Shown: positions 1 through 64,000 of the stretch, in pieces
Position numbering within the stretch: the first letter of the stretch is position 1
How the letters are laid out: every line of letters starts with the position of its first letter
NCBI GenBank assembly: GCA_041601615.1
Contig: JBFIHX010000007.1
Coordinates: 87,805-151,804 of the forward strand
Direction of reading: 5' to 3'
DNA: 64,000 nucleotides
From: Thermoplasmatota archaeon
GTDB lineage: Archaea; Thermoplasmatota; E2; JACPAO01; JAHFTW01
The notes under the pieces: model-generated
What the model was told of the DNA's origin: nothing
Database searches by the model: none
Seen by the model: only the letters and a program-made list of their open reading frames with translations
Position numbers and translations under genes: made by a program

Positions 1-278
1 GGGGCACGCTTCGCTTCAATCAGTTGCGCGAGGAGTTGACGAGCGTGCAGCAGAAGGGTGTCTTGGGCCGTGTGCGGGACATGGCTGGTGTCGGCAGTCG
101 TACTTTGAGCGAGCGCTTGAAGGACCTCGAATCAAGGGGCTTGGTGCACCGTGAGGTGATCGCGGAGGTGCCTGTGCGCGTGGAGTATTCCTTGACGACG
201 AAGGGCCGCCGCTTTGGCGACTTGATGATGCCGGTGATTGCGTTTTTGCGCCTGAACCAACTGGAAGACCGCGATTAA
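1..278 (+). CDS. HxlR-family winged-helix transcriptional regulator (5' partial; enters from upstream of the window)
   Basis: C-terminal 84 aa 'GRVRDMAGVGSRTLSERLKDLESRGLVHREV...VRVEYSLTTKGRRF' matches the HxlR/MarR-like wHTH recognition helix plus wing. The track ORF starts at TTG 24 but the reading frame is open back to the window edge. Confidence 0.6.
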   Translation, partial: GTLRFNQLREELTSVQQKGVLGRVRDMAGVGSRTLSERLKDLESRGLVHREVIAEVPVRVEYSLTTKGRRFGDLMMPVIAFLRLNQLEDRD

Positions 279-418
279 CCTAGCCCAGATCGACCATGCT
301 GATGGCCCCGGCGGCAGCGCGGCGTGGATCCATCGGGTGTTGCATTCCGGCTGCATCGCGTCGAGTTTACGGCTGTATCGAGGGTGCCTAAGTAGCGGGG
401 GCGTGCGACGAGGATTCG

Positions 419-1885
419 GTGCATCCTATGCATGGAGATTCCCGTTTGTTCGTTCGACGCCTGCTCGTAGCTGCTTTGGTGACGCTGCTGATTGCGCCCG
501 TGGCCCATGGGCAAATCGGTGGGTCGGCATCGGGTTCTGGTTCCGTTACGGGAACGGGTACAGGTGCCGGTGCGGGAGCGGGTGTGGATTCGTCCGTGGG
601 CGGCTCCGTGTCGGGCGCTGGTTCCGGCACTTCGTCTGCGTCGGTGGATGCGGCGGGCACCGTGTTGGGTTCCGTTGCGACCACGTCCCAGGGTCCACTG
701 GATTTTTCTGCCGAAGTAGCGGCAACTGTGGATCGGGAGTCTGCGTCACGGGCGAAGGCGGATGCGTGGGCGGCCATGGATCCAGCGGAGCGTCAGGTGG
801 CACGCGCTCGAGCGGTTGCGTCCGGCATTTCGGGCCAATTTGAGGTCGTGGGGGATGTGCGCCAGGGTGACTTTTCGTTTGTTCGTGTGGATGCGGCAGG
901 AGCGGCCCTAGAAGGTCCGACGGTGCTGCGGGCGAGTGGCGACGTGCGTTTCTTGGACCGCGTGGGCCTCGTGGCCGGCGGCGATGCGCGGGTGTATGAG
1001 ACGGGCCGGAGCGTTGTTTTGTGGGCCGACGGCGCGCGCGTCGAGGCGGAGGACACGGTGAAGGGTTCGATTGTGGTGCAGGCAGCCCAGCAGCCCGTGG
1101 ATGTGGAGATCGAATTGGCGGCGGGCACCGAGGCCGCGTGGGCGGCGGGCGGGTGGTTGCGGTTGCAGCGCGGCGACCATGCGGGAGCGCTTTCCATCTC
1201 AGGAGCCGGGTTGTTCAACACGAGTGTTTCTGGCCAAATCTCGGTGCACTTGGAACCATGGGCCCGGTTGGGATTCGAGGCGCAGCGGCCGGACTCGGGG
1301 GGCCAGGAATTCGAGTCCGAACAGGATGCGCGCCAGGCATCCATGGTGGGTGGCGAGGCAAGGATTGTCGCGGCGCAAGGCGCCATGGACGCCCAGTTAT
1401 TGTCCCTCAGCGTCAACTTGTCCTCGGTTCGCGAACAAGGCAGTGAGGTGGTTTTGGAAGTCGAAAGCAGCGATCCAAGACCCCGCGTCGTCGAGGTGAC
1501 ACTGGACGCGGCGCTGTTTGCCAATGCTACGGATGTGCGCATGTCGTTCGATGGAGTGCCAGCAGTGCGCGCGTCGTCGGTGGCCGAAGTGTACGCAGGT
1601 GATCACGCGAAGACCACCTACGCCCTCACGTCCTCGAATGGCAACCATCGTGTCGTGGTTTGGGTAGAGGGATTCAGTACGCACGCGCTTGGGTTCCAAG
1701 CTGAAAACGGCACAGCGGCGGGCCAAGACCAAGAGGACGCTTCGAGTTCGCCGGGTGGCCGGGATGGTGCGGCCGTGGGCGGCGCCGGAAACGATCCAGA
1801 GGGAGTGGATTCACCGGTGCTCCCCCTGCCGATTTTGTTGTTGGGCATCGTGGTGGCAGCAGCCATACTTTCCCGGCGCACATAG
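419..1885 (+). CDS. secreted Gly/Ser/Thr-rich surface protein with C-terminal TM anchor + RRT (archaeosortase-type tail candidate)
   Basis: ATG with signal peptide 'RRLLVAALVTLLIAPVAHG'. N-terminal low-complexity region (GSGSG/TGTGAGAG). C-terminus '...SPVLPLPILLLGIVVAAAILSRRT*' is a hydrophobic helix followed by basic residues. Confidence 0.55.
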   Translation: MHPMHGDSRLFVRRLLVAALVTLLIAPVAHGQIGGSASGSGSVTGTGTGAGAGAGVDSSVGGSVSGAGSGTSSASVDAAGTVLGSVATTSQGPLDFSAEVAATVDRESASRAKADAWAAMDPAERQVARARAVASGISGQFEVVGDVRQGDFSFVRVDAAGAALEGPTVLRASGDVRFLDRVGLVAGGDARVYETGRSVVLWADGARVEAEDTVKGSIVVQAAQQPVDVEIELAAGTEAAWAAGGWLRLQRGDHAGALSISGAGLFNTSVSGQISVHLEPWARLGFEAQRPDSGGQEFESEQDARQASMVGGEARIVAAQGAMDAQLLSLSVNLSSVREQGSEVVLEVESSDPRPRVVEVTLDAALFANATDVRMSFDGVPAVRASSVAEVYAGDHAKTTYALTSSNGNHRVVVWVEGFSTHALGFQAENGTAAGQDQEDASSSPGGRDGAAVGGAGNDPEGVDSPVLPLPILLLGIVVAAAILSRRT

Positions 1886-1950
1886 TAAGCCGTAGGAGGA
1901 GACGCCGGGAGCGAGGACCGAACAAGTCCTGCTCCCGGCTTTTCACTCGA

Positions 1951-2045
1951 AACTACAACGGATGTTCGAGAATGAACGCTTCCGCCTTCAGCCGAGCAGC
2001 GGCATCCCATCCTTCTGCAAACATCGGACGCTGGAGCATTGCGGT
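1951..2045 (-). pseudogene. duplicated 3'-terminal fragment of the downstream BNR-repeat gene (about 31 codons plus stop)
   Basis: Minus-strand translation gives '...AMLQRPMFAEGWDAAARLKAEAFILEHPL*'. The intact gene tail at 2130..2224 is 'ATLQRPMFAKGWDPAARINAEAFILAHPL*'. DNA identity is about 75% over roughly 80 bp, and the similarity fades upstream. Confidence 0.5.
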
Positions 2046-2129
2046 GCACCACCACAGGGGCTCCGCCCCTTGTGTATACCTCGGGCGCGGCATTCTCTCC
2101 CTTCGGTCGAGAAGCCAAGCAGGGCGAAA

Positions 2130-3830
2130 TTACAGCGGATGCGCCAGAATGAACGCCTCTGCATTGATTCGCGCTGCAGGATCCCAGCCCTTGGCAAACA
2201 TCGGGCGCTGAAGCGTCGCGGTGTAGACATCGGCGTGGCCGTCGCGCGTATCGGGCCAGACAGGGTGGGCGGCTTGCCAACTGCTGTCGATGTCGTTGTA
2301 GTCGCCGATGAAGATGTTGCCATTCTGGTGGAAGCTCAACGCCGGGTCCCAGCCGCCGTCGTCGCTGTCGCGAACGCTGAATGGCTTGGCCCAGGTCTTG
2401 CCGCCGTCAAGCGAGTAGGTGTAGTGCTGCTCGAAGGTGGGGTGGCCGTCCACGAGGCGCGTGTTTTGGGTGTCCATCCAGCTGACATCGATGACGCCGC
2501 CGGGGCTGACGCTCACGGCGGGGAAGATGCTCCAGTTTTCGACGGTGCCATTGGTGACGTCCGTGGCGCTGATGCGGATGGGGTGGGTGAAGGAGTCGCC
2601 TTTGTCGTGGCTGGCGCTGAAGTAGATGCTGTTGGCTCCTTGTTCGGCGCATTCGGTGCGAGCGCTCCAGTTCTTGTCACCGCAGGCGTCGTTCCAGACG
2701 AAGTACATGGAGTCTGCAAAGGGCGAGTCGGGGTTGCGGTCGGTCGCCATGGCGGGGAAGCCAGTGCGGCGGTCGCGGGGCGACAGGCCAGGCATGCTCT
2801 GCGGGTTGGTGTCGGGGCCTTCGATGATTTCGCCCCAGGTTTCGCCGTAGTCCATGCTGCGCTTGAGGCGGATGCCGCCACTGTGCCAGGCCGCGTACAC
2901 CTCGCCGCCGGTGCCGACGTCCAAGAAGCTGCCTTGTCCGCTTTCCAAAAATTGCAGGGCAACGATTTCGGTGCAGAGGTAGGTGGCGCCGCCGTCGGTG
3001 CTGCGGCAGTATTGGTTGCCGGGCACGAAGAATGCGAGCCACATGACGTGGATGGTGCCGTCGGAGCTCGCAGCAATCCAGCCTTTGTCATGGAAGTTGA
3101 CGGGGAAGGTGCCTTCGAGCACGGGCGTGAAGGTGTGGAAGGAGTCGCCTCCGTCGCTGCTGACGGCGACGATTTGCGTTGCGCGGTTGAAGGCCCAGTC
3201 GTTGAGGGCTCCTTGGGGGCATTCTTCTTCGCAGGTCTTGCTGCCGGTGACGCGGTCGGCTTGGTACGCCATCAGCAAGTAGTACAGTTCGCCGTTTACG
3301 TCGAAGTAGGCGACGGGGTCGGTGGTGCACCAAAACTGGCTGGCGTAGTTGGCTTGGAAGGAGTTGCGGTCGGCCAGGAGGCGCCATGGGCTGCCGTCGA
3401 AGCTGCGGTCGGCAAATGTGGTGCGCCCGCCATCGTGGCTGACGTAGACGCCGTCCCAGACACATTCACCGGCATCGGTTGGGTAGTAGTCCTTGGCGCC
3501 GCCGACGATGTTGCGCGGATCGGCAGGATTCACAGCGATGGTGACTTCGTTGCCGCTGCGGCCTTCGTCAGGCGTCATCTCGAAGTCACACCGGCGCTCC
3601 ATGGCCTGCTGGTACGTCGTGGCTTTGGCGGGGTGCTCGACCAGGAAATGGCACACGGGCACCGGGATGGGCAAGCCCGCGTCGTCCACGGCGGTGAACT
3701 GAACGCCGGGCCCGTGGTTGAGGCTCGCGGGGCCAGCGCCCACGTCATCGTTGGGGGCAGGCGAGTCGCTGATGCACCCTGCGAGGGCGGTGATCAAAAA
3801 GAGAGGAGCCAGGAAGGCCTGGATACGCAT
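2130..3830 (-). CDS. BNR/Asp-box repeat lipoprotein (sialidase-like beta-propeller; secreted glycoside hydrolase-like)
   Basis: Start refined to M97 of the track ORF: 'MRIQAFLAPLFLITALAGC' is a signal peptide with lipobox. There are at least 6 SxDxGxT[WF] Asp-box motifs (SHDGGRTTF, SSDGGDSF, STDGGATY, SMDYGETW, SHDKGDSF, SLDGGKTW). Confidence 0.7.
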   Translation of the reverse strand: MRIQAFLAPLFLITALAGCISDSPAPNDDVGAGPASLNHGPGVQFTAVDDAGLPIPVPVCHFLVEHPAKATTYQQAMERRCDFEMTPDEGRSGNEVTIAVNPADPRNIVGGAKDYYPTDAGECVWDGVYVSHDGGRTTFADRSFDGSPWRLLADRNSFQANYASQFWCTTDPVAYFDVNGELYYLLMAYQADRVTGSKTCEEECPQGALNDWAFNRATQIVAVSSDGGDSFHTFTPVLEGTFPVNFHDKGWIAASSDGTIHVMWLAFFVPGNQYCRSTDGGATYLCTEIVALQFLESGQGSFLDVGTGGEVYAAWHSGGIRLKRSMDYGETWGEIIEGPDTNPQSMPGLSPRDRRTGFPAMATDRNPDSPFADSMYFVWNDACGDKNWSARTECAEQGANSIYFSASHDKGDSFTHPIRISATDVTNGTVENWSIFPAVSVSPGGVIDVSWMDTQNTRLVDGHPTFEQHYTYSLDGGKTWAKPFSVRDSDDGGWDPALSFHQNGNIFIGDYNDIDSSWQAAHPVWPDTRDGHADVYTATLQRPMFAKGWDPAARINAEAFILAHPL

Positions 3831-3885
3831 TGGGCGCGCGAGGCAAGCCACCACGCTTGGGCTTTGCGGCAGCGACCTCGGCCTG

Positions 3886-4527
3886 TTAGAGTGTCGTTTG
3901 ACGAGGTGCCAGCAAGCGCCGCACCGTTTCCCAACTGCGCCGGGCGCCCTCTGGAACGTCGCCGTGCGCTTGGACCCATGCTGCAAGAAACGCCTTGGTT
4001 TTCGGGTCGCTTGGGTATCCGGAGCCCATTTCCATCGGCAACACGCGCTCAAGACGCCTGGCAAGATCTGCAACCCGTCGGTCCCTGGTGACTTTGGCAA
4101 CGATGCTTGCGGCCGCAACCTCCACGTGCTCCTCGTCGGCGCGGTGTTGGCTGTGCACGTCGACGCCTTCGAGACCTTCCATCATGCGGCGGCCGAAGCG
4201 GGCGGCATCCACGTCAGCTGCATCCACCACGACGCGAGCCACTCCTAGTTCGGCCGCGATTTCACGAAATCGAACGAGTTCAATGTGGTTGAGGGTGTTC
4301 GTGGCGCGCTCTGCATCCAGTACATCGGCTTCGATGACCCGCACCACGACGCGCACATCTGGGTCGGCTTCGAGCAAGCGAGCGATGCGTTCGCGCTTGG
4401 CGGCGGTCAATTTCTTGGAGTCTTTGCAACCAAGTTGGTGCAGCTTGGCGGCGTCCCCCGCGACTCCTGCCACGACCAAAGGCCCCAGGACTGGTCCCCG
4501 TCCGGCCTCATCGATCCCACCCTGCAC
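3886..4527 (-). CDS. rnhB: ribonuclease HII
   Basis: N-terminus 'GIDEAGRGPVLGPLVVAGV' is the RNase HII catalytic DEAGRG motif. At 213 aa it has the typical archaeal RNase HII length. Confidence 0.9.
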   Translation of the reverse strand: MQGGIDEAGRGPVLGPLVVAGVAGDAAKLHQLGCKDSKKLTAAKRERIARLLEADPDVRVVVRVIEADVLDAERATNTLNHIELVRFREIAAELGVARVVVDAADVDAARFGRRMMEGLEGVDVHSQHRADEEHVEVAAASIVAKVTRDRRVADLARRLERVLPMEMGSGYPSDPKTKAFLAAWVQAHGDVPEGARRSWETVRRLLAPRQTTL

Positions 4528-4644
4528 AAACCATCCAGGTGGCCTCGGTCAGATAAAGCCGCCCGGGTTGCTGGCAATCCTTTAGCACCGCAAGGCCAAG
4601 GTTGTGCCGGGAACCGACCTCGCCAAGCACCCACTTGGAACACC

Positions 4645-4673
4645 GACCACCACCACCACCACCACCACCACCT
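4645..4673. repeat. (CCA)9 trinucleotide microsatellite in the divergent intergenic region between rnhB and the surface-protein gene
   Basis: The sequence 'caccaccaccaccaccaccaccaccacc' is seen directly. It reads as His8 in one frame, but no start or signal supports a coding role. Confidence 0.8.
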
Positions 4674-4821
4674 TGGGCCTCGCCGGACGCGCCTGCCGGC
4701 GGGGCCCTTCAGGCACGTTTGGAACGGCTTGTTCTCCTGTTGCAGCTCTCATTGGTTGGTTGTTCGGCGCGGACCCAACCACCGTGTGGCTTTTATTGCC
4801 TGGCGCAGAGCATGGGGACAT

Positions 4822-6837
4822 ATGACCCGAACCGGTCCCTGGACTCTCGTCCTGTTGTTCGTATTCGCCTCGACTGCCGTGATGGTCGATACTGCGCAGG
4901 CCCAATTGGAGCAAACGGGCTCCGTGGAAGGCATGACCTGCATCGATGGCTCGGATGGCTGCTGGAACGCCATCCCCAACGCCACCATTACTCTGGAGCG
5001 CACCGACGGTGTCGTACCTGCCTCCTACAAGACCACCAGCAACAGCGACGGCTGGTTTGGATTCAAGGAAGTCCCCGCGGGCACATACAAGGCAAGCGCA
5101 AGCCACACGGGCTTCTCTGTTGCATCCAGCTCCGTGCTCGTTAAGGCCGAAAACGCAAGCCGCATCGAGCTTCGCCTCGAACCCCAAAGCGTCACCCCCT
5201 CCGTAACTGTGGCAAACGAATCCGGCAGCGGCATCGACGCGACCGTCCGCTGGTGGTCCGACCGCACCTCAGGCTCCAGCAAAATCAGCGCCGGCAAAGG
5301 CAGCCTCTCCACCACGAGCGGCTACCACTCCTTCGAAATCAGCGCCCCCGGCTACGCCCAGACCAACAAGTGGTTCCTCGTAGACGGCACCGCAATCAGC
5401 TTCACCCTCGCCAAGGTGCCCCCGCAAACAGCCACCATCACCGGCGTCATCAAGGACCAAGACGGCACGCCTGTCTCTGGCGCCATTGTGGAAGTCTACC
5501 AATACGGCGGCTACGACTACGACTACGACTATGAGTACGAGGAAGCACCCCCTGAATCGTCCTCCTCCAGCCCAAGCCCAATTCGTGAACCCTACTACCC
5601 GCAATACGGCGGCAACAACCAAACCCGAACCGCCGCCGACGGCTCGTACCGCATCCACGTCTGGGCCGGTGAAGTCAATCTCAACATCCACAAGGCAGGC
5701 CACGCCCAACGCCACGACAACGTCGCGGTCAAAGACGGCCAGACCCTGAACCTCGACGTGAAACTGCTGAAGTTCCCCGAGAAAACCGCCCACATCGAAG
5801 GCCGCATCATCGGCAGCGACGGCAAGGCTCTGCGCTACGTCTCCCTGAACCTCTGGAGCCCTGCCTACGGCATTCGCGAATGCAGCATCCAAGCGGAAGA
5901 CGCCCAAAGCAAGCAAAGCGGAACCGGCAACAGTAGTAGCAGCGGCGGCAGCGGAAGCACCGGCAGCAGCACCGAACCGGCCATCGCCTACCCCGAACCA
6001 TACCCCTACTACGACCCCGGCTGCGTCATCACCATGTACGCCGACGGCACCTTCAATGGCGATGTGACCCCCGGCTACACCATCCTCGAAGCCTGGCACG
6101 ACCACTGGCGCACCTGCAACGAAACCAGCAGCAGCGACGGCAGCTTGAGCCGCACCTGCGGCCCCGAGTACCTCGGATACTCCCGCACACTCGACCTGCA
6201 AGCAGACCAAACCACCAAGATCGTCGTGCAGCTGGTTGCCCGCCCCGCCCCCGACGCCCGCGTCAGTGGCTACGTCGTCGACAAGGACACCAAGACGGCC
6301 ATCCCCGGCGTCCAAGTGCAATTCAGCAACGAAGAAAACTACGGCTGGGGCAACGCCGGCACCGACAAGGACGGCAGCTACAACGTCAAACTGCGCAACG
6401 GCTACCACCGAGTCCACGTCTGGGCCGAAGGCTACCTCCCCTGGCAAGGCACCCTGTTTGTCCCCGCCAAAGGCAACATCGACCTCGACATCGTGCTAAC
6501 CCCCGGCCAAGAAACCTACGGATACTGCTGCTACGCCTACGACGACATGGCCTACGCCGAATCCAGCGACGGATCCGTCAAAGCCTCCTCCTCGCCCCGG
6601 CCCGCAACGGCCCCGCCCATGGAGTCCAGCGCCGAAACATCTGAGTCCCGCAACACCAACAGCGGCGGCTCCGACGGCGAGACCGTGCAGGACCTCGGCG
6701 GCGGCCTCGGCCCCTACGACGCCAAGAAACGCGCAGCCCTGCAAGAGTCCAGCGACAACGGCGCTCCCGGCGCCGGCATCGCCCTGCTTGCCATGGCGCT
6801 GCTTGGTGCCCTGCTCATCGCCAGGCGACAACAGTAA
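4822..6837 (+). CDS. secreted surface protein with tandem carboxypeptidase-regulatory-like (CarbopepD_reg/transthyretin-like) domains and a PGF-CTERM-like tail
   Basis: Start refined to ATG 4822: 'MTRTGPWTLVLLFVFASTAVMVDTAQA'. Repeated 'xIxGxVxDxxGxPIxGAxV' beta-sandwich units occur throughout. C-terminus '...GAPGAGIALLAMALLGALLIARRQQ*'. The upstream part of the track ORF (4285..4821) has no signal peptide and is read as spurious. Confidence 0.7.
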   Translation: MTRTGPWTLVLLFVFASTAVMVDTAQAQLEQTGSVEGMTCIDGSDGCWNAIPNATITLERTDGVVPASYKTTSNSDGWFGFKEVPAGTYKASASHTGFSVASSSVLVKAENASRIELRLEPQSVTPSVTVANESGSGIDATVRWWSDRTSGSSKISAGKGSLSTTSGYHSFEISAPGYAQTNKWFLVDGTAISFTLAKVPPQTATITGVIKDQDGTPVSGAIVEVYQYGGYDYDYDYEYEEAPPESSSSSPSPIREPYYPQYGGNNQTRTAADGSYRIHVWAGEVNLNIHKAGHAQRHDNVAVKDGQTLNLDVKLLKFPEKTAHIEGRIIGSDGKALRYVSLNLWSPAYGIRECSIQAEDAQSKQSGTGNSSSSGGSGSTGSSTEPAIAYPEPYPYYDPGCVITMYADGTFNGDVTPGYTILEAWHDHWRTCNETSSSDGSLSRTCGPEYLGYSRTLDLQADQTTKIVVQLVARPAPDARVSGYVVDKDTKTAIPGVQVQFSNEENYGWGNAGTDKDGSYNVKLRNGYHRVHVWAEGYLPWQGTLFVPAKGNIDLDIVLTPGQETYGYCCYAYDDMAYAESSDGSVKASSSPRPATAPPMESSAETSESRNTNSGGSDGETVQDLGGGLGPYDAKKRAALQESSDNGAPGAGIALLAMALLGALLIARRQQ

Positions 6838-6863
6838 GACCCCCCTTCTCCCATCTTATTCCC

Positions 6864-7340
6864 ATGGAGCTTTGGTTGCTTCGCCATGCCCACGCTCCAT
6901 GGACCTCCTCCATTCCCGACGCCGAGCGCCCCCTTGACGCACTAGGCATGCAACAAGCAGACGAAACGGGAGCCTGGATGCGCCAACAACGCCTCCGCCC
7001 CGACCACATCCTCGTCAGTCCCGCCGTGCGCACGCGCCAAACAGCCGAGAGGGTTCTCGGCGCCCAGGCACAAAGATGCGTTGTCGATCCTCGACTCTAC
7101 GAAGCACGACTCGACGACCTGCTTCGCGCCCTACAAGACATCCCCGCTGACGCCCAGCGCGTCCTCCTCGTCGGCCACAACCCCGGCATGGAGCAACTGG
7201 TGCGATACCTTGCGCCTCGTTCCTCCACCGATGAACCGGAACTGGACGTCCAACCCTGCACCCTGGTCCGGCTCCGCATCCACGGATTCACCAACAACGG
7301 TGGCAAAATCTTAGAGATCCATCGAACCGGAACCCCGTGA
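6864..7340 (+). CDS. sixA: phosphohistidine phosphatase SixA-like (histidine phosphatase superfamily)
   Basis: 'LWLLRHAHA' is the RHG catalytic motif at the N-terminus. '...LLVGHNPGMEQLV' gives the second His. At about 158 aa it has SixA size. Confidence 0.7.
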   Translation: MELWLLRHAHAPWTSSIPDAERPLDALGMQQADETGAWMRQQRLRPDHILVSPAVRTRQTAERVLGAQAQRCVVDPRLYEARLDDLLRALQDIPADAQRVLLVGHNPGMEQLVRYLAPRSSTDEPELDVQPCTLVRLRIHGFTNNGGKILEIHRTGTP

Positions 7341-8189
7341 CTCCGCCTCTCGAAGCGACGAAGCCACGCTGGCCAACGCACGAAGACCCGGCACCGTACG
7401 CGTTCCAAACCAAGTAAGCGCCTCACCGTCGATCACAAGCTTTCGCTCCTGCACCCCGGCCCGCCCGAGCCCCGCCGTATCGATTTGCTCCAATTTCTTG
7501 TCAAATGGATACGGCTCCGTAGGCAACAAAGTCCAAGCCGCACCCGACGCCGCGACCTCGGCCGCATCGACTTGGAAATACTTGGGTCCCTGATGGCGCC
7601 CAAATACATTGGCAAGCCCCACCGCCGCCAGCATCGCATGCGGATACGCCGAGCGGTCAAACGTCATCCAAGGATCATACCAAATCGGACAAAACACCGG
7701 CACCGCCAACTGATTGCGCGTCGGCCGCACCGCCTCCAGAGTCTCGCGAATCAACATGGCCGCCGCCAAGCCCGCATCCGGAACCCCACACCGAATCCCA
7801 AGCTCATCCAAAAACGTTGCAGCATCCTCCACCGAATCAATTTCTGAGTGCAAAACCTCCACGCCCGCCGCCCGCAGCGCCTCCACGAGCGCCAACGGAT
7901 TCTCATCCTTGTCCACCACCACAAGATCAGGTTCAAGCGCCAAAATTTTCTCCAACTTGGCATCCTTCGTGCCGCCCACAACAGGAATGGAATCGACCCA
8001 AGGAGCCGGCGCGATGCAAAACCGAGTCCGGCCCACGACGCGGTTGGCCAAACCCAAATCATGCAAGCTCTCCGTGTGGCTCGGAACCAGGGACACAATA
8101 CGCTGCGGGGGCTGCACAAGGGCGCGGAGGCGCACGGGATGGAAACGGTTGCGTCCGGCAAACGACCACACCCAACCCACCAATTTCAT
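7311..8189 (-). CDS. ABC-transporter substrate-binding protein (TroA/BtuF/FecB-like cluster A metal/siderophore/cobalamin-binding)
   Basis: 'RIVSLVPSHTESLHDLGL...VVG' and 'LEPDLVVV' are typical of the periplasmic-binding-protein type 2 fold. Confidence 0.6.
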   Translation of the reverse strand: MKLVGWVWSFAGRNRFHPVRLRALVQPPQRIVSLVPSHTESLHDLGLANRVVGRTRFCIAPAPWVDSIPVVGGTKDAKLEKILALEPDLVVVDKDENPLALVEALRAAGVEVLHSEIDSVEDAATFLDELGIRCGVPDAGLAAAMLIRETLEAVRPTRNQLAVPVFCPIWYDPWMTFDRSAYPHAMLAAVGLANVFGRHQGPKYFQVDAAEVAASGAAWTLLPTEPYPFDKKLEQIDTAGLGRAGVQERKLVIDGEALTWFGTRTVPGLRALASVASSLREAESRGSGSMDL

Positions 8190-8282
8190 TCATCGACCCT
8201 GACCACAACCGTATTCACCCGCCGCCAAGTGGATTCCTTCGTGGATGGGCCCGGCGCCGACGCGGCACCCTCAAAACCCAGC

Positions 8283-9557
8283 ATGGGCAAGCGCATCGTC
8301 GAGCTCGTGCTCGGCAAACCCAAAACGGAACGCAAACCGCGCCCGCACCCCTTTGCCCACGAATCAACAAGCGACGCCGAAAGCCACTACACGGCCAAAC
8401 AAGTGCTCGCATTCTGGGGCGGCATCGCCACCCTCATCGCCGTCAGCAGCCTGCTTCTGGCCGACCGCTTCAGCCCCCACTCAGCCGGCTGGTTCGGCGG
8501 CCACGGCGCAAGCGGCCCAAGCTTAGCCTGGGAATCCTGGACCCTCGTCCCCCTCTTTGCAGGACTCACACTCCTCGGCTTCGGCTTCGTCCACCAACCC
8601 TGGGCCAAACGCCTCACCCTCGTCGGCTGGGTGCTGTTTGGAACCTACTGGGGCCTCACCGCCACCGACCTCTTTGTCAAAGAAGACAGCGACTACGTCA
8701 ACTTCGTCTTCGCCGTCGTCGGCGTCTACTTCTTCACCTACCTCGCCTACCACCAATGGCTGGACCTCGCCCGCAAAAGCGACACCCACGCCCTGCACTT
8801 TCTCAACGTCACCGCATTCATCGCCGCAGGCACCTACTTTCTAATTGCCAAAATCACCTTCCTCCGCGTCTGGCTCATCCACATCGTCGGAAACCACACA
8901 AAATGGATGCTCGACCTCTTTGGCCAAGGCAGCAAACAAAACATCCAATTCATCGTAGACAAGACCGACAGCCAAGGCCCTGTGACCTTCTTCTATCCGC
9001 AATACTACTGCGACTGGCAATACCGAGGCGACGCCGTGGGCCGATACTGCCTCGAAAACGGCCGCCTCTCCGAAAGCACCGTCGTAGCCAACTCCGGCTT
9101 CCTCGGCAACCTATGGACCTGGACCCCCGAAGTCGGCATCGAATATGTCGTACCCGTCAGCATCATCCTCGCCTGCACCGCCATCCAAAGCATCATGCTC
9201 TTCGTCGGCCTCTTTGCCGGCACCAAAGCGAACTTCCAACGCAAACTCAAGGCGAGCCTCATCGTCGGCGCCATCATCTACGTCCTCAACCTCGTGCGCA
9301 ACACCGGCATCATCTGGTTCTACGGCCAAGGCCACGCCAGTTTCTGGATGATGCACAACGCCATCGGCAAAGGCGGCAGTCTGCTGGCCATGGTCGGCAT
9401 CGCCTTCGCCGTCTTCAAGTGGTTCCCGGAGTTTTTCCACAGCCTCGTCTCCGTGCTCGACCTGCCCGACCGCGACGGCCCCATCGAACGCGCCCTCAAA
9501 GTCGGCCGGCGCCGACCAGAAGCCGCAGCACCCGTCAAGTTTGCCGGCGAAGACTAG
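8283..9557 (+). CDS. artA: archaeosortase A-like polytopic membrane protein (exosortase/archaeosortase family candidate)
   Basis: Start refined to ATG 8283 (MGKRIVEL...). It has 8 or more TM helices and a TM Cys in 'SIILACTAIQS' (Cys298). An 'NLVR' Arg follows 41 residues later (Arg339); for comparison H. volcanii ArtA has Cys173/Arg214, recalled from memory. It lies immediately upstream of psd-pssA, the neighbourhood conserved for ArtA. One hydrophilic loop is unusually long. Confidence 0.5.
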   Translation: MGKRIVELVLGKPKTERKPRPHPFAHESTSDAESHYTAKQVLAFWGGIATLIAVSSLLLADRFSPHSAGWFGGHGASGPSLAWESWTLVPLFAGLTLLGFGFVHQPWAKRLTLVGWVLFGTYWGLTATDLFVKEDSDYVNFVFAVVGVYFFTYLAYHQWLDLARKSDTHALHFLNVTAFIAAGTYFLIAKITFLRVWLIHIVGNHTKWMLDLFGQGSKQNIQFIVDKTDSQGPVTFFYPQYYCDWQYRGDAVGRYCLENGRLSESTVVANSGFLGNLWTWTPEVGIEYVVPVSIILACTAIQSIMLFVGLFAGTKANFQRKLKASLIVGAIIYVLNLVRNTGIIWFYGQGHASFWMMHNAIGKGGSLLAMVGIAFAVFKWFPEFFHSLVSVLDLPDRDGPIERALKVGRRRPEAAAPVKFAGED

Positions 9558-9636
9558 ACGCGCCGCCCAGCGGCACGCGACACCACGCAACGCCTCGCGC
9601 CAGCACCCTTAGAAGACGCCCCGAAGTCGCCGCCCT

Positions 9637-10266
9637 GTGCTGAAGATCGCCCAAGGAGGCGCCAACTGGCTCGTCACCCCGCTCGGACTCGCCATCCTCA
9701 TGGCCGGACTATCCAGCTACGCCGCCATCCTACTGCCCCTAAGCATGGTCCCCTTCAGCCTCGCGCTCGGCTTCTGGTACTTCTTTCGCGACCCCGACCG
9801 ACGCATCGCCGAAGGCATCGCCTGCCCCGCCGACGGCAAAGTGGTCCGCATCGACACCATCGAAGACCCCGACCTCGGCACCGTCGACCGACTGAGCATT
9901 TTCATGCGCCCCAGCGACGTTCACGTCAACCGATTCCCCATCAACGGAAGCGTACGCAGCGTCGTCCACCGCCCCGGCGGCCACGTCCCCGCCTTCAACA
10001 AAGACAGCGACCGCAACGAACGCGTCACCACCTGGATGAAAACCGACCTCGGCGAGATCAAAATCCACCAAATCGCCGGCGCCGTCGCACGCCGCATCGT
10101 CCCCTACAGCCGAAACGGCGACCACGTCAAGAAAGGCGAAAAACTGGGCCTCATCCGCCTCGGCAGCCGCTGCGACCTACTCGTGCCCACAGGAAGCGTC
10201 ACCTGGACCGTGCAGCTCGGACAACGCGTATTCGCCGGCAGCACGACCGTGGGTGAAGTGGCGTGA
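9637..10266 (+). CDS. psd: archaetidylserine decarboxylase proenzyme (phosphatidylserine decarboxylase family)
   Basis: GTG start. It has a Psd-like fold with a C-terminal 'LIRLGSRCDL' Gly-Ser self-cleavage site (pyruvoyl precursor). The 4-nt GTGA overlap with the next gene indicates translational coupling. Confidence 0.75.
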   Translation: MLKIAQGGANWLVTPLGLAILMAGLSSYAAILLPLSMVPFSLALGFWYFFRDPDRRIAEGIACPADGKVVRIDTIEDPDLGTVDRLSIFMRPSDVHVNRFPINGSVRSVVHRPGGHVPAFNKDSDRNERVTTWMKTDLGEIKIHQIAGAVARRIVPYSRNGDHVKKGEKLGLIRLGSRCDLLVPTGSVTWTVQLGQRVFAGSTTVGEVA

Positions 10267-10964
10267 ACGCAACCCCAGCCCTCTGGCGCGACGTACGCGT
10301 AGCCGACCTTGCCACCCTCCTCAACGCCCTGCTCGGCCTCACCGCCATCCTGTTTGCCGCCACCGGCCGCCCCGTGCTCGCCGCCGAATTGGTCATGGCC
10401 GGCATCATCGTCGACGGCATCGACGGCGCCCTCGCCCGCATCGGCCTCGGCGGCGGCCCCCTCGGCGGCATCCTCGACACCCTCGCCGACGTCGTCACCT
10501 TCGGCGTCGCCCCCGCCGTCGTGCTCGTCACCGCCACCACCTTCCACCCCCTGCTTGCCACCGCCGCCGGCCTCTATCTCTGCGGCGTCCTCCTACGGCT
10601 AGCACGATTCGAAGCCATGCGCACCACCGGCCCATCCGACACCCGCCACTTCATGGGACTCAGCAGCCCCGGCGCCGGCCTCCTCGTCGTCACCGCCGTC
10701 CTCCTCGACGCCCACCCCTTCGCCACCGTCGCCGTCGCATTGCTTGCCACCACCCTCATGCTGACCCGATTCCCCATGCCCAAGCTTCGCGGCAGCCTCG
10801 GCATCGTGGCGGTGCTGCTCATCCTGGCAGTCCTCGCGGGCCACGCTCGCACGTGGCAACCCTGGGCCGCCGCCCTCATGCTCGCCTTCCTAGCCGTGTA
10901 TGTCCTAGCCGGACCCTTATACGTCAAGGCCCGCCTGCGCCGACCCTCCCCGGAGACTCCCTGA
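10263..10964 (+). CDS. pssA: CDP-alcohol phosphatidyltransferase (archaetidylserine synthase)
   Basis: 'DGIDGALARIGLGGGPLGGILDTLADVVTFGVAP' fits the D-G-x2-A-R...G-x3-D-x3-D signature. The protein is all-TM. Confidence 0.8.
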   Translation: MNATPALWRDVRVADLATLLNALLGLTAILFAATGRPVLAAELVMAGIIVDGIDGALARIGLGGGPLGGILDTLADVVTFGVAPAVVLVTATTFHPLLATAAGLYLCGVLLRLARFEAMRTTGPSDTRHFMGLSSPGAGLLVVTAVLLDAHPFATVAVALLATTLMLTRFPMPKLRGSLGIVAVLLILAVLAGHARTWQPWAAALMLAFLAVYVLAGPLYVKARLRRPSPETP

Positions 10965-11776
10965 TGGCCCGCAAGCCCCAAAAAAAACAGAAGACCTCCA
11001 TCCGCACCGCCGCCGGCACCGCCCAGCGGTCCTTTAGCGAACGACTCAAAGCACTCCGCGCCGACCCATTGCGCGTCCTGCCCGACTGCCCCAACGGCGA
11101 ACCCAAGGCCATCGCCAAAATCCACGCAGGCCTCGACAAAATCGTCACCGGCAAAGTCGGATTCCTCCTCAAGCGCGACAAAGGCATCGTCGGCGCCGTC
11201 CTCTCCAGCATCGAACTGGCCGACCAAGAAGCATTCCCGCGCCTCATCGACCACAAAGTCGGCGGCACACGACGCTTCTTCATCCAGCGCGGCCACGTGC
11301 CCCGCTCCTGCCTACTCGGTGTCCAGAACCACGACGACGCCCGCACACTCCTGATGGCCTACCGGCCGCTTGCCAAGTCCGACAAACTGCACTTCTTTGC
11401 CGACCCCGGCATCACCTGCACCGGCACCGACGCCCAACCCCCACAAGCCTGGATCGACGCCCTCGCAAACCGCGCCGGCTTCAAACTCGAAACCACGGCA
11501 GAAGGCTGGACCTGCGGCCACGAAGACAAAGGCCAGGTGCGACTCGGATTCGGCGACTTGCGCGGCATCCACATCTGCGGCGCCTGTGGCAAAAAAACCG
11601 GCAACCTGCACTCCCTGATTCGCACCTGCTACGCCGGGCCCAAAGAACGGCAACCCGTCGAAGTGTCCGTCGTCGTGGAAGGCGTGGAAGGCGCCGCCCA
11701 CCCGGACAAAATCGCAGCCTACCGAGGCGGCGTCATCGACGAAAAGGCGCTCGTGGACAGTGTCACGCTCACCTAG
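10964..11776 (+). CDS. hypothetical protein with C-terminal Cys cluster (possible Zn ribbon)
   Basis: The ATG overlaps the pssA stop (TGATG). There is no recognisable domain. C-terminal 'HICGACGKK...TCYAG'. It is co-directional with artA-psd-pssA. Confidence 0.5.
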   Translation: MARKPQKKQKTSIRTAAGTAQRSFSERLKALRADPLRVLPDCPNGEPKAIAKIHAGLDKIVTGKVGFLLKRDKGIVGAVLSSIELADQEAFPRLIDHKVGGTRRFFIQRGHVPRSCLLGVQNHDDARTLLMAYRPLAKSDKLHFFADPGITCTGTDAQPPQAWIDALANRAGFKLETTAEGWTCGHEDKGQVRLGFGDLRGIHICGACGKKTGNLHSLIRTCYAGPKERQPVEVSVVVEGVEGAAHPDKIAAYRGGVIDEKALVDSVTLT

Positions 11777-12402
11777 AACCCAAGCCCGCCAAGGAAAAAG
11801 CCGACCTGCCCCGCTGCCTGCCGCTGCGCACCGCGCCAGAAATGGTCCGTGGGCACCGACGCGAACCGAGCGTCCGGGATGGCTTCGGCAAGATCCATGC
11901 CGTGCTGTACCGGAACGTCCACGTCCCGAAGGCCATGCAAAACGAGCGTCGGGCACGGGACGCGGGGAGCAAGTGCAATCGCTTCCTCGCTCGCTGGCAA
12001 TTCCCGCATCTCCTTCAACACCGCGTTGGGCTCGAAGCCGTACTTCTTGCCAAACACCGCCCACTGAGGCCGGAATTGCTTGTGCGCCTCCTCAGCGCGG
12101 CGGGCCCAACTGGCGACGGGCGACAAGAGAATCAGCGCGTCCACGGCGACATTGCCGAGGGCGACCTGACGAAGCAGCAAATTCGCACCGAAGCTGTAGC
12201 CCAAACCGATGCGGGGGCCGGCTGGCAAGGATTCGGCCGTGGATTGGATGGCATCCTCGCAGGCAGAGAACAGGAAGGAACCCGGGCGAGATTCAAGGCC
12301 TGGGTACGGGACCAGGGCGCGGGAATGGTCTGGGAGAAGCGCCTCGGCAAGCACGTCCATGAACGGGGAGGAGAAAGAGGGACATACGAGGGCGGAGGGC
12401 AC
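11773..12402 (-). CDS. alpha/beta-hydrolase fold protein
   Basis: Nucleophile elbow 'GYSFGA' (GxSxG); downstream 'LVLHGLRDVDVP...D' gives the catalytic Asp, and His follows in 'PTDHF'. Confidence 0.6.
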   Translation of the reverse strand: MPSALVCPSFSSPFMDVLAEALLPDHSRALVPYPGLESRPGSFLFSACEDAIQSTAESLPAGPRIGLGYSFGANLLLRQVALGNVAVDALILLSPVASWARRAEEAHKQFRPQWAVFGKKYGFEPNAVLKEMRELPASEEAIALAPRVPCPTLVLHGLRDVDVPVQHGMDLAEAIPDARFASVPTDHFWRGAQRQAAGQVGFFLGGLGF

Positions 12403-12534
12403 GGATCAGGCCAGATTGGGGGCAGGGTTCAAGGTAGCGGAGGGGCGTCGCGGCAAAATGATGAGGCACCGAGCAAGAGGCGGGCATCCAGCTCGCGGCC
12501 GTTCTTGGTGGCTTGCCATGCTTCGTTGGCAAGC

Positions 12535-12933
12535 TTAGCGAAGTCGGACATGCGCCTTGCCTCCGTCCTTTGGCGGATTCACTCGATATCGATTCGCACC
12601 CAGTTTTTCGACGTAACCGGTCTCCATCCAGGAACGCCAACGGAGTCCAGCTAGGTCAGAAAGCTCAACATCGCGTTTTCTGCGAAGGGCTTGGATTTGG
12701 TTTTGCTCCAAATGGCGGCCAATCACGAGGGGGGCATCCGTGTCCGTGATGCAATAGACGCCACGCGAGACGCGCTCAATGACGCCGGCTTGCTTGAGGC
12801 GATTCAAGGTGCTGTCGACATTGCGAATGCCCCAGACTTCCCTTGCCTCCGCCGCAGTGAACGGAGTCGTTCCGAATGCCCGACGCAAGGCTTCCGATTT
12901 CAGGCAAGCATCCACATATGGAAGGTTGTACAT
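12535..12933 (-). CDS. AbiEi_4-type winged-helix protein (antitoxin-like transcriptional regulator N-terminal domain)
   Basis: 'FTAAEAREVWGI...STLNRLKQAGVIERVSRGVYCI' matches the AbiEi N-terminal consensus (F-T-...-G-I-...-S-x-L-S-R-L-V-K-x-G-...-R-V-A-R-G-V-Y). Confidence 0.55.
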   Translation of the reverse strand: MYNLPYVDACLKSEALRRAFGTTPFTAAEAREVWGIRNVDSTLNRLKQAGVIERVSRGVYCITDTDAPLVIGRHLEQNQIQALRRKRDVELSDLAGLRWRSWMETGYVEKLGANRYRVNPPKDGGKAHVRLR

Positions 12934-12950
12934 GAAGGTATCTTGGATTT

Positions 12951-12962
12951 GGGGGGGGGGGG
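12951..12962. repeat. G12 (C12 on the coding strand) homopolymeric tract 18-30 nt upstream of the AbiEi_4-like gene start
   Basis: 'gatttggggggggggggaatg' is seen directly; the minus-strand ATG is at 12933. Confidence 0.8.
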
Positions 12963-13107
12963 AATGCTCTGGCGGGGGTTCGGCTGCGAAGGCGGATTGC
13001 GGAGTTGGGCTGAGAGGAGGGTTGGTGTCTAAACGACTGAGGTAAGCCGCCTCGACCGGAGGGAGAGGCGGCTTGAGCGATTTGTTAGCACGAGCAGAAC
13101 TACAACC

Positions 13108-13545
13108 CTATGCTGGCCTGAAGTCTTCGTAGATCTGGTCACTGAGGTCCAATCCAAGTCGCTTGTGCATGGGGCCGTAGGCCGTGTATCGTTCTGGGCG
13201 AACGTGCCGCAACTCATGGCCAGCATCTGTGACTACCCCCAATTGCTCAATGTTGGCATCCTTGTGGAGGTAAAATCGAACGCGGTCGGCTCCGTGCTTC
13301 GTCATCCAGGCCGCAAGCGGTGCCAGGTCATCGCGGGGGCAGACGATGACTGCCATGAACCAAGAGTCTGGAACGTGGGCGGGTAGGGCGTCAAGGAATT
13401 CGTGTTTCATCCAGCGGTCAATGTGTTGGACCTCGTCGGTTGCCATCTCCAGGCAATTTGGTTCCTGGCTGCTTACGATGAGGGCCAATGTGGAATGGGA
13501 ATGGGCCGCAACGACGCGAGTCCAGTCCTCAAGGCGTCCTTTCAT
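13108..13545 (-). CDS. hypothetical protein (145 aa)
   Basis: The ORF overlaps the upstream wHTH gene by 4 nt and has no recognisable motif. Local GC is lower than the flanks. Confidence 0.4.
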   Translation of the reverse strand: MKGRLEDWTRVVAAHSHSTLALIVSSQEPNCLEMATDEVQHIDRWMKHEFLDALPAHVPDSWFMAVIVCPRDDLAPLAAWMTKHGADRVRFYLHKDANIEQLGVVTDAGHELRHVRPERYTAYGPMHKRLGLDLSDQIYEDFRPA

Positions 13546-13916
13546 GCGTGAACAAGGCCGCGTTGGGTGGATTCGTGCCGGTATGCATCAGGAAGTATTT
13601 GCTGGCTGACGAGCAGGACTCTTGCGCCGAGGGCAGAGAGTTCAATTCTCTGCGTTTTCAAGTCAGGCATCAAGCCCAAGCGGATCAAGCCCTTCTGGTC
13701 GAGGGCACGAATTGCTTTCGTGACCGTGGCGGGGGCAGCGTCGCCTTGAATTTTTTTTGCCAATTCTGGCCGACTAAGAGCGTGCCCCATGAGGGCCTCT
13801 AGGGCCTCAAGTTGCCGTCGTGCACCTCGGCCACGAATCTCCATGGCAAGCTGATACTCATGGTCCTGGTCAAACTCATCGGGCCACATAGTTACCCATG
13901 GGTAAGCATAGGACAT
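13542..13916 (-). CDS. MarR-like winged-helix DNA-binding protein
   Basis: 'LSRPELAKKIQGDAAPATVTKAIRALDQKGLIRL' shows the helix-turn-helix plus wing pattern. It is translationally coupled to the 145-aa ORF. Confidence 0.45.
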   Translation of the reverse strand: MSYAYPWVTMWPDEFDQDHEYQLAMEIRGRGARRQLEALEALMGHALSRPELAKKIQGDAAPATVTKAIRALDQKGLIRLGLMPDLKTQRIELSALGARVLLVSQQILPDAYRHESTQRGLVHA

Positions 13917-14038
13917 AAGGGTGTCGGCAGACCCTGCACTTCCGCGCGTGCTAACGGTCGAGGTCAGCCGCTCCGAACGAAGTGAGGAGTCGGCTGGAGC
14001 GATTTGTTATCTTGCGCGGCTCGGCCTAACTAGGGCTT

Positions 14039-15814
14039 CTAGAATCCGAAGCCAGCCCAATGCCCCCTTCTGTACTCGCCCAGACCTTCGATGGCGGCGT
14101 TGACTCGCTCGAGCTTGCCGCCGAAAAGGTTAGTTTCGAGCGGCCCCCAGTTGGTGCCCCGCGCTTCGATGTCACTTTCCATGATTTTTAGAGCGGAATC
14201 ACCATGATGGTTGCTCAGCCATGGTCCGGCCGCATAGTGTGGCCGACGTTTCTCTTGGATGGCGTGGTCGGCCCGATGAAGGTTAACAATCGCGTCGAAA
14301 TTATCGAATGCCTGGGCTGCATCGCCCTCGGACCCAAGCACGTCTTTTACACACTCCACCACAGCCCCTTTGAACCGCTCTCGGAGCCAGAAAAGGTTGC
14401 GCTTCGCATCTGGGATGCCTTCCTTGATTTTGCCACAAATCCGGTTTGGCTCGAACGCGAAGGGTGCCCAATCCCGGTCGCCCGGCAACCCCATGTCGTT
14501 CAATTGCAGCAAAGCCGTAACCGATTCCCATTCGTCGCGGGCAATCATCGAGGTTCCGGCCGCCCACCACGCCATGGCCGCCGGAAGCACCATCGCTTCC
14601 TCAAGTGCGCTGTTCCACGGGCTCACGGTTCGGTTGTATGAAGACGCGTTTCGGAATGGCCGCTCAAGGTGCGGGGTGCTATTGGGGACCCAGAACGCGG
14701 TCGTACCGCTGATCGCAGCGAAGATGCGCCCCTCGCCGAGAAGCGCGTGAAAGCGCGCCTCCAAGTCGACGTCCCCGCCCGAGTGGATGGGGAAAGCATC
14801 GGTGTGGAGACGTTCTTGGATATGTTTTGCTTCGCGCATCAATGAATCATGGAGGCGCATGAAAGGGGGCCCGGCTTCTATTTGCTGCTTAGTTGCTTCG
14901 ACTGCAAGCCCGATGGACAGGGGAGTGCCCTCGCCCAAGCGCGCCAGGCTGGCTACGGAATCAGATAAACCCCCAAAAAATTCGTCGGCCGGGCCCACCG
15001 GCGCGTATGGAATCTGCTGTCGAGTGGAAATCTCCTTGATGGCGTCGCTCGCTTCGCCTCGGCCTGCCCACAACGACTCGAACCGACGTGATTGCCGTGC
15101 CTCAATCAAGGACAATAACGCCGTGTCGTGTTCGGCACTCCATCCTGATATGAGTAAACCATGCTCTTCAAGAATGCGGGCGACGAAATTTGCAAGGTCG
15201 CCATGATACTCGGCCAACTCATCCTGGGTGTTAAGGAATCCAGGGTCTTTGTAGTCCCCGTTGACCTTTACTACAACCACGCCGGATTGGCTGACCGGCA
15301 CGGCGCCTGCTGCCTGCGATGGATTGCTAATTACAACGGGTTCAATGCCCTGCTCAACCAACGCGGCTTCCATTAGCCTGTCAAAATTCGTAGTCAAAAT
15401 TACCTTGAGGTAACCCCCCGCTGCCAATTCTGCAATGGCTCGATGGGCCGCCGTTGGCTCGGGAATCTTGCCGTCCGGTTCAAAATAGCCGGCCAGTAAA
15501 GCGACGCGCTGTTCCTTCGAATTGGCTAGATCTTGGATAATCTCCGAGTACTGGGCCGGCTTGCCAAACGTTTCCTGGAACCATTGGAGCGGGGTGGCGG
15601 GGTCTTGAGCTTGGGCTGCTGCGATACGCCGTGCAAGATCCTCGACAACCTCGTACCCAGTTGGAATCTTTGCGGCGCGGCTTGCACCTGACCCCAGGAG
15701 CACCGCGATGCTCCCTGGGCGGTCATGCATGGCCATTGCAATGCGTACGGCCGGGTTCATATGTTGCCATCCGCGCCCCCGTTTGAAGCGTTGCCTGCCT
15801 TTGGCAGATTGCAA
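14039..15814 (-). CDS. SIR2-like (SIR2_2) domain protein with uncharacterised ~350-aa C-terminal domain; candidate NAD-dependent defense effector
   Basis: N-terminal 'IAVLLGSGASRAAKIPTGYEVV' is the GxGxS Rossmann motif that opens SIR2_2 domains. 'LKVILTTNFDRLMEAAL' corresponds to the TTNYD motif of ThsA-type sirtuins. The start could alternatively be M19 (15760). Confidence 0.7.
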   Translation of the reverse strand: MQSAKGRQRFKRGRGWQHMNPAVRIAMAMHDRPGSIAVLLGSGASRAAKIPTGYEVVEDLARRIAAAQAQDPATPLQWFQETFGKPAQYSEIIQDLANSKEQRVALLAGYFEPDGKIPEPTAAHRAIAELAAGGYLKVILTTNFDRLMEAALVEQGIEPVVISNPSQAAGAVPVSQSGVVVVKVNGDYKDPGFLNTQDELAEYHGDLANFVARILEEHGLLISGWSAEHDTALLSLIEARQSRRFESLWAGRGEASDAIKEISTRQQIPYAPVGPADEFFGGLSDSVASLARLGEGTPLSIGLAVEATKQQIEAGPPFMRLHDSLMREAKHIQERLHTDAFPIHSGGDVDLEARFHALLGEGRIFAAISGTTAFWVPNSTPHLERPFRNASSYNRTVSPWNSALEEAMVLPAAMAWWAAGTSMIARDEWESVTALLQLNDMGLPGDRDWAPFAFEPNRICGKIKEGIPDAKRNLFWLRERFKGAVVECVKDVLGSEGDAAQAFDNFDAIVNLHRADHAIQEKRRPHYAAGPWLSNHHGDSALKIMESDIEARGTNWGPLETNLFGGKLERVNAAIEGLGEYRRGHWAGFGF

Positions 15815-16022
15815 TAATCAACTGGCGCCCAAGCCCGCAGCCCGCAAGATAACTAGGAATTATGCCGACGCGGCATAACCATGCCCCGCCCGCCCGTTCC
15901 GCCACACGCAATGTTGGCACCAGGGCATTCCCCCTGCCCCCGGCTTTGCAATAGCTCGTGCAATCATCGGGAATCTAGGCGAGTGTCGAATAGATGAGGA
16001 GGAAGAGGAGGGGCAGAGGTGT

Positions 16023-16931
16023 CTACGCCAACCCAGCTTCCGCCAGAATCGCCCTCGCCGTAGGCGCCATGCCTTTGTCGTTGCCTTTGGCTGCTGCCTT
16101 GACAACGTTGGCTTGCGCTTGGCCCATCGTGGTGCGGATTTCTTCGTAGAAGACGCCGGTGACGAACGGGGCGCCCATGGCGGCGACTACGGCGGCGGTT
16201 TTGTCCGTCTTGTCGTGGGCGGGGTTCAGGTCGGTTTGCTCGCTGCGGGCCTTCTCGTAGATGTCGTGGAAGGTAACACAGGGGCTGATGACCTGGATGA
16301 AGGAGTAGCCGGGGTGTTCGAGGCCTTGCTTGATGAGCTCGACGAGTTCCTTCATTTTGCCGCTGTAGCCACGGGCGACGAACGAGGCGCCGGCCATGAT
16401 GGACAGGGCAAGCGGGTTCAGGGGCACGTCGCTGCTGGTGGCGGCGGTGTTGAAGGGCGTGGACTTGGTCTTGAGGCCGATCTCCGAGGTGGGACTGGCT
16501 TGTCCCTTGGTGAGGCCGTAGATTTCGTTGTCCATCATCACGTAGGTGATGTCAGGGTTGCGGCGGGCCGCGTGCAGGAAGTGGCCGGCTCCGATGGCCA
16601 TGCCGTCGCCGTCGCCGCCCACTGCGAGGACGGTGCGTTCGGGTTGGGCAAGCTTCGTGCCGATGGCGACCGGGAGGGCGCGTCCGTGGCAGGAGTGGAA
16701 GCCGTAGGCGTTCATGAAGTGGGGGAAGCGGCTGGAGCAGCCAATGCCACTGATGAAGACCGTGTCTTCGGGGAGTTTGCCGAGTTCCGCAAGGGCGCGT
16801 TGCATGGCGGCGAGTACGCCAAAGTCACCGCAGCCGGGGCACCAGACGGGGGGAAGGCGTCCCTTGTAGTCCTTGGGCTTTAGTTGCGTGGTTGCGGCGG
16901 CCGCGGGTGCGGCGGGGGTGGACTCGCTCAT
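16023..16931 (-). CDS. korB: 2-oxoacid:ferredoxin oxidoreductase beta subunit (TPP-binding)
   Basis: 'WCPGCGDFGVL' and 'GIGCSSRF' are the KorB/PorB Cys motifs; 'GGDGDGMAIGAGHFLHA' is the TPP-binding GDG motif. A 4-nt overlap with korA gives translational coupling. Confidence 0.9.
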   Translation of the reverse strand: MSESTPAAPAAAATTQLKPKDYKGRLPPVWCPGCGDFGVLAAMQRALAELGKLPEDTVFISGIGCSSRFPHFMNAYGFHSCHGRALPVAIGTKLAQPERTVLAVGGDGDGMAIGAGHFLHAARRNPDITYVMMDNEIYGLTKGQASPTSEIGLKTKSTPFNTAATSSDVPLNPLALSIMAGASFVARGYSGKMKELVELIKQGLEHPGYSFIQVISPCVTFHDIYEKARSEQTDLNPAHDKTDKTAAVVAAMGAPFVTGVFYEEIRTTMGQAQANVVKAAAKGNDKGMAPTARAILAEAGLA

Positions 16932-18688
16932 GCGTAGGCCTCCTTGGTGGGCATCTTGGCGTCGATCTCTTGCAGCTTCTCCAGGACTTCAAGCCAGGAG
17001 ACGGGGGTGCCGTGGACCTTGTTGAGGCGGTGGTAGTTGCGTGCGACTTCCTTGCGAAGCAGGCCCTCCAGTTGTCCCGTGTAGTTCATCTCGACGACCA
17101 CGACCTCTTTGGCGGCGGCGATCTTTTCGAGGAAACCAGTGCGGGGCAGGGGGTTGAGGATCTTGGGCACGAGGTAGCCGACAGACTTGCCTTCTTGGAT
17201 CATGTGCTGGACGGCTTCCTTGACGGGGCCTTTGCTGCTGCCCCAGGTGATGACCAGGAGATCGGGGTTCTCGTCGCCGTATGCTTCGAGCGCCATGGGG
17301 TATTGCCAGGCGTCCGCGATCTTGCCCATGCGCTTCTGCATCATGGCGGTGTGGTTCTCGCCCGTGTAGGTCGGATCACCTTTCTCGTTGTGCTCCAAGC
17401 CTTCGGCGACGTGCATGCCGCCCGGTTGGCCAGGGATGGCCTGGGGCGAAACACCGGAGGGGGTGAGCTTGTAGCGCTTGTAGTCCTCGGCGCGGTCCTC
17501 GTCGCTGGCAAATTCGCGGCGAATGATCGGCACGTCGCCCAGTGCGGGGACGGCGAGGTTTTCGCGGCGGTTGGCGAGCGCGTGGTCGGTTGCGAGAATG
17601 ACCGGGACTTGGTACTTCTCGGCGAGGTTGAAGGCCCAGATGGTTTGGTAGAAGCAGTCGCGCACGCCACTGGGGGCGAGGACAATGCGGCTGGCTTCGC
17701 CGTGGCTGCCGTAGACCATTTGGTTCAAGTCCGATTGCTCGGGCTTGGTGGGCAGGCCGGTGCTGGGTCCGCCGCGCATGGCATCCACGACCACGAGGGG
17801 TAGTTCGAGGGTGCTGGCGTGGCCGAACATTTCCTGCATGAGGCTGAGTCCGGGGCCGCTGGTGGCGGTCATGGACTTCTTGCCTGCGTAGGAGGCGCCG
17901 ACACACATGCTGATGGCGGCGATTTCGTCCTCGGCTTGGATCAGGGTGTTGCCGAACTTCGGCATTTCCTTGGCCAGTTCTTCGAGGATGCTGCTGGCGG
18001 GGGTGATCGGATAGCCTCCGAAGAATTCCACGCCGGCGACAAGGGCGCCGAGCACGATGGCGTCGTTGCCGTTGATGAGGATGCGGTCATCGTCGCCGCC
18101 CACCACTTGCAGGCTGTCGGCGTGCTGGCGGGGGATGGTCGCGATGTATTGGTACGCAGCGTCCACGGCCTCGTCGTTTTTGTCGAGGATTTTGGGGTTC
18201 TTGCCCTTGAACTTCTTGCGTACTGTTTTCTTGAGCGAATCGGCAGGAAGGTCGTACAGGGAGGCAAAGCATGCCACCGCGAAGACGTTCTTGCTCTTGG
18301 GCGAACCGACCATCTCTTTGACGAGGCGGTCGAAGTCAATTTCGTAGACGGTCAAGTCGGGTTTTTCGGGAACCGTCTTCACTTGTCCGGGGTCATAAAT
18401 CAGGACGCCGCCGGGGCGCACGGCGCCGAGGTGCTTGTCGATGCCTTCTTGGTTGAAGGCGACAAGAACGTCGACGGCGCTGCCCGCAGACAGAACCTCC
18501 TCACTACTGGCACGCAATTGGTACCAACAATGCCCGCCTTTGATTTCAGCGGGGTAAGACTCGAACGTGAATACGTTGAAACCGATGTCACTAATGGCAA
18601 GCGTAGCGATCTCGCCTGCCGAAATGACACCTTCACCTGACTCGCCGGCGACCCGGAACGTGAAGCTGGGGATAGGCTTGCACCTCAT
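16928..18688 (-). CDS. korA: 2-oxoacid:ferredoxin oxidoreductase alpha subunit (fused gamma-alpha type)
   Basis: At 586 aa it has an N-terminal gamma-like domain and an alpha domain 'GYPITPASSILE...'; 'ATSGPGLSLMQE' is the typical OFOR alpha motif. Confidence 0.9.
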   Translation of the reverse strand: MRCKPIPSFTFRVAGESGEGVISAGEIATLAISDIGFNVFTFESYPAEIKGGHCWYQLRASSEEVLSAGSAVDVLVAFNQEGIDKHLGAVRPGGVLIYDPGQVKTVPEKPDLTVYEIDFDRLVKEMVGSPKSKNVFAVACFASLYDLPADSLKKTVRKKFKGKNPKILDKNDEAVDAAYQYIATIPRQHADSLQVVGGDDDRILINGNDAIVLGALVAGVEFFGGYPITPASSILEELAKEMPKFGNTLIQAEDEIAAISMCVGASYAGKKSMTATSGPGLSLMQEMFGHASTLELPLVVVDAMRGGPSTGLPTKPEQSDLNQMVYGSHGEASRIVLAPSGVRDCFYQTIWAFNLAEKYQVPVILATDHALANRRENLAVPALGDVPIIRREFASDEDRAEDYKRYKLTPSGVSPQAIPGQPGGMHVAEGLEHNEKGDPTYTGENHTAMMQKRMGKIADAWQYPMALEAYGDENPDLLVITWGSSKGPVKEAVQHMIQEGKSVGYLVPKILNPLPRTGFLEKIAAAKEVVVVEMNYTGQLEGLLRKEVARNYHRLNKVHGTPVSWLEVLEKLQEIDAKMPTKEAYA

Positions 18689-18898
18689 AGTCTGCCCTGG
18701 GTACAGACCTATTTCCGGCCACTTCTGTTGCTTATTAAAGTGTTCAGGATGGAACTCGTCCGACCGTGGCGAGGTTGGCGCGGGCTATTCCGCCGTGCCA
18801 AAGCGCTTGGGGGTTGATGGGTTCACCCGAATGGGGCTGTGTTCGTGCCTCAGTCCGGGGGGCTCGTTGCGGGTCGATGATGACGGCTTCGGGCACGT

Positions 18899-20392
18899 TC
18901 AGTGGCGGCGACGGGCAACCACGACGGCGGCGCCGAGTCCTGCGAGAATGCCGAGGGCTCCGGGGCCGGGGCTGTCCTTCTTTACGTCGGGGTCCGCGGT
19001 GGTGGGCGCGGCGGTGTCGTTGGCGGTGACTCCGCCGACGTTTACCTGCAATTCCCAGGTGCGGTCCTTTTGTTGGGAGCCTTCGAGCCAGCTGATGGTG
19101 CCGTTGACTTGGTAGATGCCGTGCGGGACGTCGGTGCCGGGGCGGACGGTGAATTCCTGTTGTTGGTCTTCGCCGGGGCCGATGGCTTGGTGTTCGCGCC
19201 AGGCGACGCTCCATGCGCCGGGGGCTGGGGCTTGGGTGCTTTGGACGATGGGGTCGTCGTAGCTTGTGAACGGGTGGCCGGTGGCGCCACCGAGGTTGCG
19301 CATGGCGAACTGGAACACGGCGGCTTCCCCGGGAGAGACTGTCTTGGTTTGTTCGTCTACGCTGATTTGGAGGCGCGGTACGTCGAGCGTAATGGCGCCG
19401 CCGCCGGCGCTGCCGATGTGGATTTCTTTCTGGGCTAGGTTGCCTGCAAGGTCGCGGGCTTCCACGCGCACCACGTCGCTGTCTAGGATGGGGCGACCTG
19501 AGAGGGCCCAGGCTTCGCCGAGGGGGCCGCAGGTCTGGGGAGGTTGTTGGCTGCATTCGTTCGCGACGGTGCTGCCGGTGCCGTAGGGGCCGTAGCCGGG
19601 CAGCAAGTCGTCGTCCCAGATGCGCCCTTCAAAGGGAGTCATGTTCTGAACGGCGCCGTCCTTTTGGTGCACGAGTTTGCCGTTGATGAACACCCGCAGT
19701 TCGGAGAGGGGTTCGGCAAATTCGAGGGTGAGGGTGGAGCCGGCGGGGGCGGCGTTCTTGCTGATGTCCAGTTCACCGTCGCCAGGAAGCATAATGGCCC
19801 AGGGCTCCGTCTTGTCCTGGGCTTGGTGTTCTGCGGTGGGGTACGGTTCGTCGTTGCAATAACTGGGCGCCGGTTCGGTGCAGTTGTCGACGACGGCGAG
19901 GGTCCAAGCGCGTGCGATTTCGTTGTCGTTGGCGTCGTAGGCGTGGACTGCGGCCATGTAGTCGCCATCGGGGACGAGGGTCGTTTGGAGGTTGATGAAG
20001 AAGCCGTCCGAGGGGTCAATGTCGGCGCGGTAGTTGATGATGTAGGGGCCGCTGGGAATCCAGGGCTCCATGGCGCAGACTTCTGTTTCGCTGGCCATCT
20101 GGGACACGGGGCTGAAGCTGAAGCCGAAGGTGGCAATTTGGTCGGCGCCGTCGCCGATGGCTTGGAACTGCGCAAAGAGCTGTCCTTGCGCGTGCACTTT
20201 GCCGTCGCCCTTCTGTTTGAGTCCGGGGTTCAGGAAATCTAGAAGGATGTCGCCGCAGCAGTCGAAGTCGCTGTTGGCTTGACATTCGGTTCCCTGCTGG
20301 TCGAGTTCTGCGCCGGCAAACGCAGCGGGCACGGAGACTAGCAGGAGCAGGAAGCAAAGGCCGGCCTGGACCGGACGCATACACCACATCAT
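18899..20392 (-). CDS. secreted surface protein with PGF-CTERM-like tail
   Basis: Start refined to M92: 'MMWCMRPVQAGLCFLLLLVSVPAAFAG'. C-terminus '...SPGPGALGILAGLGAAVVVARRRH*'. There is no catalytic motif. Confidence 0.6.
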   Translation of the reverse strand: MMWCMRPVQAGLCFLLLLVSVPAAFAGAELDQQGTECQANSDFDCCGDILLDFLNPGLKQKGDGKVHAQGQLFAQFQAIGDGADQIATFGFSFSPVSQMASETEVCAMEPWIPSGPYIINYRADIDPSDGFFINLQTTLVPDGDYMAAVHAYDANDNEIARAWTLAVVDNCTEPAPSYCNDEPYPTAEHQAQDKTEPWAIMLPGDGELDISKNAAPAGSTLTLEFAEPLSELRVFINGKLVHQKDGAVQNMTPFEGRIWDDDLLPGYGPYGTGSTVANECSQQPPQTCGPLGEAWALSGRPILDSDVVRVEARDLAGNLAQKEIHIGSAGGGAITLDVPRLQISVDEQTKTVSPGEAAVFQFAMRNLGGATGHPFTSYDDPIVQSTQAPAPGAWSVAWREHQAIGPGEDQQQEFTVRPGTDVPHGIYQVNGTISWLEGSQQKDRTWELQVNVGGVTANDTAAPTTADPDVKKDSPGPGALGILAGLGAAVVVARRRH

Positions 20393-20501
20393 GGCATCGA
20401 GGCCGCTTTGCGGGCAAAAGGGTTGTTGTCGGTTTTGGAAGTTGGAGGCTTTTGAGAAATCCCCAGTCAACGTCAAACGAGGGGGTTTCATTTTGGGGGA
20501 T

Positions 20502-20921
20502 ATGCTCCGTTCTTTGGGCGTTCTTTGCATGCTGGCGGTCGTCACTCTGGCCGTACCGACCTCCGCAGCTTCGCTGGAAAAAGACACCGATGGCCTAGGC
20601 GTGTTCCCGGTGGATTGTTTGGCCGGGTACGCAGGTTGGCAAATCCGCGATACGGGATACTTCATCGGCGACCCGATGAACCGCTTTGGCTACTACCAAC
20701 AAGTCCTGGTGTTCAACAACTTCATCCTGGTCTTCTGTGCCTTGTATGAAGTCAACTGTGCCCAGGTGTACGCCTCCGATCTCCTGATGGACTTTGGCTC
20801 CAACCTCTCCAACGGTGCCTACTTTGCGGCGGTTGCGTCGACCATTCCAAACTCCTTGGACTACGCAAGTTGCGCAACGGGCGTGCCGATGCCGACACCC
20901 ACGGTGAACATCGCACAGTAA
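20502..20921 (+). CDS. small secreted hypothetical protein
   Basis: Internal ATG 20502 gives 'MLRSLGVLCMLAVVTLAVPTSAAS' as a signal peptide. The protein is about 139 aa and Cys-containing. Confidence 0.35.
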   Translation: MLRSLGVLCMLAVVTLAVPTSAASLEKDTDGLGVFPVDCLAGYAGWQIRDTGYFIGDPMNRFGYYQQVLVFNNFILVFCALYEVNCAQVYASDLLMDFGSNLSNGAYFAAVASTIPNSLDYASCATGVPMPTPTVNIAQ

Positions 20922-21180
20922 AACGACGAACATTCATTTGTTCCTTCGTCCCTCTGGGGCCATCTCCGCCTCCTTTCCCACCCCATTCTTCCTTGGCGCC
21001 CATTCGAGGCGCGGGCAGTTCCCCAGCCTCATTGGGCAAAGCGATACGCTCCCGTCCGCATCAGCGCCATGCAAAAACGGGGTCAGCGTCAAAAATGGAG
21101 AAAGGAAGGAAAGCCGGAATGGAAGAAAGAAGGAAAATCCTGAGCAAGCGGCTATCGAGGCCCCAAGCGATGGGGGGCAC

Positions 21181-21960
21181 TCAGCTTGCGTAGGTTCGAA
21201 TCAGGTCCGTCCTGGTGACGATACCTTCGATGGTGCCGCGACCGTCGACGATGGGCAGCGCTCCGACGTGGTGTTGCCGCATCAGACCCGCCGCCTCCAT
21301 GGCAGTCATGTCACTGCGGCCCGTGATCACTTCGCGTCGCATCCAGTCGCCTACTTGCATGTCGCGAATGGTCGCCTTCTGGACGCTTTGGTCGGCTTCC
21401 TTGAAGCCGGCAAAGGCGCTGGCAATTTCATGCTCGGCGATGATGCCGGCAATGCGGCCACCGTCAAGCACCGGCAAACGCGCCACATCGTTGTCGAGAA
21501 TCATGCGACGGGCATGAATCATGCGCTCGCCTGGACTGACGGAGTGCACTTGTCGGTGCATCAATTCCGCCAGGCGCCGATCGCTCTTGACCAGCGGCAG
21601 CAGGTCGCTCTTTGTGACGACGCCCACGAGGTGGTCGCCTTGGACCACGGGAATCATCGTCAGGCCTGGTTTGCCCACGTCGGCCAGCAGCGTTGCAAGC
21701 GGTTCGTCCGGGTGCGCGACGATGAAGTCCTTCTCCATCACGCCGCTCGCGTGGAGCGTACTGGTCTGAATGTTCTTGTTGTGGGCCCGACCCAGTTTGT
21801 CGGCAATGTGCCCATCCGTGACGATGCCTACAAGGCGGCCGTCTTCGGTCACGGGGATTTTGGTCATGTTGTGCTGCTCCATGAGAGCGAGCACGTCCTT
21901 CAGGTTGCGGTCTTTGTCCACAGTGATGAGTTCCGTGGACATTACTTCTCGTACTTTCAT
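21181..21960 (-). CDS. CBS-domain protein (two CBS pairs)
   Basis: Start at M42 'MKVREVMSTELITV'. Four CBS repeats each carry an 'xxLPVxDxGxLVGIVTxxDL' pattern. Confidence 0.8.
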   Translation of the reverse strand: MKVREVMSTELITVDKDRNLKDVLALMEQHNMTKIPVTEDGRLVGIVTDGHIADKLGRAHNKNIQTSTLHASGVMEKDFIVAHPDEPLATLLADVGKPGLTMIPVVQGDHLVGVVTKSDLLPLVKSDRRLAELMHRQVHSVSPGERMIHARRMILDNDVARLPVLDGGRIAGIIAEHEIASAFAGFKEADQSVQKATIRDMQVGDWMRREVITGRSDMTAMEAAGLMRQHHVGALPIVDGRGTIEGIVTRTDLIRTYAS

Positions 21961-22223
21961 AGGGTTGCGCCTCAGCGAAGCGTGCACCTGCCTCCAAGTG
22001 GGCTTTGGACCGCGCCGCCGGGAATCCCACCCGAGGTGCGCGCCCTTTGCAGTTGGTCGGTTCGATCCGGACCTTGCACGCAACCCATAGTATCAAGTTC
22101 CGAGCTTATCAGCGCTTCGTATGGACCCAGCGCCCGGGAGTACACAAGAGGGCATTCTGACCCCGAAGTAGTTTCACTGGCGTCTCCCGTTCCTTTGTAA
22201 TCCACGCCAAGGCTTCCTCATTC

Positions 22224-22718
22224 GTGCCCGCCGCCACGGCCTCCCGGCCGCCGAGCAAGATCAACCGCGCCGCCAAAGGAGCCGCCATCGAACTCAAGGC
22301 GATCAAACTTCTCGAACTCGAAGGCTACACCATCCACCGCTGCATTCGAACCGGAGTACGTCGTGGCGGACTCTGGATCAGCCAAAGCAACGACATCTTC
22401 GGCTGCATCGACCTCGTGGCCAAAAAACGCGGCGAACGCACGCGCTGGATCCAAGTCACCTCCCACAGCGGCGTTGGCCAGAAAAAAGAGGACCTCGCCG
22501 AAGTTCCATGGGACCCCATCCACGACTCCGTGGAAATCTGGCGCTGGATCGGCGGCGCGCGCCGCAAACACAAAACCACCGGCGCCTGGCTGGACCGCCA
22601 ATACTTCCAAATCTACCACCTCGACGACGACTACGCCCTCGTGCCCGAGCGACGCATACGCGAACCACCCGAATGGAACCCCGAAGAAGACTGCACCTTC
22701 GGAGGCGAGGAAGAATGA
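22224..22718 (+). CDS. Hjc-like PD-(D/E)XK nuclease-fold protein (Holliday-junction-resolvase homolog with degenerate E-x-K)
   Basis: 'KGAAIELKAIKLLELEGYTIHR' aligns to the Hjc N-terminal 'KG..ERELIKLLE..GFAVVR'. 'CIDLVAKK' corresponds to the catalytic Asp of 'VDLVAG'. The Hjc 'EVK' position reads 'IQVTS' (Q-x-T). The 3' end overlaps the mutS2-like start. Confidence 0.5.
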   Translation: MPAATASRPPSKINRAAKGAAIELKAIKLLELEGYTIHRCIRTGVRRGGLWISQSNDIFGCIDLVAKKRGERTRWIQVTSHSGVGQKKEDLAEVPWDPIHDSVEIWRWIGGARRKHKTTGAWLDRQYFQIYHLDDDYALVPERRIREPPEWNPEEDCTFGGEEE

Positions 22719-24637
22719 GTCCAAACGCCGCTCCGTCCCTGGAAACCCTGCCCGGAGTCGGCCCCGGACTCGCTGCGGCCCTGCGCAAACGCTTCGGCGG
22801 CGACCAAGGCTTCTTCGACGCCGCGACCCGGCTCGACGTACAAGCCATCAGCAGCGTCGAAGGCATCAGCGAACGACGCGCCGTAGACCTCGTGCGATTC
22901 GTGCGCGGAGACGCCGATGCCGGGCGCTTCCTAGCCACCCCCGCGGCGCGAAAGGTCCACGACGCCGTCATGGAACGACTCATGCGGTTTGCCGCCACCG
23001 ACGTGGGACGCAACCGCTTGCGCCTCCTGCACCCCCTTGCAACTCCAAAGGCCGCCAAGGAACGCGCGGCGCATGTGATGGCGCAAAAAGCGAAAGTCAC
23101 GGACCTCGACCGACGCCGCGTGCGCGACTTGCTGCGCCGCATCAAACCCCTGCAAGAACCGAACGCCATCTGCGACACCACTTGCTTGGTCATTGCCGGC
23201 GACGACGAGACCTACGAGAACCTGCACGGACTTGGCGTGCGCCGTTGGGCGATGCTCGGAACTGCGCGCGACGTAGAACAAGCCGGCGACGTGGAACTTC
23301 TTCTGCTCGTGGACGCAGAAGGCATCGAAGTGGACGTGCCCCACGCACACGACGTACTTTCTGCCGGTGGACTTGCAGCGATCACCCCGCAAGCGCTTCT
23401 GGCCTGGGCCCGCGCCAACCGAGGAACCCTCGAAGCGTGCCGTGACCTCGGCGTGCTGCTGGACCGCCCCAGCCGCGCCGCCGCCGTGCTCGAAACCGTG
23501 GACGGGCTCGGCCCCGCCGCCGCCCCAACCGACCTGATGGATTGTGTCGAGCGCGTGAAACTGGAACTTGACCAGCGCCTGGAAATCGCAGTGGCCGACC
23601 TTAGCCTCGGCGGCTCTGAATTGCTGCGCGCCGTGAGCAGCGGCACCCTCCCACCCGCCCTCAAAACCGCCGTGGACACCGTCCTACGCGAGGGTCGCAA
23701 CCTTTTGCGCGAACGCACCGGCGTCAGTTTCCAACCGTTTTTGCCAAAATACCCCGTGGAAATCGACGACGACGAGGTGCAACGCGTCGTGCAAGCCGCC
23801 CAAGCCCACACGCGCACCCAGACCTTCCAAAAACAACAAGCCGCCGCCAAAATCGTCGCCCAAACCCAAGAACCGCTGGCAGCCGAAGTAGCGCAATGGC
23901 TCGAATTCGACGCCGACTTCGCTCTCGGCTGCTTTGCCCACCACCACGACCTGCACCCAGCCCAATTCGGAGCGAACCTGCAATTTTCGTCCAGCATCCA
24001 CCTCGACCTTGCCGCAACACCCGGGGCCCAGCGCATCGCCTACCAAATTGGAGGCGAAGCACAGATTGCTGTCCTCACAGGGGCCAACAGTGGTGGAAAA
24101 TCGACGCTCCTCGAACACCTTTGCCAGCTTGCGCTCATGGCACGCATGGGCCTCCCCGTCGCGGGCCAAGACGTAGAAGTTCCTTGGGTCGATGAAGTGC
24201 ACCTCGTCACCGCCCGCCGCGGCATGGACGCGGGCGCCTTCGAGACTTTCCTCAAGGGCTTCCTTCCCGTCGTGCGCGGCGACGCCAAGCGCCTCGTGCT
24301 TGCTGACGAAGTGGAAAGTGTCACGGAACTAGAGGCAGCCGGCCGCATTCTGGCGTTCTTTGCCGACAAGCTCGCGGAAACCGAATCCCTCGGAGTCATT
24401 GTCACACACATGGCCGAACCGCTGCTTGCCAACGTCCGCACCGCTAAGCTGCGCGTGGACGGCATCGAGGCGACGGGGCTCGACGAGAACAACCAGTTGG
24501 TCGTGGACCGCTGCCCAAAGATGGGCGTGCGGGCGCGCTCGACTCCGGAGTTGATTGTGCAGCGGTTGGTGCGCATGGCGAATGCAGCAGATCGAGAGCT
24601 CTACGGGTCGTTGTTGACGCGGCTCGGAACACCCTAG
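22715..24637 (+). CDS. archaeal MutS2-like ATPase (MutS domain V) with N-terminal helix-hairpin-helix
   Basis: ATG overlaps the upstream stop. 'LETLPGVGPGLAAALRKRFG' is an HhH. Walker A 'LTGANSGGKSTLLE' and the MutS-type 'RLVLADEVESVTE' are present. No Smr domain. Confidence 0.8.
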   Translation: MSPNAAPSLETLPGVGPGLAAALRKRFGGDQGFFDAATRLDVQAISSVEGISERRAVDLVRFVRGDADAGRFLATPAARKVHDAVMERLMRFAATDVGRNRLRLLHPLATPKAAKERAAHVMAQKAKVTDLDRRRVRDLLRRIKPLQEPNAICDTTCLVIAGDDETYENLHGLGVRRWAMLGTARDVEQAGDVELLLLVDAEGIEVDVPHAHDVLSAGGLAAITPQALLAWARANRGTLEACRDLGVLLDRPSRAAAVLETVDGLGPAAAPTDLMDCVERVKLELDQRLEIAVADLSLGGSELLRAVSSGTLPPALKTAVDTVLREGRNLLRERTGVSFQPFLPKYPVEIDDDEVQRVVQAAQAHTRTQTFQKQQAAAKIVAQTQEPLAAEVAQWLEFDADFALGCFAHHHDLHPAQFGANLQFSSSIHLDLAATPGAQRIAYQIGGEAQIAVLTGANSGGKSTLLEHLCQLALMARMGLPVAGQDVEVPWVDEVHLVTARRGMDAGAFETFLKGFLPVVRGDAKRLVLADEVESVTELEAAGRILAFFADKLAETESLGVIVTHMAEPLLANVRTAKLRVDGIEATGLDENNQLVVDRCPKMGVRARSTPELIVQRLVRMANAADRELYGSLLTRLGTP

Positions 24638-25047
24638 GCCCACATGCGTGGGTCAAATTTCACGACCCCTTCCTTGCGCACCTCACCCCAGTCATCAGCG
24701 GCCGGATTCAGCAGCACATTCCGCCCCGGCACCACGACACTCGGAACCGTCGCCGCCAAGGCTCCCGAATCCAGAAATGCGGAGCCCCTGCGGCCGGAGC
24801 CTTCGTTGCGTTTCCCGGTCAATTCCGGTACGTCGTCGGGGATCTCGGCGCTGACGAGCCGCCATCGTTCGAGGTCTAAGGGCAGGACCCCTCCGGCCAT
24901 CACTTCGAGAACCGCAAGGGCGGCGTGTTCGCTGGCATACACCATAGGCCGGCCTTTTGGATTCCAGCGGCCGGGAAATTGCCTGGCTCCTTCTCCACTC
25001 CAGGCCTCCTTGACGAACCGTTCGTGGACGCATCGCCAGACCCGCAT
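24634..25047 (-). CDS. RES-domain toxin (RES-Xre TA system)
   Basis: 'GRWNPKGRPMVYASEHAALAVLE' and '...VPSVVVPGRNVLLNPAA' give the R...E...S residues of the RES domain. The start is taken at M41 (25047) abutting the antitoxin stop. A longer form to 25167 would overlap the antitoxin by 120 nt. Confidence 0.65.
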   Translation of the reverse strand: MRVWRCVHERFVKEAWSGEGARQFPGRWNPKGRPMVYASEHAALAVLEVMAGGVLPLDLERWRLVSAEIPDDVPELTGKRNEGSGRRGSAFLDSGALAATVPSVVVPGRNVLLNPAADDWGEVRKEGVVKFDPRMWA

Positions 25048-25460
25048 CAAAAGACACCGTGGGCGAGGCGGCCGAGCAGGGACTCCACTTCGGCGGCTCC
25101 GATCTCGGTACCTGCGGAAATCAAGGGAGTCCGTCCACCCAATCGAGGGTTTGCGGCCATAAGCCATTCCAAGGCGCGGGGTCCCGGAAAAAGCTCCAAG
25201 GCTGCGTCATAGATTCGTGCAATGCGTGCAATGCGCTCTGATTCATGCTCTGAAAATCCTTTTCCGGCAAGCCTTCGGCGCCCGGTGCTGACGGGAATGT
25301 GGGCGCTTACAAACAATTGCTCCTGCGTCATGCCTGTGATTTCAAGAAATCCCCTGATTTGGGCCGATCGGAGACCTCGGTGAATCTTCTCTGCGAGGGC
25401 CAATCGATCCTCCGCCTTCACCTGGAGACTCACAATCTCAGCACTCATTTGAGACTTCAT
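25047..25460 (-). CDS. Xre-like antitoxin (MbcA/ParS-type, DUF2384-like C-terminal domain)
   Basis: 'GMTQEQLFVSAHIPVSTGRRRLAGK' is an HTH and 'IARIARIYDAALELFPGPRALEWLMAANPRLGGRTPL' is the DUF2384-type C-terminus. It sits immediately upstream of the RES gene. Confidence 0.7.
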   Translation of the reverse strand: MKSQMSAEIVSLQVKAEDRLALAEKIHRGLRSAQIRGFLEITGMTQEQLFVSAHIPVSTGRRRLAGKGFSEHESERIARIARIYDAALELFPGPRALEWLMAANPRLGGRTPLISAGTEIGAAEVESLLGRLAHGVF

Positions 25461-26258
25461 AGCCTCTCAAATGATATCAACCAATCGCCCACCACGCCCC
25501 GCATCGACCCAAAAACAGGTAAATACCGACCTCGGCTCGGCGCCCGAGTGCCTCGCCCCGCGGACGTGGAAGCCCTGAAGCAACTGGCCCTTCTTGGTGG
25601 CCTGCACGACCCCGTCGAACTTGCGTCCGCAGAGTTCGCTGACCTCATCGACGTGTCGCAGCAAACCGCAAGCCGCCGCCTCATTGAATTGACCGAAGAG
25701 GGATTCATCCGCCGCGAAATGGGGGTTCGCAAACAACGCATCCGCATCACCTCCGACGGCGAATCGCTCCTGCGCGCGGAGCACATGCAATACCGCCGGC
25801 TCTTCGAGAAACAGGAAAACATCCACATCTCGGGCACCGTCCAAACCGGCCTCGGCGAGGGGCGCTACTACCTGTCCCGCCCAGGCTACGATGCGCAATT
25901 CCAGCAGCACCTTGGCTGGCGACCGTACCCCGGCACACTCAACCTAGACCTTGGCGGCGCAGAGGCAAACAAACTCAAATTCCTTCGCAAGAACCCAGTC
26001 CACCTCATCCAAGGATTCCAAGCGGAGGGGCGCAGTTTCGGCGGCGTTACTTGCTTCCCCGCTCGCATCGGCAAACAGGAAGTGGCAGCAATTCTGCCCA
26101 ACCGAACCCATTACACCACGGTGCTGGAAGTGATCGCCCCCGTCTGCTTGCGTGAAGAGCTACCGGTGGTGGACGGCGACCGCGTGGAGCTGGACTTGTT
26201 TCTGGACGGCGTACCAACCACCGACGTGATTCGTGCGCACCCGGAGGCAGAGTCGTGA
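25299..26258 (+). CDS. ribK: CTP-dependent riboflavin kinase fused to N-terminal winged HTH (RbkR-type regulator/kinase)
   Basis: C-terminal 'HISGTVQTGLGEGRYYLSRPGY...PYPGTLNLDL' is the MJ0056-type riboflavin kinase fold. N-terminal '...VSQQTASRRLIELTEEGFIRRE' is a wHTH. The start is uncertain: the maximal ORF overlaps the convergent antitoxin gene, and an in-frame GTG lies near 25590. Confidence 0.7.
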   Translation: MGAYKQLLLRHACDFKKSPDLGRSETSVNLLCEGQSILRLHLETHNLSTHLRLHSLSNDINQSPTTPRIDPKTGKYRPRLGARVPRPADVEALKQLALLGGLHDPVELASAEFADLIDVSQQTASRRLIELTEEGFIRREMGVRKQRIRITSDGESLLRAEHMQYRRLFEKQENIHISGTVQTGLGEGRYYLSRPGYDAQFQQHLGWRPYPGTLNLDLGGAEANKLKFLRKNPVHLIQGFQAEGRSFGGVTCFPARIGKQEVAAILPNRTHYTTVLEVIAPVCLREELPVVDGDRVELDLFLDGVPTTDVIRAHPEAES

Positions 26259-26800
26259 ACATCGAAGTGCTTCGGCTCGGGCACCGCCCACAACGAGACA
26301 AACGCATTACGACCCACGTTTGCCTTACCGCCCGCGCACTCGGCGCCAACCGTGTGTGCATCGCGGAAGAAGACGGCAGCATCGCCACATCCGTTACGGA
26401 TCTCACGGCCCGGTTCGGAGGCAATTTCGTCCTGGAACACAACACCGGCTGGAAAGGCGTGGTGCGTCGCTGGAAAGAGGCAGGGGGCCAAGTTGTGCAC
26501 CTTACCATGTACGGTCGACCCCTCGGCGTTGCTGTGCCGGAGATTCTTGCCCGAGGCTCGGATGTATTGGTGGTCGTGGGCGCCGAAAAGGTTCCCGGAG
26601 ACTTGTACAAACTGGCAGACGAAAACGTCGCGGTCGGCAACCAGCCACACTCGGAGGTCGCTGCATTGGCGCTTCTGATGGATCGGCTGCGGGATGGCGC
26701 TTGGGAGTCGGACGAGTTTGCCGGCGCGGAATTGCGAGTGGTTCCGGAGGCACACGGCAAACGCGTGCTCGGCGCATCGGACGAACCTGAAACAGAGTAG
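26255..26800 (+). CDS. trm56: tRNA (cytidine56-2'-O)-methyltransferase (SPOUT)
   Basis: 'MNIEVLRLGHRPQRDKRITTHVCLTARALGA' is the near-canonical aTrm56 N-terminus. At 181 aa the size is right. A GTGA overlap with ribK gives translational coupling. Confidence 0.9.
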   Translation: MNIEVLRLGHRPQRDKRITTHVCLTARALGANRVCIAEEDGSIATSVTDLTARFGGNFVLEHNTGWKGVVRRWKEAGGQVVHLTMYGRPLGVAVPEILARGSDVLVVVGAEKVPGDLYKLADENVAVGNQPHSEVAALALLMDRLRDGAWESDEFAGAELRVVPEAHGKRVLGASDEPETE

Positions 26801-26865
26801 CAAGCCGACTCCACGGGTATGATGCCAAACCGTTATCCCGACCTCGAAGGTCCCCAAGTTGGACC

Positions 26866-27396
26866 ATGACTGTACGCACGGCGGATTGGATTCCGAGCCT
26901 GGAAGACCCCGAAATTCAGCGCTACCTATTCGAGGAAGTGGGCGAGGAGGGCATGGAGATGTCCAAGTTCCTTCAGGACAATGAACCAATCTCCAGCGTG
27001 GACATTCTCGACCACTACGCCGAGCGCAAGCCGTCCGACGTGCGCAAAGTTCTCTATCGACTCATGGAGGCGCACGCTGCCGAGTACGAGAAGGACACCG
27101 ACAAAGCCGGCTGGGAGACGTTTACCTGGCGCCTAGACTTGGCCGAAGTGGCTTTGATTCTGCGCCGCCGCTGGGCCGATGAATTGGTGCACTTGCAGAA
27201 GCAATTGCGCTTCGAATTGGACCACGAGTACTACGCGTGCGATGACCTGCACCGCCGCATGGTGTTCGAGGATGCGATGGACATCAACTTCCACTGCCCC
27301 GTGTGCCAGAAGCCCATGGAGCCCGTGGACAACGCCATGGTCATTGAGGCACTGCGTGGCCGCGTCCAAGAACTGGAACCGTTCGTCACGGCCTAA
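26866..27396 (+). CDS. tfe: transcription factor E (TFIIE-alpha homolog)
   Basis: An N-terminal winged helix ('ISSVDILDHYAERKPSDVRKVLYRL') is followed by a Zn-ribbon 'YYACDDLHRRMVFEDAMDINFHCPVCQ'. At 176 aa the size is right. Confidence 0.85.
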   Translation: MTVRTADWIPSLEDPEIQRYLFEEVGEEGMEMSKFLQDNEPISSVDILDHYAERKPSDVRKVLYRLMEAHAAEYEKDTDKAGWETFTWRLDLAEVALILRRRWADELVHLQKQLRFELDHEYYACDDLHRRMVFEDAMDINFHCPVCQKPMEPVDNAMVIEALRGRVQELEPFVTA

Positions 27397-27436
27397 AGCC
27401 TGGCGCGCCCTCGTGGCCGCCGCCCCACCCGCGTGG

Positions 27437-27934
27437 GTGCTCGATCATGTGCTTGCCGTCGAAGGCCTCGCGGTCGCCATGGCCATGCGCGCCGAAGAAG
27501 TCGGACTCGAAGTGGACGTGGAACTTGTCAGCACCGGCTCATTGCTGCATGACATCGGTCGAAGCGTGACCCAGGATTTGCACCATGCCCATGTGGGCGC
27601 CGACCTCCTGCGCCAACCGCCGCCCTGGCCAGAACCGGTGTGTCGCATCGCCGAGACGCATACAGGCGCAGGTGTTACGCCCGAGGACGCAACGGCAGCA
27701 GGGTTGCCGGCACGCGACTACATGCCCAGGAGCCTAGAGGAACGCATCGTGGCGCACGCGGACAATTTGTTTTCAGGCACCCGGCGGCTGACGCTTGAAG
27801 AGGTTGTGGCCAAGTACGAAGCGAAGGGACTAGCGGAAGCCAGGGGCCAAATCATCCTTTTGCACCATACTTTATCGTGCAAACTTCGCATGGAAATGGA
27901 TTTAATGCCCATAATTGAACTAGATCACCCTTAG
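27437..27934 (+). CDS. HD-domain (HDIG-type) phosphohydrolase
   Basis: 'GSLLHDIGR' is the HD motif and '...HHAHVGADLL...' gives the additional His. The start is inferred from GTG 27437, with ATG 27479 as the alternative. TFE-HD adjacency is common in archaea. Confidence 0.55.
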   Translation: MLDHVLAVEGLAVAMAMRAEEVGLEVDVELVSTGSLLHDIGRSVTQDLHHAHVGADLLRQPPPWPEPVCRIAETHTGAGVTPEDATAAGLPARDYMPRSLEERIVAHADNLFSGTRRLTLEEVVAKYEAKGLAEARGQIILLHHTLSCKLRMEMDLMPIIELDHP

Positions 27935-27939
27935 CAAGA

Positions 27940-29160
27940 GAGAAAAGAGGTGAATAAACTAGCAGGTTCCGCCGGAACCATATCGGACGCACGGGCCGCC
28001 ACCGCCACCACCACCACCACCGCCGAACAAAGTGGGGCCGCAAGCGCCTTCGCGCATGAAATATACTCCGGTTTCAAGCTGCGTCTCAAAATACCTATAA
28101 TGCCCAGCACAAACGGTTGTACCACCATCCGAATCGCTAACTATGAGAATACACGCAGCATCCCCTTTTATATCGCCATTATTAACATTTGAGTAATCAT
28201 AAAGGCCAATACAGTATCCAATATTATCAGTTTCATCATATTGATCATAGAAATCTACGAAATGGTGGCAGATGCCAAATACATCATCTCGAACCCCGAC
28301 CTTATACAAGCAATTCAAGGGATCAGAAGAGGAAGTCTCTACCGATGGTATCGTAGGAGCAAAGGACCATGGGGCAGGAACATATTGAATGTCCAAACAG
28401 ACCTCATCCGGCGAAACACATGTCACGACCGGGACGGGAATCTCATCCGGGAGAATTCCCGTTACGAACCCTAGGTCGATGGGAATACACGAATTAATGC
28501 GGAACTGATTTTCATCCATCGGCCTTCCGGTGCAGAGCCACCACTCTAAGCCCAATGGGTGGCTGTGAAGACAAATGATGGAGGAACCGCCCCCAACCGC
28601 GTAAGCACTAATGGCCAGGCACAAATTGGTTTCTGCCAAATCTCTTTCGACACAAGTTGCGACAAACCAATAGTAAATACCTTGATTGGGCCATTCAAAC
28701 TCCAAATAATTGCAGTTAATGTCTCGATCTTGGCCTTCCCAAGTGGACGCTTGGGCGGGGCCAGTTGCTGAACTTAGTACCAAGGCAGCTAGAGCCACCA
28801 TCATGATCTTTTTTAACATTGTTACACCTTTTAGTTTTCTATCTACTCATATGTTGCACACAGCACAACATCAAATCCCAATGTTCAGGCGTATAAAAGC
28901 ATTCGCGTAAATTGACATTATTTTTCATGAAGTTCGCCTTGCGAATTTCTCCATCGTTCTTTGCCGAAGGTCGCATTTCGACTGAGTTCGTAGCAGATTT
29001 GAGGATATAACCTGATCACGAATTCAACAGTTCGAATTAAGCCCGTAAATAGTCATAAGTATGTTTATACCCGTCATTGGGACATGCGCGGAGATTTATA
29101 GTCTCCCATCCTCCACTATACAGCTAAAAAACCAAGAAAAATGTATAATTCCAACAGATG
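27940..29160. other. AT-rich (~45% GC) insert within a ~67% GC context; putative horizontally acquired islet
   Basis: Seen directly, for example 'tttatatcgccattattaacatttgagtaatcataaaggccaatacagtatccaatattatcag'. It contains one gene and an AT-rich promoter region with a TTTATA element (rc of 'gtataaaag' near 28885). Confidence 0.6.
27959..28819 (-). CDS. Cys-rich secreted protein (~22 Cys) ending in a Gly10 run; no homolog recognised
   Basis: 'MLKKIMMVALAALVLSSATGPAQAS' is a signal peptide. Cys residues are scattered in CxxC-free patterns. C-terminus '...ACGPTLFGGGGGGGGGGPCVRYGSGGTC*' is encoded by a (GGT)n/(ACC)n tract. Codon usage is AT-shifted relative to neighbours. Confidence 0.6.
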   Translation of the reverse strand: MLKKIMMVALAALVLSSATGPAQASTWEGQDRDINCNYLEFEWPNQGIYYWFVATCVERDLAETNLCLAISAYAVGGGSSIICLHSHPLGLEWWLCTGRPMDENQFRINSCIPIDLGFVTGILPDEIPVPVVTCVSPDEVCLDIQYVPAPWSFAPTIPSVETSSSDPLNCLYKVGVRDDVFGICHHFVDFYDQYDETDNIGYCIGLYDYSNVNNGDIKGDAACILIVSDSDGGTTVCAGHYRYFETQLETGVYFMREGACGPTLFGGGGGGGGGGPCVRYGSGGTC

Positions 29161-29164
29161 AAAG

Positions 29165-29860
29165 CTACCACCGCGTCGTGAACCGCTTCTTCCACAGCGC
29201 CTTCAGGTTGCCAAAGCCGTCGCGCCAGGATTCAATCACCGCGTCGCCGATGCGGGCGTGCAACTCGGAGGGAATCTCGGCAGAGGCCACGTCGCGCCGC
29301 TTGAACGCCTCCAATTTGATTTCCTGACTGAAGGCCATGCCGTCCGGGAGCGATTCGAAGGGAATGCGGTCTAGGGCGCTCCGGCGGATGATCCACATGC
29401 CGCTTTGGCTGTCGCGCACTCGGACCCAGAATAGGTTACGAAGCGTTGCGCTCAGGATGAAGTTGCCAAGGCGGTGCTTGGGGCTCATGCTGCCTTCGTG
29501 GAGGGTGCCGTAGCGGTCGCAGGTCACGAAGTCAAGGTCGTTGTCCAAGAGGTGCCGCACGTACTCGGAGGTCTTGTCGAAAGGATAGGTGCCGTCCGCG
29601 TCGCCGGTTACAATCACGTCGCCCGTTGCGGCAGCGAAACCAGTCTTGTAGGCGCGGCCATAGCCTTTGCGAGGTTCCACGATCACGCGGGCTCCTCGCA
29701 CCTCGGCCTCAGATTGGGTTCGGTCCTTGCTGTTGCCATCGACGACCAGCAACTCCCAAGACCAGCCGGCTTCCTGGAATGCGTCCGTGTCCACGGCGTC
29801 GAGGGTGGGGCCGATGCCTTGTTCTTCGTTCAGAGTCGGGATGACGATGCTTACTTTCAT
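29165..29860 (-). CDS. family 2 glycosyltransferase (dolichyl-phosphate hexose synthase-like)
   Basis: 'VSIVIPTLNEE', 'VVDGNSKDRT' and 'GDADGTY' are the GT2 DxD-type motifs. Confidence 0.8.
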   Translation of the reverse strand: MKVSIVIPTLNEEQGIGPTLDAVDTDAFQEAGWSWELLVVDGNSKDRTQSEAEVRGARVIVEPRKGYGRAYKTGFAAATGDVIVTGDADGTYPFDKTSEYVRHLLDNDLDFVTCDRYGTLHEGSMSPKHRLGNFILSATLRNLFWVRVRDSQSGMWIIRRSALDRIPFESLPDGMAFSQEIKLEAFKRRDVASAEIPSELHARIGDAVIESWRDGFGNLKALWKKRFTTRW

Positions 29861-30684
29861 GCGTGTCCTCCGGGAGGCTTGCGGCCCGCCTTCGCGGAAA
29901 GGTATCCGAGAAATCCGAAACCGGCGCGCAACAGGCCCCAGACGGAGCCACCTTGCAGGCGCAGCATTTCGTGGAGTTTGTATTGGTGCCAGAGCCGGCC
30001 GTGCTTGCGCGTCAGTTGCTTGCGGCCAAATCCGTTCCAGTAGGCTTGGCGAAGGAAGCTGCTGACCGATTCGCGGGCGCGGGCATACACAATGGCGTCC
30101 TTGGCGTGGATGATGGCGGCGCCGGCGGCCACGGCGCGGTAGTTGAGGTCGATGTCCTCGGCAGTAACGAAGCGGGCGTCGAAGCGCCCAAGTTCCTCAA
30201 ACAGCGCGCGTGGGTAGGCCAAGTTGCAACTGGGCCAAGTGGTGTCCTGTCCTTTGTGCGGAAGTTCGACGCGGTGCAGGCGGGTAAACGCCCAGAAGCC
30301 GATTACGTCGGTGCGGCCGGCTACGACGCGGCGCGGGTCGCTTTGCCAAGCATCCCACAGTCGTTGGGTCCAGTTCGCATTGGCAATGCAGTCGCCATCG
30401 ATGAATGCAAGTAGGTCGCCCGTGGCGGCTGCGGCTCCGATGTTGCGCCCTTCGCCGCGGCTGCATGGTTGTTGGATGATGCGCAGCGGCAGGAGTCCTT
30501 CGAAGCTGCGGGCACGTTCCACCGTGTTGTCCGTGCTCATGGCGTCCACGAGGATGACCTCGCGCAGATGCGCCTGGCGCATCAGGCTGTCCAATAGGTG
30601 CCGGATGTGGCGGGATTCGTTGCGAACGGTGACGACCACGCTGACGCCGCCCGACCCTTCGTGCGTCTGGGTCGTTTCGCTCAC
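29857..30684 (-). CDS. family 2 glycosyltransferase
   Basis: 'VSVVVTVRNESRHI', 'VILVDAMSTDNT' and 'FIDGDC' are GT2 motifs. There are 4-nt overlaps on both sides. Confidence 0.8.
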   Translation of the reverse strand: MSETTQTHEGSGGVSVVVTVRNESRHIRHLLDSLMRQAHLREVILVDAMSTDNTVERARSFEGLLPLRIIQQPCSRGEGRNIGAAAATGDLLAFIDGDCIANANWTQRLWDAWQSDPRRVVAGRTDVIGFWAFTRLHRVELPHKGQDTTWPSCNLAYPRALFEELGRFDARFVTAEDIDLNYRAVAAGAAIIHAKDAIVYARARESVSSFLRQAYWNGFGRKQLTRKHGRLWHQYKLHEMLRLQGGSVWGLLRAGFGFLGYLSAKAGRKPPGGHA

Positions 30685-32282
30685 GACTCCTTGACCTCCA
30701 GGTGCTTCTTGGGGCTTTGGCCCGATAGCATGCGCTTGACATCGGCCCAGTCGCCCCGGTGCAGTTCACCAAGGAGCGCCAGCAGCGCGCCGAAAATCAC
30801 GACGGTCATGACGCCATACAGGAGCAAATCCCAAATGCGTAGAATGGGCGGAAGCACGCGCCCCAGCGCCAGGAGCGTTGCGAGTGTCACGCCGGCGGCC
30901 AGAACGTGGATTTGGAGGTGGCGGCTGAAGAACGGGTGTTCGGTCCATTCGTACGCCTTGCCTCGATAAGCGGCAAACAAAACCACACCGGCGGCCAAGG
31001 TTGCGATGCTTGCGCCGACACCACCGAGGCCCCCGAGGCGCACTCCGAACAAGGACTCGGGGATGAGAACGACGTTGAGCACGAGGTTGACGCCGAGTGC
31101 CCAGAGCGCCGCGATGCCTGCAAATTTTTGCTCGCCAAAACCGAAGGCCTTGGTGCGCAGCGGAATCGTCATGGAGATCAGGAGGCTGTTGCCGAGCAGC
31201 AGAACCATCATGGGCGCTCCGGCCAGGAACGCATCGCTGAGCACAATGTGGATCGTGGGTCGTGTCGCGGTCCAGCCCACGAGCAGGACGGGCCAGACGA
31301 GAATGCTGATCCAGCGCTCGGCCTGCAAGACGGTGCGCGCCACGTCCTCGATGCGGCCTTCTTTGTGCAGGCGGCTAATGACGGGAAGCAGCGACACACG
31401 CACGCCGTTGGCAAGAATCAAGACGAATTCGCTGAGCTTGGTGGCTCCCGCGTAGTGGCCCACGTCGGCGTTGGTGCTCCAGAATCCAATCATCACTTGG
31501 TCCATGCGGCTCATGAGCACGGCGGCGGTGCTTACGACCATGATGGGCACCGTGGCATGCATGTAGTCACGGGCCACGTCCATTCGAGGCGCTCCAAAGG
31601 GAACACGGGTGCGCCACAGCAACAACAAACTAAGCACAAGCGCCACTATTTCTCCCGCAAGAAATGCCGCCATGAGCCAGAGCAATCCTTGCCCAAAGCC
31701 CACGGGCCCCGTGGCGCCAAACAAATCAGCGACGTACCGGCTGAGGCCGGGAACCGGACTCCAGCGGCCATGGCTTTCGGCGTAGGCGACCGAGGCAAGC
31801 ACCGTCAGCACGACTGTGACAAGGGTATTGGAAAATAGGGTCCATTCGCGGTACCGGATGCGCTCCAGTCCTCCAAAGGTGTTGACAGCTACATCCTTGA
31901 GACTCTTGGCCACCACCACCGCGACGCCCAGCCACAATGCTTGCACAGTCACGTCTTGCACGCCGCGACCCAGCACGACGAACCAAAGCCAACCAAAACC
32001 CACGGCTAGCAACACAAAGCCGGCAGTGAGCAGCAATTTGAGCGCAAGATAGGTCCCCATGGAGGCGGCCACGTCGTCGCCTCGGGCAATCCGCCGCGTA
32101 TGTGTAATGGGAAATCCAAGCCGGCACACAAGGCCGAAGAGGTACGCGATGGCGAGCACGTACGCCTGCGCGCCCACCAATTCGTCGCCCATGAATCGGG
32201 CCATCATGAACAGTCCGACGTAACCGAGGGCGGCGCCAAGGAGGCTGTTTGCGACCACCAGCACCGACCGACGGGCAAACAT
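30681..32282 (-). CDS. polysaccharide/oligosaccharide flippase (Wzx-like, MOP superfamily)
   Basis: It has 12 or more TM helices and the N-terminus 'SVLVVANSLLGAALGYVGLFMMARFMG' typical of Wzx/RfbX. At 533 aa the size is right. Confidence 0.75.
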   Translation of the reverse strand: MFARRSVLVVANSLLGAALGYVGLFMMARFMGDELVGAQAYVLAIAYLFGLVCRLGFPITHTRRIARGDDVAASMGTYLALKLLLTAGFVLLAVGFGWLWFVVLGRGVQDVTVQALWLGVAVVVAKSLKDVAVNTFGGLERIRYREWTLFSNTLVTVVLTVLASVAYAESHGRWSPVPGLSRYVADLFGATGPVGFGQGLLWLMAAFLAGEIVALVLSLLLLWRTRVPFGAPRMDVARDYMHATVPIMVVSTAAVLMSRMDQVMIGFWSTNADVGHYAGATKLSEFVLILANGVRVSLLPVISRLHKEGRIEDVARTVLQAERWISILVWPVLLVGWTATRPTIHIVLSDAFLAGAPMMVLLLGNSLLISMTIPLRTKAFGFGEQKFAGIAALWALGVNLVLNVVLIPESLFGVRLGGLGGVGASIATLAAGVVLFAAYRGKAYEWTEHPFFSRHLQIHVLAAGVTLATLLALGRVLPPILRIWDLLLYGVMTVVIFGALLALLGELHRGDWADVKRMLSGQSPKKHLEVKES

Positions 32283-32284
32283 GG

Positions 32285-32962
32285 TTACTCAAAGAGCGCG
32301 CGGGCTTGCTCCAGATCCTCGGGAAAATCAATCTCCATGGCTCGAAGTTCCCCCACGGGAACGCAGCGCACGGGCTTGGCGGTGAATGGAAGCATGTGCT
32401 CGATGGCCCGCTCGAAGTACGCCTGCATTTCCAGGTACTCCAAAGCTCGGCGGTACAGGGCTCGATCGTTGGCCGCGATGAAGTTGATGCCCACCGCTTC
32501 GCCCTCGCCGTGCACTTGCTTCGAGAGCGCTTGCAAGCGACCCTCGCGAATGCGGTACTTGATCTCCTCGTCGCCACACACACGCGGATCCACCGCGAGG
32601 CTCGTGGTCTCAGGGTCCGAGGTGACCAGGGGTACAATTTCGTCGTCGAACACCACGTCGCCATTCAAGCAAAGAACGCCGCCTTCTGGCACTGCCGAGA
32701 TTCCGACGAGTGTCGATTTGCCAGTGTTCGTGTCCATGTACATCGGGTTGTCCACGAACCGCACGCCGGGCCTGGCCGCGACCGCCCGCACTTCGTCTCC
32801 CTTGAATCCGGTGACGATCCACACATCCGTGACGCCGTGCGCGGCCAAATTGTCCAATTGGTGCTCGATGATGGTTTTGCCGGCGATTTTGATGAGGGCT
32901 TTGGGAACGTCATGTCCAAGGCGGCTGCCAAAGCCGGCGGCAAGGATCAGTGCATGCACCAT
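32285..32962 (-). CDS. sugar-phosphate nucleotidyltransferase (NTP_transferase fold)
   Basis: 'ALILAAGFGSRLG...PKALI' is the G-x-G-x-R-L nucleotidyltransferase signature. At 225 aa the size is right. Confidence 0.7.
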   Translation of the reverse strand: MVHALILAAGFGSRLGHDVPKALIKIAGKTIIEHQLDNLAAHGVTDVWIVTGFKGDEVRAVAARPGVRFVDNPMYMDTNTGKSTLVGISAVPEGGVLCLNGDVVFDDEIVPLVTSDPETTSLAVDPRVCGDEEIKYRIREGRLQALSKQVHGEGEAVGINFIAANDRALYRRALEYLEMQAYFERAIEHMLPFTAKPVRCVPVGELRAMEIDFPEDLEQARALFE

Positions 32963-33044
32963 ATCCAGTTGGACCCTGTCGTCGCCTTTAAATGACGTGC
33001 CTGAGTCGCGCGCCTAGCGCCCCTCCAGGAGGGCCGCCATGCCT

Positions 33045-33117
33045 GCCTCGGTGGCTTAGTTGGTAGAGCAGTTGATTCGTAATCAACAGGTCGGGGGTTC
33101 AAATCCCCCCCGGGGCT
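33045..33117 (+). tRNA. tRNA-Thr (anticodon CGU)
   Basis: Manual fold: acceptor GCCTCGG/CCGGGGC with one G-U, and T-arm GGGGG-TTCAAAT-CCCCC. The anticodon stem is GTTGA/TCAAC with loop TTCGTAA, giving CGT. Discriminator is T and no CCA is encoded. Confidence 0.85.
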
Positions 33118-33272
33118 TTTTTTGCAAAACGGGTTGCCAAGTGGCGGCTTCGTTTGGGCGGTTTCGCCTAGGGATGGGCAGTATCTTTGCGCATCGCTCT
33201 GCCAAGGCCCCCCCTGCAACCGGCGCCGGACTTGCATGTCAAGCGCCGATTGCAGGAGGCGAGCGGCTTTGC

Positions 33273-34649
33273 TTAGTCCCTGATTCCGTCTTCGCATACC
33301 ATCGCCACCGCCTCTCCCTCGGGCAGGTGCGGCGAGTCGATGAGGCGGCAGATGCGCTTGCCACCTTTGGACTTGCGCAAGTAGATGCGGAAGGTGCTGG
33401 TGTGGCCGACGATGTGGCCACCAATGGCGTGCGTCGGGTCGCCAAAGAATGCATCCGGCTTGGAGCTTACTTGGTTGGTGACGATGACGGCGGCATTGTT
33501 GAGGCCCGCGAGTTTCTGCAGGTCGTGCATGTGGCGGTTGAGTTTCTGTTGGCGGTCGGCGAGCATGCCACGACCGATGAATTCGGCGCGGAAGTGGGCC
33601 GTGAGGCTGTCCACGACGATGACGCGGATTGGGAATTGCTTGCAGATTTCTTGGGCGCGTTCGGCCAAGAGCATCTGGTGGTTGCTGTTGAAGGCGCGAG
33701 CAACGTGGATGCGGCCGAGCGCTTCGTGCGGGTCCATGCCGTTGGCGGTTGCCATTTGGATGATGCGCTCAGGCCGGAAGGTGTTCTCGGTGTCGATGAA
33801 CAAGGCGTGGCCGTTCAGGCCGCCGTCTTCTTCGCTGCGCTGGACGTTGACACAGAGCTGGTGGGCAAACTGGGTCTTGCACGATCCGAATTCTCCAAAG
33901 AACTCCGTGATGCACTGGGTCTCGACGCCGCCACCCATCAGTTCGTCAAAGGACTTGGAACCTGTGTGGATTTTGTTGACCGTGCTTCGTCGTTCAAGCA
34001 CCGTGATGCCGGATTCGAAGCCACCCACGTCTGCGAGTTTGCGGGCGGCATTGATGATTTTCTGGGCGACTCCTTCGCCCACGTCGCACTTGTCGGCCAA
34101 TTCCTTGGGGCTCGCGACGGCGATGCTCATGAGATCCTCGAAGCCGGCTTCCTTGAGCTTGTCTGCGGTGGCGGGGCCGACTCCGGGTAGGTCGTCGACG
34201 GTCATGCTGATGACTGCTTCTTGGGCAGCTTCAGGCACTTGGGCGTCGACGGGGTGTTCGGCGACGGAGGGCAGGCCGAGGATGTTTCGAGCGTCGTCGA
34301 TGGTTTTGCGTGCGACGGCGCGGCTTAGGCCGGCGAATTCCTTGATGTCCTCGGGGCTTGCCTTGGCGATGGATTCGACGGTTTCGAAGCCGCCACCGCG
34401 GAGTTTGTCGGCCTTCTGGGTGTTCATGGTGGGCAGGTCTTCGACGGCAATGCCGCCGTGGGCTTCCATGAGGCTCTTGGCATTGGCAATGATGGTGGCG
34501 GCGGTGGATGCAGGGAAACCGGTCTTGGCTGCAAGGTCTTCGGGAGTGGTCTCCACAATGAGGGTGACGCTTCCGAGGCCGGCTTCTGCGAGTTTTTCGG
34601 CTTTGGTGGCGCCGACGCCTGCAATCTGGGTGAGCGGCATCTTAGACAT
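33273..34649 (-). CDS. radA: DNA repair and recombination protein RadA with N-terminal extension carrying two extra HhH modules
   Basis: Walker A 'GEFGSCKTQ' and Walker B 'VIVVDSL' form the RecA-family core. The canonical '[20 protein letters not shown]...IAVASPKEL' HhH is preceded by '[20 protein letters not shown]' and '[27 protein letters not shown]'. The start is refined to MSKMP (34649); the upstream track ORF extension is non-coding-like. Confidence 0.9.
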
Positions 34650-35036
34650 GGGGTTCAACCCGACCAGTGTGCTGCCCATCATCAATGCAAGGGAGGGACG
34701 AGTGAATGTACTCGGGGACGGGAACAAGACGCGGCGCGAGGAGGGGGCGGATGGGGAGCAGAGGTGGGAACGGAGGAGGGGGCGGAGGAGGGAGCGGAGG
34801 GAGGAGCGGATAGGTGCACAACTGCAACGACGGTACCCGCGCACCGCGAGAAGGAAAGAAACTCGAACGGGCATCCGGTGGTTCTGGACCTCGGCTCTTG
34901 GTGGACTCGCCCCCGCCCGTCCAATCGCCCTGTCCCCCGGCCCGATGTGCAAAATAGTCCCGGGCTCAAGAATGCCTAGCCGCCGGGTGCTGCCGGTGCG
35001 CACCATCGAGCCTTAGCTTCGGCTTCGGTCCCGCAG

Positions 35037-35816
35037 GTGCTCCGTTTCGTGGCGCAACAATTTCAGGAGGGACAAGGGATGGATCGTGCATTCACGCACT
35101 TGATGCAAGAGCTGGCAGAACTTCGCCTGCGTCGACCGGAAGGCTCGACCTGCGACGAACACAAGGACGCAGTGGCCCAACGCGTGGACATGAACTGCAC
35201 CGCCGCCGGATTCGCACCGCCGCCCTGCGCCGTGCACATCCGCTTCGAGCAAGCATCCGCGGGGTGGAGACTCATCATTCTCACACCACCCGGCCGGCCG
35301 ATCGACGTGGTTCGATGGTTGAAACCATACAACCCAAGCCGCATCGAAATCGAACCCGGCCTCGGCCCAAAATCGCTTACCGTCCACTTCGAGCACCTAC
35401 CACTGCCCTGGCAAGGATTTCTGGCTACCGTCGCCGTGCATTGCATCGAAATGACTCCCGAAGGCACAGCCTCCTTTTTCACAGACTGCGCAGGCCATCG
35501 CCTGCAATCTGTTGTCCAAAATGGCACCGGCAAACCCGTCGTCCGCGTTCGAGAATCCCTCACCGGACCCGCCAGCACCACCTTAACGCGCCGGCAAATG
35601 GAAATTCTCGCGCTGGCCGTCGCCCTTGGATACTACGAAGTTCCCCGCCGCTTGAACTTGCGCGACCTTGCCGAACGCGTGGAATTGAGTCCCGCCGCGA
35701 CTTCCGAGTTGCTGCGCCGAGGCGAGCGATTGATCATCCTGAGCTATTTTGACGCCCACGCCGCAACGGTGTGCGCCGTTGCCGGCATGAGCCACGAAAC
35801 CGCCGAACTCCAATAG
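35037..35816 (+). CDS. HTH_10 (bacterio-opsin-activator-type) transcriptional regulator
   Basis: C-terminal 'LTRRQMEILALAVALGYYEVPRRLNLRDLAERVELSPAATSELLRRGERLII' is the HTH_10/Bat DNA-binding domain. The start may be M15 (35079). Confidence 0.65.
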   Translation: MLRFVAQQFQEGQGMDRAFTHLMQELAELRLRRPEGSTCDEHKDAVAQRVDMNCTAAGFAPPPCAVHIRFEQASAGWRLIILTPPGRPIDVVRWLKPYNPSRIEIEPGLGPKSLTVHFEHLPLPWQGFLATVAVHCIEMTPEGTASFFTDCAGHRLQSVVQNGTGKPVVRVRESLTGPASTTLTRRQMEILALAVALGYYEVPRRLNLRDLAERVELSPAATSELLRRGERLIILSYFDAHAATVCAVAGMSHETAELQ

Positions 35817-35940
35817 GGAGCCACGATTCTTCGAACACGGACCTAGAGCCACGCGTTGCCCCCGGCGCCTGCAAGTGCCCCCCCTCCGCGTCGTTTGCCG
35901 ATTTTGGTCCCCCAAGACGTCCTCAAACCCGTGTGCTACC

Positions 35941-36045
35941 CCCGCCCGGCCCCCGCAATCGTTCCTGCAATCGTTCCTGCATACGTTCCCGCAAACATCC
36001 CCTCCATCGTCCCCGCGAATACCCCTGCAATCGACCCTGACTGAT
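35941..36045. repeat. degenerate 12-bp tandem array (~8 units, consensus CC[CT]GCAATCGTT) in a CA-rich spacer
   Basis: 'cccgcaatcgttc ctgcaatcgttc ctgcatacgttc ccgcaaacatcc cctccatcgtcc ccgcgaataccc ctgcaatcgacc' is seen directly. It lies between the HTH_10 regulator gene and the secreted-protein gene. Confidence 0.6.
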
Positions 36046-36339
36046 CCCCCGCTCAGCCTTGGCGCTGGCCCCGCTTGTGTCCCCGATTGTGTCCCCGCTC
36101 CCATCCAGGCAGAGGCCCGCACCAGAGCCCACACGCCAGGACACATACACATCTCCCCATCGAACCAATCCATCCATTTGTCGAAGCTTTCGAGCATCAA
36201 TTTTCAAGCAATTTTCGGGCACCGGACCCAAACGCCCAAGGGGCCCCACACACCCACAGGGGACTCCGACAGCCGCACATGTACGGGTCGTAGAATGATT
36301 ATGTCGAACGCCCACCCAATGCACCTTGAGGTGGTCCAC

Positions 36340-37092
36340 ATGACCCAAAAAACAAGCTCCCACGCTCCGGCCCCACCCCGAACACCGGCCCACGGCCACG
36401 GCACACGCACCACGCGGACCGCCGCGCTCCTCGTCTTTGCCGCCATCGCCTTTGCACCCACCATTCCCGCCCAACCAGACACCTTGGACCCAACCTGCTT
36501 CGAACCAGGCATGAACGTTCAATGCAACGAATTTGGCTCCATCATGATGGAAAACCAACGCGACATCCGAGGCGAACCCATCCTCATCAACGTCACCGCC
36601 ATCCTGCACACCGTCCACCTGGACGCCGACGCACGCTGGATCATGTTCAGCGTCCGCCACAGCCCCGAAGACGGCAGCAGCCCCATCTCCATCGCACCCC
36701 TCAGCTTCACCAGCCCCTTCGGCGACATCATCACCTCCAGCGTCGACCAAGCAACACCCAGCGAAGTCAATTTCTGGGTCCATGTCATCGACGTACCCCT
36801 CGACACCCCGACAACCATTGAAGTCCTCGTCGGTGCAAGCGAACGCGGCGCCTTCCGCTTAGAAGCCCTGGTCATGGCCTTCGACCGAGCCTACGAGCCC
36901 ATCAAAGGCGCCGACGGAACGGACCAATCCTTGTTCTCGTTCACCCTCCTGGGTGTCAACGGCGAGACCAAGCGGACCGCCACCGCAAGCACCGGCGAGG
37001 ACAAGTTCCGCGCCCCCGGCCCCGGAGCCGCCCTCACCTTCGGCGCCCTCCTTGCCATCGCCGCACTCGTCACACGGAGGCGCCTCGGATGA
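36340..37092 (+). CDS. secreted protein with PGF-CTERM-like tail
   Basis: Start at ATG 36340 (alternative 36295). The signal region is '...TRTAALLVFAAIAFAPTIPAQ'. C-terminus '...FRAPGPGAALTFGALLAIAALVTRRRLG*'. The upstream 465 nt of the track ORF is low-complexity and treated as non-coding. Confidence 0.6.
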   Translation: MTQKTSSHAPAPPRTPAHGHGTRTTRTAALLVFAAIAFAPTIPAQPDTLDPTCFEPGMNVQCNEFGSIMMENQRDIRGEPILINVTAILHTVHLDADARWIMFSVRHSPEDGSSPISIAPLSFTSPFGDIITSSVDQATPSEVNFWVHVIDVPLDTPTTIEVLVGASERGAFRLEALVMAFDRAYEPIKGADGTDQSLFSFTLLGVNGETKRTATASTGEDKFRAPGPGAALTFGALLAIAALVTRRRLG

Positions 37093-37754
37093 GCCCCCCC
37101 GACCGCCGCACCAGTCCCGTAGGCAACCAATTGCTCGAAATCGTGCGCACCCAACCCGGCATCCACTTCCGAGCCCTCGAACGCGCCGCCGAACTACACT
37201 CCGCCGGCCAACTGCGCCACCACGTCGACCGCCTCCTCCACAAAGGAGCCCTCATCGAAGTGCCCGACGGCGGCTACACGCGCTACTTCGTCGCCAACGA
37301 ACACGACCGCCGCCTACGCCCACGCCTAGCACGATTCGCCCGCCCCATCCCCCGCCGCATCGGCATCCTCCTGCTCGAACAAAGCCTCAACCGCACCGAA
37401 CTACGCCACCGCCTACGCTGCGCCGACTCCACCCTCGGATACTACCTCAAACGCATGGAAAAAGAGGGAGACATCATCAAGTGCAAAGGCCGAACCTGCT
37501 GCCACTACCGACTCGCCGACGCCGACATTCTCCGCGAGGTGTTCAAAGTGCCCCGCCCCGTCCTCGGCGCCCTCGAACCCGCCACCGGGCCCCGCGCAAC
37601 CCAAACACCTCCCAGGAAATCCGACGCGCAACCCACGCCAACCACCCCGACCACCCCAAACCCACCACCCACACAACCGCCCCGAGGGACCCCCTGGAAC
37701 CGCCCCGCCCCAACCCGCCGCAGCGTGACCAACCAGGAGCTGGTCAGCCGTTGA
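37089..37754 (+). CDS. tandem winged-helix DNA-binding protein with Pro/Thr-rich tail
   Basis: Two wHTH units are present: 'GIHFRALERAAELHSAGQLRHHVDRLLHKGALIEV' and 'LNRTELRHRLRCADSTLGYYLKRMEKEGDIIKCK'. An ATGA overlap with the upstream gene gives translational coupling. Confidence 0.55.
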   Translation: MSPPDRRTSPVGNQLLEIVRTQPGIHFRALERAAELHSAGQLRHHVDRLLHKGALIEVPDGGYTRYFVANEHDRRLRPRLARFARPIPRRIGILLLEQSLNRTELRHRLRCADSTLGYYLKRMEKEGDIIKCKGRTCCHYRLADADILREVFKVPRPVLGALEPATGPRATQTPPRKSDAQPTPTTPTTPNPPPTQPPRGTPWNRPAPTRRSVTNQELVSR

Positions 37755-39052
37755 CCCACCCACAAACCCTGCCCAACCGAGCACGAAACCTCCTACAAAA
37801 CGCCCAGCACCGCACCACGTTCTACCTCCTCATGAACAACGCCATGGCCGCCGGCACCGGGCTGCTCTTCTGGTTCATCATGGTCCGCATCGCAGACATC
37901 CCCACAGGCCAAATCGGCGTCGGATACTCCATCATCGCACTCGGCACCACCGTCGCCCTCGTAGCCAAAGGCGGCCTCGACACCGCACTCCTGCGCAACG
38001 TCCCCAAAGCCAGCGACCGCGAAGGACTCCGCCTCCTCGGCGTCGGCATCCTCGTCGGCGCCAGCGCCGCCATCCTCCTCTCCGGCAGCCTCGCCCTCGC
38101 CGCCAGCACAGGAGGTCCCCTACCACAACTCGCCCGCTGGGGCTGGCTCCTCGTCGCCATCATTGCCATGCTCATGGTCGGCACCTCCCTGCAAGATGCC
38201 TGGTTTCTGGCCCAAGGCGACGCACGATCCACCTTCCGCCGCAACGTCGTCTTCAGCAGCGCACGGATCATCCTACCCCTCCCCATCCTCGCCCTCGCAC
38301 CACCCGAACCCGTCCCCCTCATCTGGCTGCTCGCCCTCATCGCCGCCACTCTCACCGGCATCGCACTCGCCCGCCACCGCCCCCACCACGACGGCGGCTC
38401 CGTACCCCGCCGCGCATTCCTAGGATGCGCACTGCGCAACATCACCAGCAGCGCCGCCGAATTCCTACCCGGCCTCCTGCTCGTCCCCCTCGTACTTGCC
38501 ACCCAAGGCCCCGCCGCCGCCGGCTACTTCGGCATGGCCTGGACCGCTGCCGCCCTCCTATTGCTCGGCTCCGCCACCATCGGACGAAGCGCCCTCACAT
38601 CCATGGTACGCGACGAACCACCCGCCACCGCCGTACGCCGCGCCGCCAACCAAGCCCTGTTGGTGCTCGGCCCCGTCGCCGTACTCGGCGCCCTCCTTGC
38701 CCGCTTTGTCATGGCCATCTTCGGCACCGACTATGCCACCGAATCCGCCCCCTCCTTCGCCATCCTCTGCGCAAGCACCCTATTCGTCGCCCCCTCCTTC
38801 CTCTACCTCGCATACCTACGCGCCCGCGATCGGCCCGCAACCCTCCTGCTGTTTCCCTTAGCCATGATCGCCGTCCTCTTCCTGCTCGCGCCGCCGCTCG
38901 CCCTCCTCTTCGGACTCGCCGGCGTCGCCCTCGCATGGCTCCTAGCCAACGCCCCCTTCGGCATCTTTGCCCTCTGGCGCCTCAGCCGCATCGCAAAGGA
39001 GGTGACAACCCATGCTACCCCGAATCTCTGTGGTGATCCTCACCCTGAATGA
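37751..39052 (+). CDS. polysaccharide biosynthesis membrane protein (Wzx-like flippase, MOP superfamily)
   Basis: It has 12 or more TM helices, and 'FYLLMNNAMAAGTGLLFWFIMVRIADIPTGQIGVGYS' resembles the Wzx N-terminal region. TTG 37751 (a TTGA overlap with the upstream gene) is the inferred start; the conservative alternative is ATG 37832. Confidence 0.6.
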   Translation: MTHPQTLPNRARNLLQNAQHRTTFYLLMNNAMAAGTGLLFWFIMVRIADIPTGQIGVGYSIIALGTTVALVAKGGLDTALLRNVPKASDREGLRLLGVGILVGASAAILLSGSLALAASTGGPLPQLARWGWLLVAIIAMLMVGTSLQDAWFLAQGDARSTFRRNVVFSSARIILPLPILALAPPEPVPLIWLLALIAATLTGIALARHRPHHDGGSVPRRAFLGCALRNITSSAAEFLPGLLLVPLVLATQGPAAAGYFGMAWTAAALLLLGSATIGRSALTSMVRDEPPATAVRRAANQALLVLGPVAVLGALLARFVMAIFGTDYATESAPSFAILCASTLFVAPSFLYLAYLRARDRPATLLLFPLAMIAVLFLLAPPLALLFGLAGVALAWLLANAPFGIFALWRLSRIAKEVTTHATPNLCGDPHPE

Positions 39053-40190
39053 AGCCCGCAACATCACAGACTGCCTGCAAGCACTCGCCACCCAAGACAA
39101 CCACGGCTTCGAAGTCATTGTCGTGGACGCAGCCAGCACCGACGACACCGTGGCCCGTGTTCGCGCCCTGCAAAACTCCTTCCCCGTCCCCCTGCGCATC
39201 GAAGCCTCCCCCCACCGACTCCCAATCGGCGAAGCACGCAACCTCGGCGTAGCCCTCGCCGACCACCCCGCCATCGCATTCATGAGCGCCGACGTCGAAC
39301 CACGCCCCGACTGGATCAGCCGCGCCCGACACCACCTCCAACACTACGCCATGGTGTTCGGACGACAACTCCACGCACCACAACACTGGACCGTCGCCGC
39401 CAGCGTGCGCGGACTCCGCTACAACTTCCCATCCTCACCCGTCGCAAACCCACTCCCCCTCTGCTCCAACGTCGCCAGCGCCTTCGACCGACACATCCTG
39501 ACCGCACACCCCTTCGAGCCCAACGCTGACGCCGCCGAAGACCTCCTACTCGCCCTGCGGGCCGCCGCCGACGGACACCAAGCCACCTACGACCCCGACC
39601 TCATCGTACGCCACCACGACATCCAAACCATGAGCGAAGAACTTCGCAAAGTACGCCGCGAAGGACGCGCCTGGGGCCGACACCACCACGAACTCGGACC
39701 CCTGCCCGCCCTGCTTGCCTGGGCCGCCGCCCTCGTCCTCGCCGCCCCCTTCGTACGCCTCGCACCACGCATCCTCGGCCCCGCCTACACCGGAATCCTC
39801 TGGGCCCCCGCCATGCGCCGAGCCCGCCGCCGACGCCACACCATGCCCGCCGATGCGCTGCTCGCAGGCACCCTCGCAAGCCCCACCTACGACCTCGCCT
39901 TCCTACTCAACTACCTCCGCGGCCGCGCCAACCCGGACGCCCCTCCACGCCCCGGACTCGCCCCGCGACCCACCCCGCCGCCGCCGCATCCATCCACCCA
40001 TCCCCGTCCAACCTCATCCCCTCCACCCCCACAGCCCTCCACCCAAACCTCAACCCCACCCTCCACCCCATCATCCACCCAAGCCTCTGCCCCACCTTCC
40101 ACCCCACCCTACGCCCCATCATCTACCCCACCTTCTACCTCGCCCTCTGCCCACCCCACCAGCCAAACCGACCAGGAGACCACAACATGA
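39012..40190 (+). CDS. family 2 glycosyltransferase with ~95-aa Pro/Ser/Thr-rich C-terminal tail
   Basis: 'ISVVILTLNEARNI', 'VIVVDAASTDDT' and 'MSADVEP' are GT2 motifs. The tail 'PRPTPPPPHPSTHPRPTSSPPPPQPSTQTSTPPSTPSST...' is in frame up to a stop overlapping the next start. Confidence 0.75.
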   Translation: MLPRISVVILTLNEARNITDCLQALATQDNHGFEVIVVDAASTDDTVARVRALQNSFPVPLRIEASPHRLPIGEARNLGVALADHPAIAFMSADVEPRPDWISRARHHLQHYAMVFGRQLHAPQHWTVAASVRGLRYNFPSSPVANPLPLCSNVASAFDRHILTAHPFEPNADAAEDLLLALRAAADGHQATYDPDLIVRHHDIQTMSEELRKVRREGRAWGRHHHELGPLPALLAWAAALVLAAPFVRLAPRILGPAYTGILWAPAMRRARRRRHTMPADALLAGTLASPTYDLAFLLNYLRGRANPDAPPRPGLAPRPTPPPPHPSTHPRPTSSPPPPQPSTQTSTPPSTPSSTQASAPPSTPPYAPSSTPPSTSPSAHPTSQTDQETTT

Positions 40191-41557
40191 CCCACGCCAC
40201 CGTATTCATCATCATGGACGCCGGACGCTCCGACTACGTCCGCCCCGAAACCATGCCTTTCATCCACGGCCTCGCCCAACAAAGTGTGCGCAGCGCCTTC
40301 GACAGCCCACCCGGATTCGCCCAACGCACCGTACTCTTCAGCGGCCGCTACCCCGACACCAGCGGCAACTTCAGCGCCTTCGTTTTCGACCCCGAACACA
40401 GCCCCTTCCAATGGGTGCGCAAACTCGGCCCCGCCCGCGCCCTCATCCGACCCCGCAAAGCCCTCTTCCCCACCCGCATCGCCGTCAACAAAACCACCAA
40501 GTGGATCACCAAGGCCTACCACACCGACCCCGCCTGGATCCCCCCCAAATTCCTACCCTTCTTCCGCCCCTGCGAAGACATGCGCCCCCTCTACGAACCC
40601 GGCGCCCTCGGAGCCAGCAGCATCTTCGACCTCTGCCGCAAACACGACCTCAAATTCCGCTACCTCGCCCACCCCGTCAGCGGCGATGACGAAGAAATCC
40701 ACGAAATCCTCACCCGCGAACTACGCGCCGGCGCCGACTACGACCTCTACGTTGCCCAATTCAGCGTCACCGACGAAAAAGGACACAAACACGGCCCCTT
40801 CAGCGACGCAATGCAGAAAGGCTTCCTACGCGACCTCGACCAAAAAATCGCCAGCATCCACGCCGCCCTCAGCGCCGGCTACGACGACTGGGACCTCTTC
40901 CTGTGCGGCGACCACGGCATGGCCCCCGTCGAACGCAAAGTCAACGTCCTCAAAGCCCTAGCAAAAGCCGACGCCAAACCCGCACGCGACTACGTCGTCT
41001 TCGTCAACAGCACCCTCGCCGTCTTCTGGTACCTCACCGACAAAGGCCGCCAAGCCATCGAACAAGTACTCCCCCACGTCCCCGGCACCCACGTCGTCGA
41101 CGAAGAAGAACGCAAACGCCGCCGCATCCCCACCGACCGCCAATGGGGCGACCGCATGCTCGCCGCCGAACCAGGCGTCCTGTTCTGGCCCGACTACTTC
41201 CATGTCACCGACTCCAAAATCGTCGGCATGCACGGCTACCTCGACAAACGCCACGAAACCTTGGGCATGGGCGTTCTCGCATCCAACAACGGCCACACCC
41301 GACCCCGCGACGCCGGCGCCCGACCCCTCGTAGACGTCTTCCCCACCCTCTGCGACCTCCTAGGCCTCCCAACACCACCCGGCCAAGAAGGAACCAGCAT
41401 CCTGCACAAGTACGACGAAACGCCAGAACCACCAGCCACACCCAGCACCGAAACCAGCTCCCAAACGGGGCCCGAACCCGACGCCCCCGCAACCGAGCAA
41501 CTCATCGCCGCACCCACCAAAACGCCGACCCAAACCAGGACAACTCCAGCCACCTAG
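40187..41557 (+). CDS. alkaline-phosphatase-superfamily protein (type I phosphodiesterase/nucleotide pyrophosphatase-like) with PT-rich tail
   Basis: 'VFIIMDAGRSDY' is the N-terminal metal-ligand Asp motif and 'LFLCGDHGM' the distal His motif of AP-superfamily enzymes. Confidence 0.7.
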   Translation: MTHATVFIIMDAGRSDYVRPETMPFIHGLAQQSVRSAFDSPPGFAQRTVLFSGRYPDTSGNFSAFVFDPEHSPFQWVRKLGPARALIRPRKALFPTRIAVNKTTKWITKAYHTDPAWIPPKFLPFFRPCEDMRPLYEPGALGASSIFDLCRKHDLKFRYLAHPVSGDDEEIHEILTRELRAGADYDLYVAQFSVTDEKGHKHGPFSDAMQKGFLRDLDQKIASIHAALSAGYDDWDLFLCGDHGMAPVERKVNVLKALAKADAKPARDYVVFVNSTLAVFWYLTDKGRQAIEQVLPHVPGTHVVDEEERKRRRIPTDRQWGDRMLAAEPGVLFWPDYFHVTDSKIVGMHGYLDKRHETLGMGVLASNNGHTRPRDAGARPLVDVFPTLCDLLGLPTPPGQEGTSILHKYDETPEPPATPSTETSSQTGPEPDAPATEQLIAAPTKTPTQTRTTPAT

Positions 41558-41568
41558 GAGGCAAAACC

Positions 41569-42624
41569 ATGCCCTACACGGCACACGACACCCCCGCCAT
41601 CGTCACCCGCATCCAATCCGACCTCCACCACATCGTACAAGTCGTTCGCAGCGCCGATCCCGGCCTACAAAGCCTCGTACTCACCGGCGGATTCGCACGC
41701 GGAGAAGGATCCGTACGAGGCGGCGAGCCCCAGAACGACTACGACCTCATCGCCATCCGCACCCGACGACACGGCAGGCCTTCCCCCTCCTACGACGCGC
41801 TTCGAGCCCGCCTCGAAAACGACCTCGGCCTCCACATGGACCTCGCCCCCGTCGGCGCCTGGAGACTCTCCTGGACCGCCCCCTCCATCTTCTGGTACGA
41901 AACCGCCCAACGCGGCCAAGTGCTCTACGGCAAAAACCTCCTCCACCGCATCCCCCGACGCAGCCCCCAAGACCTCGAACCCACCGAAGCGCTACGCCTA
42001 CTCGTCAACCGCGCCGCCGGCCTCCTACTCGCCACCCAAGACCATGACGACGAAAAACGACTGCAAGCAAGCAAAGCCCTCCTTGCCACCCTCGACACAC
42101 ACTTGCTCGCCGCCGGCCACTTCGCACCCAGCCAAACCGAACGCTGGAACCTCCTTCACCAACTACACCAACAAGGCAACGCCCCCGCCGCCCTTACCTA
42201 CATCCACGACGAACTGCACTGGGCCTTCGCCCACAAAACCAGCCCCGACACCACGCCCCACATGGACGCAAACACAGCCTGGCAAAGCGCCGCCCGCGCC
42301 CTAATCGACGCCATCCCCACCGCACTTCGACACGCCGCCCTCCCCTGCCTCGACGCCTACAAAACCCACGACGGCCTCCTCGACCGCCTCCACTTCTGGC
42401 TCCACGCAAACGAAGTGCCCGGCGCCAACCGAAGCAGCCCCCACCCCACAGGCCACGTCCGCGTCGCCACCCTCCGCCTCCTCGAAGCATCCCTCGACGG
42501 CAACGTTCCAGCCTCCGCCGCCCACACCCACCTAGATCCAATCCTTGGCCGCCGCAACCACGAAAGCACCCCCGGCGGCGCCCTCGGCCTCCTATCCGCC
42601 CTGCGCCGTGCGACCCTGCAATAA
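41569..42624 (+). CDS. nucleotidyltransferase-domain protein (Pol-beta-like NTase fold)
   Basis: 'LVLTGGFARGEGS...NDYDLIAI' is the G[GS]x9-13Dx[DE] NTase signature. The rest of the protein is helical. Confidence 0.5.
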   Translation: MPYTAHDTPAIVTRIQSDLHHIVQVVRSADPGLQSLVLTGGFARGEGSVRGGEPQNDYDLIAIRTRRHGRPSPSYDALRARLENDLGLHMDLAPVGAWRLSWTAPSIFWYETAQRGQVLYGKNLLHRIPRRSPQDLEPTEALRLLVNRAAGLLLATQDHDDEKRLQASKALLATLDTHLLAAGHFAPSQTERWNLLHQLHQQGNAPAALTYIHDELHWAFAHKTSPDTTPHMDANTAWQSAARALIDAIPTALRHAALPCLDAYKTHDGLLDRLHFWLHANEVPGANRSSPHPTGHVRVATLRLLEASLDGNVPASAAHTHLDPILGRRNHESTPGGALGLLSALRRATLQ

Positions 42625-43138
42625 CTCCCCCGCGTCGCCGCCACTCCCCCCGCCCCCAACCCAGCACCAAGCCAGCACCAAGCGCACACCAACATCGTCC
42701 CTCAACCACCATCCCCAGCCACACCCCAGTGCCTCCCGATGCAAACCCCGCATCAGGAACCCTTCATGCACCAAAACAACCACCGACACACAAGCAACGG
42801 ACGCAGCCACCCCACGCGCCCCCAACGACCCGCACGAAATACAGACACCGGCCCCGCCCGCGCGGACCACTCCAACCACGCCGCCGACGACGAAAGCACC
42901 ACCACCCAGCGGCAAATCCACCGCAGCTACTTCTGAACACCCGATCCCCATTCTTCCCCCCTTGCGCCGCACCCCACACCCGGGAAGACCCGCGGCAACC
43001 CATTGCAATAACTAGGAAACAAACCTCCCACGCCCGGTGAAAACCACGCCTTCCAACCGGCTCCAAAATCGTCCCCAAACCACCATGGTTCTCCCGCAAC
43101 AAGTGATTCTCAGCGCCCACTGGCGTTAGGAAATCACC

Positions 43139-43786
43139 ATGCAAAAAACCGGACAACCCCAGAACCATCGAGTCAGCTTCTCCCTCGCGTTGGCCTTCAC
43201 CGTCGCCGCGTTCCTCCTCATCCCCACCGCCGCCTCAGCCGGCGAAGACCACGACGAATGCGACGACATCGACATGTTCAGCTACGGCGACCACGACGGC
43301 TGCCGTCCGCCCTGCGAATACGAAAACGGCACCCTGTCGATCTTCTACGGCAACTACGACCGCTGCAAACCCCGCTGCCCCGTCGACACCGGCGCAGGCG
43401 CCATTGCCCTCAACTACGGCGAGAACAAGCACTGCCGACCGTACTGTGAGAAGGACCAGATCCCCACCGCCGCCGTCATTGGAAACGGCGACCACGAACA
43501 CTGCAAACCCCGCTGTGAAAAGGAATACGACAACAACGTCGCACACCTCGGTAACGGCGACCACAAACACTGCAAACCGCGCTGCGAACGAAACGGCGAG
43601 AACCCCATGAGTTACGGCTACCGCCACTGCAAGCCCGAGTGCGAACGCGACGAACCGATGCAATCCAACATCTTCGGCTACAAGGATGAATGCGTCGAAA
43701 TCCCCGTGTTCCCAACCATCGCAGCCGGCATGTTCGCCGTCGTCGGCGGAGGCCTCGCCTACGCCGCAATCCTGCGCCGCCAGTGA
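43139..43786 (+). CDS. secreted Cys/His-rich repeat protein with 'IPVFP' C-terminal sorting tail
   Basis: Signal peptide 'VSFSLALAFTVAAFLLIPTAASA'. Six ~20-aa repeats run 'GDH.HCKPRCE...' (for example 'NGDHEHCKPRCEKEYDNN' and 'NGDHKHCKPRCERNGENP'). C-terminus 'EIPVFPTIAAGMFAVVGGGLAYAAILRRQ*'. Confidence 0.7.
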   Translation: MQKTGQPQNHRVSFSLALAFTVAAFLLIPTAASAGEDHDECDDIDMFSYGDHDGCRPPCEYENGTLSIFYGNYDRCKPRCPVDTGAGAIALNYGENKHCRPYCEKDQIPTAAVIGNGDHEHCKPRCEKEYDNNVAHLGNGDHKHCKPRCERNGENPMSYGYRHCKPECERDEPMQSNIFGYKDECVEIPVFPTIAAGMFAVVGGGLAYAAILRRQ

Positions 43787-43883
43787 AGCAAATCGCCACT
43801 CAAGACCCCCTGACCCCCACCTTCTCGATTCCACCTTGCACCTCCCGATCCCATTCGGGCGGATGTGGCCCCTTCGGGCGTTG

Positions 43884-43928
43884 CCACCACCACCACCACC
43901 ACCACCACCACCACCACCACCACCACCA
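43884..43928. repeat. (CCA)15 perfect trinucleotide microsatellite, intergenic
   Basis: 45 nt of uninterrupted 'cca' units are seen directly. They lie between the Cys/His-repeat gene and the second archaeosortase-like gene. Confidence 0.85.
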
Positions 43929-44109
43929 ATCCTGTCCCTGAACCCCCATCGCCTTCGCCACCCCATCCGTACGCAGTGCGCCCGCCAGAGAGGATGACCA
44001 TGCCACGAACACCACCCACCACCACACTCCACACCCGCCTGCAAACCTGGAACCGCCCACAAAACCACCGACGCAATCGCCCCACAACCAACCCAGGAGG
44101 CAAACCCGC

Positions 44110-44994
44110 GTGAAACGCAGCCTCTGGAGCCTCATGGGCCTCGGACTCGCCGGCTACGGCACCCTCGTCCTGCTGCGCGTCATCACCCACGAATCCATGT
44201 TCGCCGGCGCCGCCAGCCTGATCGCCGGCCTCGCTCTTTTGGTCGTCGGCCTACCCCCCCTGCACCTACGCCACGGCAAAATCGTCGCAGCCATCGGCGG
44301 CATCTGTGTCGCTGGCGTGCTCCTCTACAACCTCGCCCGCCGCTCCGACCTCGGCATCCCCGAATGGGGCATCCTCGCCTACGGCCTCCTCTTGCTTCTG
44401 GCCGCATCCCGACTCGACCACCGCATCCGCCGCCTCGACGTAGGCACCCTCGTCGCCTGGTCCTTCCCGTTGATACTGGCTCCCTTAACCATGTTCAGCC
44501 TCAACGCCGGCATCAGCGCCGGCCAAGGCGAAACCGCCGCCAGCCCCATCGTACACGCCCTCGTCGTCCTCCCCTCCGCCGCCCTCCTCGGCATCATGGG
44601 CACCTCCCTCGACGTGGTCGGCAACAGCTTCGTCATGGACACCCCCCGAGGCTCCCTCACCCTCGGCGTCGGCCTCGTCTGCGCCGGCCTATATCCCATG
44701 GTCCTCTTTGGCGGCCTCGTCGCCCTCCACGGCTGGCAAAACAAACTCCGCCCCGGACGCCTCGCCGCCTACCTCGGCACCGGCATCCTCGGCCTCTGGT
44801 TCGTCAACCTCATCCGACTCGTCATCCTCACCCGCGTCGGCGCACGGTGGGGCGTCCACGCCCTCGAAACCGTCCACGCCCACATCGGCTGGATCCTCTT
44901 TGCGGGCTTCATGGTGCTGTTTTGGGGCATCGTGCTGCGCAAAATCGAAGGCCGCCTGCCCCCAGCCCAAGCAGCACAACCCGACGAGACCTAG
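44110..44994 (+). CDS. exosortase/archaeosortase-family candidate (7-8 TM, 294 aa) flanked by IPVFP-tailed genes
   Basis: TM Cys in 'GVGLVCAGLYPMVLF' (Cys191), then 'FVNLIRLVIL' (Arg236) and 'IVLRKIE' (Arg277). The spacing C-45-R-41-R resembles ArtA C173/R214/R253 (recalled from memory). Size and topology fit; the assignment is by pattern only. Confidence 0.4.
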   Translation: MKRSLWSLMGLGLAGYGTLVLLRVITHESMFAGAASLIAGLALLVVGLPPLHLRHGKIVAAIGGICVAGVLLYNLARRSDLGIPEWGILAYGLLLLLAASRLDHRIRRLDVGTLVAWSFPLILAPLTMFSLNAGISAGQGETAASPIVHALVVLPSAALLGIMGTSLDVVGNSFVMDTPRGSLTLGVGLVCAGLYPMVLFGGLVALHGWQNKLRPGRLAAYLGTGILGLWFVNLIRLVILTRVGARWGVHALETVHAHIGWILFAGFMVLFWGIVLRKIEGRLPPAQAAQPDET

Positions 44995-45140
44995 GCCGCC
45001 CACTACGGCCCCGACCTCGGTCCCGAGCCCTCTCCCATCCCCCCCTTTGCGACCACCCCAACGACCCTGTCCCTGAATCTCCATGCCACGCGGAGACGAG
45101 TTCCACCCAGGCTCGCACACAGCGACCAGGAGACAGACAC

Positions 45141-45962
45141 ATGAACCAAAAACCGACCCGCAAACACCCGCAACGAAGCACATGGGGCATCGCCGCCCTC
45201 GTGCTCCTTGCAGCCGCAGTGGTGCTCGCCTCGACGCCCCAAGCCACGGCGCACAACGGCAACGTCGGCACCATCAAAGTACACGACAGCGAACAAGTGG
45301 ACACGCCCCAGAGCAACGACCCGCACGTCACTTGCCAATTCTGGATCCAAGGCTTCGGCATGGACGGCGACGAAGGCACCCTCGTCTTCATCGACTGGCC
45401 CCCCACAGGCAACAAAGACATCGTCATGGACGACGACTGGTTCGGTACCCCCGACGGCAACGGCGGCTTTGACTTCCTCAACGGCCCCTACAGCCTGCCC
45501 CCCGGACACTACCGCGTCGAAGCCTACAGCACCGACGGCCACCCCGGCAACCACGGACACTTTGCCAAATCCAAGATGTTCTGGGTCGACCCCTGCGACG
45601 ACGTACCCGAATTGAGGTGCCCCACGGATTTGACCGCCATCGAAACCGAGAACGGCAACATCCTCGTGAACTTCACGCCCGCCCCCGGCAGCGACGGCAC
45701 CAACATCTACCGCAGCGTCAACGGCGGCCCCTTCGACTACCTCGACACCCTCGCACCCGCCGCCACGCAATACCTCGACACGGACGCAAATCCCTTGACC
45801 GGATACGCATACTACGTCACGGCATTGTACGACGACCGCGAAAGCCAAGACTGCCCGATCACGGAGCTACGGACCATCCCGGTGTTCCCCGGCGTCTTTG
45901 CTGGGGTAATGGCCGCGGTGGTTGGAGTTGTGGCGTATGGAGGGTTGAGGAGGAAGACGTAG
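45141..45962 (+). CDS. secreted protein with FN3-like domain and 'IPVFP' C-terminal sorting tail
   Basis: ATG 45141: 'MNQKPTRKHPQRSTWGIAALVLLAAAVVLASTPQATA'. The FN3-like region is '...ILVNFTPAPGSDGTNIYRSVNGGPFDYLDT...YYVTALYDD'. C-terminus 'TIPVFPGVFAGVMAAVVGVVAYGGLRRKT*'. Confidence 0.7.
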   Translation: MNQKPTRKHPQRSTWGIAALVLLAAAVVLASTPQATAHNGNVGTIKVHDSEQVDTPQSNDPHVTCQFWIQGFGMDGDEGTLVFIDWPPTGNKDIVMDDDWFGTPDGNGGFDFLNGPYSLPPGHYRVEAYSTDGHPGNHGHFAKSKMFWVDPCDDVPELRCPTDLTAIETENGNILVNFTPAPGSDGTNIYRSVNGGPFDYLDTLAPAATQYLDTDANPLTGYAYYVTALYDDRESQDCPITELRTIPVFPGVFAGVMAAVVGVVAYGGLRRKT

Positions 45963-46092
45963 GGGATTTTGTTGGAAATTAGGAATTGATTTGATTGATA
46001 TTTTTCCGTTTTTTTCTATACTCTGAGCATTCACTTCAAGGAACCTTTGTCAATTCCTACGCCATGCCCCCGCCCGACTGAACTGGCTTTAA

Positions 46093-47169
46093 TCACTCGA
46101 TGCGAGGGCCTGAGTGAAGCGCCCAGGCCTCCCTAAGGCCAACGAGACCGTCGAGATTTTTCGCAATCTCAGGATGGGTTGAAAGTGCGCCATTATCCAT
46201 CCAGGCCTTTCGGGGCTCCAATTGAACCTGAGGACGCCAGGAATCCTGCCAATTCAGGTCCTCGGCCAAGATTCCACTCAATGCGTCATGCGCACATCCA
46301 GCCACGCGTCGAAGGTCAAGCTCAGAAAACTTGCCTTCAATCGTGCTGCGCACTTGCGAGTAGGCACGCCAAAGACTCCGAACAAGTCCTGTTCCCGCCG
46401 CTCGATTGGCCACCAACAACCGGAGTTGTAACTGTGCGTCAGCGATTACGGCCTCAAGTTTGAATGTACCACTAAGATAATCGCGTTTTCGCACAATATC
46501 CTCGTGTGCGGCGGCAGTAATTGCGTTGCTGTCTAGGTCAATTGGAGCCAAGCAAAGTAGGTCGAATAAATCTTTGATTCTGCTCTTTCTGCCATGGTCA
46601 ACGCCCAAATTTCTCCCATACGGGTACTCCGAACACATGAGGAGTTTCTGGGCGGCCTGGGTGTTTTCGTCTGGACCCAGTACAATGGGTCCGGATTTCC
46701 AAGGTGCCGGTAATTTCCACTCGGCTAACCCCTGAGGCCAGTTCGAATATTCCAGAACATCAATTCGCAGCGAGTAGCCAACGCCACCTTGAGCCAATGG
46801 GAAGAAAACTCCAAGTGTATTCCCTTGAAGAGGAGATTTTCCCTGGGTGAGTTGAAGGCCGCTGGCTGAAAAATCATCAACAAATTGCTGAATTGCTCTT
46901 GTAATGGCGGACGAATCATGCGTCTCAAGGTCTACGTCAATGCTGGCCCTTCGCGGAGGCCATCGAAGGCGGCTTTGCAGCAGCGTTCCCCCTTTGAACA
47001 AAAAGGGTTCATCTGCCCGAGTCGAAATTTGACTCAGTACTTCGAGTGCGAGTGCATTGCGAAGCCGTTGTTGGCCCCAAGCACCATGTACATCCAATAG
47101 TCTGCCTTCATCAAATTCTTCTGAATCGGCAAAAAGGTTCGGATGGTCCGGCTTCGCAAATGGACTCAT
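46093..47169 (-). CDS. AbiEii/AbiGii-family nucleotidyltransferase toxin (type IV TA / abortive infection)
   Basis: 'FLFKGGTLLQSRLRWPPRRASIDVDL' matches the AbiEii KGGTAL...DxD NTase motif. The start is refined to M49 (MSPFAKP). Local GC is lower than the flanks. Confidence 0.75.
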   Translation of the reverse strand: MSPFAKPDHPNLFADSEEFDEGRLLDVHGAWGQQRLRNALALEVLSQISTRADEPFLFKGGTLLQSRLRWPPRRASIDVDLETHDSSAITRAIQQFVDDFSASGLQLTQGKSPLQGNTLGVFFPLAQGGVGYSLRIDVLEYSNWPQGLAEWKLPAPWKSGPIVLGPDENTQAAQKLLMCSEYPYGRNLGVDHGRKSRIKDLFDLLCLAPIDLDSNAITAAAHEDIVRKRDYLSGTFKLEAVIADAQLQLRLLVANRAAGTGLVRSLWRAYSQVRSTIEGKFSELDLRRVAGCAHDALSGILAEDLNWQDSWRPQVQLEPRKAWMDNGALSTHPEIAKNLDGLVGLREAWALHSGPRIE

Positions 47170-48008
47170 GCCAACTCCGCAATATATGAACCCACGAGTC
47201 CAGGGACCAAAACCTGGAAGCAGTCTTGCTGATCTCTTGTCAACCTCGGATATACTGCAGTTACAAATGCAGTGAACTCCGGCAGGATGTCGAGGGCTAC
47301 CGCACATTGCCATGCCCGACGTATGTCAAATCCCTGTCGTATCTGATGCTCAACAATGGCTCGACCCACATCGATCTCTGCATCCATCGAAAGGAATTCG
47401 AGCATGATTCGCTCCGAAAAAGGTGTCCGAAATCCCCTGCGGTTCACGGCAGTCCCCCCGATGCGTTCCTCCGCAACGAGGGCAATATCCATCCCTGGGT
47501 CATGCCCCCTCGGCTCACTCGTTAGAGCACCGCCGAGCGGTCCAGCTCGATTGTGTTGGCGCGGCACCAACCACGCCCCATGCCCCTTCCTAGATTCATA
47601 TTCACTATTGAGAACCTCTAGCAATTGCGTCGCAAGGCGGGTCTCGACAACAACGTGCCGCCCTTGGACCCCATCTTCCGACAGGGCGAGATAGGGTGTT
47701 GCGTCCCAGACTACCGTGCGCGCCATTTCCTCCGGGCGCAGATAGGAATGCAAAAACTCGACAAGCCCTTCAATCGGTTCGCCCAGTGCCTCATGAGACC
47801 GAGTTAATGTGTATCGGGCTTTTCCAATTTGGTCGACGACTCCAATCTGAAGCAGTTCCGATAGTCGCCCTCGAAGCGGCCCCGTCGCGGCAGGAGTTCC
47901 CTGTTTTTCCAATTGGTCATGCAATTCTTGGACCGACAATCCTTCCTCTTTGGCCTCGAGCAGCAGGGCTAGGATGTGGTCGCGAAGGCGCAGTATCACA
48001 GCAGTCAT
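47166..48008 (-). CDS. AbiEi-family antitoxin/transcriptional regulator
   Basis: N-terminal wHTH 'LLLEAKEEGLSVQELHDQL' and a C-terminal AbiEi-type domain. The 4-nt overlap with the AbiEii gene is the standard AbiE operon organisation. Confidence 0.7.
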   Translation of the reverse strand: MTAVILRLRDHILALLLEAKEEGLSVQELHDQLEKQGTPAATGPLRGRLSELLQIGVVDQIGKARYTLTRSHEALGEPIEGLVEFLHSYLRPEEMARTVVWDATPYLALSEDGVQGRHVVVETRLATQLLEVLNSEYESRKGHGAWLVPRQHNRAGPLGGALTSEPRGHDPGMDIALVAEERIGGTAVNRRGFRTPFSERIMLEFLSMDAEIDVGRAIVEHQIRQGFDIRRAWQCAVALDILPEFTAFVTAVYPRLTRDQQDCFQVLVPGLVGSYIAELA

Positions 48009-48073
48009 TCATTCTGAGAGTATTTCTACTCTGCGAGTGAATTCATTCTGAGAGTGCCCCTTCTCTGCGCGTG
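48006..48073. promoter_or_regulatory. 34-bp tandem direct repeat (x2) spanning the AbiEi start codon and upstream region; candidate autoregulatory operator
   Basis: 'attcattctgagagtatttctactctgcgagtga' followed by 'attcattctgagagtgccccttctctgcgcgtga' is seen directly. Confidence 0.5.
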
Positions 48074-48139
48074 AAAACAGGACGGGAGCTCGAGTGATAC
48101 CCGCCAGCACACCCGAAAAGAAGACCCAGAGCACCATCC

Positions 48140-49522
48140 TCACCCACCCCAAACCACCACCCCTCCCTCCACAACTTCCCCCAATCCGTCAACGGCCACA
48201 AACCGCACCTCCGTCCCCGCAAAGATGTGCACGCTCCCAGACCAACTGCCCCATCCGTTCCTCGCAAGCGCCTTGGCGCCATGGTCAGGAAGCATCACCC
48301 ACACCTCCTCCACCGGATGATTCCCGACGACGCGGACCTCGACCCACCATTCGTTGATGTTGTTGGAGATTTCAAAGAGGGCGCGGAATTCGGGGTCGCC
48401 GCGTTCGGCGAGGACGCCGGCGATCCAGGCGTGGGCGGCGGGTTTGAGTTGTCCTCGTGCGTCGACGAGTCCCCAGTGTCGTTCCGCGGGTCCGTATCGG
48501 TTGGCGGGGTCCATGGTGGGGGTGTCGCGCCAGGATCGGTAGAGGATGGCTTCGACGCCGGCTTCTTCGAGTGCGTCGAGTCCTGCTAGGAGTTCTTGGA
48601 CGGCGTCGGCTTGGGGTTGGGCAAATTCGTCTTCGGGGTAGGAGCTGAGGGCGAGGTCGGTGAGGATGACGGGTTTGGCAAATAGGCGTTGGAGTTCTTT
48701 GGCGCCTTGGAGGGTTTCTTCGTAGAGGGTTTGGTAGTCGTCGGCGCTGTCGTGGGTGGAGCCTCGGACGGCTTGGAGGCCGATGGCGTCGCTGGCTTCG
48801 GCGGCTCTGTCCCAGGTTGTCCATGCGGCGGGGTTCCAGTTGCCAAAAGAGAGGACGACGCGGGCGGCGGGGTAGCGTTCGTGGAGGAAGTTGGCCATGT
48901 CGGCGAGGCGTCCGTCGAGTTCTTCGTAGGTTTGGACGGTTTGTTTGTTGAATTCGGATTCGAGGAGAATGAGGACGGGTTCGCCCCCCATGTGTTCGTC
49001 GAGGTGGTCGACGAGTTGGCCGGCGAGGGCGTACCAGCCGTGGTTGTCTTTGTAGGCGTCGTGGAGTTCGGACCAGCAGCCGTCTTGGAAGCAGGCGGGT
49101 TGGATGTCGTCGCCCCAGTAGTAGAAGTGGAGGGCGGGGGTGATGTTGGCGGCGCGCATTCGATGGAGGGCTTGGTCGACGGGTCGCCAACCATTGGTGA
49201 GGGTCCAGGCGCCGATCCATTCGGAGGCATAGTCGGGTTGGATGCCGAGGATGGTTTGTTGTTCGAGTGATCCGTGGCTGATGCCGAATTTCATCACGGG
49301 GCCGGGTGGCGAGGTAGGGGTTGGCGGTGGGTTGGGTGGTGTTTGGGGGGTGGGTGGTTGCGCGGGGCCGGGCGTCGGTGTGCCTTGGTTTGGGTCGATG
49401 GTGGGGGATGGCTCGGGGTCGGCTTGGATGGGCCAGAAGCCGGGTTCGTGCCAGAGGGGCCAGGAGGTGGTGATAAGAAATCCCGCTAGCAGGACGACGA
49501 TGATTCCATGGATTGCTTTCAT
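48140..49522 (-). CDS. secreted glycoside-hydrolase-like TIM-barrel enzyme (family unassigned) + PT linker + one C-terminal CBM-like beta-sandwich module
   Basis: Signal 'MKAIHGIIVVLLAGFLITTSW'. 'HFYYWGDD', 'ILLESEFNK' and 'VLSFGNWNP' are shared with the paralog at 52804. C-terminal 'NEWWVEVRVVGNHPV...GWGSWSGSV...VRFVAVDG' is the repeat module. Confidence 0.6.
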   Translation of the reverse strand: MKAIHGIIVVLLAGFLITTSWPLWHEPGFWPIQADPEPSPTIDPNQGTPTPGPAQPPTPQTPPNPPPTPTSPPGPVMKFGISHGSLEQQTILGIQPDYASEWIGAWTLTNGWRPVDQALHRMRAANITPALHFYYWGDDIQPACFQDGCWSELHDAYKDNHGWYALAGQLVDHLDEHMGGEPVLILLESEFNKQTVQTYEELDGRLADMANFLHERYPAARVVLSFGNWNPAAWTTWDRAAEASDAIGLQAVRGSTHDSADDYQTLYEETLQGAKELQRLFAKPVILTDLALSSYPEDEFAQPQADAVQELLAGLDALEEAGVEAILYRSWRDTPTMDPANRYGPAERHWGLVDARGQLKPAAHAWIAGVLAERGDPEFRALFEISNNINEWWVEVRVVGNHPVEEVWVMLPDHGAKALARNGWGSWSGSVHIFAGTEVRFVAVDGLGEVVEGGVVVWGG

Positions 49523-49585
49523 GGCGGCTCAACTCGGGGGGTCGGGGGGGTCGGAGGCCTGGGGCCGTGGGTTGGTGGGAAGGGA

Positions 49586-50821
49586 TTAGGGTGTGTTTTG
49601 GGTGGTGGCGGCGCGTCCGAGCACTTGTTCGGTGGCTTGGGTGATGTGGTCCCAGTTGTGGTGTTGCAGGACGCGGGCGCGGCCTCGTTTTCCCATGGCG
49701 TGGGCTTCGTCGGGGTCTTGGAGGATGGCGAGGAGTTTTTTGGCGAGGTCTTGGGGGTTGCTTGGTTGGGCTAGGAGGCCGTTGTCGCCGTGGCGCACGA
49801 AGTCGGGGATGCCGCCGATGTTGGAGGCGACGACGGGGGTGCCGCAGGCGTTGGCTTCGGCGAGGACCATGCCGAAGGATTCGGCGTCGGTGGTGCTGGG
49901 TAGGGCGAGGACGCTGGCTTGTTGGTAGGCGGCGACGAGTTGTTCTTGGTTGAGTCGAGGGTGGAGGTGGATGGTGTCGCCGCTGGCGTGTGCGAGGCGT
50001 TGGAATTCGGGGAGGCGGTCGCCGGTCCCTACCAATTCGAGGGTGGCGTTGGGGATGCGCTGGCGGATGGTTTCGAAGGCGTGGCAGAGGGTGTCGATGC
50101 CTTTCCAGCGGTAGGATCGGCTGAGGGGGGCGACGAAGAGGATGGAGGGTGCGTCGTGCTTCGTGGGTTTTGATGGGGCTTGCGACTTGGGTGGGCTTGG
50201 TGGGTCGGTGGGCAGGGGAGTGGCGAGCTTGGCGGTGTTGGTTGTGTCGTGGTTGGGGGGTGTGAATTGCTGTGCGTCGACGCCGGGGGGGATGATGGTG
50301 GTGCGGTCGCGGTGGGCGGCAAGGGCGTTGTCGCGCACGAAGGGGCTGACGGCGATGAGGCCGGCGGAGCCGTGGAACATGCGTTGTTCGATAGTGGCGT
50401 CTAGGAGGTGGGCGATGGTTTCGAGGAGGATGTTGCTGCCGTGGAGGCGGCCGGCGTGGTAGGTGGTGACGAAGGGGATGCCTCGGCGGGCGGCTTGTTT
50501 GTAGGCGGTTTCGGCGGCGAAGGGTACGGGGCAGTGGGCGACGATGACGTCGGGGTCGAATTCTTGGATGCCGTGGTCGAGGAGGCGGCGGTAGCGTGGG
50601 TCGATGGGGGTGTGGCCGAGTTCGAGGCGGGCGCGGGTGCGGTGGACGTGGACGCCGTGGCTGGTGCTTCCGGCTTGGTAGCTGGGCAGTGCTTGACGGG
50701 TCATGGTTGCGACCTGGACTTGGTGGCCTCGGGCGGCGAGTCTTGTGAGGATGGCGCGCGCGTAGTGCTCGAGGCCGCCGCCTTCGGGCTCATAGTAGGG
50801 CGTGGCGCAGAGGATGCGCAA
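49586..50821 (-). CDS. family 4 glycosyltransferase (GT-B)
   Basis: 'MRILCATPYYEPEGGGLEHYA' and the E-x7-E region 'DAESFGMVLAEANACGTPVVASNIGGIPDFV' identify GT4. Confidence 0.85.
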   Translation of the reverse strand: MRILCATPYYEPEGGGLEHYARAILTRLAARGHQVQVATMTRQALPSYQAGSTSHGVHVHRTRARLELGHTPIDPRYRRLLDHGIQEFDPDVIVAHCPVPFAAETAYKQAARRGIPFVTTYHAGRLHGSNILLETIAHLLDATIEQRMFHGSAGLIAVSPFVRDNALAAHRDRTTIIPPGVDAQQFTPPNHDTTNTAKLATPLPTDPPSPPKSQAPSKPTKHDAPSILFVAPLSRSYRWKGIDTLCHAFETIRQRIPNATLELVGTGDRLPEFQRLAHASGDTIHLHPRLNQEQLVAAYQQASVLALPSTTDAESFGMVLAEANACGTPVVASNIGGIPDFVRHGDNGLLAQPSNPQDLAKKLLAILQDPDEAHAMGKRGRARVLQHHNWDHITQATEQVLGRAATTQNTP

Positions 50822-52007
50822 GGACAGTCACCTCCGAGGCATGGGGTTGGGGCGGGTTGCCCGATGCGGAGCCGGGTTTGCTGGGGCTTTGGAGGATTTC
50901 TTCGTAGATGTCAAGGAGTCGTGTGGTGACGGCGTTCCAGGAGTAGGTGGCGCGAACGGGGCTGGCGAGGGTTTCGCCGCGGGGGAGTTTGCGGTTGCGG
51001 AGGGCTTCTTGGATGCAGGCGGCGAGGGCGGCGGGGTCGCCGGGGGGTGCGACGAGTCCGCCGACTTGGGCGACGTCGGCGACTCCGGGGAGGGCGGAGG
51101 CGACGACGGGGGTGCCGCAGGCCATGCTTTCGAGAAGCGAGATGCCGAAGGCTTCCTGGCGGTTGATGCTTGGGAGGATGGTGAGGGCGGCGCCTCGGTA
51201 GAGGGCGGGGAGGTCGGTGTCGTCGACGCGGCCTAGGAATCGTGCGGCAACACCGAGGCGTCGGGCGAGTGCTTCGAGGGGTTTGCGAAGGGGTCCGTCG
51301 CCGGCGATGACGAGGGGGGGTGCTTCGGGGATGCGGGCGAGGGCGTGGAGGAGGATTTCGATGCCTTTGTAGGGTACGAGTCGGCCGACGACGAGGAGGT
51401 GTCCGCCGCCGAGGACTCGGCCGAGGGGGTGGAAGCGCTCGGGGTCGATGCCGTTGGGGACGACGCGCCAGCGTTCTTCGGGGATGCTGCGGAGGCTTGG
51501 GGCGCTGCGGCCGTAGGAAAGGGAGCGTACGAGGGTGGTGTGGGCGAGGCGGTAGTTTGGGGGGCCGATGTAGCGGTAGGCGGCGGCGGCGAGGCGGCCG
51601 AGGGGGGTGCCGGGGGCGGGTTCAAAGTGGAAGTCGAGGACGCCGGGGACGCCGAGGGTTGTGGCTTTGCGCAGGACGCCGGGGGTGGTGAATGGGTAGG
51701 TGGCGGCGACGTGGATGAGATCGGCGCTGCGGGGGATGAAGCGGGCAAGATCCGCGACGGGGGCGCGTAGGATGAGGCCGCGTCGTCGTACGCGGACGGT
51801 TTGGACGCCGGATTTCAGTTGGATGTCGTTGCGGTGGGCGCTGGAGCAGACTACGGTGACTTGGTGGCCGCGGGCGGCGAGGCGTCGGGAGACTTCGGAG
51901 AATACGCGCTCTACGCCGCCGACGTGTGCGCCTCGGTCGCCTGGTCGCGTGGGGCCTGGACCGCTGCCGGGGTCGGGGTCGAAGGGCGAGACGAGCGCGA
52001 TGTGCAT
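50790..52007 (-). CDS. family 4 glycosyltransferase (GT-B)
   Basis: Start refined to 'MHIALVSPFDPD'. '...QEAFGISLLESMACGTPVVASALPGVADV' is the GT4 motif. It overlaps the 5' end of the downstream GT4 by about 30 nt. Confidence 0.8.
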   Translation of the reverse strand: MHIALVSPFDPDPGSGPGPTRPGDRGAHVGGVERVFSEVSRRLAARGHQVTVVCSSAHRNDIQLKSGVQTVRVRRRGLILRAPVADLARFIPRSADLIHVAATYPFTTPGVLRKATTLGVPGVLDFHFEPAPGTPLGRLAAAAYRYIGPPNYRLAHTTLVRSLSYGRSAPSLRSIPEERWRVVPNGIDPERFHPLGRVLGGGHLLVVGRLVPYKGIEILLHALARIPEAPPLVIAGDGPLRKPLEALARRLGVAARFLGRVDDTDLPALYRGAALTILPSINRQEAFGISLLESMACGTPVVASALPGVADVAQVGGLVAPPGDPAALAACIQEALRNRKLPRGETLASPVRATYSWNAVTTRLLDIYEEILQSPSKPGSASGNPPQPHASEVTVLAHPLRHALL

Positions 52008-52156
52008 GCTTGTTTCTGGGTGGTGGCGCGAGCATAGGGTTTCAGGGACAGATTGGAGTGTTGCTTGGTTGGGCGGTGGCCCTCGGGGCCGAAAGTTGTG
52101 CCAGTTCGTCCCTGAAATTGGATGGTGGTTGGGGTCGACCATCAAGTCAGGGCCGC

Positions 52157-52663
52157 ATGGCCCCATGGAGCGTGAATCACGTGCGTTCGATAAGCAAAGC
52201 AGGAGAAAATCGGTGTGCGTCGGTTCGACGTGTGACGCTGGCAAGCGTAGGGCTTGGTTTGGCCTTGGCGTTGCTGGGCGCAGTACCCCAAGTCGGGGCG
52301 TCGGCCCCTCCTGCTGCACTCATCGAATTGGAGTGGTCCGAGAACAACCGAGGCGTTGAGATTTTATCAGACGACTATTTATTCTCATTTTTGGCCGAGG
52401 ATTGTGATGGACTCTTCTTTGAAACCTATTGGAGCTTTCCAGGCACCAAAACCTACGTCTTTTTCCTCAATATCCCCATCGTCAAAGTGTGGGTCACTGC
52501 CGGGTGGAATGAGACGGAGACCGGCCCCAGTGGCGAGGCACAGTTGTTTGTGAATGAGGGTGTTGATTGCAGCAAAATTCCGGTGTTCCCGACCATGCTG
52601 GCCGGGGTTGCGGCGGTGGCTGTGGGCGCGGCGTCGTATGCGACGGTCCGTCGCCGAAAGTAG
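52157..52663 (+). CDS. small secreted protein with 'IPVFP' C-terminal sorting tail
   Basis: ATG 52157. The signal region is '...RRVTLASVGLGLALALLGAVPQVGASA'. C-terminus 'SKIPVFPTMLAGVAAVAVGAASYATVRRRK*'. The gene body is locally lower-GC. It is the only plus-strand gene inside a minus-strand cluster. Confidence 0.55.
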   Translation: MAPWSVNHVRSISKAGENRCASVRRVTLASVGLGLALALLGAVPQVGASAPPAALIELEWSENNRGVEILSDDYLFSFLAEDCDGLFFETYWSFPGTKTYVFFLNIPIVKVWVTAGWNETETGPSGEAQLFVNEGVDCSKIPVFPTMLAGVAAVAVGAASYATVRRRK

Positions 52664-52803
52664 GATGGTGCAGCTAGAGGACAGAGCGGGAGAAAGGGTT
52701 CCCACGGAGCCGTTTCCGACCCCGCGGGGAGTGTTTCACACCGGGTTCGTGGTGCTGCCGCCGATCCTGGCGTGAGGGGGAAGAGTGGGCGTAGGATGCG
52801 TTC

Positions 52804-55263
52804 TTAGAACCAGGTGATGGCGCCGCTGATGGCGGTTTGGCCGCTGGTGCTGGTGGCGCGGAATTCCACGACCGAGCCTTTGGAGAGCTTGGTGGAGGTG
52901 GAGTAGGAGTTCCACTGGGTCTCGTCCATGGTGTTCCAGGCGCCGCCGTTGATGCGGGCGTCGACCTTGGCTAAGGGCGCGGTTGCGTCCACGTTGGTTT
53001 CGATCCACCACTTGTTGCCTTGGGTCTTTGGCGCGAAGGTGGCGGTGAACGGCGCGGGGGCTGGTTCGGGGGTGGGCACGGGCACCGGGGTGGGTGCGGG
53101 TTCGGCGCCGAGCCAGGCGTACGCTTGGGAGGTCACGGTTTGTCCGTCGGTGCTGGTGGCTTGGAAGACCACGCTGCTGCCGGGGGCGACGTGGAAGCTC
53201 TTGGCGTAGGTGCCCCAGCTTGTCGCGGGCAGCACAACCGGGGCGCCGCCGTTGACGATGGCTTCGACTTTGGCGATGGTTCCGGTGCTGGTGGCGGTTG
53301 CTTCGACCCACCAGGCGTTGACGTTGGCCGTGGGGGCCATGGTCGCTTGGAAGGTTGGCAGGGTGGTCGTGACGGTTTTGCTGGATGTTCCGGTGAGGCT
53401 GCCGTCGCTGACGGTGAGCTTCACGGTGTAGGTGCCGGGGGCGGCGTAGGTGTGGGTGGCGGTTTTGCCGCCGGCCATGGCGCCGTCGCCGAAGTTCCAG
53501 GTGTAGCTGAGGGCGTCGCCGTCGGGGTCCGTGGAGCTGCTTGCGTCGAGGCTGGCGGTGAGGCGGGCCGTGGTGGCGCTAAAGCGGGCTGTGGGGGCTT
53601 GGTTGACCGGTTCCGGTTCAGGCTCGGGCTCCGGTTCGGGGGCGGGGGTGCTGCCGCCGAGCCAGGAGAACGCTTCGGAGGTGACGGTTTGGCCGCCGCC
53701 GTTGGTGGCACGGAAGACCATGGAGCCCGCGGGAGCGTAGAAGCTCTTGGCGTAGCTGCCCCAGTTGGTGGCAGAGAGCGCGATGGCGGTGCCGCCGTTG
53801 TGGATGGCTTCGACTTTGCTGATGGTTTGATCGCTGCTGACTTGCACGTCGACCCACCATTCGTTGACGTTTTTGGAGGGCGTGAAGTCGGCGGTGAAGT
53901 CCGGCGTGGGTTCCGGAGCAGGAGCGGGCGCGGGCGCGGGCGCTGGAGTTGCGCCGCCGAGCCAGGACATGGCGGACGAGGTGACGGTTGCGCCGCTTGT
54001 ATCGGTGGCTCGGAAGACCATGGAGCCCGCGGGAGCGTAGAAGCTCTTGGCGTGGGTGCCCCAGCTGGTAGCGGATAGTTGGACCGGTGCGCCGCCGTTG
54101 TGCATGGCTTCGACTTTGCTGATGGCGTGGTTGCCGGTGACTTTCACGTCGACCCACCATTCGTTGCTGCCGGAGGACGGCGTGAAGCTGGCGGTGAAGT
54201 CGGTGTTCGGTGTCGGGGGCGTGGTTGGGTTGCCGCCGCTGCTTGGGCTGCCGCGTTCGGCGAGTACGCCGTTGATCCAGACGTGTCCGGCGGGCTTCAG
54301 GTCGCCGCTGCCGCTCCAAGCGATTCCCCAGTGGCGTTCGGCTTCGCCGTAGTAGTTGGCGAGGTTCATGCCGGGGCTGTCGCGGAAGCTGCGGTAGATG
54401 AGGGCCTCGACGCCGGCTTCTTTGAGCTCGCTCATTCCGTCGAAGAATTGGCGCATTTCATTGGCTTGCAGGTCGAGGTATTGGGGCTCGGGGTAGGAGC
54501 TTAGGGCGAGGTCTTGGATGAAGATGGGTTTCTGGAAGAGGTTGTTGAGGTAGTTGGCGTTGTTGACGGTGTCTTCGAAGAGGTTGTTGTAGTGGGTTTG
54601 GCTGTCGCGGGTGGAGCCACGCATGCCTTGGATGCCGACGAAGTCGCTGGCGGCCGCGGTGCGGTCCCAGGTGCTCCAGGCGTTGGGGTTCCAACTGCCG
54701 AGGCTCAAGACAATCTTGGCGTTCGGGTAGCCGGCGTGGAGGCGGTCGGCCATGGTGGCCAGCATGGCGTCGAGGGGTTCGTAGTATTGGACGTCGCCTT
54801 TGTTGAATTCGGATTCGAGGAAGATGACCACTTCGTCGCCGCCCATGCGGCTGTGGAGGTGGTTGATGAGTTGGTCGGCGAGGTTGTTCCAGCCGGCTTG
54901 GTCTTTTTGGGCGCCGTGCAGGCTGCTCCAGCAACCGTAGTTGAGGCAGTTTTGGCTGATGTCGTCGCCCCAGTAGTAGAAGTGGATCGCGGGCGTGACG
55001 CCGGCGTTCTTCATGGTGGTGAGTTGGCTGTCGGGGCTTCCCCAACCGCCGCCGTTAAGCGTCCAGGGGCCGACCCAGAAGGTGCCGTAGTCGGGGGCTA
55101 CGCCGGCATTGGTTTGGTAGCCGATGGAGGCGGCTTCCATGCCGAATCCCATCGTGCCTGGGGATGATGTGGTTGCGCCGACGGAATCGACGACGAGCGG
55201 GAGACCTCCCATAATGAGGCCAAGGCTGAGTATGGCTGTCGCTAGTTTGTTCATATGCAGCAC
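52804..55263 (-). CDS. secreted GH-like TIM-barrel enzyme + 5 tandem CBM-like modules + PKD domain
   Basis: Signal '[22 protein letters not shown]'. It is a paralog of 48140 ('HFYYWGDD', 'FLESEFNK'). Five ~75-aa repeats run 'NEWWVDV.V....ISKVEA.HNGG....[21 protein letters not shown]...G..VTS.A.SWLGG'. The PKD domain is '[10 protein letters not shown]...[18 protein letters not shown]'. Confidence 0.7.
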
Positions 55264-55825
55264 CGATGGCCAGGCGGGTCGGCGGGGAGCCTGTGGAGGT
55301 CAGGTGCTGGTGTTGCACCGTGTTCCTGCCCCGTCTGGACAAAGACCCATTCACCCTTGTGGAATATAGGCCGGCACGGTGGTTGTTAAAGGCGATGAAC
55401 GAAATTTCTTGTTTTGTATAAGAAGTTTTGTTGCATTTTTGGGCCCCTAGGGAGGGGCGGTTCGGAGGGGCATTGGGAGCGTTTCCGGAGGCCTGTATGC
55501 CTTTTTACCTCCCGTTGGGCGTTTGGGCGGGCGGGCGTTTGGGACCGGTTTTTGCCTTTTTGGCGCGAACAATTCGTGCAACAAATCAACCGAACAATGA
55601 TTGGTGTGGATGGGGGGAGTCGCGGCGGCGGGTTGACCGTGCAAAGTGGGCAGGGGCAATCGCTTGATCAATGGAAGGGAGGTGGCGGGAAGATTTCAGG
55701 AAAGGAGCCGGGCTGGGAAGGGCCGGGCAAAGAAAGCGACAAGATCAATGGAAACAAACGGGGGGAAGGGGATGGAGAAAGGCGGGGAAGGGCCGCACGG
55801 GTGGGCCGGCGTCAATGATGGTGGG

Positions 55826-58492
55826 CTAGATCCACACCACCGTTTGGCTGGTCACGACGGTTCCTCCAGTGCTCGTGGCTCTGAATACTACGTTGGCGCC
55901 GTCGGGAACAAAGAAGCTCTTGGCCCAGGTGCCCCAGGAGGTTTTGGGGAGGTTGACCCATGCGCCGCCGTTGACTTGGGCTTCGACGCTGGCGGGTGGT
56001 TGTGAGGAGGTTACGCTCACTTCGACCCACCAGTTGTTGCTTGGGTCACTTGGCTTGAAGGTGGCGGTGAATGCGCCGCCGCTTGAGAGCCAGGTGTAGG
56101 TGGTGGATTTTACGGCTGCTCCATCGGTGTCGGTGGCGGTGAATTGCACTTTGGCACCGGAGGGGACGTGGAAGCTCTTGGCCCAATTGCCCCAGCTTTG
56201 TTTGGTGAGTGCTACGGGTGCGCCTCCGTCCACGGTGGCGGTGACGGTTCCGACGGGGTGGTTGCCGGTCACTTTCACTTCGACCCACCAGTTGTTGACG
56301 CTGCCGGGGACTTGGAAGGTGGCAGTGAAGTCACCAGAGGGCGGGGGAGGAGGCGGGGGCGCGGAGCCGAGCCATTGGAAGGGGTCGCTTGTGACGCTGT
56401 CTCCGACGGTGTTGGTGGCTTTGAAGACCACCGTGCTGCCGGTTGCCACGAAGAAGCTCTTGGCCCAATTGCCCCAGCTTTGATGCGGGAGGTCGATGGG
56501 TGTGCCGCCGTCCACGGTGGCGGTTACACTCGCGATTGCGTGGACACTGGCCACTTCCACTTCGACCCACCAGTTGTTGACGCTGCCAGGGACTTTGAAC
56601 GTCGCTTCGAAGGTGCCGCTGGGTGGCGGAGGCGTGCTAAGCGGCACGCTGCCTTTGGTGTGGACGCCGTCGAGCCAAGTAAACGGTGCACTTTGGCTTG
56701 CAAAGTTACCGGCGTCCATTGCGCGGAATTCGACTTTGGTGCCGGCGACGGTGTGGTGGGAGGAGGTCCAGGCGCCCCAGGAGCTCATGGTCATGGGGTT
56801 CCAGCCGCCGTCATTGATGCGGATGGACATGCCAGTAATCGCGCGCGCCGGGGAGGGGTTTGCGGTCACTTCTTGCCACCATTGGTTGGGGTTTTTGATG
56901 GTGAATGTAGCGTCGAAATCGCCTGTGGGTGGCGGAGTTCCGCCTCCTGCTGTGGGGTACGGCAGGTGGGGCCAGGCGGCGTTGTAGGCGGCGTGGGTGT
57001 CGTAGACGAGGATGGCGCCGCCGCTGACGGCGTTGGTGGCGGCTTCGACGGGCACGATCCATTGCATGGTGCCGGTGTTCCAGAGGTCTTCGACGATGGG
57101 ACCTCGGCTGACTTTCCATGGGGTGGTGCCGATGAAGGTTTCTTTGGCGCCGGTGATTCCGTTGAGGTACCAGATGCCGTCGCCGTTGTGGCCGGGGCCA
57201 TTGGCAAACAGTTCCTGAACACCGTCTTCATCTATGTCGGCAAGCGCCAGGTCCTTGTTGTTCCAGTAGGTGTTCATGGTCTGTTTCCAGACGAGGTTGC
57301 CTGTGGAGTCGTAGCGGTAGAAGTGGGCGGGGCCGGTGATTTGCCAGGCGTTGGTGGGGTCGCCGGGGAAGGGCGGCTTGTGTCCGACGGTGTTCCAGTC
57401 GGCCCAGAATACGTCGGCTTTGCCGTTGCCGTCGATGTCGTACACGATGGGGTGGGTGTAGGTGAGTGGGGCGCCGCCGTTGAAGTCTTGGCGCATCCAT
57501 AGGAGACCGCCGCTGCCTTTGACCACGAACAGCGCCGCGTGGTTCTTGGAAAAGTCGTAGCGGTCGTGGCTGTCGCGGGCGCCGAAGACGATGTCTAGGG
57601 GGCCTACGCCGTCCACTTGGGCGATGGTGGCTCCGACGGGGATGGACGCGGCGCCGAGGTTGTATTGCGGGTGTCCGGCCCAGAATGTCCACTTCGTGGC
57701 GCCGGTTTGGCCGTTGCTGACGGTGACGACGCCGCCGTCGCTGACCCAGACTACTTCGAGGGTTCCGTCGAAGTTGAGGTCGGCTACGGCGGGTTCGGAG
57801 TTGCCGCCACTAATGCAGGTTTTCCACATGATGCTGCCGTCGAGGCGCAGTGCGAAGCCGCCTTTTTCTTCGGTGTAGGCAAGAATTTCTAGGTCGCCGT
57901 CGCCGTCAAGGTCTGCGAGCACGGGTTTGCTGTCCATGCCGGGGTTGGGTTCGCAGTCGTTCAGGCGTCGTTCCCAGAGTTTGGTGAATTGGAAGTGTCC
58001 AGGGTTGCTTGCGCTGTCTTCGTAGCGAAACAGCGTGATGTAGGATGCGGAGTTGGCGACGACCACATGCGGCACGCCGCCTTCGACGAGTACGACTGCT
58101 TCGGGGCCGTTGATGGGGCGGGCTCCCCAGCCTCCCGGGTACTTGGTTTGTAGTTCAGACAGGAGGGCGCCGGTTTTGGAGTCGAAGACATAGACGTAGC
58201 GGTTGTCGTTTTGGACGACGATTTCTTTTTTGCCGTCGCCGTTGAAGTCGAACACTTTGGGGGGTGCTGCGTCGAAGGCTTCGAACGGTACGGTGGGGTT
58301 GGCGCTGGCGGTGTCGATGGTGAGCACGCGAGCGGTGGGCGCGGGTGCTGCTTCTACGCTGGGCACGGGCACGACCACCAACAGTGCGGCGCCGAGCAAG
58401 ACGGCGCAGGCGAGGAGGGTCCATGGAAGTTGGTGCTTGGGAGTGGTTGTTTTTGGGGGGGTTCGGGGGTTCGGTTGCGTCGCGAGCTTCAT
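55826..58492 (-). CDS. secreted FG-GAP/integrin-alpha-like beta-propeller protein + 4-5 C-terminal CBM-like modules
   Basis: FG-GAP Ca-binding loops include 'FDFNGDGKKEIVV', 'LADLDGDGDLEIL', 'VADLNFDGTLEVV', 'VYDIDGNGKADVF' and 'LADIDEDGVQELF'. C-terminal repeats 'NNWWVEVEV...SWGNWAKSFFV..GS.VVFKATN..G..VTS' belong to the same family as in 52804. Confidence 0.75.
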   Translation of the reverse strand: MKLATQPNPRTPPKTTTPKHQLPWTLLACAVLLGAALLVVVPVPSVEAAPAPTARVLTIDTASANPTVPFEAFDAAPPKVFDFNGDGKKEIVVQNDNRYVYVFDSKTGALLSELQTKYPGGWGARPINGPEAVVLVEGGVPHVVVANSASYITLFRYEDSASNPGHFQFTKLWERRLNDCEPNPGMDSKPVLADLDGDGDLEILAYTEEKGGFALRLDGSIMWKTCISGGNSEPAVADLNFDGTLEVVWVSDGGVVTVSNGQTGATKWTFWAGHPQYNLGAASIPVGATIAQVDGVGPLDIVFGARDSHDRYDFSKNHAALFVVKGSGGLLWMRQDFNGGAPLTYTHPIVYDIDGNGKADVFWADWNTVGHKPPFPGDPTNAWQITGPAHFYRYDSTGNLVWKQTMNTYWNNKDLALADIDEDGVQELFANGPGHNGDGIWYLNGITGAKETFIGTTPWKVSRGPIVEDLWNTGTMQWIVPVEAATNAVSGGAILVYDTHAAYNAAWPHLPYPTAGGGTPPPTGDFDATFTIKNPNQWWQEVTANPSPARAITGMSIRINDGGWNPMTMSSWGAWTSSHHTVAGTKVEFRAMDAGNFASQSAPFTWLDGVHTKGSVPLSTPPPPSGTFEATFKVPGSVNNWWVEVEVASVHAIASVTATVDGGTPIDLPHQSWGNWAKSFFVATGSTVVFKATNTVGDSVTSDPFQWLGSAPPPPPPPSGDFTATFQVPGSVNNWWVEVKVTGNHPVGTVTATVDGGAPVALTKQSWGNWAKSFHVPSGAKVQFTATDTDGAAVKSTTYTWLSSGGAFTATFKPSDPSNNWWVEVSVTSSQPPASVEAQVNGGAWVNLPKTSWGTWAKSFFVPDGANVVFRATSTGGTVVTSQTVVWI

Positions 58493-60021
58493 GCTGCATC
58501 ACCTGTCTTTGTGGCGGATGCTCCGAGGTCGAAGACCAGCACCGCGCCGTTTCGTGGGCCGTCGATGGGCTCCACGGGAAACACGAGGCTCATGCTACCA
58601 TCGTGTTGAAGATCGAACAGTTGCGGACCGCGCATGAGCTTCCACCCGCCTGCTGCAAGGTACCCTTCTTTCTTGCCGGTGGCGCTATCGAGGCGCCAGA
58701 TGCCGTCTCCGCCGAGGCCTTCGCCGTTGACGAGCAGTTCCATTGTGCCGTCGCCGTTGGTGTCTGCCGCGGCGATGGCTTTGTTGGACCACCAAGCGTC
58801 TAGGGTTCGCACCCAGACTTCCTCGCCGTCGGCGGTGAGTCGAAAGGCGTGGGCGGGGCCGAGGTGTTGCCAGTTGCCGGGCCAGTGTCCGATGGTGTTC
58901 CAGTCCATGCCGAGGATGTCGGTGGCGCCGTCGTTGTCGATGTCCATGGCGAGGAGTGGGGTGTAGCTCATGGGGTTGGCCCATTCGGGTTGCTTCATCC
59001 AGACCAGTTCGGATTTCCAGGTCTCGGGGTTTTGGCGCACGGCAAAGATGGCCATGTGGTAGTCGCTGAAGGCGTCGGGGTCGTCGCTGGGGGCGTGGCG
59101 GGCGGTGAACAGGATTTCGAGGGGGAGTTTGCCGTCCAGGTCTGCCACGGTGGGTGCGACGGGGATGGATGCAGGCGCGATGCCGTAGCGTGGGTCGGCG
59201 GCGTGAAAGGACCATTGCGGTGCGCCTGTGGCGCCATCGAGCACGGAGAGGAGGCCGTCGTCGGAGGCGAAGATTGCTTCGAGGTCGCCGTCGCCGTCAA
59301 GGTCGGCTACCACGGGGCTTGCGTTGCCGCCGGCCCAGCAGTGGCTCCACCTGGTTGTGCCGTTGGATTCGAGGGCAAAGAATCCCACTTGTTCCGTTTG
59401 TACGAGCACTTCGAGCGCTCCGTCGCCGTCAAGATCGGCAAGCACCGCGCCTGCGTCCATGCCGGCACCTGGATAGCAACCGTCCATGCGTACTTCCCAG
59501 GCTTTGTCAAATTGGAACGTGCCGTCAAGGTCGGTACCCTGAAAGGTCCAGGCGGTAACGTAGGCGGCGGGACTGGTGGCCAGGAGGGCAATGGGTCCAT
59601 CGGGTTCCAATCGTCCAGCGGCGACTTGGTTGAGGACATTGTCGACGTGCCAGGAGGGAGGAAATCGTAGCGGCAGCCGGGCGAGCACTTGGCCGGTGTC
59701 CGAGTCGAAGACGTAGACGTGGCGGTCACGGCTTGCAGCGACCAATTCGTCGCGGCCGTCCCCGTCCAAATCGATTGCGGTCAAGGCGGTGTCGATGGAG
59801 CCGGGCCATGCGTCCAGGCCGGACGTTGCGGGGTCGCCAAAGGCGCCGAGCCAACGGGCTTGCGAGCCTGCGCCGACGGACCAGCCATCCAAAACCGGGG
59901 CGGCGACAGGATCGGGGCCTTCTGCGCCGGTCTCGCGGCCACCTCCTTGGAGACATCCGGCGATGGCGGCGCTGCCCACAAAGCACGCTGCAAGGACCAT
60001 GCGGCGGGTGGACCGGCTCAT
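58489..60021 (-). CDS. FG-GAP beta-propeller lipoprotein (paralog of 55826 without CBM modules)
   Basis: Start refined to M179: 'MSRSTRRMVLAACFVGSAAIAGC' is a Tat-like RR plus lipobox. Loops include 'IDLDGDGRDELV', 'LADLDGDGALEVL', 'VADLDGDGDLEAI', 'MDIDNDGATDIL' and 'ADTNGDGTMELL'. Confidence 0.75.
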   Translation of the reverse strand: MSRSTRRMVLAACFVGSAAIAGCLQGGGRETGAEGPDPVAAPVLDGWSVGAGSQARWLGAFGDPATSGLDAWPGSIDTALTAIDLDGDGRDELVAASRDRHVYVFDSDTGQVLARLPLRFPPSWHVDNVLNQVAAGRLEPDGPIALLATSPAAYVTAWTFQGTDLDGTFQFDKAWEVRMDGCYPGAGMDAGAVLADLDGDGALEVLVQTEQVGFFALESNGTTRWSHCWAGGNASPVVADLDGDGDLEAIFASDDGLLSVLDGATGAPQWSFHAADPRYGIAPASIPVAPTVADLDGKLPLEILFTARHAPSDDPDAFSDYHMAIFAVRQNPETWKSELVWMKQPEWANPMSYTPLLAMDIDNDGATDILGMDWNTIGHWPGNWQHLGPAHAFRLTADGEEVWVRTLDAWWSNKAIAAADTNGDGTMELLVNGEGLGGDGIWRLDSATGKKEGYLAAGGWKLMRGPQLFDLQHDGSMSLVFPVEPIDGPRNGAVLVFDLGASATKTGDAA

Positions 60022-60973
60022 TCGGGTCCACGCCCCTTCTTGGGCACCGGTTCTTCGGCCCAGCGCAAATGTGCGGGCACTGCATGCGTGCCGAGTCCGC
60101 CCCCTCCGGGTGCCCCGTTTCCTCGGACCATGCGGGGAGTGTTCGGGTTGGTTGCGGGGGCACGGGGCCGGCGTTCGGGTCGCGTGGTGCGTGGTAGCGA
60201 ACGGAACCGGGAGCGCACGAGGCACCATCCGATGCGGGCGCCGTCGCGGGTGGCGGAGAGTTTGGTGGTGCCGGCGCGGGGCAGGTAGTCGGCTTGGATG
60301 TGGGCGATGCGCAGGTGCTGCCGGGAGGCGAGGGCAAACAGTTCGGCCTCCAATTCGAAGCCCTTGCTTTCGAGCGGCATGTGCAAGAGCACGTCGGCGC
60401 GGAAGGCCCAGAGGCCGGTGCAAAGATCCGGGCAGCGGCGGCCGTAGAGCACTGCGGCGCCCGCTGAGAGTAGCGCGTTGCCCACTTTGTGTAGGCCAGA
60501 CATGGAGCCGGGCAGCGGGCGTCGGTCTCCCATCACCACATCTGCGTCGCCCCAAGCCAGTGGTTCGAGAACGCGCGGGATGGCGTCGGCGGCGTAGCTT
60601 CCGTCGGCGTCGAGCATCACGACGTAGTTGCAGGTAAGCCCTTGGCGGGCGTTGCGGACGGCGGAGCCTTTGCCATCGGATTCGTCGGGGATGACCGTTG
60701 CGCCTTCAGCTCGCGCGATGTCGGGCGTGCCGTCGTTGCTGTGGCCATCAAGTACGATGGTTTCCACTTCGTAGCCCAGTGCTTCTAGGGTGGCGACCGG
60801 GATGGCGCGCAGCGTGGCTCGGATTGCTTCGGCCTCGTTTTTGGCGGGCACAACGATGGTAACCTTGCCCGCTTTGTGCGACGATGTTGTCGGCGCCGAT
60901 GAGTCGCGTGTGCGCGTGTTGCGTTGCGGTCCGGCCCCGGGTTTGACCTCCATTGCAAAGCCAGTGTCGCTCA
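60018..60973 (-). CDS. family 2 glycosyltransferase (Dpm1/DPG-synthase-like)
   Basis: 'VTIVVPAKNEAEAI', 'IVLDGHSNDGT' and 'MLDADGSY' are GT2 motifs. The start is refined to MSDTGF. An ATGA overlap with the propeller gene gives translational coupling. Confidence 0.75.
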
Positions 60974-62794
60974 TTGCGGCACCTCCGAGATTCGATAGGT
61001 CAAGACACGAGAATGGGCAAGACCCATGCCGCTGCATAGCGAGTCTACGGGTTGCCAAGGCTCTTGATGCAAGAACGATAGGTCAAGGCCCGGATTCTCC
61101 AGCACGAGGTAGCGATCCACGAGCACCAGCACATTCCTACCTCCAAGAATTTGGTCCGTGAGCACCTTGTTTCGGTGCGGTTCGTCCCAGTAGAAGCCTT
61201 GGCTTGGCCAGACGTTCAATGGCTCGGGAGCAAAGGCCGCGAGGACCAATTTGGCTTGCCAGCCGCCCGTGATGATGATCGTGGAACCGTCTTGTTCCTG
61301 GGCCAAGCCGCGCAGCGCCTCGAACTCGCAGTCCGGGTAGAGTCGATACCAGCCACCTTCGTATTCGGGCGGCGAAGCGGCGTAGACTGTGCCCGTGAGT
61401 GCCACGGTCAAGAACAAGGAAAGCACGCCGCCCGCCATGGCAGAGCGTGCCCCATTTCGAGAGCCGGAAACATGACCCTTGTGCAGGGCTGCGTTGTTCC
61501 ATGCCCGCACAAATGTCCGGACGGCGGCACCCGCGAATGATCCGGCAAGCAGAACGAGTCCGATGCCAAGGTACGCGGCGGTGCGGTGGGGCCAGTATTC
61601 GCTGTTGAATGGATTGTGCACCACGAAGGGCAACGTCGCCGCCGCCAATCCCGCGCCCAGCAAGGCAGCCGGCGTGCGCACAAAGGGCAGCGCCACGAGG
61701 CCAGCCCCGGCGAGAACAAGAATTGGCCACCCCATCATGCGTGGCAAATCAACCTGGTCCGGCATTCCGGCTCGAATGGCAGGCACCATCACCACGACAA
61801 TCGCCACTGCAATGAGGCTGCTCAAGACCACCTTTGAAGGTGCTCGCGCAAGCCACGAACCGATGCCATTTCGTGCACGCTCTAGGGGCCGTTGCAAAGC
61901 CACGAGGACGACGCCGAGGCCTACGCTGGTTCCACTGACGGCAAGCGCGATGCGATCCAGGTCGGCATCTAGTGTGGGCACATTGATGTCTTGGAAACCG
62001 AGGCCACAATCTTCCCAGCATGCAAACACCGCGACTCCAAGCGTCATGCCGCTCACAAGCAGCACAGCACCAATGCCGGCGATGGTGGTGCCTACGGCCG
62101 ATCGCTTCTGCGCCGCCGCACCCGCACCAGCGCCAATACTAGGACCCGCGTTGCTGCGCTGCCGATTCGTGGGTGCGTGCACCAACAAAGCCAGCACCGC
62201 CGTCGCGAGAATCGCCGGGCCAAGAATGCCCAATACCCACGGGTGGGAGACAATCAAAAACAACGAGAAGGGCGCGGCGACCCCGAGCCACACGAACCGG
62301 CCCCGCATCAGTTCCAATAAGGCAAAGAACAGGAAGGGCAACAGCGCCAAGTCAAGAGCCGTCGGTGCCATCATGGTGGTGCGAAAGATCGCCTCTGGTG
62401 CGACCGCGAAAGCCATGCCACCTGTGAGCCCAGCAGCGAGGCCGCCCCATCGCGACAACAGCACGGCACATCCAAGCACTCCGACGGCGCCAAAAACCGC
62501 TGGCCCGACACGGAAAATATCGTACAAATCGAGCCCAGTGTACACCCAAGCGGCGCCCAGCACTGCGTGAAGCCCGGGCGGATAGGTGGTGCCGGTGGTG
62601 TACAATGGTTCAATGTTTCCGTCCGCCAAATGGCTGCGCGTGAGCGCCATGTGGGTGTATGGATCCTCAGCCGGAACTGCCGGCGACGAGAGCGGGTCCT
62701 GCAGCCGCAGTACGAGGCCGAGCGCGACCGTGGCCGCCAAAGCCACGAGCATGACGGCTGTGGCAAGATGATGCACCGTAGAATCCCTGGTCAT
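60971..62794 (-). CDS. large polytopic membrane protein, GT-C-fold glycosyltransferase-like (PMT/ArnT-like) candidate
   Basis: Start refined to 'MTRDSTVHHLATAVMLVALA'. An N-terminal lumenal loop 'EDPYTHMALTRSHLADG' resembles the D-E/D-x-Y motif of PMT/ArnT-type enzymes. It has 12 or more TM helices plus a C-terminal soluble domain. Confidence 0.45.
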   Translation of the reverse strand: MTRDSTVHHLATAVMLVALAATVALGLVLRLQDPLSSPAVPAEDPYTHMALTRSHLADGNIEPLYTTGTTYPPGLHAVLGAAWVYTGLDLYDIFRVGPAVFGAVGVLGCAVLLSRWGGLAAGLTGGMAFAVAPEAIFRTTMMAPTALDLALLPFLFFALLELMRGRFVWLGVAAPFSLFLIVSHPWVLGILGPAILATAVLALLVHAPTNRQRSNAGPSIGAGAGAAAQKRSAVGTTIAGIGAVLLVSGMTLGVAVFACWEDCGLGFQDINVPTLDADLDRIALAVSGTSVGLGVVLVALQRPLERARNGIGSWLARAPSKVVLSSLIAVAIVVVMVPAIRAGMPDQVDLPRMMGWPILVLAGAGLVALPFVRTPAALLGAGLAAATLPFVVHNPFNSEYWPHRTAAYLGIGLVLLAGSFAGAAVRTFVRAWNNAALHKGHVSGSRNGARSAMAGGVLSLFLTVALTGTVYAASPPEYEGGWYRLYPDCEFEALRGLAQEQDGSTIIITGGWQAKLVLAAFAPEPLNVWPSQGFYWDEPHRNKVLTDQILGGRNVLVLVDRYLVLENPGLDLSFLHQEPWQPVDSLCSGMGLAHSRVLTYRISEVPQ

Positions 62795-62961
62795 GATGGT
62801 CCGTTTTTCCTTCGCGGCCTGCCTAGTTGCGCGTGTTGGGACAACGCTGCGGCAAAAACGGGACCACGGGCCATGGGAGGAACGGCCCCCATCTGCCTTG
62901 CCCCGCCGGCACGAATCGTCGTGGCACAAACCTCAACCTCCTCTAGCTCCGAACGTCCATC

Positions 62962-63411
62962 ATGGCCAGTTCCCTCGCGTCCGCTTCCAAAACAACATCG
63001 CAGACCGCTCCCGCCTGGCCCCTGCGGCTTGCTCAATCCACGGATTTGTTGCTAGCACTCGCGGTCGTCGCAGGTGCAGCAGCGGCTCGTTCGTTGCCCG
63101 GCGGAAGCACGCTTCGACTCGTATTGACGCTACCGGTGATCCTGTTTGTTCCCGGCTACCTGTTGCTCCAGGCGCTGTTGGTTCCCGTGCGCCCCGGTGC
63201 CGGCCACTTGCTTCAAACTCTGCTCGCCGTCGGCATCAGCTTGCCTTTGGTGGGATTGTTTGCCCTCTCCACGTCCCTTGTGGCAGGCGGCTTTCGACCC
63301 ACGCCAATCGTGCTTGCCATTTCGCTTGGGTGCCTGACACTGGCGGCGGTGGCGTTGGTGCGACGATTGCTCCTACGAGCCCCGGCCGAGGCAGCTGGGG
63401 GCTTGGCTTGA
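62962..63411 (+). CDS. small membrane protein (3-4 TM), function unknown
   Basis: Hydrophobic helices 'LLLALAVVAGAAAA', 'LVLTLPVILFVPGYLLL', 'LLAVGISLPLVGLFAL' and 'IVLAISLGCLTLAAVAL'. Confidence 0.4.
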   Translation: MASSLASASKTTSQTAPAWPLRLAQSTDLLLALAVVAGAAAARSLPGGSTLRLVLTLPVILFVPGYLLLQALLVPVRPGAGHLLQTLLAVGISLPLVGLFALSTSLVAGGFRPTPIVLAISLGCLTLAAVALVRRLLLRAPAEAAGGLA

Positions 63412-64000
63412 GCTGAAACCGCGCGTCAAATTCGGCAACCTAGCGCCGCGCACAAGTTCTGGCTGCTCCAGGCACCAAGGGTTTTCCCTGCCGTTGTTGC
63501 GCCGTGACGCTCTGAGCCAAGTCGCGCACCATCTTGCCACCGATTGCGAGTCCGATTTCAGCGCCAATCACCCTTCCAATTCCTACACCACACCCTGCTC
63601 CGATTCCTGCTGTGACCCCGACCCGCCCTTCCGTTCCCGTCACGGACCCAACAACTGAGTAGGGGAGCCGCGCCAAGGTCCGCCGCTGAACTTTGCAACC
63701 AGCGAAGTGAGCCGAGGCCAAGGAAGAGTCAGCAACCCGGACCAACAACCCAGATTAGCAACCCTCAGTTGCCGGGGGCAAGACACGCGCCAATCCGCGC
63801 CAAGCACGGACGGCGCACCGCCACCCACTCGCCCACATTCCCTGGGAACGAAACCATGGCCTCGCCCATGGAAGCCGCCAATGCACGCCCTAACGCCGAC
63901 TCACTCCCGCAAGCACCCGCACAGCCTTGAGCGGCCGTATTGAGCGTGGATGAGGCTCGGGTTCGATGACATCCTCGGCGTGCTTGGAGTTTCCCAGCGG

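Follow-up and report, generated by a model that had tools for sequence, protein, structure and literature searches.

A fast-diverging secreted-protein gene in a variable slot beside a glycosylation cluster of a Thermoplasmatota archaeon, and its putative import from a relative of lower GC content

The DNA analysed here (the window, 64 kb) comes from a Thermoplasmatota archaeon and includes archaeal genes for aTrm56, TFE, RadA and a CTP-dependent riboflavin kinase. As summarized in Table 1, an AT-rich segment at about 28-29 kb, which contains a single ORF, lies between a gene for an HD-domain hydrolase and the GT2 gene that closes a GT2-GT2-flippase cluster reaching position 32282. The following gene (32249-32995) has no Pfam match whatever. 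The tRNA-Thr lies 3.9 kb from the segment, across three or four genes, which agrees with an earlier sequence-only reading that placed it about 4 kb away beyond the GT2 and flippase genes.

Table 1. Genes and sequence features of the locus, in window positions
Feature	Position	Strand	Basis
HD-domain hydrolase gene, 192 aa; left conserved flank, convergent to the secreted-protein gene	27356-27934	(+)	Pfam HD 5e-17
AT-rich 3' end of HD gene; probable left end of imported tract	27845-27934	(+)	GC and GC3
Spacer between two convergent stop codons, 24 bp, minus-strand T-rich	27935-27958	.	sequence
Secreted-protein gene, 286 aa, 16 Cys, acidic	27959-28819	(-)	sole ORF in segment
C-terminal tail PCVRYGSGGTC (C277...C286)	27962-27994	(-)	aligns with end of L006 protein
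Gly10 tract, residues 266-275, GGT/GGC codons including a (GGT)5 run	27995-28024	(-)	sequence
Conserved N-terminal module, residues 26-143, 8 Cys	28391-28744	(-)	three-member alignment A4
C-x-H-x-H motif (C83 L H85 S H87)	28559-28573	(-)	invariant in three members
Predicted Sec signal peptide, residues 1-25: MLKK, hydrophobic core, AQA before S	28745-28819	(-)	sequence and hydropathy profile
AT-rich spacer, 345 bp, 38.6% GC; promoter region of the secreted-protein gene	28820-29164	(-)	sequence
Shine-Dalgarno-like AGGTG, 5 nt 5' of ATG	28825-28829	(-)	sequence
TATA-box-like TTTTATA, 72 nt 5' of ATG	28892-28898	(-)	sequence
GT2 glycosyltransferase gene, 231 aa; right conserved flank	29165-29860	(-)	Pfam Glycos_transf_2 4e-24
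Second GT2 gene	29857-30684		Pfam scan
Polysacc_synt flippase gene	30681-32282		Pfam scan
tRNA-Thr(CGT)	33045-33117

The ORF of the segment is not a chance product, because its stop-free run of 295 codons far exceeds the maximum of 222 codons (mean 95) reached in shuffled sequences (n=2000). Its translation bears out the earlier description of one gene for a signal-peptide protein of 286 aa that ends in G10-PCVRYGSGGTC and has no recognisable domain (no Pfam, NCBIfam or PHROG domain was detected), and lowers the cysteine count given there, about 22, to 16. The N-terminus, MLKKIMMVALAALVLSSATGPAQA followed by S, reads as a Sec-type signal peptide, and the leader has no twin-arginine motif. The mature protein of 261 aa, predicted to begin STWEG, contains 34 D+E, 10 K+R and no N-x-S/T sequon, and neither a hydrophobic stretch nor a transmembrane segment is present at the C-terminus, where the two cysteines of the tail may form a terminal disulfide loop. 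Structure models of the protein have pLDDT values of 44.8 (single sequence) and 38.4 (two-sequence alignment), which are too low for fold comparison. Inspection by eye had suggested that one half of the protein duplicates the other, which BLASTP rejects (E=43).

The TTTATA element that had been noted upstream of the gene is present as TTTTATA and is a candidate archaeal promoter; because the host is an archaeon, the TATA box is the relevant promoter signal. Several further TATA-like strings are found in the same AT-rich spacer, and oligo-T tracts at 29126-29141, just past the GT2 stop codon, are terminator-like. Searches of the 345-bp spacer for RNA elements gave no Rfam match and a marginal folding signal (z=-2.1), and thus no evidence for such an element. 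On the other side of the gene, the T-rich spacer of 24 bp is a possible archaeal terminator for the secreted-protein gene.

The segment is compositionally foreign by GC, GC3 and codon usage. Positions 27940-29160 have a GC content of 45.5%, close to the figure of about 45% proposed earlier, against 62.4% across the window, where a background of about 67% had been assumed. The sliding-window GC and codon-adaptation analyses suggested in that reading point the same way: among windows of 1221 bp (mean 62.3%, SD 3.7, minimum 45.3%), the segment is about 4.6 SD lower than the mean and is the lowest-GC stretch of 1.2 kb within the 64 kb, and the codon-adaptation index of its gene is the lowest in the window. 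The ORF alone has a GC content of 48.4%, and its GC3 is 0.46, compared with 0.73 +/- 0.07 in the other genes of the window (z=-3.8). Another accessory island in the window is likewise GC-poor.

The boundaries of the foreign tract were taken from BLAST, pairwise alignment and GC3 analysis, because the gap was set in the wrong place when the junction was aligned globally with MAFFT. On the left, the tract begins not at 27940 but earlier, inside the HD gene, at about 27845-27866: the 3' end of this gene has 40% GC, compared with 65% in the remainder, and its GC3 drops from 0.71 to 0.36 after codon 170 (about 27866; Fisher p=0.003, with the breakpoint chosen post hoc). The HD protein is identical to P0002, and its residues 1-160 are 84% identical to the protein of the closest relative, L002, whereas the tail (LLHHTLSCKLRMEMDLMPIIELDHP) is only 37.5% identical. 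The tail nevertheless retains L169, H170, L173 and L177, which are invariant in the HD family alignment A2, and its AT-richness falls at synonymous sites. On the right, the tract ends sharply at 29164/29165, exactly at the GT2 stop codon, where similarity to L002 restarts (29165) and up to which the GC3 of the GT2 gene holds at 0.8-1.0.

The gene order Trm56-TFE-HD ... GT2-GT2 is kept in the relatives L002, L003 and L006 and partly in L090. TFE identity to the window ranges from 67 to 92% across relatives (L002, 92%; L090, 80%; L006, 79.5%), with no relative nearer than L002 found, and GT2 identity is 88% in L002, 81% in L090, 77% in L006 and 73% in L003. In L006, the slot between the convergent HD gene and the last GT2 gene is taken by a gene for a Cys-rich signal-peptide protein of 264 aa, and in L090 by one for a signal-peptide protein of 135 aa with 8 Cys; both genes have the orientation of the window gene. 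The slot is empty in L002 and in the outgroup L003, where the HD and GT2 genes overlap by 17 bp, and in L091, where a gap of 104 bp separates them. In the more distant L092 and L094, the HD gene is followed by genes for signal-peptide proteins that end in PGPALPLL, a hydrophobic stretch and RRR; in L096, it is followed by a gene for a different acidic secreted protein that ends in a hydrophobic stretch and RRRK.

The proteins of the slot in L006 and L090 are remote homologs of the window protein (about 25-28% identity), with eight aligned Cys and the C-x-H-x-H motif. C36, C56, C67, C83, H85, H87, C96, C111 and C141 do not vary among the three members (alignment A4), and C134 of the window protein is one column off in L006. 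The motif, which reads CLHSH, CFHAH or CLHLH, is possibly a metal-binding or active site. The window protein matches that of L090 by phmmer (E=4-5e-7), and the two are reciprocal best hits among 4368 ORFs; it matches that of L006 by BLASTP (2e-4 over 149 aa), and by profile this second link is weak (E 0.05-0.2 in a database of 4.4k ORFs). In leave-one-out profiles, the third member is always the top non-self match among the 4368 ORFs. The window and L006 proteins also have a further module with Cys and end in a short tail with a Cys loop, the window tail PCVRYGSGGTC aligning with the L006 terminus, CVVFAGITLSGYC; the Gly10 tract is absent from L006, where the alignment has a gap of about 40 aa. 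Both relatives' proteins carry signal peptides equivalent in kind to that of the window protein and have mature forms predicted to begin HDP.

Identity among the slot proteins is about 25%, compared with 66-80% for the products of the flanking genes. Members of the family need not be low in GC, because the L090 gene is host-like (71% GC, GC3 0.91) and the L006 gene is only partly lowered (GC3 0.71 vs about 0.9 in its flanks); the spacers of L006 and L090 that correspond to the 345-bp spacer are GC-rich and about 100 bp long. The comparison of presence and absence proposed earlier has a mixed outcome, since the gene is absent from L002 and L003 as an insertion would be, but has remote homologs in the same slot of L006 and L090. 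Equally AT-rich orthologs throughout the relatives, named in the sequence-only reading as the sign of an ancestral gene of atypical composition, are not what is seen: homologs occur in some relatives only, and their low GC is not shared.

On balance, we favour the view that this Thermoplasmatota clade has a small variable slot where the 3' ends of the HD gene and of the glycosylation cluster's last GT2 gene face each other, that the segment (about 27,845-29,164) represents one allele of it, and that this allele was brought in by recombination from a lower-GC relative carrying the same locus. The slot holds a gene for a Sec-secreted, disulfide-rich protein in some lineages, with a family that diverges far faster than its flanks, and is empty in others. 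The locus resembles a replacement-type variable islet, with conserved flanks around a site that some relatives fill with a divergent homolog and others leave empty. Recombinational import is most likely the origin of the allele, as the gene, the 22-30 codons that end the HD gene and the 345-bp promoter spacer have the composition and codon usage of a genome of about 45-50% GC; one crossover would fall within the HD gene, and on the other side the tract stops precisely at the GT2 stop codon. The composition is that of horizontally acquired DNA, and neither a closer homolog nor a lower-GC donor with the same allele or HD tail was found among the matches listed. Against import count the lack of such a donor, the signal in the HD tail, which comprises about 22-30 codons of the least conserved part of the HD family, and the empty slot of L002, which is equally explained by loss.

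Loss in L002 is part of a second explanation, possible though clearly less probable, in which the gene is a resident inherited vertically from the ancestor of the window, L002, L006 and L090 lineages. Its composition would then result from AT-biased mutation, with no transfer, acting on an accessory gene that evolves fast, is weakly constrained and seldom recombines, and on the DNA next to it. The presence of same-site homologs in lineages that bracket the window lineage is consistent with this explanation, as are the reduced GC3 of the L006 copy, the GC-poor second accessory island of the window and the lack of a donor among the matches listed. However, the step in GC3 is large and sharp at the GT2 stop codon, and the fully host-like copy of L090 indicates that the family is not inherently AT-rich. 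Decay by mutation must also hit synonymous sites of the constrained HD tail and yet halt exactly at the GT2 gene, and loss from L002 must leave the HD gene abutting the GT2 stop codon, as in the outgroup L003.

The sequence-only reading had instead proposed a recent horizontal acquisition of an effector-, bacteriocin- or adhesin-like protein. In its full form, this explanation would be a one-off insertion, from a virus, a plasmid or an unrelated organism, of a toxin-, bacteriocin- or adhesin-like effector gene that has nothing to do with genes of the relatives. The foreign composition and the absence from L002 speak for it, but the homologs in the same slot of L006 and L090 argue against a single unrelated insertion, which we regard as improbable. 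The protein does appear to be an ORFan in very large databases: a word-indexed search of 5.8 G proteins and an exhaustive phmmer search of 1.84 G representatives returned only the protein itself among the matches listed, a two-sequence profile against the 5.8 G proteins found no other family member among the matches listed, and degenerate-pattern scans of viral and metagenome contigs gave only the target or nothing among the matches listed. In a metagenome scan with the HD alignment, 80 loci were found, all with an identity of 54% or less and none with a family member. The homologs came to light through synteny alone, since a similarity of 27 bits or less is under database-wide significance.

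Direct searches for a viral or plasmid source gave no link, as tblastn and blastn found no homolog in phage and plasmid records, the viral contigs had no other member among the matches listed, and PHROGs, NCBIfam and PADLOC gave no match to the protein. The best Pfam match, to the spider-toxin family m_DGTX_Dc1a_b_c (E=0.046), could be taken in favour of a toxin-like effector, but it covers 32 residues and its 14.8 bits are below the cut-off of 27. A knottin/ICK or other known disulfide-rich toxin fold is not supported, as this match is below threshold and a PDB profile search returned nothing. There are also no neighbouring immunity, transporter or maturation genes. As the sequence-only reading had noted, the borders have no integrase, tRNA or direct repeat: integrase families have no match among the Pfam-scanned genes of 22.5-35 kb, the segment itself is a single ORF, and scans for flanking direct or inverted repeats found only short matches at chance level. 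An integrase- or tRNA-targeted genomic island is therefore not indicated, as there is no integrase, no att-type repeat and only one tRNA, which is distant.

Two further, independent assemblies of the organism, L001 and L095, carry the allele of the window; the gene is 100% identical in L001 and differs by one synonymous SNP (28175) in L095, with a Gly10 tract of equal length in both. The left junction is supported by all three assemblies, and the right junction (29024-29164, the 141 bp before the GT2 gene) is covered by the window contig only. Although MAG contigs are sometimes chimeric and the short contigs of L001 and L095 break off within or close to the AT-rich segment, a chimera with a lower-GC organism, or a non-coding spacer with a chance ORF, is highly improbable, given the consistent left junction, the recurrence of the order HD, Cys-rich gene, GT2 in L006 and L090, the length of the ORF, and a product whose signal peptide is coherent and whose Cys positions are conserved.

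As it stands, the protein is hypothetical and uncharacterised and is encoded in a flexible islet, a situation common in MAGs. It is probably exported by the Sec pathway, cleaved after AQA and folded extracellularly into beta-rich, disulfide-stabilised modules, in which the C-x-H-x-H motif possibly binds metal. It probably acts at the cell surface or between cells, in recognition, antagonism or an interplay with viruses, for example, which would select for rapid diversification. That a gene in a fixed slot comes and goes, is apparently exchanged between lineages and outpaces its flanks several-fold in evolution suggests that diversifying or conflict-driven selection acts there. The secretome of uncultured Thermoplasmatota and the interactions of these archaea with viruses and neighbours are very poorly known. 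If the motif and the eight-Cys module are a new extracellular metal-binding or toxin fold, the few archaeal secreted effectors on record would gain a further family. In methodological terms, an apparent absolute ORFan among billions of sequences had homologs that were found through synteny. A more far-reaching proposal, which we offer as speculation with little weight, is that the slot family represents undescribed archaeal secreted, disulfide-rich and possibly metal-binding polymorphic factors of antagonism or recognition (acting as archaeocins, as decoys for viruses or as markers of self and non-self), whose alleles are swapped between Thermoplasmatota lineages by homologous recombination of the HD and GT2 flanks; the slot would then be the minimal, one-gene version of a polymorphic effector or VARTIG-type locus.

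Halocin C8 and other Cys-rich archaeocins are exported proteins with precursors of about 280 aa and many cysteines, and the window protein, exported and Cys-rich with a precursor of similar length, resembles them in these respects. Halocin C8, however, has a twin-arginine leader and its cysteines are concentrated in a short C-terminal peptide, whereas the leader here is of the Sec type without RR and the cysteines are spread over the whole protein. A halocin-type archaeocin locus is not indicated, for lack of a Pfam, NCBIfam or PDB match and of an RR leader, with an HD hydrolase and a GT2 gene as the neighbours. Like the PGF-CTERM/archaeosortase proteins, the window protein is a secreted archaeal protein encoded beside glycosylation genes, but it is not a substrate of this kind, because neither it nor the L006 and L090 proteins has a C-terminal hydrophobic segment or basic tail. 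It also differs from S-layer glycoproteins in having no sequon and no anchor. N-glycosylation as a link to the neighbouring cluster is not supported, as no sequon is present; this zero is not significant, since by our own estimate (11 Asn and about 12% Ser+Thr) about one would be expected. A histidine-brace, LPMO-like copper protein was considered for the N-terminal His-1 of L006 and L090 (HDP) and rejected, as the mature window protein is predicted to begin STWEG and no family match was found.

The closest parallels are loci of hypervariable surface or secreted proteins. In the flexible islands of Haloquadratum walsbyi (GI1/DV2), divergent homologous genes for cell-surface or secreted glycoproteins are exchanged in conserved synteny by 'deletion-coupled insertion' (PMC3119063). 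Those islands extend over tens of kb and come from a comparison of strains, whereas the slot described here is a single gene of about 1.3 kb, compared among genus- or family-level MAGs. Like the Haloquadratum replacement islands, it combines conserved flanks with divergent homologs of secreted or surface proteins at the same site and with presence and absence, and it adjoins glycosylation genes without an integrase or tRNA signature. VARTIG of Thermococcales is a hypervariable Ig-domain module (Makarova et al., 2021; PMC8416519). The slot differs from it in phylum, in having no Ig or other Pfam domain and no downstream cassette genes, and in that the evidence for its recombination is compositional only. 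Like VARTIG, it is an archaeal locus with a hypervariable secreted or surface protein and apparent recombination between related genomes, for which a role in conflict or in self/non-self recognition is suspected.

The segment at 27940-29160 has a GC content of 45.5%, against a window average of 62.4%; the lowest value for any 1221-bp stretch of the window is 45.3%, about 4.6 SD from the mean over all such stretches (62.3%, SD 3.7). It contains a single long ORF, which encodes a Cys-rich protein of 286 aa (48.4% GC, GC3 ~0.46-0.47) and is preceded by a 345-bp spacer of 38.6% GC. The stop-free run at this gene, 295 codons, is far beyond chance for DNA of such composition (2000 shuffles: mean 95, maximum 222). 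The sequence-only reading was largely right in describing a low-GC segment with one 286-aa ORF, but two of its figures were off: the cysteines number 16 and not ~22, and the background GC content is 62% and not ~67%. As it stated, the borders lack a tRNA and any outstanding flanking repeat. Archaeal genes nearby include those for CTP-dependent riboflavin kinase, aTrm56, TFE, the HD-domain hydrolase (HD) and RadA, and the most closely related loci of the genome collection bear the title 'Thermoplasmatota archaeon' MAGs.

Features of the window in order of position (the AGGTG, TTTTATA and oligo-T entries were read from the sequence)
Feature	Position	Strand	Remarks
HD-domain hydrolase gene	27356-27934	+	convergent with Cys-rich gene, 24 bp between stop codons
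Cys-rich protein gene	27959-28819	-	286 aa
Gly10 tract	27995-28024	-	GGT and GGC codons, among them a (GGT)5 run
AGGTG motif	5 nt before Cys-rich gene ATG	-	
TTTTATA	72 nt upstream of Cys-rich gene ATG	-	
Oligo-T tracts	after stop codon of upstream GT2	-	
GT2	29165-29860	-	same strand as Cys-rich gene, upstream of it
Second GT2	29857-30684	-	same strand as Cys-rich gene
Polysacc_synt flippase	30681-32282	-	same strand as Cys-rich gene
248-aa ORF	32249-32995	+	no Pfam match, host-like codon composition
tRNA Thr-CGT	33045-33117		only tRNA of the window
RadA/Rad51 homolog, 577 aa	33273-35006	-	N-terminal extension of ~250 residues
Signal-peptide protein, tail PVFPGVFAGVMAAVVGVVAYGGLRRKT	45060-45962	+	no Pfam match, PGF-CTERM-like sorting tail
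AbiEii-type nucleotidyltransferase toxin gene	46093-47313	-	Pfam AbiEii 2e-13, PADLOC AbiEii
280-aa gene	47166-48008	-	upstream of and overlapping AbiEii gene, no family match

Loci of relatives were retrieved through the neighbouring HD protein and compared at the slot between the 3′ ends of the HD gene and the last GT2 gene (percentages are identities to the window proteins). In the closest relative, L002 (TFE 92%, HD 76%, GT2 88%), and the outgroup, L003 (TFE 67%, HD 56%, GT2 73%), the slot is empty and the convergent HD and GT2 genes overlap by 17 bp (6884-6900 and 7601-7617, respectively); HD there continues antisense to the C-terminal codons of GT2, and the resulting tail extensions are alike (ending in TSAS and TSGS). 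L091 (TFE 63%, partial; HD 65%; GT2 67%, partial) has a 104-bp gap without a gene. The slots of L006 (GCA_028289805.1; TFE 79.5%, HD 66%, GT2 77%) and L090 (Logan SRR15827331; TFE 80%, HD 66%, GT2 81%, partial) each hold a gene in the same orientation as in the window, encoding signal-peptide proteins of 264 aa with many cysteines and of 135 aa with 8 cysteines, respectively.

The window and L090 proteins are reciprocal best hits (E = 4-5e-7 among 4368 ORFs), and the link between them is solid. BLASTP aligns the window and L006 proteins over 149 residues (E = 2e-4); this kinship is weaker by sequence alone and is backed by position, orientation, signal peptide and cysteine register. When each member in turn was left out, the profile built from the other two ranked it first among non-self hits in all three cases (E = 0.17, 0.055 and 5.8e-4). 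Invariant positions in the three-way alignment are C36, C56, C67, C83, H85, H87, C96, C111 and C141, a C-x-H-x-H motif occurs in each member (CLHSH, CFHAH, CLHLH), and the window and L006 proteins have in common a terminal C-V-x-[YF]...G-x-C tail. Family members are ~25-28% identical to one another, whereas flanking genes reach 66-80%. The presence/absence comparison proposed as a check on recent acquisition thus finds the gene absent from L002, L003 and L091 but remotely homologous genes in L006 and L090.

Direct searches make the window protein appear to be an ORFan. The protein itself was all that turned up when 5.8 billion proteins were searched with a word index, when phmmer was run exhaustively against 1.84 billion representatives, and when a two-sequence profile was used as query; no match was found in scans of viral and metagenome contigs, by BLAST against phage and plasmid records, in NCBIfam or PADLOC, or by a profile search of the PDB. 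Pfam and PHROGs matches were all sub-threshold, the best being to a spider-toxin family in Pfam (32 residues, scoring 14.8 bits where the cut-off is 27). The matches within the family, at ≤27 bits, miss the E-value threshold in billion-sequence searches, and this explains why the protein looks like an ORFan.

In more distant relatives, signal-peptide proteins without a Pfam domain directly follow the HD gene (L092 6069-7236, L094 8343-8936) and end in PGPALPLL, a hydrophobic stretch and RRR, a PGF-CTERM-like anchor. L097 (5359-6545) has genes of equal size and position, and L096 (3578-4258) has an acidic DTDGD-repeat signal-peptide protein after HD, whose C-terminus consists of a hydrophobic stretch followed by RRRK. 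Across the group, surface and secreted proteins seem to accumulate at the site downstream of HD.

The evidence is most simply explained by a small variable slot that houses a hyper-divergent family of secreted proteins, and we lean, by a little, towards import of the window allele by recombination from a lower-GC relative with the same locus. The gene has the lowest codon-adaptation index among the window's genes (0.349, z = -2.3), and its GC3 is 0.46 versus 0.73 ± 0.07 in the others (z = -3.8); the earlier claim of foreign DNA is right in part. Low GC is not a fixed family property: the L090 copy is host-like (71% GC, GC3 0.91) and the L006 copy moderately lowered (GC3 0.71 versus ~0.9 in the L006 HD gene). 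On the right, L002 similarity and high GC3 set in again precisely at the stop codon of GT2 (29165). The left boundary lies inside the HD gene: its last 90 bp have 40% GC versus 65% in the remainder, and its protein is 84% identical to that of L002 in the body but 37.5% identical over the 32 C-terminal residues; the best GC3 breakpoint, picked post hoc, follows HD codon 170 (~27866; 0.71 to 0.36, p = 0.003). The AT-rich HD tail stays family-like, keeping its usual end point and all four positions that are invariant in the tails of a 20-member family alignment, so that the Cys-rich gene is accompanied by a homologous HD 3′ end in AT-rich codons. Import would have involved one crossover in the HD gene and a second junction at the GT2 stop.

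The main rival is that the gene was inherited vertically, underwent local AT decay and was lost in L002. This is possible but rather unlikely; it is helped by the fact that no donor was found and that the HD-tail signal is short. A single insertion of DNA from a virus, a plasmid or an unrelated organism, as the sequence-only reading proposed, is improbable: homologs sit in the same slot and orientation in L006 and L090, which does not fit isolated acquisition of an unrelated effector, and phage, plasmid and viral contig searches yielded no source. An artefact is hardly credible, since two further assemblies of the same organism, Logan contig L001 (window 27511-29023, 100% identity) and contig L095 of GCA_041635295.1 (26727-28565), match across the left junction, which is therefore genuine; the final 141 bp ahead of GT2 are covered by the window contig only. 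The sole inter-assembly difference in 1.8 kb, in L095, is a synonymous GGC/GGT SNP at 28175 (codon 215 of the Cys-rich gene). The (GGT)5 run could be slippage-prone; the Gly10 tract has the same length in all three assemblies.

The window protein begins with MLKKIMMVALAALVLSSATGPAQA/S (cleavage at the slash), a predicted Sec-type leader without a twin-arginine motif, and ends in G10-PCVRYGSGGTC. The mature chain of 261 aa is acidic (34 D+E versus 10 K+R) and contains every cysteine; sequence inspection reveals neither an N-x-S/T sequon nor a membrane anchor. Two AlphaFold runs were of low confidence (pLDDT 44.8 and 38.4), and the models hint at two beta-rich modules with a Pro-rich linker between them. 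The protein would be exported and then disulfide-stabilised outside the cell, and the conserved C-x-H-x-H may bind metal. Its fast divergence, together with its gain and loss and a possible exchange of alleles, points to a role in recognition or antagonistic interaction, at the cell surface or beyond. A halocin-like identity was rejected (no homology, a leader that is not of the Tat type, and neither immunity nor transport genes in the vicinity), as were a knottin or toxin (sole match sub-threshold) and a PGF-CTERM surface protein (no hydrophobic tail). The mature L006 (1640-2434, -) and L090 (1183-1590, -) homologs are predicted to begin with His-Asp-Pro directly after an AxA-type cleavage site, recalling a histidine-brace N-terminus; the window protein begins with Ser, and an LPMO-like identity was likewise rejected for it.

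A second low-GC island (45960-48100; 50-56% GC, GC3 0.48-0.55) carries the AbiEii gene and the 280-aa gene, probably its AbiEi-like partner, and accessory genes of this genome therefore seem generally AT-richer. The gene for the signal-peptide protein with a sorting tail directly precedes this island, which coincides with a gene-orientation switch and the cumulative GC-skew minimum (~47-48 kb); the skew is very strong, -0.3 to -0.46 at 36000-46000 and then +0.2 to +0.42 at 48000-60000, and may mark a replication landmark or reflect coding-strand composition only. Second-position GC is unusually high (0.56-0.60) in the large ORFs at 36.9-42.6 kb, and ORF 48140-49522 has a Pro/Thr-rich N-terminal region. 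Archaeal RadA is usually ~320 aa; the extension of the RadA/Rad51 homolog contains extra helix-hairpin-helix repeats (three HHH_5 stretches). The 248-aa ORF sits between the flippase gene and tRNA-Thr, with a 34-nt overlap with the flippase start.

The window thus harbours a member of a new, tiny, fast-evolving secreted Cys-rich family at a fixed variable slot by a Thermoplasmatota glycosylation cluster. This kind of flexible locus is already known, and the family at this slot is new. The slot fits a pattern described for cell-surface glycoprotein regions of Haloquadratum, 'deletion-coupled insertion', in which divergent genes lie amid conserved synteny (PMC3119063); it is also similar in spirit to the VARTIG proteins of Thermococcales, which are hypervariable and recombine (PMC8416519).

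Follow-up and report, generated by a model that had tools for sequence, protein, structure and literature searches.

Signals of archaeosortases other than ArtA are known from curated models only. To our knowledge, ArtA is the sole experimentally studied model for the cleave-and-anchor mechanism, the other archaeosortases never having been studied experimentally, and we know of no biochemical evidence for any ArtC-type enzyme. In bacteria, the gene for the exosortase XrtA is found in exopolysaccharide loci, embedded in a conserved cluster that also encodes glycosyltransferases and a polytopic protein that may be flippase-like. The PGF-CTERM signal recognized by ArtA of Haloferax volcanii is cleaved and a lipid is attached, with Cys173, Arg214 and Arg253 of the enzyme being essential (PMC9263693). 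For PEF-CTERM (TIGR03024), the signal paired with archaeosortase C (ArtC, TIGR03762), up to 10-19 targets have been reported per genome (table in PMC5244752). The attributes (1-8) of tripartite C-terminal sorting signals have been set out by Haft (10.1101/2023.06.07.544157, section 5), and the same work covers dedicated systems of the JDVT-CTERM type, in which one enzyme serves one or a few targets.

Here we describe a locus within a 64-kb stretch of Thermoplasmatota DNA (hereafter the window) in which a 294-aa membrane protein is encoded between two of three genes for secreted proteins that end in an IPVFP tail (Table 1). The 44110..44994 product is probably an archaeosortase from an ArtC-like clade specific to Thermoplasmatota, with the IPVFP tails serving as its cognate sorting signals at the C-terminus; these would represent a lineage variant of the PEF-CTERM signal ([IV]-P-x-F-P, with x being Val in the window). 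Because the pairing of sortase and tail is also kept in related archaea, this enzyme and its signal look like a lineage-specific and as yet uncatalogued cousin to the known archaeosortase C/PEF-CTERM protein-anchoring system.

Table 1. Features of the window discussed in the text
Feature	Coordinates	Strand	Evidence and remarks
Archaeosortase A (separate first system, 7848..10964)	7848..9557	+	TIGR04125, 126 bits (cutoff 75)
Archaetidylserine decarboxylase-like gene	9637..10266	+	PssD/PssA-type match
Archaetidylserine synthase-like gene	10263..10964	+	PssD/PssA-type match
HVO_0163-type HTH protein	37089..37754	+	Upstream neighbour; Pfam and synteny
Polytopic membrane protein	37832..39052	+	Upstream neighbour; Pfam and synteny
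GT2 glycosyltransferase	39012..40190	+	Upstream neighbour; Pfam and synteny
PF01663 alkaline-phosphatase-superfamily enzyme	40187..41557	+	Upstream neighbour; Pfam and synteny
351-aa protein, function unassigned	41569..42624	+	Upstream neighbour; synteny
Cargo 1	43139..43786	+	215 aa, secreted, Cys/His-rich, ~7 repeats [YN]G-x3-C-[KR]-P-x-C-E, IPVFP tripartite tail
Predicted sorting tail, cargo 1	43700..43786	+	IPVFP + TIAAGMFAVVGGGLAYAAIL + RRQ
Archaeosortase-family membrane enzyme	44110..44994	+	294 aa, ArtC-like yet outside canonical ArtC; Cys191, Arg236 and His256 conserved
Cargo 2	45141..45962	+	273 aa, secreted, two tandem beta-sandwich (FN3/Ig-like) domains, IPVFP tail
Predicted sorting tail, cargo 2	45876..45962	+	IPVFP + GVFAGVMAAVVGVVAYGGL + RRKT
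Secreted 460-aa protein	48140..49522	-	Downstream neighbour; gene calls and Pfam in L013
GT4 glycosyltransferase	49586..50821	-	Downstream neighbour; gene calls and Pfam in L013
GT4 glycosyltransferase	50790..52007	-	Downstream neighbour; gene calls and Pfam in L013
Cargo 3	52157..52663	+	168 aa, secreted, IPVFP tail, ~7 kb from the sortase
Predicted sorting tail, cargo 3	52577..52663	+	IPVFP + TMLAGVAAVAVGAASYATV + RRRK

A divergent relative of archaeosortase C

The gene at 44110..44994, which has a GTG start codon and a GGAGG sequence 8 nt upstream, encodes a protein that passes the cutoff of the TIGR04178 family signature (44.1 bits, cutoff 23). Its sole specific family match is to archaeosortase C (TIGR03762; 89.8 bits, E 2.7e-25); this score lies below the cutoff of 100, and the match extends over nearly the full length (residues 53-270 of the protein matching positions 55-266 of the 274-position profile). 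The suspicion raised in the earlier note, which had been made from the DNA alone, that this gene is archaeosortase-like is thus borne out by the family models. A weak match to TIGR02602 and a match to Pfam PF09721 marginally under the cutoff (25.4 vs 25.7) point to a common superfamily with the bacterial exosortase (EpsH/XrtA) of the PEP-CTERM system, from which the window system differs in its archaeal host and in its motif. No match to the ArtA model TIGR04125 was obtained at E <= 1. None of the 29 members of the clade reaches ~100 bits with TIGR03762, whereas bona fide ArtC, which is 24% identical to the window enzyme, scores 213-245 bits. In a tree of 116 sequences, built as a neighbour-joining distance tree only, the three ArtC proteins form a separate clade, whose last shared ancestor with the window protein is that of the whole tree.

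Cys191, Arg236 and His256 are invariant in 29 of 29 clade members and in all 116 wider relatives, including the three bona fide ArtC proteins, with which the window enzyme shares the Cys/Arg/His motifs GxxxCxGLY, NLxR and HxHxGW. The enzyme thereby has the Cys, Arg and His residues expected of the superfamily at the ends of its last membrane helices. The three residues also align with the Cys, Arg and His of the ArtA encoded in the window, in a weak hhalign match (probability 2.3%, E 0.02), and by this weak alignment Cys191 and Arg236 are the counterparts of Cys173 and Arg214, both essential in H. volcanii ArtA (PMC9263693). The triad originally proposed for this protein, Cys191 with Arg236 and Arg277, is therefore retained in its first two positions, the third invariant residue being His256. 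At least 90% of the close clade have Arg277, yet its conservation does not extend to the 116 wider relatives. The wider alignment thus gives no support to Arg277 being the catalytic counterpart of Arg253 of ArtA, and the window ArtA has a Lys near this position.

The AlphaFold2 model of the enzyme (pLDDT 89.9, pTM 0.82) contains nine helices and a short beta-sheet just before Cys191. Accordingly, we assign 8-9 membrane helices to the protein instead of the 7-8 counted previously, in line with the polytopic (about 8 TM) architecture of the superfamily. Neither Foldseek nor sequence search identified a homolog of the sortase in the PDB.

Tripartite tails on unrelated secreted proteins

The N-termini of all three cargo proteins are signal-peptide-like, as judged by eye, and their C-termini consist of IPVFP, 19-20 hydrophobic residues and RR[QKR] (...ECVEIPVFPTIAAGMFAVVGGGLAYAAILRRQ in 43139..43786, ...LRTIPVFPGVFAGVMAAVVGVVAYGGLRRKT in 45141..45962 and ...CSKIPVFPTMLAGVAAVAVGAASYATVRRRK in 52157..52663), with exactly 23 residues following IPVFP in each case; the open reading frames and near-identical tails are as originally described. 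A back-translated pattern, ATHCCNGTNTTYCC, matched the window three times, every time at these tails, against 0.02 matches expected from shuffles, and in the loci fetched from relatives the matches of the IPVFP DNA pattern were confined to [IV]PxFP-type tails. Four further tripartite tails of the window had been set apart from the IPVFP tails, and rightly so: they belong to other types, since their motifs read GAPGAG, SPGPGA, APGPGA and SPVLPLP.

The IPVFP tails matched no curated sorting-domain model, and TIGR03024 (PEF-CTERM) gave no match at E <= 10. With TIGR03024, the IPEFP tails found in relatives reach 13.6-13.7 bits, below the cutoff of 23, and the alignment of the L007 IPEFP tails (13.6 bits, below the cutoff) begins at position 1 of the model; the PEF-CTERM consensus used here is that given by hmmscan alignment coordinates and secondary citations. 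Among 60 tails, the first Pro is conserved in all, Phe in 55, the second Pro in 53 and Ile in 49, and 49 of the 60 have Val or Phe at the variable position, in place of the acidic residue of PEF (Glu in PEF, Val in the window). From the motif to the RR/RK end there are 22-26 residues, except for a single tail with 28; a truncated entry was left out of this count. A search of a database of 5.8 billion proteins with a 44-aa tail profile returned only three matches and was uninformative.

The tails thus show the published attributes of tripartite signals, namely location at the extreme C-terminus, a motif of at least three near-invariant residues, a hydrophobic helix and a basic cluster, and they occur three times within 64 kb on otherwise unrelated proteins: without their tails, the three cargos have no significant mutual similarity (BLASTP E > 0.4). 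Compared with the JDVT-CTERM and similar dedicated systems, the relationship between enzyme and signal appears to be one-to-few and not strictly one-to-one, there being at least three unrelated targets in one genome, and an archaeosortase takes the place of a myxosortase-type protease. Compared to PEF-CTERM genomes and their up to 10-19 targets, the window system has few, and these are encoded beside the enzyme.

Cargo 1, the Cys/His-rich repeat protein, matched no Pfam or NCBIfam family; a homolog is found upstream of the sortase in L001. The FN3 protein named earlier among the cargos is cargo 2, whose AlphaFold2 model (pLDDT 86.6) matched tandem-FN3 structures in the PDB. The cargo 2 family is the partner of the sortase in most related loci, and nearly all of its 46 homologs carry [IV]PxFP tails; in a single case, a weak homolog (P0127, E 5e-5) has an LPSTG-like tail. 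An ortholog of cargo 3 that has the same tail occupies the corresponding relative position in L012.

A Cys just before the motif was considered as a part of the signal, in the manner of MYXO-CTERM, and rejected: its distance from the motif varies (-3, -5, -6, -7, -8, -17), and P0124 and P0125 lack it. The role of this Cys is more likely that of completing a disulfide bond in the domain before it.

Adjacency and co-variation of enzyme and tail

Of the 16 related Thermoplasmatota loci in which the upstream flank is visible, 14 have, next to the sortase gene, one that encodes an [IV]-P-x-F-P-tailed protein. Starting from the cargo side, the sortase lies 13-14 bp downstream in two of four loci (L029 and L030), both in contexts without the glycosyltransferase cluster; in the other two (L028 and L031) the cargo homolog lacks a sortase within 10 kb, and no tailed gene was found within 10 kb of the sortase homolog P0025 (L014). 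The metagenome scan covered 10 loci, several of which end at the sortase.

The variable residue of the motif follows the sortase phylogeny: it is Val in the clade of the window enzyme, Glu in L007 and L019, Phe in a deeper clade, Thr in L009 and Asp in L006, the Glu form being the classic PEF motif. Furthermore, unrelated cargos of one genome carry the same residue (three with Val in the window, three with Val in L001 and L012, two with Val in L003, and two with Glu in each of L007 and L019). The proposal of a locally encoded, possibly undescribed pair of signal and sortase is thus supported as far as the pairing is concerned, given the adjacency and the co-variation with the enzyme phylogeny, and in most related loci such tails co-occur with homologs of the enzyme as that proposal implied. 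The pair does not constitute a wholly new class, because orthologous loci carry IPEFP, but belongs with ArtC/PEF-CTERM as a divergent relative.

Gene neighbourhood and alternative explanations

The sortase and its tailed neighbours sit inside a conserved glycosyltransferase cluster. Synteny of the upstream block (37089..42624) was detected by tblastn in L002, L003, L005, L006 and L016, with gene calls for L016, and that of the downstream block (48140..52007) in L002, L003, L004, L006 and L012. In this respect the locus resembles that of XrtA, the conserved cluster in both cases encoding glycosyltransferases as well as a polytopic protein that may be flippase-like; the link between glycan and sorting in the window is positional only. 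A (CCA)15 run, considered as a conserved regulatory element, was discarded as it is missing from the closest relative, L001.

One extension of the preferred reading, which we regard as rather unlikely, is that the enzyme represents a distinct, unnamed Thermoplasmatota archaeosortase subfamily whose specificity is determined by residue 3 of the signal (V, F, E, D or T), this residue co-evolving with the enzyme, and that the cargo may be transferred onto a glycan or glycolipid of the neighbouring cluster, not onto archaetidylethanolamine as is thought for ArtA. A glycan or glycolipid acceptor is conceivable because the sortase gene is conserved within a GT2/PF01663/GT4 cluster and not beside lipid-headgroup genes; no lipid-synthesis genes were found beside 44110..44994.

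This position within the cluster also bears on the possibility that archaeosortase A of the window acts on the IPVFP tails and the 294-aa protein has a different role, for example in the neighbouring glycan-synthesis cluster. ArtA is accompanied by PssD/PssA-like genes in the window, and its specificity might be relaxed here, given that the PGF-like tails of this genome are atypical (PGPGA, without Phe) and yield no curated PGF-CTERM match. However, the tail motif co-varies with the phylogeny of the ArtC-like enzyme and adjoins that enzyme in most loci, shows no link to ArtA, and in L029 and L030 accompanies the sortase in the absence of the glycosyltransferase cluster, so that we consider processing by ArtA very improbable. 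ArtA and the 44110..44994 enzyme belong to the same superfamily and share the logic of the tripartite signal, but they represent different subfamilies that are separately encoded, with PGF in one case and IPVFP in the other.

Alternatively, the tails could be uncleaved C-terminal membrane anchors, with IPxFP being a helix-start or linker feature of one surface-protein family and the adjacency to the sortase an inherited synteny without an enzyme-substrate relation. Conservation of the motif could indeed partly reflect common descent, because most adjacent cargos belong to one family, that of the two-domain beta-sandwich protein. Three cargos without detectable similarity, which share the motif and its spacing in one genome, the concerted change of motif and enzyme across clades and a tail architecture that fits the known sortase-type signals make this explanation very improbable. 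Least credible of all is an ordinary archaeosortase C/PEF-CTERM system, with nothing distinct about it, that the curated models missed through sequence drift: ArtC is the best specific match, several homologs bear the JGI label 'archaeosortase C (PEF-CTERM variant)' and IPEFP occurs in some orthologous loci, but the enzyme falls far short of true ArtC in score and identity and lies apart from the ArtC clade, most tails have Val or Phe in place of the acidic residue of PEF, and even the IPEFP tails remain under the PEF-CTERM cutoff.

Proposed mechanism and implications

For the 44110..44994 enzyme as the cognate archaeosortase, we infer cleavage of the IPVFP tails, a cleavage site and an acceptor as follows. 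The N-terminal signal peptides would direct export of the three cargos, and the C-terminal helix would then retain them in the membrane, with the RR(K/Q) cluster remaining inside. The sortase would then read the IPVFP motif at the outer face of the membrane, and Cys191, together with Arg236 and His256, would remove the helix and join the mature C-terminus to an acceptor. If ArtA is taken as a guide, this acceptor would most likely be a membrane lipid.

The locus offers a compact, testable system that consists of one enzyme and two or three small cargo genes nearby, with motif variants (V, F, E, D and T) that track the enzyme tree; this natural series of motifs could reveal how archaeosortases read their signals. 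In current annotation, members of the clade are called only 'exosortase/archaeosortase family protein' and the cargo 'hypothetical protein'; both would be covered by a new model of the enzyme together with a new model of an IPxFP-CTERM domain. With the archaeosortase A system, soil and sediment Thermoplasmatota would possess two parallel predicted surface-anchoring systems.

IPVFP tails and the adjoining archaeosortase

The finding of IPVFP-type C-terminal tails around a local archaeosortase, made in the earlier note, is real, and its reading as a probable signal-sortase pair was essentially right. The three IPVFP-tailed ORFs (cargos 1-3) are present with their tails exactly as described. In each of them, the motif is followed by 19-20 hydrophobic residues and RR[QKR] and lies exactly 23 residues from the C-terminus; the N-termini, judged by eye, are signal-peptide-like. 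A degenerate IPVFP DNA pattern matched the window three times, always at a cargo tail, against 0.02 matches expected from shuffles, and comparison of the tail-less cargos among themselves detected no significant similarity. The tails also differ, as had been claimed, from the four further tripartite tails of the window, which are of other types (GAPGAG, SPGPGA, APGPGA and SPVLPLP).

Scanning of the 294-aa product encoded between cargos 1 and 2 against NCBIfam and Pfam bore out its family membership, with 44.1 bits to the exosortase/archaeosortase signature TIGR04178 (cutoff 23); PF09721 scored 25.4 bits (cutoff 25.7). The best specific match, near full length (E 2.7e-25), was archaeosortase C (ArtC; TIGR03762), with 89.8 bits against a cutoff of 100. 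An exhaustive profile search yielded 1115 representatives, of which 28 had E <= 1e-30. C191, R236 and H256 are invariant among 29 aligned close relatives, with R277 conserved in at least 90%; in a wider alignment, which took in 116 of the top full-length representatives, the invariant set is C191, G193, R236, H256 and G260. Of the Cys191/Arg236/Arg277 triad suggested previously, the first two residues thus hold in both alignments, but R277 is not among the invariant residues of the wider one.

Three of the 116 sequences are bona fide ArtC (213-245 bits to TIGR03762), sharing with the window protein the motifs around the Cys, Arg and His. Since ArtC is the best specific match but its cutoff is missed, identity to the bona fide members is 24%, and these form a separate clade, the window protein belongs, on these sequence criteria, to an archaeosortase clade that is ArtC-like but distinct (clade statements here refer to distance trees). 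None of the 29 clade members reached the ArtC cutoff, and ten more distant relatives sampled alongside scored 45-79 bits. A confident AF2 model (pLDDT 89.9, pTM 0.82) comprises nine helices, with a small beta-sheet immediately before Cys191; a search of solved structures found none resembling it.

Co-variation of enzyme and motif

The homologs all derive from Thermoplasmatota, either from metagenome-assembled genomes (MAGs) or from metagenomes. Every fetched locus was screened for C-terminal tails combining a hydrophobic stretch with a basic end. Among 16 independent loci reached from the sortase side and showing a visible upstream flank, a gene with an [IV]-P-x-F-P motif, helix and RR directly adjoins the sortase gene in 14, several of which carry two; L014 has no such gene within 10 kb, and L005, where the sequence ends 0.7 kb past the sortase, was counted neither way. 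Conversely, look-ups from the cargo side found the sortase 13-14 bp downstream in two of four cases and none within 10 kb in the other two. Wherever the IPVFP DNA pattern matched in the fetched loci, it was at such a tail.

The 60 tails comprise IPVFP (29), IPFFP (8), IPEFP (6) and other variants (17). The first Pro never varies, 55 tails have the Phe and 53 the second Pro, and position x is V in 30, F in 19, E in 6, D in 4 and T in 1. In a distance tree of the sortases, this residue tracks the enzyme clades: the clade of the window protein has V, a deeper clade F and L007/L019 E; L009 has T and L006 D. Unrelated cargos of one genome share the same x. Both observations fit the concerted change predicted for a cognate enzyme-signal pair.

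PEF-CTERM, named for its Glu, is reportedly recognised by ArtC (PMC5244752 and PMC9723798, both citing Haft 2012). The alignment of the L007 IPEFP tails with the PEF-CTERM model begins at model position 1 but stays below cutoff (13.6-13.7 bits versus 23), and the IPVFP tails match none of the curated sorting models. The signal is thus most aptly called a relaxed PEF-CTERM relative, with the eponymous Glu usually replaced by Val or Phe. Rather than being categorically new, the system combines an uncatalogued archaeosortase clade, a variant PEF-like signal and dedicated cargo nearby.

In archaeosortase A (ArtA), Cys173, Arg214 and Arg253 are essential, and cleavage is followed by lipid attachment (PMC9263693). 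By analogy, the window sortase would remove the C-terminal helix of its cargo at or near IPVFP and anchor the cargo covalently, to a lipid of the membrane or some other acceptor. The neighbourhood is conserved and glycan-type, which leaves room for an acceptor other than lipid.

Cargo and gene neighbourhood

Cargo 2 belongs to the family (46 homologs) that usually neighbours the sortase; it is modelled as a tandem pair of beta-sandwich (FN3/Ig-like) domains preceding the tail helix. A weak homolog of its N-terminal domain, P0127 (E 5e-5), has an LPSTG-like tail (...KLPSTGAGIAALLV...), so another lineage may couple this domain to a classical sortase signal. Cargo 1 contains about seven [YN]G-x3-C-[KR]-P-x-C-E repeats, with no family match in Pfam or NCBIfam. 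An ortholog of cargo 3 in L012 has the same tail and relative position.

By tblastn, a cluster of about 15 kb around the sortase is conserved in at least six MAGs (L002, L003, L004, L006, L012 and L016). It encodes, in order, a PGF-type protein, an HVO_0163-type HTH protein, a polytopic membrane protein, a GT2 glycosyltransferase, a PF01663 enzyme (the most conserved, above the sortase, with about 75% identity across MAGs), an unknown protein of 351 aa bearing a G[GS]...DxD-like motif, the tailed cargo and the sortase, ending on the opposite strand with a secreted protein of 460 aa and two GT4 glycosyltransferases. The window departs from this order in two respects: its two-domain cargo lies 3' of the sortase, and it contains a low-GC AbiEii module. 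The module, probably a toxin-antitoxin/abortive-infection unit that was inserted recently, is absent from the corresponding position in the syntenic L002, L003, L004 and L012. Three large secreted proteins have an N-terminal domain in common, as well as repeated modules at the C-terminal end, including PKD in one; their catalytic-looking part received no family assignment.

Features of the window
Feature	Coordinates	Strand	Remarks
Third-type tripartite tail	392..1885	+	...SPVLPLPILLLGIVVAAAILSRRT; no family match
PGF-like tail without Phe	4285..6837	+
ArtA	7848..9557
ArtA-PssD-PssA	7848..10964
PGF-like tail without Phe	18899..20665	-
PGF-like tail without Phe	35875..37092	+
Cluster flank	37089..42624
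C-rich/T-poor	39930..40190
C-rich/T-poor	41400..41568
C-rich/T-poor	42625..43138
Cargo 1	43139..43786	+	215 aa
C-rich/T-poor	43787..44109
(CCA)15	43884..43928
Sortase	44110..44994	+	294 aa
C-rich/T-poor	44995..45140
Cargo 2	45141..45962	+	273 aa
AbiEii toxin and partner	46093..48008	-	358 and 280 aa; GC 0.53 (~0.63 around)
Cluster flank	48140..52007
Large secreted protein	48140..49522	-
Cargo 3	52157..52663	+	168 aa
Large secreted protein	52804..55263	-	PKD
Large secreted protein	55826..58492	-

ArtA and sequence composition

A true ArtA (126 bits, cutoff 75) is encoded in the window as well, which makes the 294-aa protein the second archaeosortase of this genome, as anticipated. Immediately downstream of ArtA lie archaetidylserine decarboxylase-like (PssD) and archaetidylserine synthase-like (PssA) genes, forming a trio known from Haloferax and found here in a Thermoplasmatota genome. 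The PGF-like tails (GAPGAG, SPGPGA, APGPGA) gave no PGF-CTERM (TIGR04126) match at E <= 0.01; judging from these sequences, ArtA too may have a variant signal in this lineage.

The spacer separating cargo 1 from the sortase contains a perfect (CCA)15 microsatellite. The closest relative, L001, lacks this repeat; L013, an independent assembly of identical sequence, begins inside it. On the coding strand, C makes up 47-49% of the spacers and T only 10-12%, and the GT2 and PF01663 ORFs extend through such sequence, acquiring Pro/Thr/Ser-rich C-terminal extensions that their orthologs lack. Window-wide, GC and AT skew reverse strongly with gene orientation (GC about -0.39 and AT +0.33 at 40-44 kb; +0.39 at 50-52 kb), the coding strands being markedly C- and A-rich.

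Follow-up and report, generated by a model that had tools for sequence, protein, structure and literature searches.

The locus studied here lies in a 64,000-nt stretch of DNA from an uncultured Thermoplasmatota archaeon (hereafter the window) and places glycosyltransferase genes beside genes for secreted proteins with glycosidase-like and carbohydrate-binding-like domains, which raises the question of what glycan, if any, these products share. Our answer is that the products of the island probably synthesise, bind and trim a cellulose-like polysaccharide on the surface of its host; the fuller proposal, a conserved cell-envelope polysaccharide island of which the window holds part, working by the six steps set out below, we place slightly on the likely side when taken as a whole. 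The genes are archaeal, with RadA encoded in the window and homologues named Thermoplasmata or Thermoplasmatota. Positions 48140-62794 hold eight genes on the minus strand and one small gene on the plus strand, in line with an earlier note on this DNA that had described a 15-kb, nearly all minus-strand cluster with translationally coupled junctions, including propeller-GT2-GT-C. Indeed, three exact ATGA stop/start overlaps join the GT-C and GT2 genes (60971-60974), the GT2 and PropB genes (60018-60021) and the PropB and PropA genes (58489-58492), and the two GT4 genes overlap each other by 32 nt. The core genes do lie in that 15-kb interval, but the island extends beyond both its ends: on one side it runs on via a DUF1616 gene to the gene of a BcsA-like synthase, the 3' end of which occupies 63890-64000, and on the opposite flank conserved partner genes reach down to ~36.9 kb. 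The gene order DUF1616 / GT-C, GT2, propeller, propeller with CBM63-like modules, TIM barrel with CBM63-like modules, GT4, GT4 is kept in at least ten species-level genomes.

Three proteins of the island share a repeat unit of ~82 aa. A repeat profile run against all six frames of the window found exactly nine copies, one in GH_A (48149-48391), four in GH_B (53959-54201, 53659-53901, 53110-53355 and 52807-53049) and four in PropA (56672-56920, 56369-56614, 56087-56332 and 55829-56071, with Pro-rich linkers between), all on the minus strand, and no further copy up to E=10. The earlier count of at least 11 copies of ~75 aa was thus right as to the three proteins and too high as to number, and the arrays of up to five shrink to four at most, or to five with the PKD domain of GH_B included in the count. 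The proposed resemblance to expansin D2/CBM63 held up: the NCBIfam profile expansin_EXLX1 matches the repeat over profile positions 105-179 (E=1e-15; GH_B 1.1e-15, PropA 3.8e-8), the best PDB profile matches are expansin D2 domains (E=1.4e-5), and the hhalign probability for a match to expansin D2 is 96.3%. By these profile comparisons, the repeat is a homologue of expansin domain 2 (CBM63) and not an Ig-like adhesion domain. The homology to expansin D2/CBM63, as in Bacillus subtilis EXLX1 (PDB 2bh0/4fer) and in the expansin entries 4jcw/4js7, covers ~70 residues and includes the adjacent Trp pair and third aromatic that stack on the glucan chain; the W-W-W/Y triad of the repeat, kept at 95% or more among 231 repeat copies, aligns with W125/W126/Y157 of BsEXLX1, residues whose role is documented (PMC5072189). 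In contrast to expansins, the island modules are arrayed in numbers of up to four on barrels and propellers, and since no expansin domain 1 (DPBB) is present alongside the repeats, the proteins that carry them are not expansins. Expansins have been reported absent from archaea (10.1101/637728), so that what we describe are tandem cellulose-binding halves of expansins in an archaeon, a domain of life where expansins were not previously reported.

Two of these proteins carry a TIM barrel. GH_B consists of a signal peptide and a (beta/alpha)8 barrel (54247..55263, minus strand), followed by two CBM63-like modules, a PKD domain (53362-53604; PKD_4, 7.1e-23) and two further modules (52807..54201). 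GH_A (48140..49522, minus strand; 460 aa, identical to protein P0031) has an N-terminal transmembrane anchor, a Pro/Thr-rich stalk of ~50 aa, a barrel assigned by its paralogy to GH_B (48395-49297) and a single module. The two barrels are 54% identical, which bears out their description as paralogous. No Pfam or NCBIfam family matched the barrel, and its AlphaFold model in GH_B (pLDDT 95.7) found in Foldseek only clan GH-A glycoside hydrolases (GH10/GH5/GH26/GH42/GH164). Xylanases, mannanases and glucanases make up its neighbours by fold.

The barrel has the fold of clan GH-A (GH5, GH10, GH26, GH53) and, like its members, conserved carboxylates where strands 4 and 7 end C-terminally. GH_B has the conserved carboxylates E150, E152, D251 and E309; among 209 barrel domains, E120, E122, D221 and E279 are conserved at 99.5-100%, lying where strands beta4 and beta7 end and past beta8, and D221 aligns with the nucleophile of GH53. 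Such near-invariant carboxylates at strand ends suggest that selection maintains the barrel for enzymatic function. It departs from the clan in being at most 10-14% identical to any solved member (TM ~0.6), in reading E-S-E-F-N-K where N-E-P stands in the clan, in having an invariant Asp for the nucleophile Glu, and in an extra invariant Glu after strand 8 and a conserved Cys pair. Lacking the Asn-Glu motif and with Asp at the nucleophile site, the barrel may use a different mechanism, or may not be a hydrolase. As modelled, it is an undescribed glycosidase-like enzyme family outside every described GH family; the earlier label of GH-like stands for the fold and not for membership of a known family.

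A very improbable reading would make the repeat a protein-protein or generic adhesion beta-sandwich, expansin-like by descent only, and the barrel inactive or a non-glycosidase. It would fit the copies in the window falling under the Pfam Expansin_C threshold (E=0.008), their weak matches to Big_7 and to a biofilm-associated surface protein, and the missing canonical Asn-Glu and Glu catalytic pair. The conservation of the aromatic platform and of the barrel carboxylates, together with the hhalign result, speaks against it, and so does the repeated fusion of established CBM60 modules to the barrel (31 of the 48 long family members; five of the 48 carry Expansin_C). Neither an Ig-like class for the repeat nor a non-glycosidase family for the barrel, the outcomes that would have counted against the earlier note, was found. 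By association with CBM60 and Expansin_C, the barrel would be carbohydrate-active.

Whose carbohydrate it would act on is a separate matter. In relatives, the CBM63-like module also occurs on S8 proteases and on a purple acid phosphatase, which makes it a module for targeting or anchoring in general and not one specific to glycanases; this fits anchoring in the cell's own coat and, equally, attachment to external particles. Moreover, 25 of 47 barrel loci in species-representative genomes lack homologues of the glycan-synthesis genes of the island at distances up to 10 kb, and three barrel homologues that we looked up are surrounded by housekeeping genes. It is therefore possible, if unlikely, that the locus belongs to a foraging secretome, with modules directed at insoluble polysaccharide or detritus outside the cell (such as the cellulose of plants or microbes in soils or sand filters), barrels, proteases and phosphatases acting as exoenzymes on food particles, and glycosyltransferase genes lying nearby through clustering of surface and secreted genes. 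CBM63 and CBM60 being classic plant-cell-wall-targeting modules, and the nature of the barrel's fold neighbours, would agree with this. However, the family searches saw no sugar-uptake or downstream catabolic genes in the locus, the gene of the four-module PropA takes part in the translational coupling of the GT-C/GT2 pair, an arrangement kept in at least ten species, and one homologue is recorded under the title of a Candidatus Aenigmatarchaeota MAG, a DPANN lineage with reduced genomes.

The synthase next to the locus in the same genome argues further for a glycan made by the cell. The window edge cuts this BcsA-like processive GT2 (683 aa, minus strand) so that 63890..64000 holds its last 36 codons and stop; the whole gene, spanning 63890-65941 in window-equivalent coordinates, is on contig L060, which is 100% identical to window positions 56558-64000. 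It carries QFHRW and DAD motifs, and its best PDB matches are BcsA (4hg6/5ej1, E=1e-37). Note that its score against NCBIfam CelA (TIGR03030, E=4.3e-56) is 190 bits, far under the 699-bit cutoff of this cellulose-synthase equivalog, so that the polymer could be another beta-glycan. A BcsA-like GT2 lies within 10 kb of the barrel in six of the 47 species-representative barrel loci (L020, L025, L026, L030, L038 and L057) and is also present in L008 and L009, two assemblies reached via a GT-C homologue, and in one relative (P0227) the synthase is fused directly to the TIM barrel, an arrangement that foraging would not predict. Together with the synteny, this adjacency and this fusion support, as far as gene content goes, the build-and-remodel system proposed in the earlier note. 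Between synthase and GT-C operon, and divergent from the latter, lies the gene of a small multi-pass membrane protein (62962..63411, plus strand; PF07760, DUF1616, as recorded for an identical protein), similar to the DUF1616 protein of L008 and in equivalent position in at least nine related loci.

The nearest known parallel is the bacterial Bcs locus, with BcsA, its glucan-binding partner BcsB and the endoglucanase BcsZ: the island has a QxxRW processive GT2 nearest BcsA/CelA, with secreted proteins that bind carbohydrate and a glycanase-like enzyme encoded next to it. It differs in that its host is archaeal and its polymer only putatively cellulose-like, that the family searches run found no BcsB, BcsC or PilZ domain, that a TIM barrel of an undescribed family takes the place of GH8 as the glycanase-like enzyme, that the binding modules are CBM63-like, and that a GT-C, a Dol-P-hexose synthase, two GT4s, two FG-GAP propellers and DUF1616 are added.

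The remaining glycosyltransferases agree with the GT2/GT4/GT-C set named before, the GT4s and GT2 by Pfam and the GT-C by fold. The GT-C membrane enzyme (60971..62794, minus strand; 607 aa, the exact product being already on record) is STT3/AglB-like and DUF6541-related, with homologues in Thermoplasmatota, some carrying PF20176. No solved structure matches it at the level of sequence, and its AlphaFold model (pLDDT 87.3, pTM 0.90) returned GT-C enzymes for all of the top 19 Foldseek PDB matches (E down to 6e-9), with STT3/AglB/PglB (GT66) as closest folds. The invariant A-E-D-P-Y-x-H-M loop following TM1 resembles their catalytic first loop in its acidic E-D-P-Y-x-H part, whereas WWDYG is absent from the invariant residues listed for the family, G-G-W-Y-R-L-Y being conserved past the last TM, and the C-terminal domain is small. 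Without WWDYG, it is probably not a sequon-directed N-oligosaccharyltransferase. The GT2 (60018..60974, minus strand; 318 aa; Glycos_transf_2, 6.6e-18), overlapping its neighbours on both sides, is a polyprenyl-phosphate hexose synthase of AglJ / DPM synthase type by its matches to AglJ (1e-47) and Dol-P-hexose transferase (2.6e-30) in NCBIfam, both under their cutoffs, and to the P. furiosus Dol-P-Man synthase (5mlz, 8.4e-7) and ArnC in the PDB. As in GtrB/GtrC, Ppm1/PMT, AglJ, AglD/AglS and CsbB/YfhO, a small polyprenyl-phosphate-sugar GT2 thus adjoins and is coupled to a GT-C that would use the donor outside the membrane; here, however, no GtrA-like flippase is recognised in the island, DUF1616 being a candidate only, and two beta-propellers are translated together with the pair. 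The GT4s are encoded at 50790..52007 (GT4b, 405 aa; Glycos_transf_1 1.2e-34, Glyco_transf_4 1.4e-18; same call on the identical contig L001) and 49586..50821 (GT4a, 411 aa, TTG start; Glycos_transf_1 2.6e-38), both on the minus strand.

These affinities, to AglJ and Dol-P-Man synthase on the one hand and STT3/AglB/PglB on the other, would also suit a dedicated protein or lipid glycosylation system, which we think slightly less likely still than foraging. The GT2 would make Dol-P-hexose, the GT-C transfer it to surface proteins or lipoglycan and the GT4s build the core, following Ppm1/PMT or AglJ/AglS and mycobacterial PimA/PimB/Ppm1/MptA logic, with the barrel proteins and CBM63-like modules merely substrates or neighbours. 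The Pro-rich linkers of GH_A, GH_B and PropA, Pro/Thr-rich linkers of co-encoded proteins being candidate acceptors along with IPVFP-tailed proteins and lipoglycan, and the neighbouring archaeosortase system are compatible with this. It leaves unexplained the BcsA-like adjacency and the synthase::barrel fusion, and sits poorly with the missing WWDYG motif and with GH_B and PropA, in which no N-x-S/T sequon was found and which are therefore not N-glycosylation substrates.

The two FG-GAP propellers are paralogous, as had been stated (42% identity over 430 residues, E=1e-105). PropB (58489..60021, minus strand; 510 aa; FG-GAP_3, 6.4e-19; exact product already on record) starts with a signal that contains RR and a lipobox-like A-G-C site; PropA has a signal or anchor segment and a propeller (56963..58492, minus strand; FG-GAP_3, 2.6e-17) ahead of its module array (55829..56920). 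The earlier note described seven blades for each; about eight D-x-D-G-like motifs are seen by eye in PropB, a stricter regex giving five in PropA and six in PropB. That the propellers carry CBM-like modules is true of PropA, whereas the repeat profile found none in PropB. We know of no role for FG-GAP propellers in glycan synthesis.

For the surface-polysaccharide reading, we infer the polymer identity, the donor and acceptor sugars, the catalytic activity and the propeller role from computed folds, families, gene coupling, synteny and the fusion protein. First, the BcsA-like GT2 would polymerise and export a beta-linked, cellulose-like glycan; second, both cytoplasmic GT4s would make a lipid-linked primer or side chain. 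Third, the AglJ/DPM-synthase-like GT2 would put hexose on dolichyl phosphate at the inner membrane side, and the coupled STT3-like GT-C would use this lipid-linked donor outside to decorate or extend the surface glycan. Fourth, the two propellers, which are translationally coupled to these enzymes, would serve outside the cell in handling or scaffolding the polymer, PropB held on the membrane via its lipobox and PropA on the glycan via its four modules. Fifth, the TIM-barrel proteins, as putative retaining glycosidases or transglycosylases, would trim the polymer, the part that BcsZ plays in bacterial cellulose systems, GH_A from its membrane-anchored stalk and GH_B as a secreted protein. Sixth, the CBM63-like modules would dock their proteins to a flat beta-glycan face by the aromatic platform.

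An archaeosortase system adjoins the locus. The small plus-strand gene (52157..52663) encodes a secreted protein of 168 aa ending in IPVFP, a TM segment and RRRK, a tail type that is identical in the L007 orthologue and that, from its residues, looks like an archaeosortase sorting signal; with a G+C of 56% against 62-70% for its neighbours, the gene is compositionally distinct, as had been remarked. Finally, aligning the 562-bp PropA/GH_B spacer to the orthologous L007 spacer revealed a conserved block (55328..55392, minus strand) that contains the TATA-like CTATATTCC at 55356-55369, a sequence that occurs once in the window and precedes the GH_B start by ~95 nt; this block is probably GH_B's own promoter.

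The window is archaeal: it encodes RadA (Pfam Rad51, E = 2e-85), a pyruvate:ferredoxin oxidoreductase and an archaeosortase-like protein, and the cluster homologues with a named source come mostly from Thermoplasmata or Thermoplasmatota metagenome-assembled genomes. The source habitat is represented by run SRR29257386 and related sand-filter samples. The interval 48140-62794 holds nine genes, eight on the minus strand and one on the plus strand. Read by increasing coordinate, these encode a TIM-barrel protein (GH_A; 48140-49522, minus), two GT4 glycosyltransferases (GT4a, 49586-50821, and GT4b, 50790-52007; both minus) whose genes overlap by 32 nt, a small protein (52157-52663, plus), a second, paralogous TIM-barrel protein (GH_B; 52804-55263, minus), two paralogous FG-GAP propellers (PropA, 55826-58492, and PropB, 58489-60021; both minus), a GT2 glycosyltransferase (60018-60974, minus) and a GT-C membrane protein (60971-62794, minus). 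The 460-aa product of GH_A and the exact 510-aa PropB and 607-aa GT-C products are called genes in public assemblies. Exact ATGA stop/start overlaps, with purine-rich sequence ahead of every one, join GT-C to GT2, GT2 to PropB and PropB to PropA, and the picture of an almost entirely minus-strand cluster with translationally coupled junctions, drawn in the earlier note, is thus borne out. Pfam likewise confirms the GT2, the GT4 enzymes and the paired propellers named there, with two GT4, one GT2, two FG-GAP_3 and one PKD assignments across the cluster. The GT4 genes score 131.7 + 90.4 bits for the one and 119.8 + 68 bits for the other (Glycos_transf_1 and Glyco_transf_4), above the gathering score, and the propellers score 63.6 and 68.7 bits against a cutoff of 26.9 bits.

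The plus-strand gene embedded in the cluster is the one at 52157-52663; another plus-strand ORF considered for this role (55414-55818) has a low-complexity translation and no family match, and was discarded. The 562-bp spacer between PropA and GH_B (55264-55825) contains two blocks strongly conserved with the orthologous spacer of a related locus (L007). One, near 55328-55392, holds the TATA-like sequence CTATATTCC ~95 nt upstream of GH_B, and the other, near 55500-55545, reads GTCCCAAA..CCCAAA.GCCCAAC.GGAGG. Over 36000-60000 the GC skew tracks the coding strand very strongly, from about -0.33 to -0.39 in the plus-strand genes (36-44 kb) and from +0.15 to +0.39 in the minus-strand genes (48-60 kb). 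As its sign follows the strand, coding strands are markedly C-rich.

Three of the cluster proteins share a putative beta-sandwich repeat. A profile built from its copies finds exactly nine in the six-frame translation of the window and nothing further up to E = 10: one in GH_A, four in GH_B (two, a PKD domain, then two), four in PropA and none in PropB. The counts of at least 11 copies, and of up to five in tandem, were therefore too high, the maximum per protein being four. The resemblance to expansin domain 2 (D2, CBM63) that had been suggested from a motif pattern is upheld by profile comparisons. The NCBIfam model expansin_EXLX1 is matched over positions 105-179 of its 194, i.e. domain 2, by GH_B (E = 1.1e-15) and PropA (E = 3.8e-8), with scores below the whole-protein cutoff, consistent with the absence of domain 1. 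A 49-copy profile of the wider family has expansin D2 structures as its best PDB matches (4js7/4jcw, E = 1.4e-5; then 9ms5, 7wvr and 2bh0), and with three D2 fragments the repeat reaches a probability of 96.3% in hhalign (E = 1.5e-9). Pfam Expansin_C is matched individually by 18 of the 49 wider-family copies (best 3.9e-7); the best such match from the window itself is only E = 0.008. At the level of sequence profiles, the repeat thus significantly matches the D2 region.

The alignment also shows an equivalent of the linear aromatic triad of BsEXLX1, the Bacillus subtilis expansin: W15, W16 and W47 of the repeat (its W-W pair plus the W within SWG; W735, W736 and W767 in PropA, which has one module at residues 721-802) align with W125, W126 and Y157, and an aromatic residue stands there in 95%, 98% and 97% of 231 distinct copies. 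In BsEXLX1 the three residues stack on cellohexaose, and the protein also binds peptidoglycan tightly (PMC5072189). Note that the repeat proteins are not expansins, because domain 1 is absent: neither Pfam nor NCBIfam finds a D1 or DPBB match in any of the three. A survey of expansins found none in Archaea (10.1101/637728), and we found no literature on expansin in Thermoplasmatota. The cellulose-binding domain of expansins, earlier reported absent from archaea, is abundant in this one archaeal lineage, where it lacks the catalytic-like half of expansins and has been put to use on secreted enzymes of many kinds.

The extent of this reuse is seen in relatives, although a word-indexed search with the repeat profile was uninformative, yielding just six short proteins. 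The CBM63-like module is present in 79 of 258 barrel-family proteins, in up to four copies, and elsewhere it forms the C-terminal appendage of S8 proteases (L010/L023, L020, L029) and of a purple acid phosphatase (L022); Pfam returns Peptidase_S8 twice and Metallophos/purple acid phosphatase once for these proteins. At a further locus (L048) it ends a Zn-protease-like protein with an HExxH motif and no Pfam match. Attachment to proteases and a phosphatase suggests a general docking role, which is compatible with a coat that the cell makes itself. Docking on external particles is the main alternative, and modules on S8 proteases, the phosphatase and the HExxH protein are equally compatible with it.

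The repeat proteins are also poor in N-x-S/T sequons. GH_B and PropA have none where shuffled sequences give 8.1 and 7.1 (P ≤ 2e-4), multi-repeat proteins of relatives (L007-L036) have 25 where 121 are expected, and counting only the repeat copies there are 52 against 153. The deficit suggests that N-glycosylation of these proteins is selected against, or else that the contexts of Asn are constrained.

The barrel itself has no Pfam or NCBIfam match in the two window proteins or in 49 family members, the sole family trace being the EndoS TIM-barrel in one member (E = 0.03). Its AlphaFold model, built with 48 aligned homologues, is a (beta/alpha)8 barrel (pLDDT 95.7, pTM 0.93), and all 50 top Foldseek matches in the PDB are named xylanase, mannanase/mannosidase, lichenase or beta-galactosidase. 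The family labels, where given, are GH5, GH10, GH26 and GH164, which we take to belong all to clan GH-A. These matches have probability 1.0 and E-values down to 4.7e-9, at an identity of only 10-14% and a TM-score of ~0.6. The predicted fold is therefore closest to clan GH-A hydrolases, in line with the glycoside hydrolase-like character first proposed for it.

Among 209 near-complete barrel domains, E120, E122, D221, R261, E279, K293 and several Trp are 99.5-100% conserved (E120, E122, D221 and E279 are E150, E152, D251 and E309 in GH_B, whose barrel covers residues 31-339). E120 (99.5%) and E122 (100%) directly follow strand 4 in the motif L-E-S-E-F-N-K, preceded by Leu and Ser and not by the Asn of the clan GH-A Asn-Glu motif, and the strand-7 nucleophile position is an invariant Asp, D221 (209/209), not Glu. 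A weak profile match (E = 0.3) pairs D221 with the Glu that acts as nucleophile in a GH53 galactanase. The carboxylates are thus placed as in clan GH-A, yet with Asp at the nucleophile position and no Asn-Glu motif. A GH18-like substrate-assisted mechanism was considered, since E-S-E resembles D-x-E, and was set aside as the EndoS trace is one weak match. PDB sequence profiles give only marginal or chance matches for the barrel, as for GT-C. In a profile search of the full representative library, none of the 150 matches listed, all strong members of the family, bridges the barrel to a known one. With 399 representatives among 1.84 billion (E ≤ 1e-3) the family is a small one, and its 48 long members carry fused CBM60 (31/48), PKD (20/48) and Expansin_C (5/48) domains. 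As modeled, the barrel is GH-A-like in fold and belongs to no family described in Pfam or NCBIfam; with its unusual Asp, it is a candidate for a new glycoside hydrolase family.

Gene order around these proteins is conserved. Five GT-C homologues were looked up at six places, two of which are different assemblies with the same protein, and in all five GT2 and one or two propellers lie directly downstream. The larger propeller carries two to four CBM63-like modules, a barrel gene comes next in all but one, and a GT4 gene or pair is present in four of the five. In at least ten species-level genomes the order is a divergent DUF1616 gene followed by GT-C, GT2, propeller, propeller with CBM63-like modules, one to three copies of TIM barrel with CBM63-like modules, and two GT4 genes; the closest relative (L013) matches the window gene for gene. 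Scanning the barrel alignment over species-representative genomes gave 47 loci. At 22 of them some glycan-synthesis gene of the island has a homologue within 10 kb, and at the other 25 no such homologue is present. Three barrel homologues looked up individually sit among housekeeping genes. Overall, barrel genes are less tied to the locus, and the linked copies are mostly closer homologues. A plus-strand trio at 36953-41557, consisting of a 699-aa ORF of unknown function, an EpsD-like GT2 and a type I phosphodiesterase of the alkaline-phosphatase superfamily, recurs in relatives: its phosphodiesterase neighbours a barrel or GT4 locus in eight (L012, L021, L022, L024, L031, L033, L038, L040), with the GT2 in six and the 699-aa ORF in four. 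From this recurrence, the conserved island probably spans from ~36.9 kb to beyond the end of the window.

At that end lies a putative polymer synthase. In related loci a 649-aa GT2 adjoins DUF1616 and GT-C (L008/L009, two assemblies, and L030), and its homologues are found near barrel genes in five more (L020, L025, L026, L038, L057). Its best-scoring NCBIfam model is that of the cellulose synthase catalytic subunit (E = 1.8e-63), with PgaC and NodC far behind, and the score stays under the equivalog cutoff. A contig retrieved with the window's DUF1616 protein (L060) is 100% identical to window positions 56558-64000, and encodes ~480 bp beyond DUF1616 a 683-aa homologue that is 64% identical to the L008 synthase. 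This protein has QFHRW and DAD motifs, matches CelA at E = 4.3e-56 (190 bits, against a cutoff of 699 bits) and finds its closest PDB match in BcsA (1e-37); family searches, including NCBIfam, detect no PilZ domain. Its last 36 codons occupy 63890-64000 on the minus strand, hence the window edge cuts the synthase gene. Furthermore, a 1047-aa protein of the representative library (P0227) fuses a BcsA-like processive GT2 (~82-681) to the TIM barrel (729-1045).

The 607-aa protein has no Pfam or NCBIfam match. Its AlphaFold model (55 homologues, pLDDT 87) retrieves only GT-C enzymes among the top 19 Foldseek matches (STT3, PglB, AglB, ArnT, AftA, ALG12, AftD, ALG9), and the GT-C enzyme that the earlier note placed in the cluster is recovered as a predicted multi-pass GT-C fold whose first outer loop carries an acidic motif, the A-E-D-P-Y-x-H-M that is invariant after TM1 and includes E43, D44 and H48. 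Some homologues carry PF20176 (DUF6541), on which we found no literature. The coupled GT2 scores 163 bits against AglJ (cutoff 325) and 105 against Dol-P-hexose transferase (cutoff 375) in NCBIfam, so that it appears related to these enzymes without being an equivalog; with Dol-P-Man synthase and ArnC as its best PDB matches, it is likely of the polyprenyl-phosphate sugar synthase type. Such relationships bring in a second alternative, in which the GT-C, GT2 and GT4 genes serve protein or lipid glycosylation. An oligosaccharyltransferase of the STT3/AglB/PglB type (GT66) is rejected for the GT-C protein because the WWDYG motif is missing: after the last TM the family keeps G-G-W-Y-R-L-Y, and a lone Y-W-D in the window protein is absent from the family consensus. 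Of the parts of a Gtr-type three-component glycosylation system, the locus has a coupled GT2 and GT-C; no GtrA-like flippase is matched, and DUF1616, a conserved membrane protein, is no more than a candidate for that role.

The reading that we prefer is a system that would make, bind and trim a surface beta-glycan. It would comprise the BcsA-like synthase, the GT4 pair and a Dol-P-hexose synthase coupled to a GT-C enzyme working outside the membrane. Of the two presumably extracellular propellers, one would be anchored through a lipobox and the other would bear four predicted glycan-binding modules, while barrel enzymes, membrane-anchored and secreted, would bear the same modules as PropA. We infer the polymer and its sugars, the catalysis and the role of the propellers from the folds, families, gene coupling, synteny and fusion protein observed here. 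Because all of this rests on computation, we hold the scheme with moderate confidence, slightly better than even, and with less that the polymer is specifically cellulose-like. Among known systems the bacterial Bcs locus, which has a synthase, a glucan-binding partner and an endoglucanase, comes closest; the island differs from it in its hydrolase-like enzyme, its binding module, its GT-C/Dol-P branch and its propellers. New are the GH-A-like family without description, the stand-alone CBM63-like modules in archaea and the conserved GT-C/GT2/propeller operon.

Barrel genes are linked, in an order kept across species, to genes for a BcsA-like synthase, for two propellers and for a GT-C/Dol-P-sugar pair. 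The island thereby offers a concrete genetic handle on the envelope or matrix make-up of these uncultured archaea; it bears on whether archaea make cellulose-like polymers. A bolder and rather improbable extension is that the lineage wears a self-made cellulose-like beta-glucan coat, on which D2-type modules would serve as a universal non-covalent anchor displaying glycosidases, proteases, phosphatases and propellers, the GT-C/GT2/propeller operon being a new extracellular polymer-handling machine. If true, such an arrangement would be the archaeal equivalent of display on SLH/secondary-cell-wall polymers or of cellulosome-style display.

The window has several further features. Three plus-strand proteins (43139-43786, 45141-45962 and the small protein at 52157-52663) end in a tail of IPVFP, ~20 hydrophobic residues and RR(K/Q), and two of them flank the archaeosortase-like gene (44110-44994, plus). 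Its product scores 89.8 bits against ArtC (cutoff 100) and passes the exosortase/archaeosortase signature (44 against 23 bits). The tail has IPVFP instead of PEF and is kept in the L007 orthologue of the small protein; together with the archaeosortase-like gene, it suggests a sorting system of the PEF-CTERM/ArtC kind in a PVF variant. Between this block and GH_A, an AbiEii toxin gene and its upstream partner (46093-48008, minus) have a G+C content of 52-55% against ~63% nearby. Their homologues are found only on an identical contig (L001) and are absent from the closest relative (L013), and the patch looks like a lineage-specific insertion. The C-terminus of an ORF at 35875-37092 (plus) is an anchor-like tail of another kind, APGPGAALTFGALLAIAALVTRRRLG; the ORF matches the MYXO-CTERM sorting domain marginally (E = 0.05).
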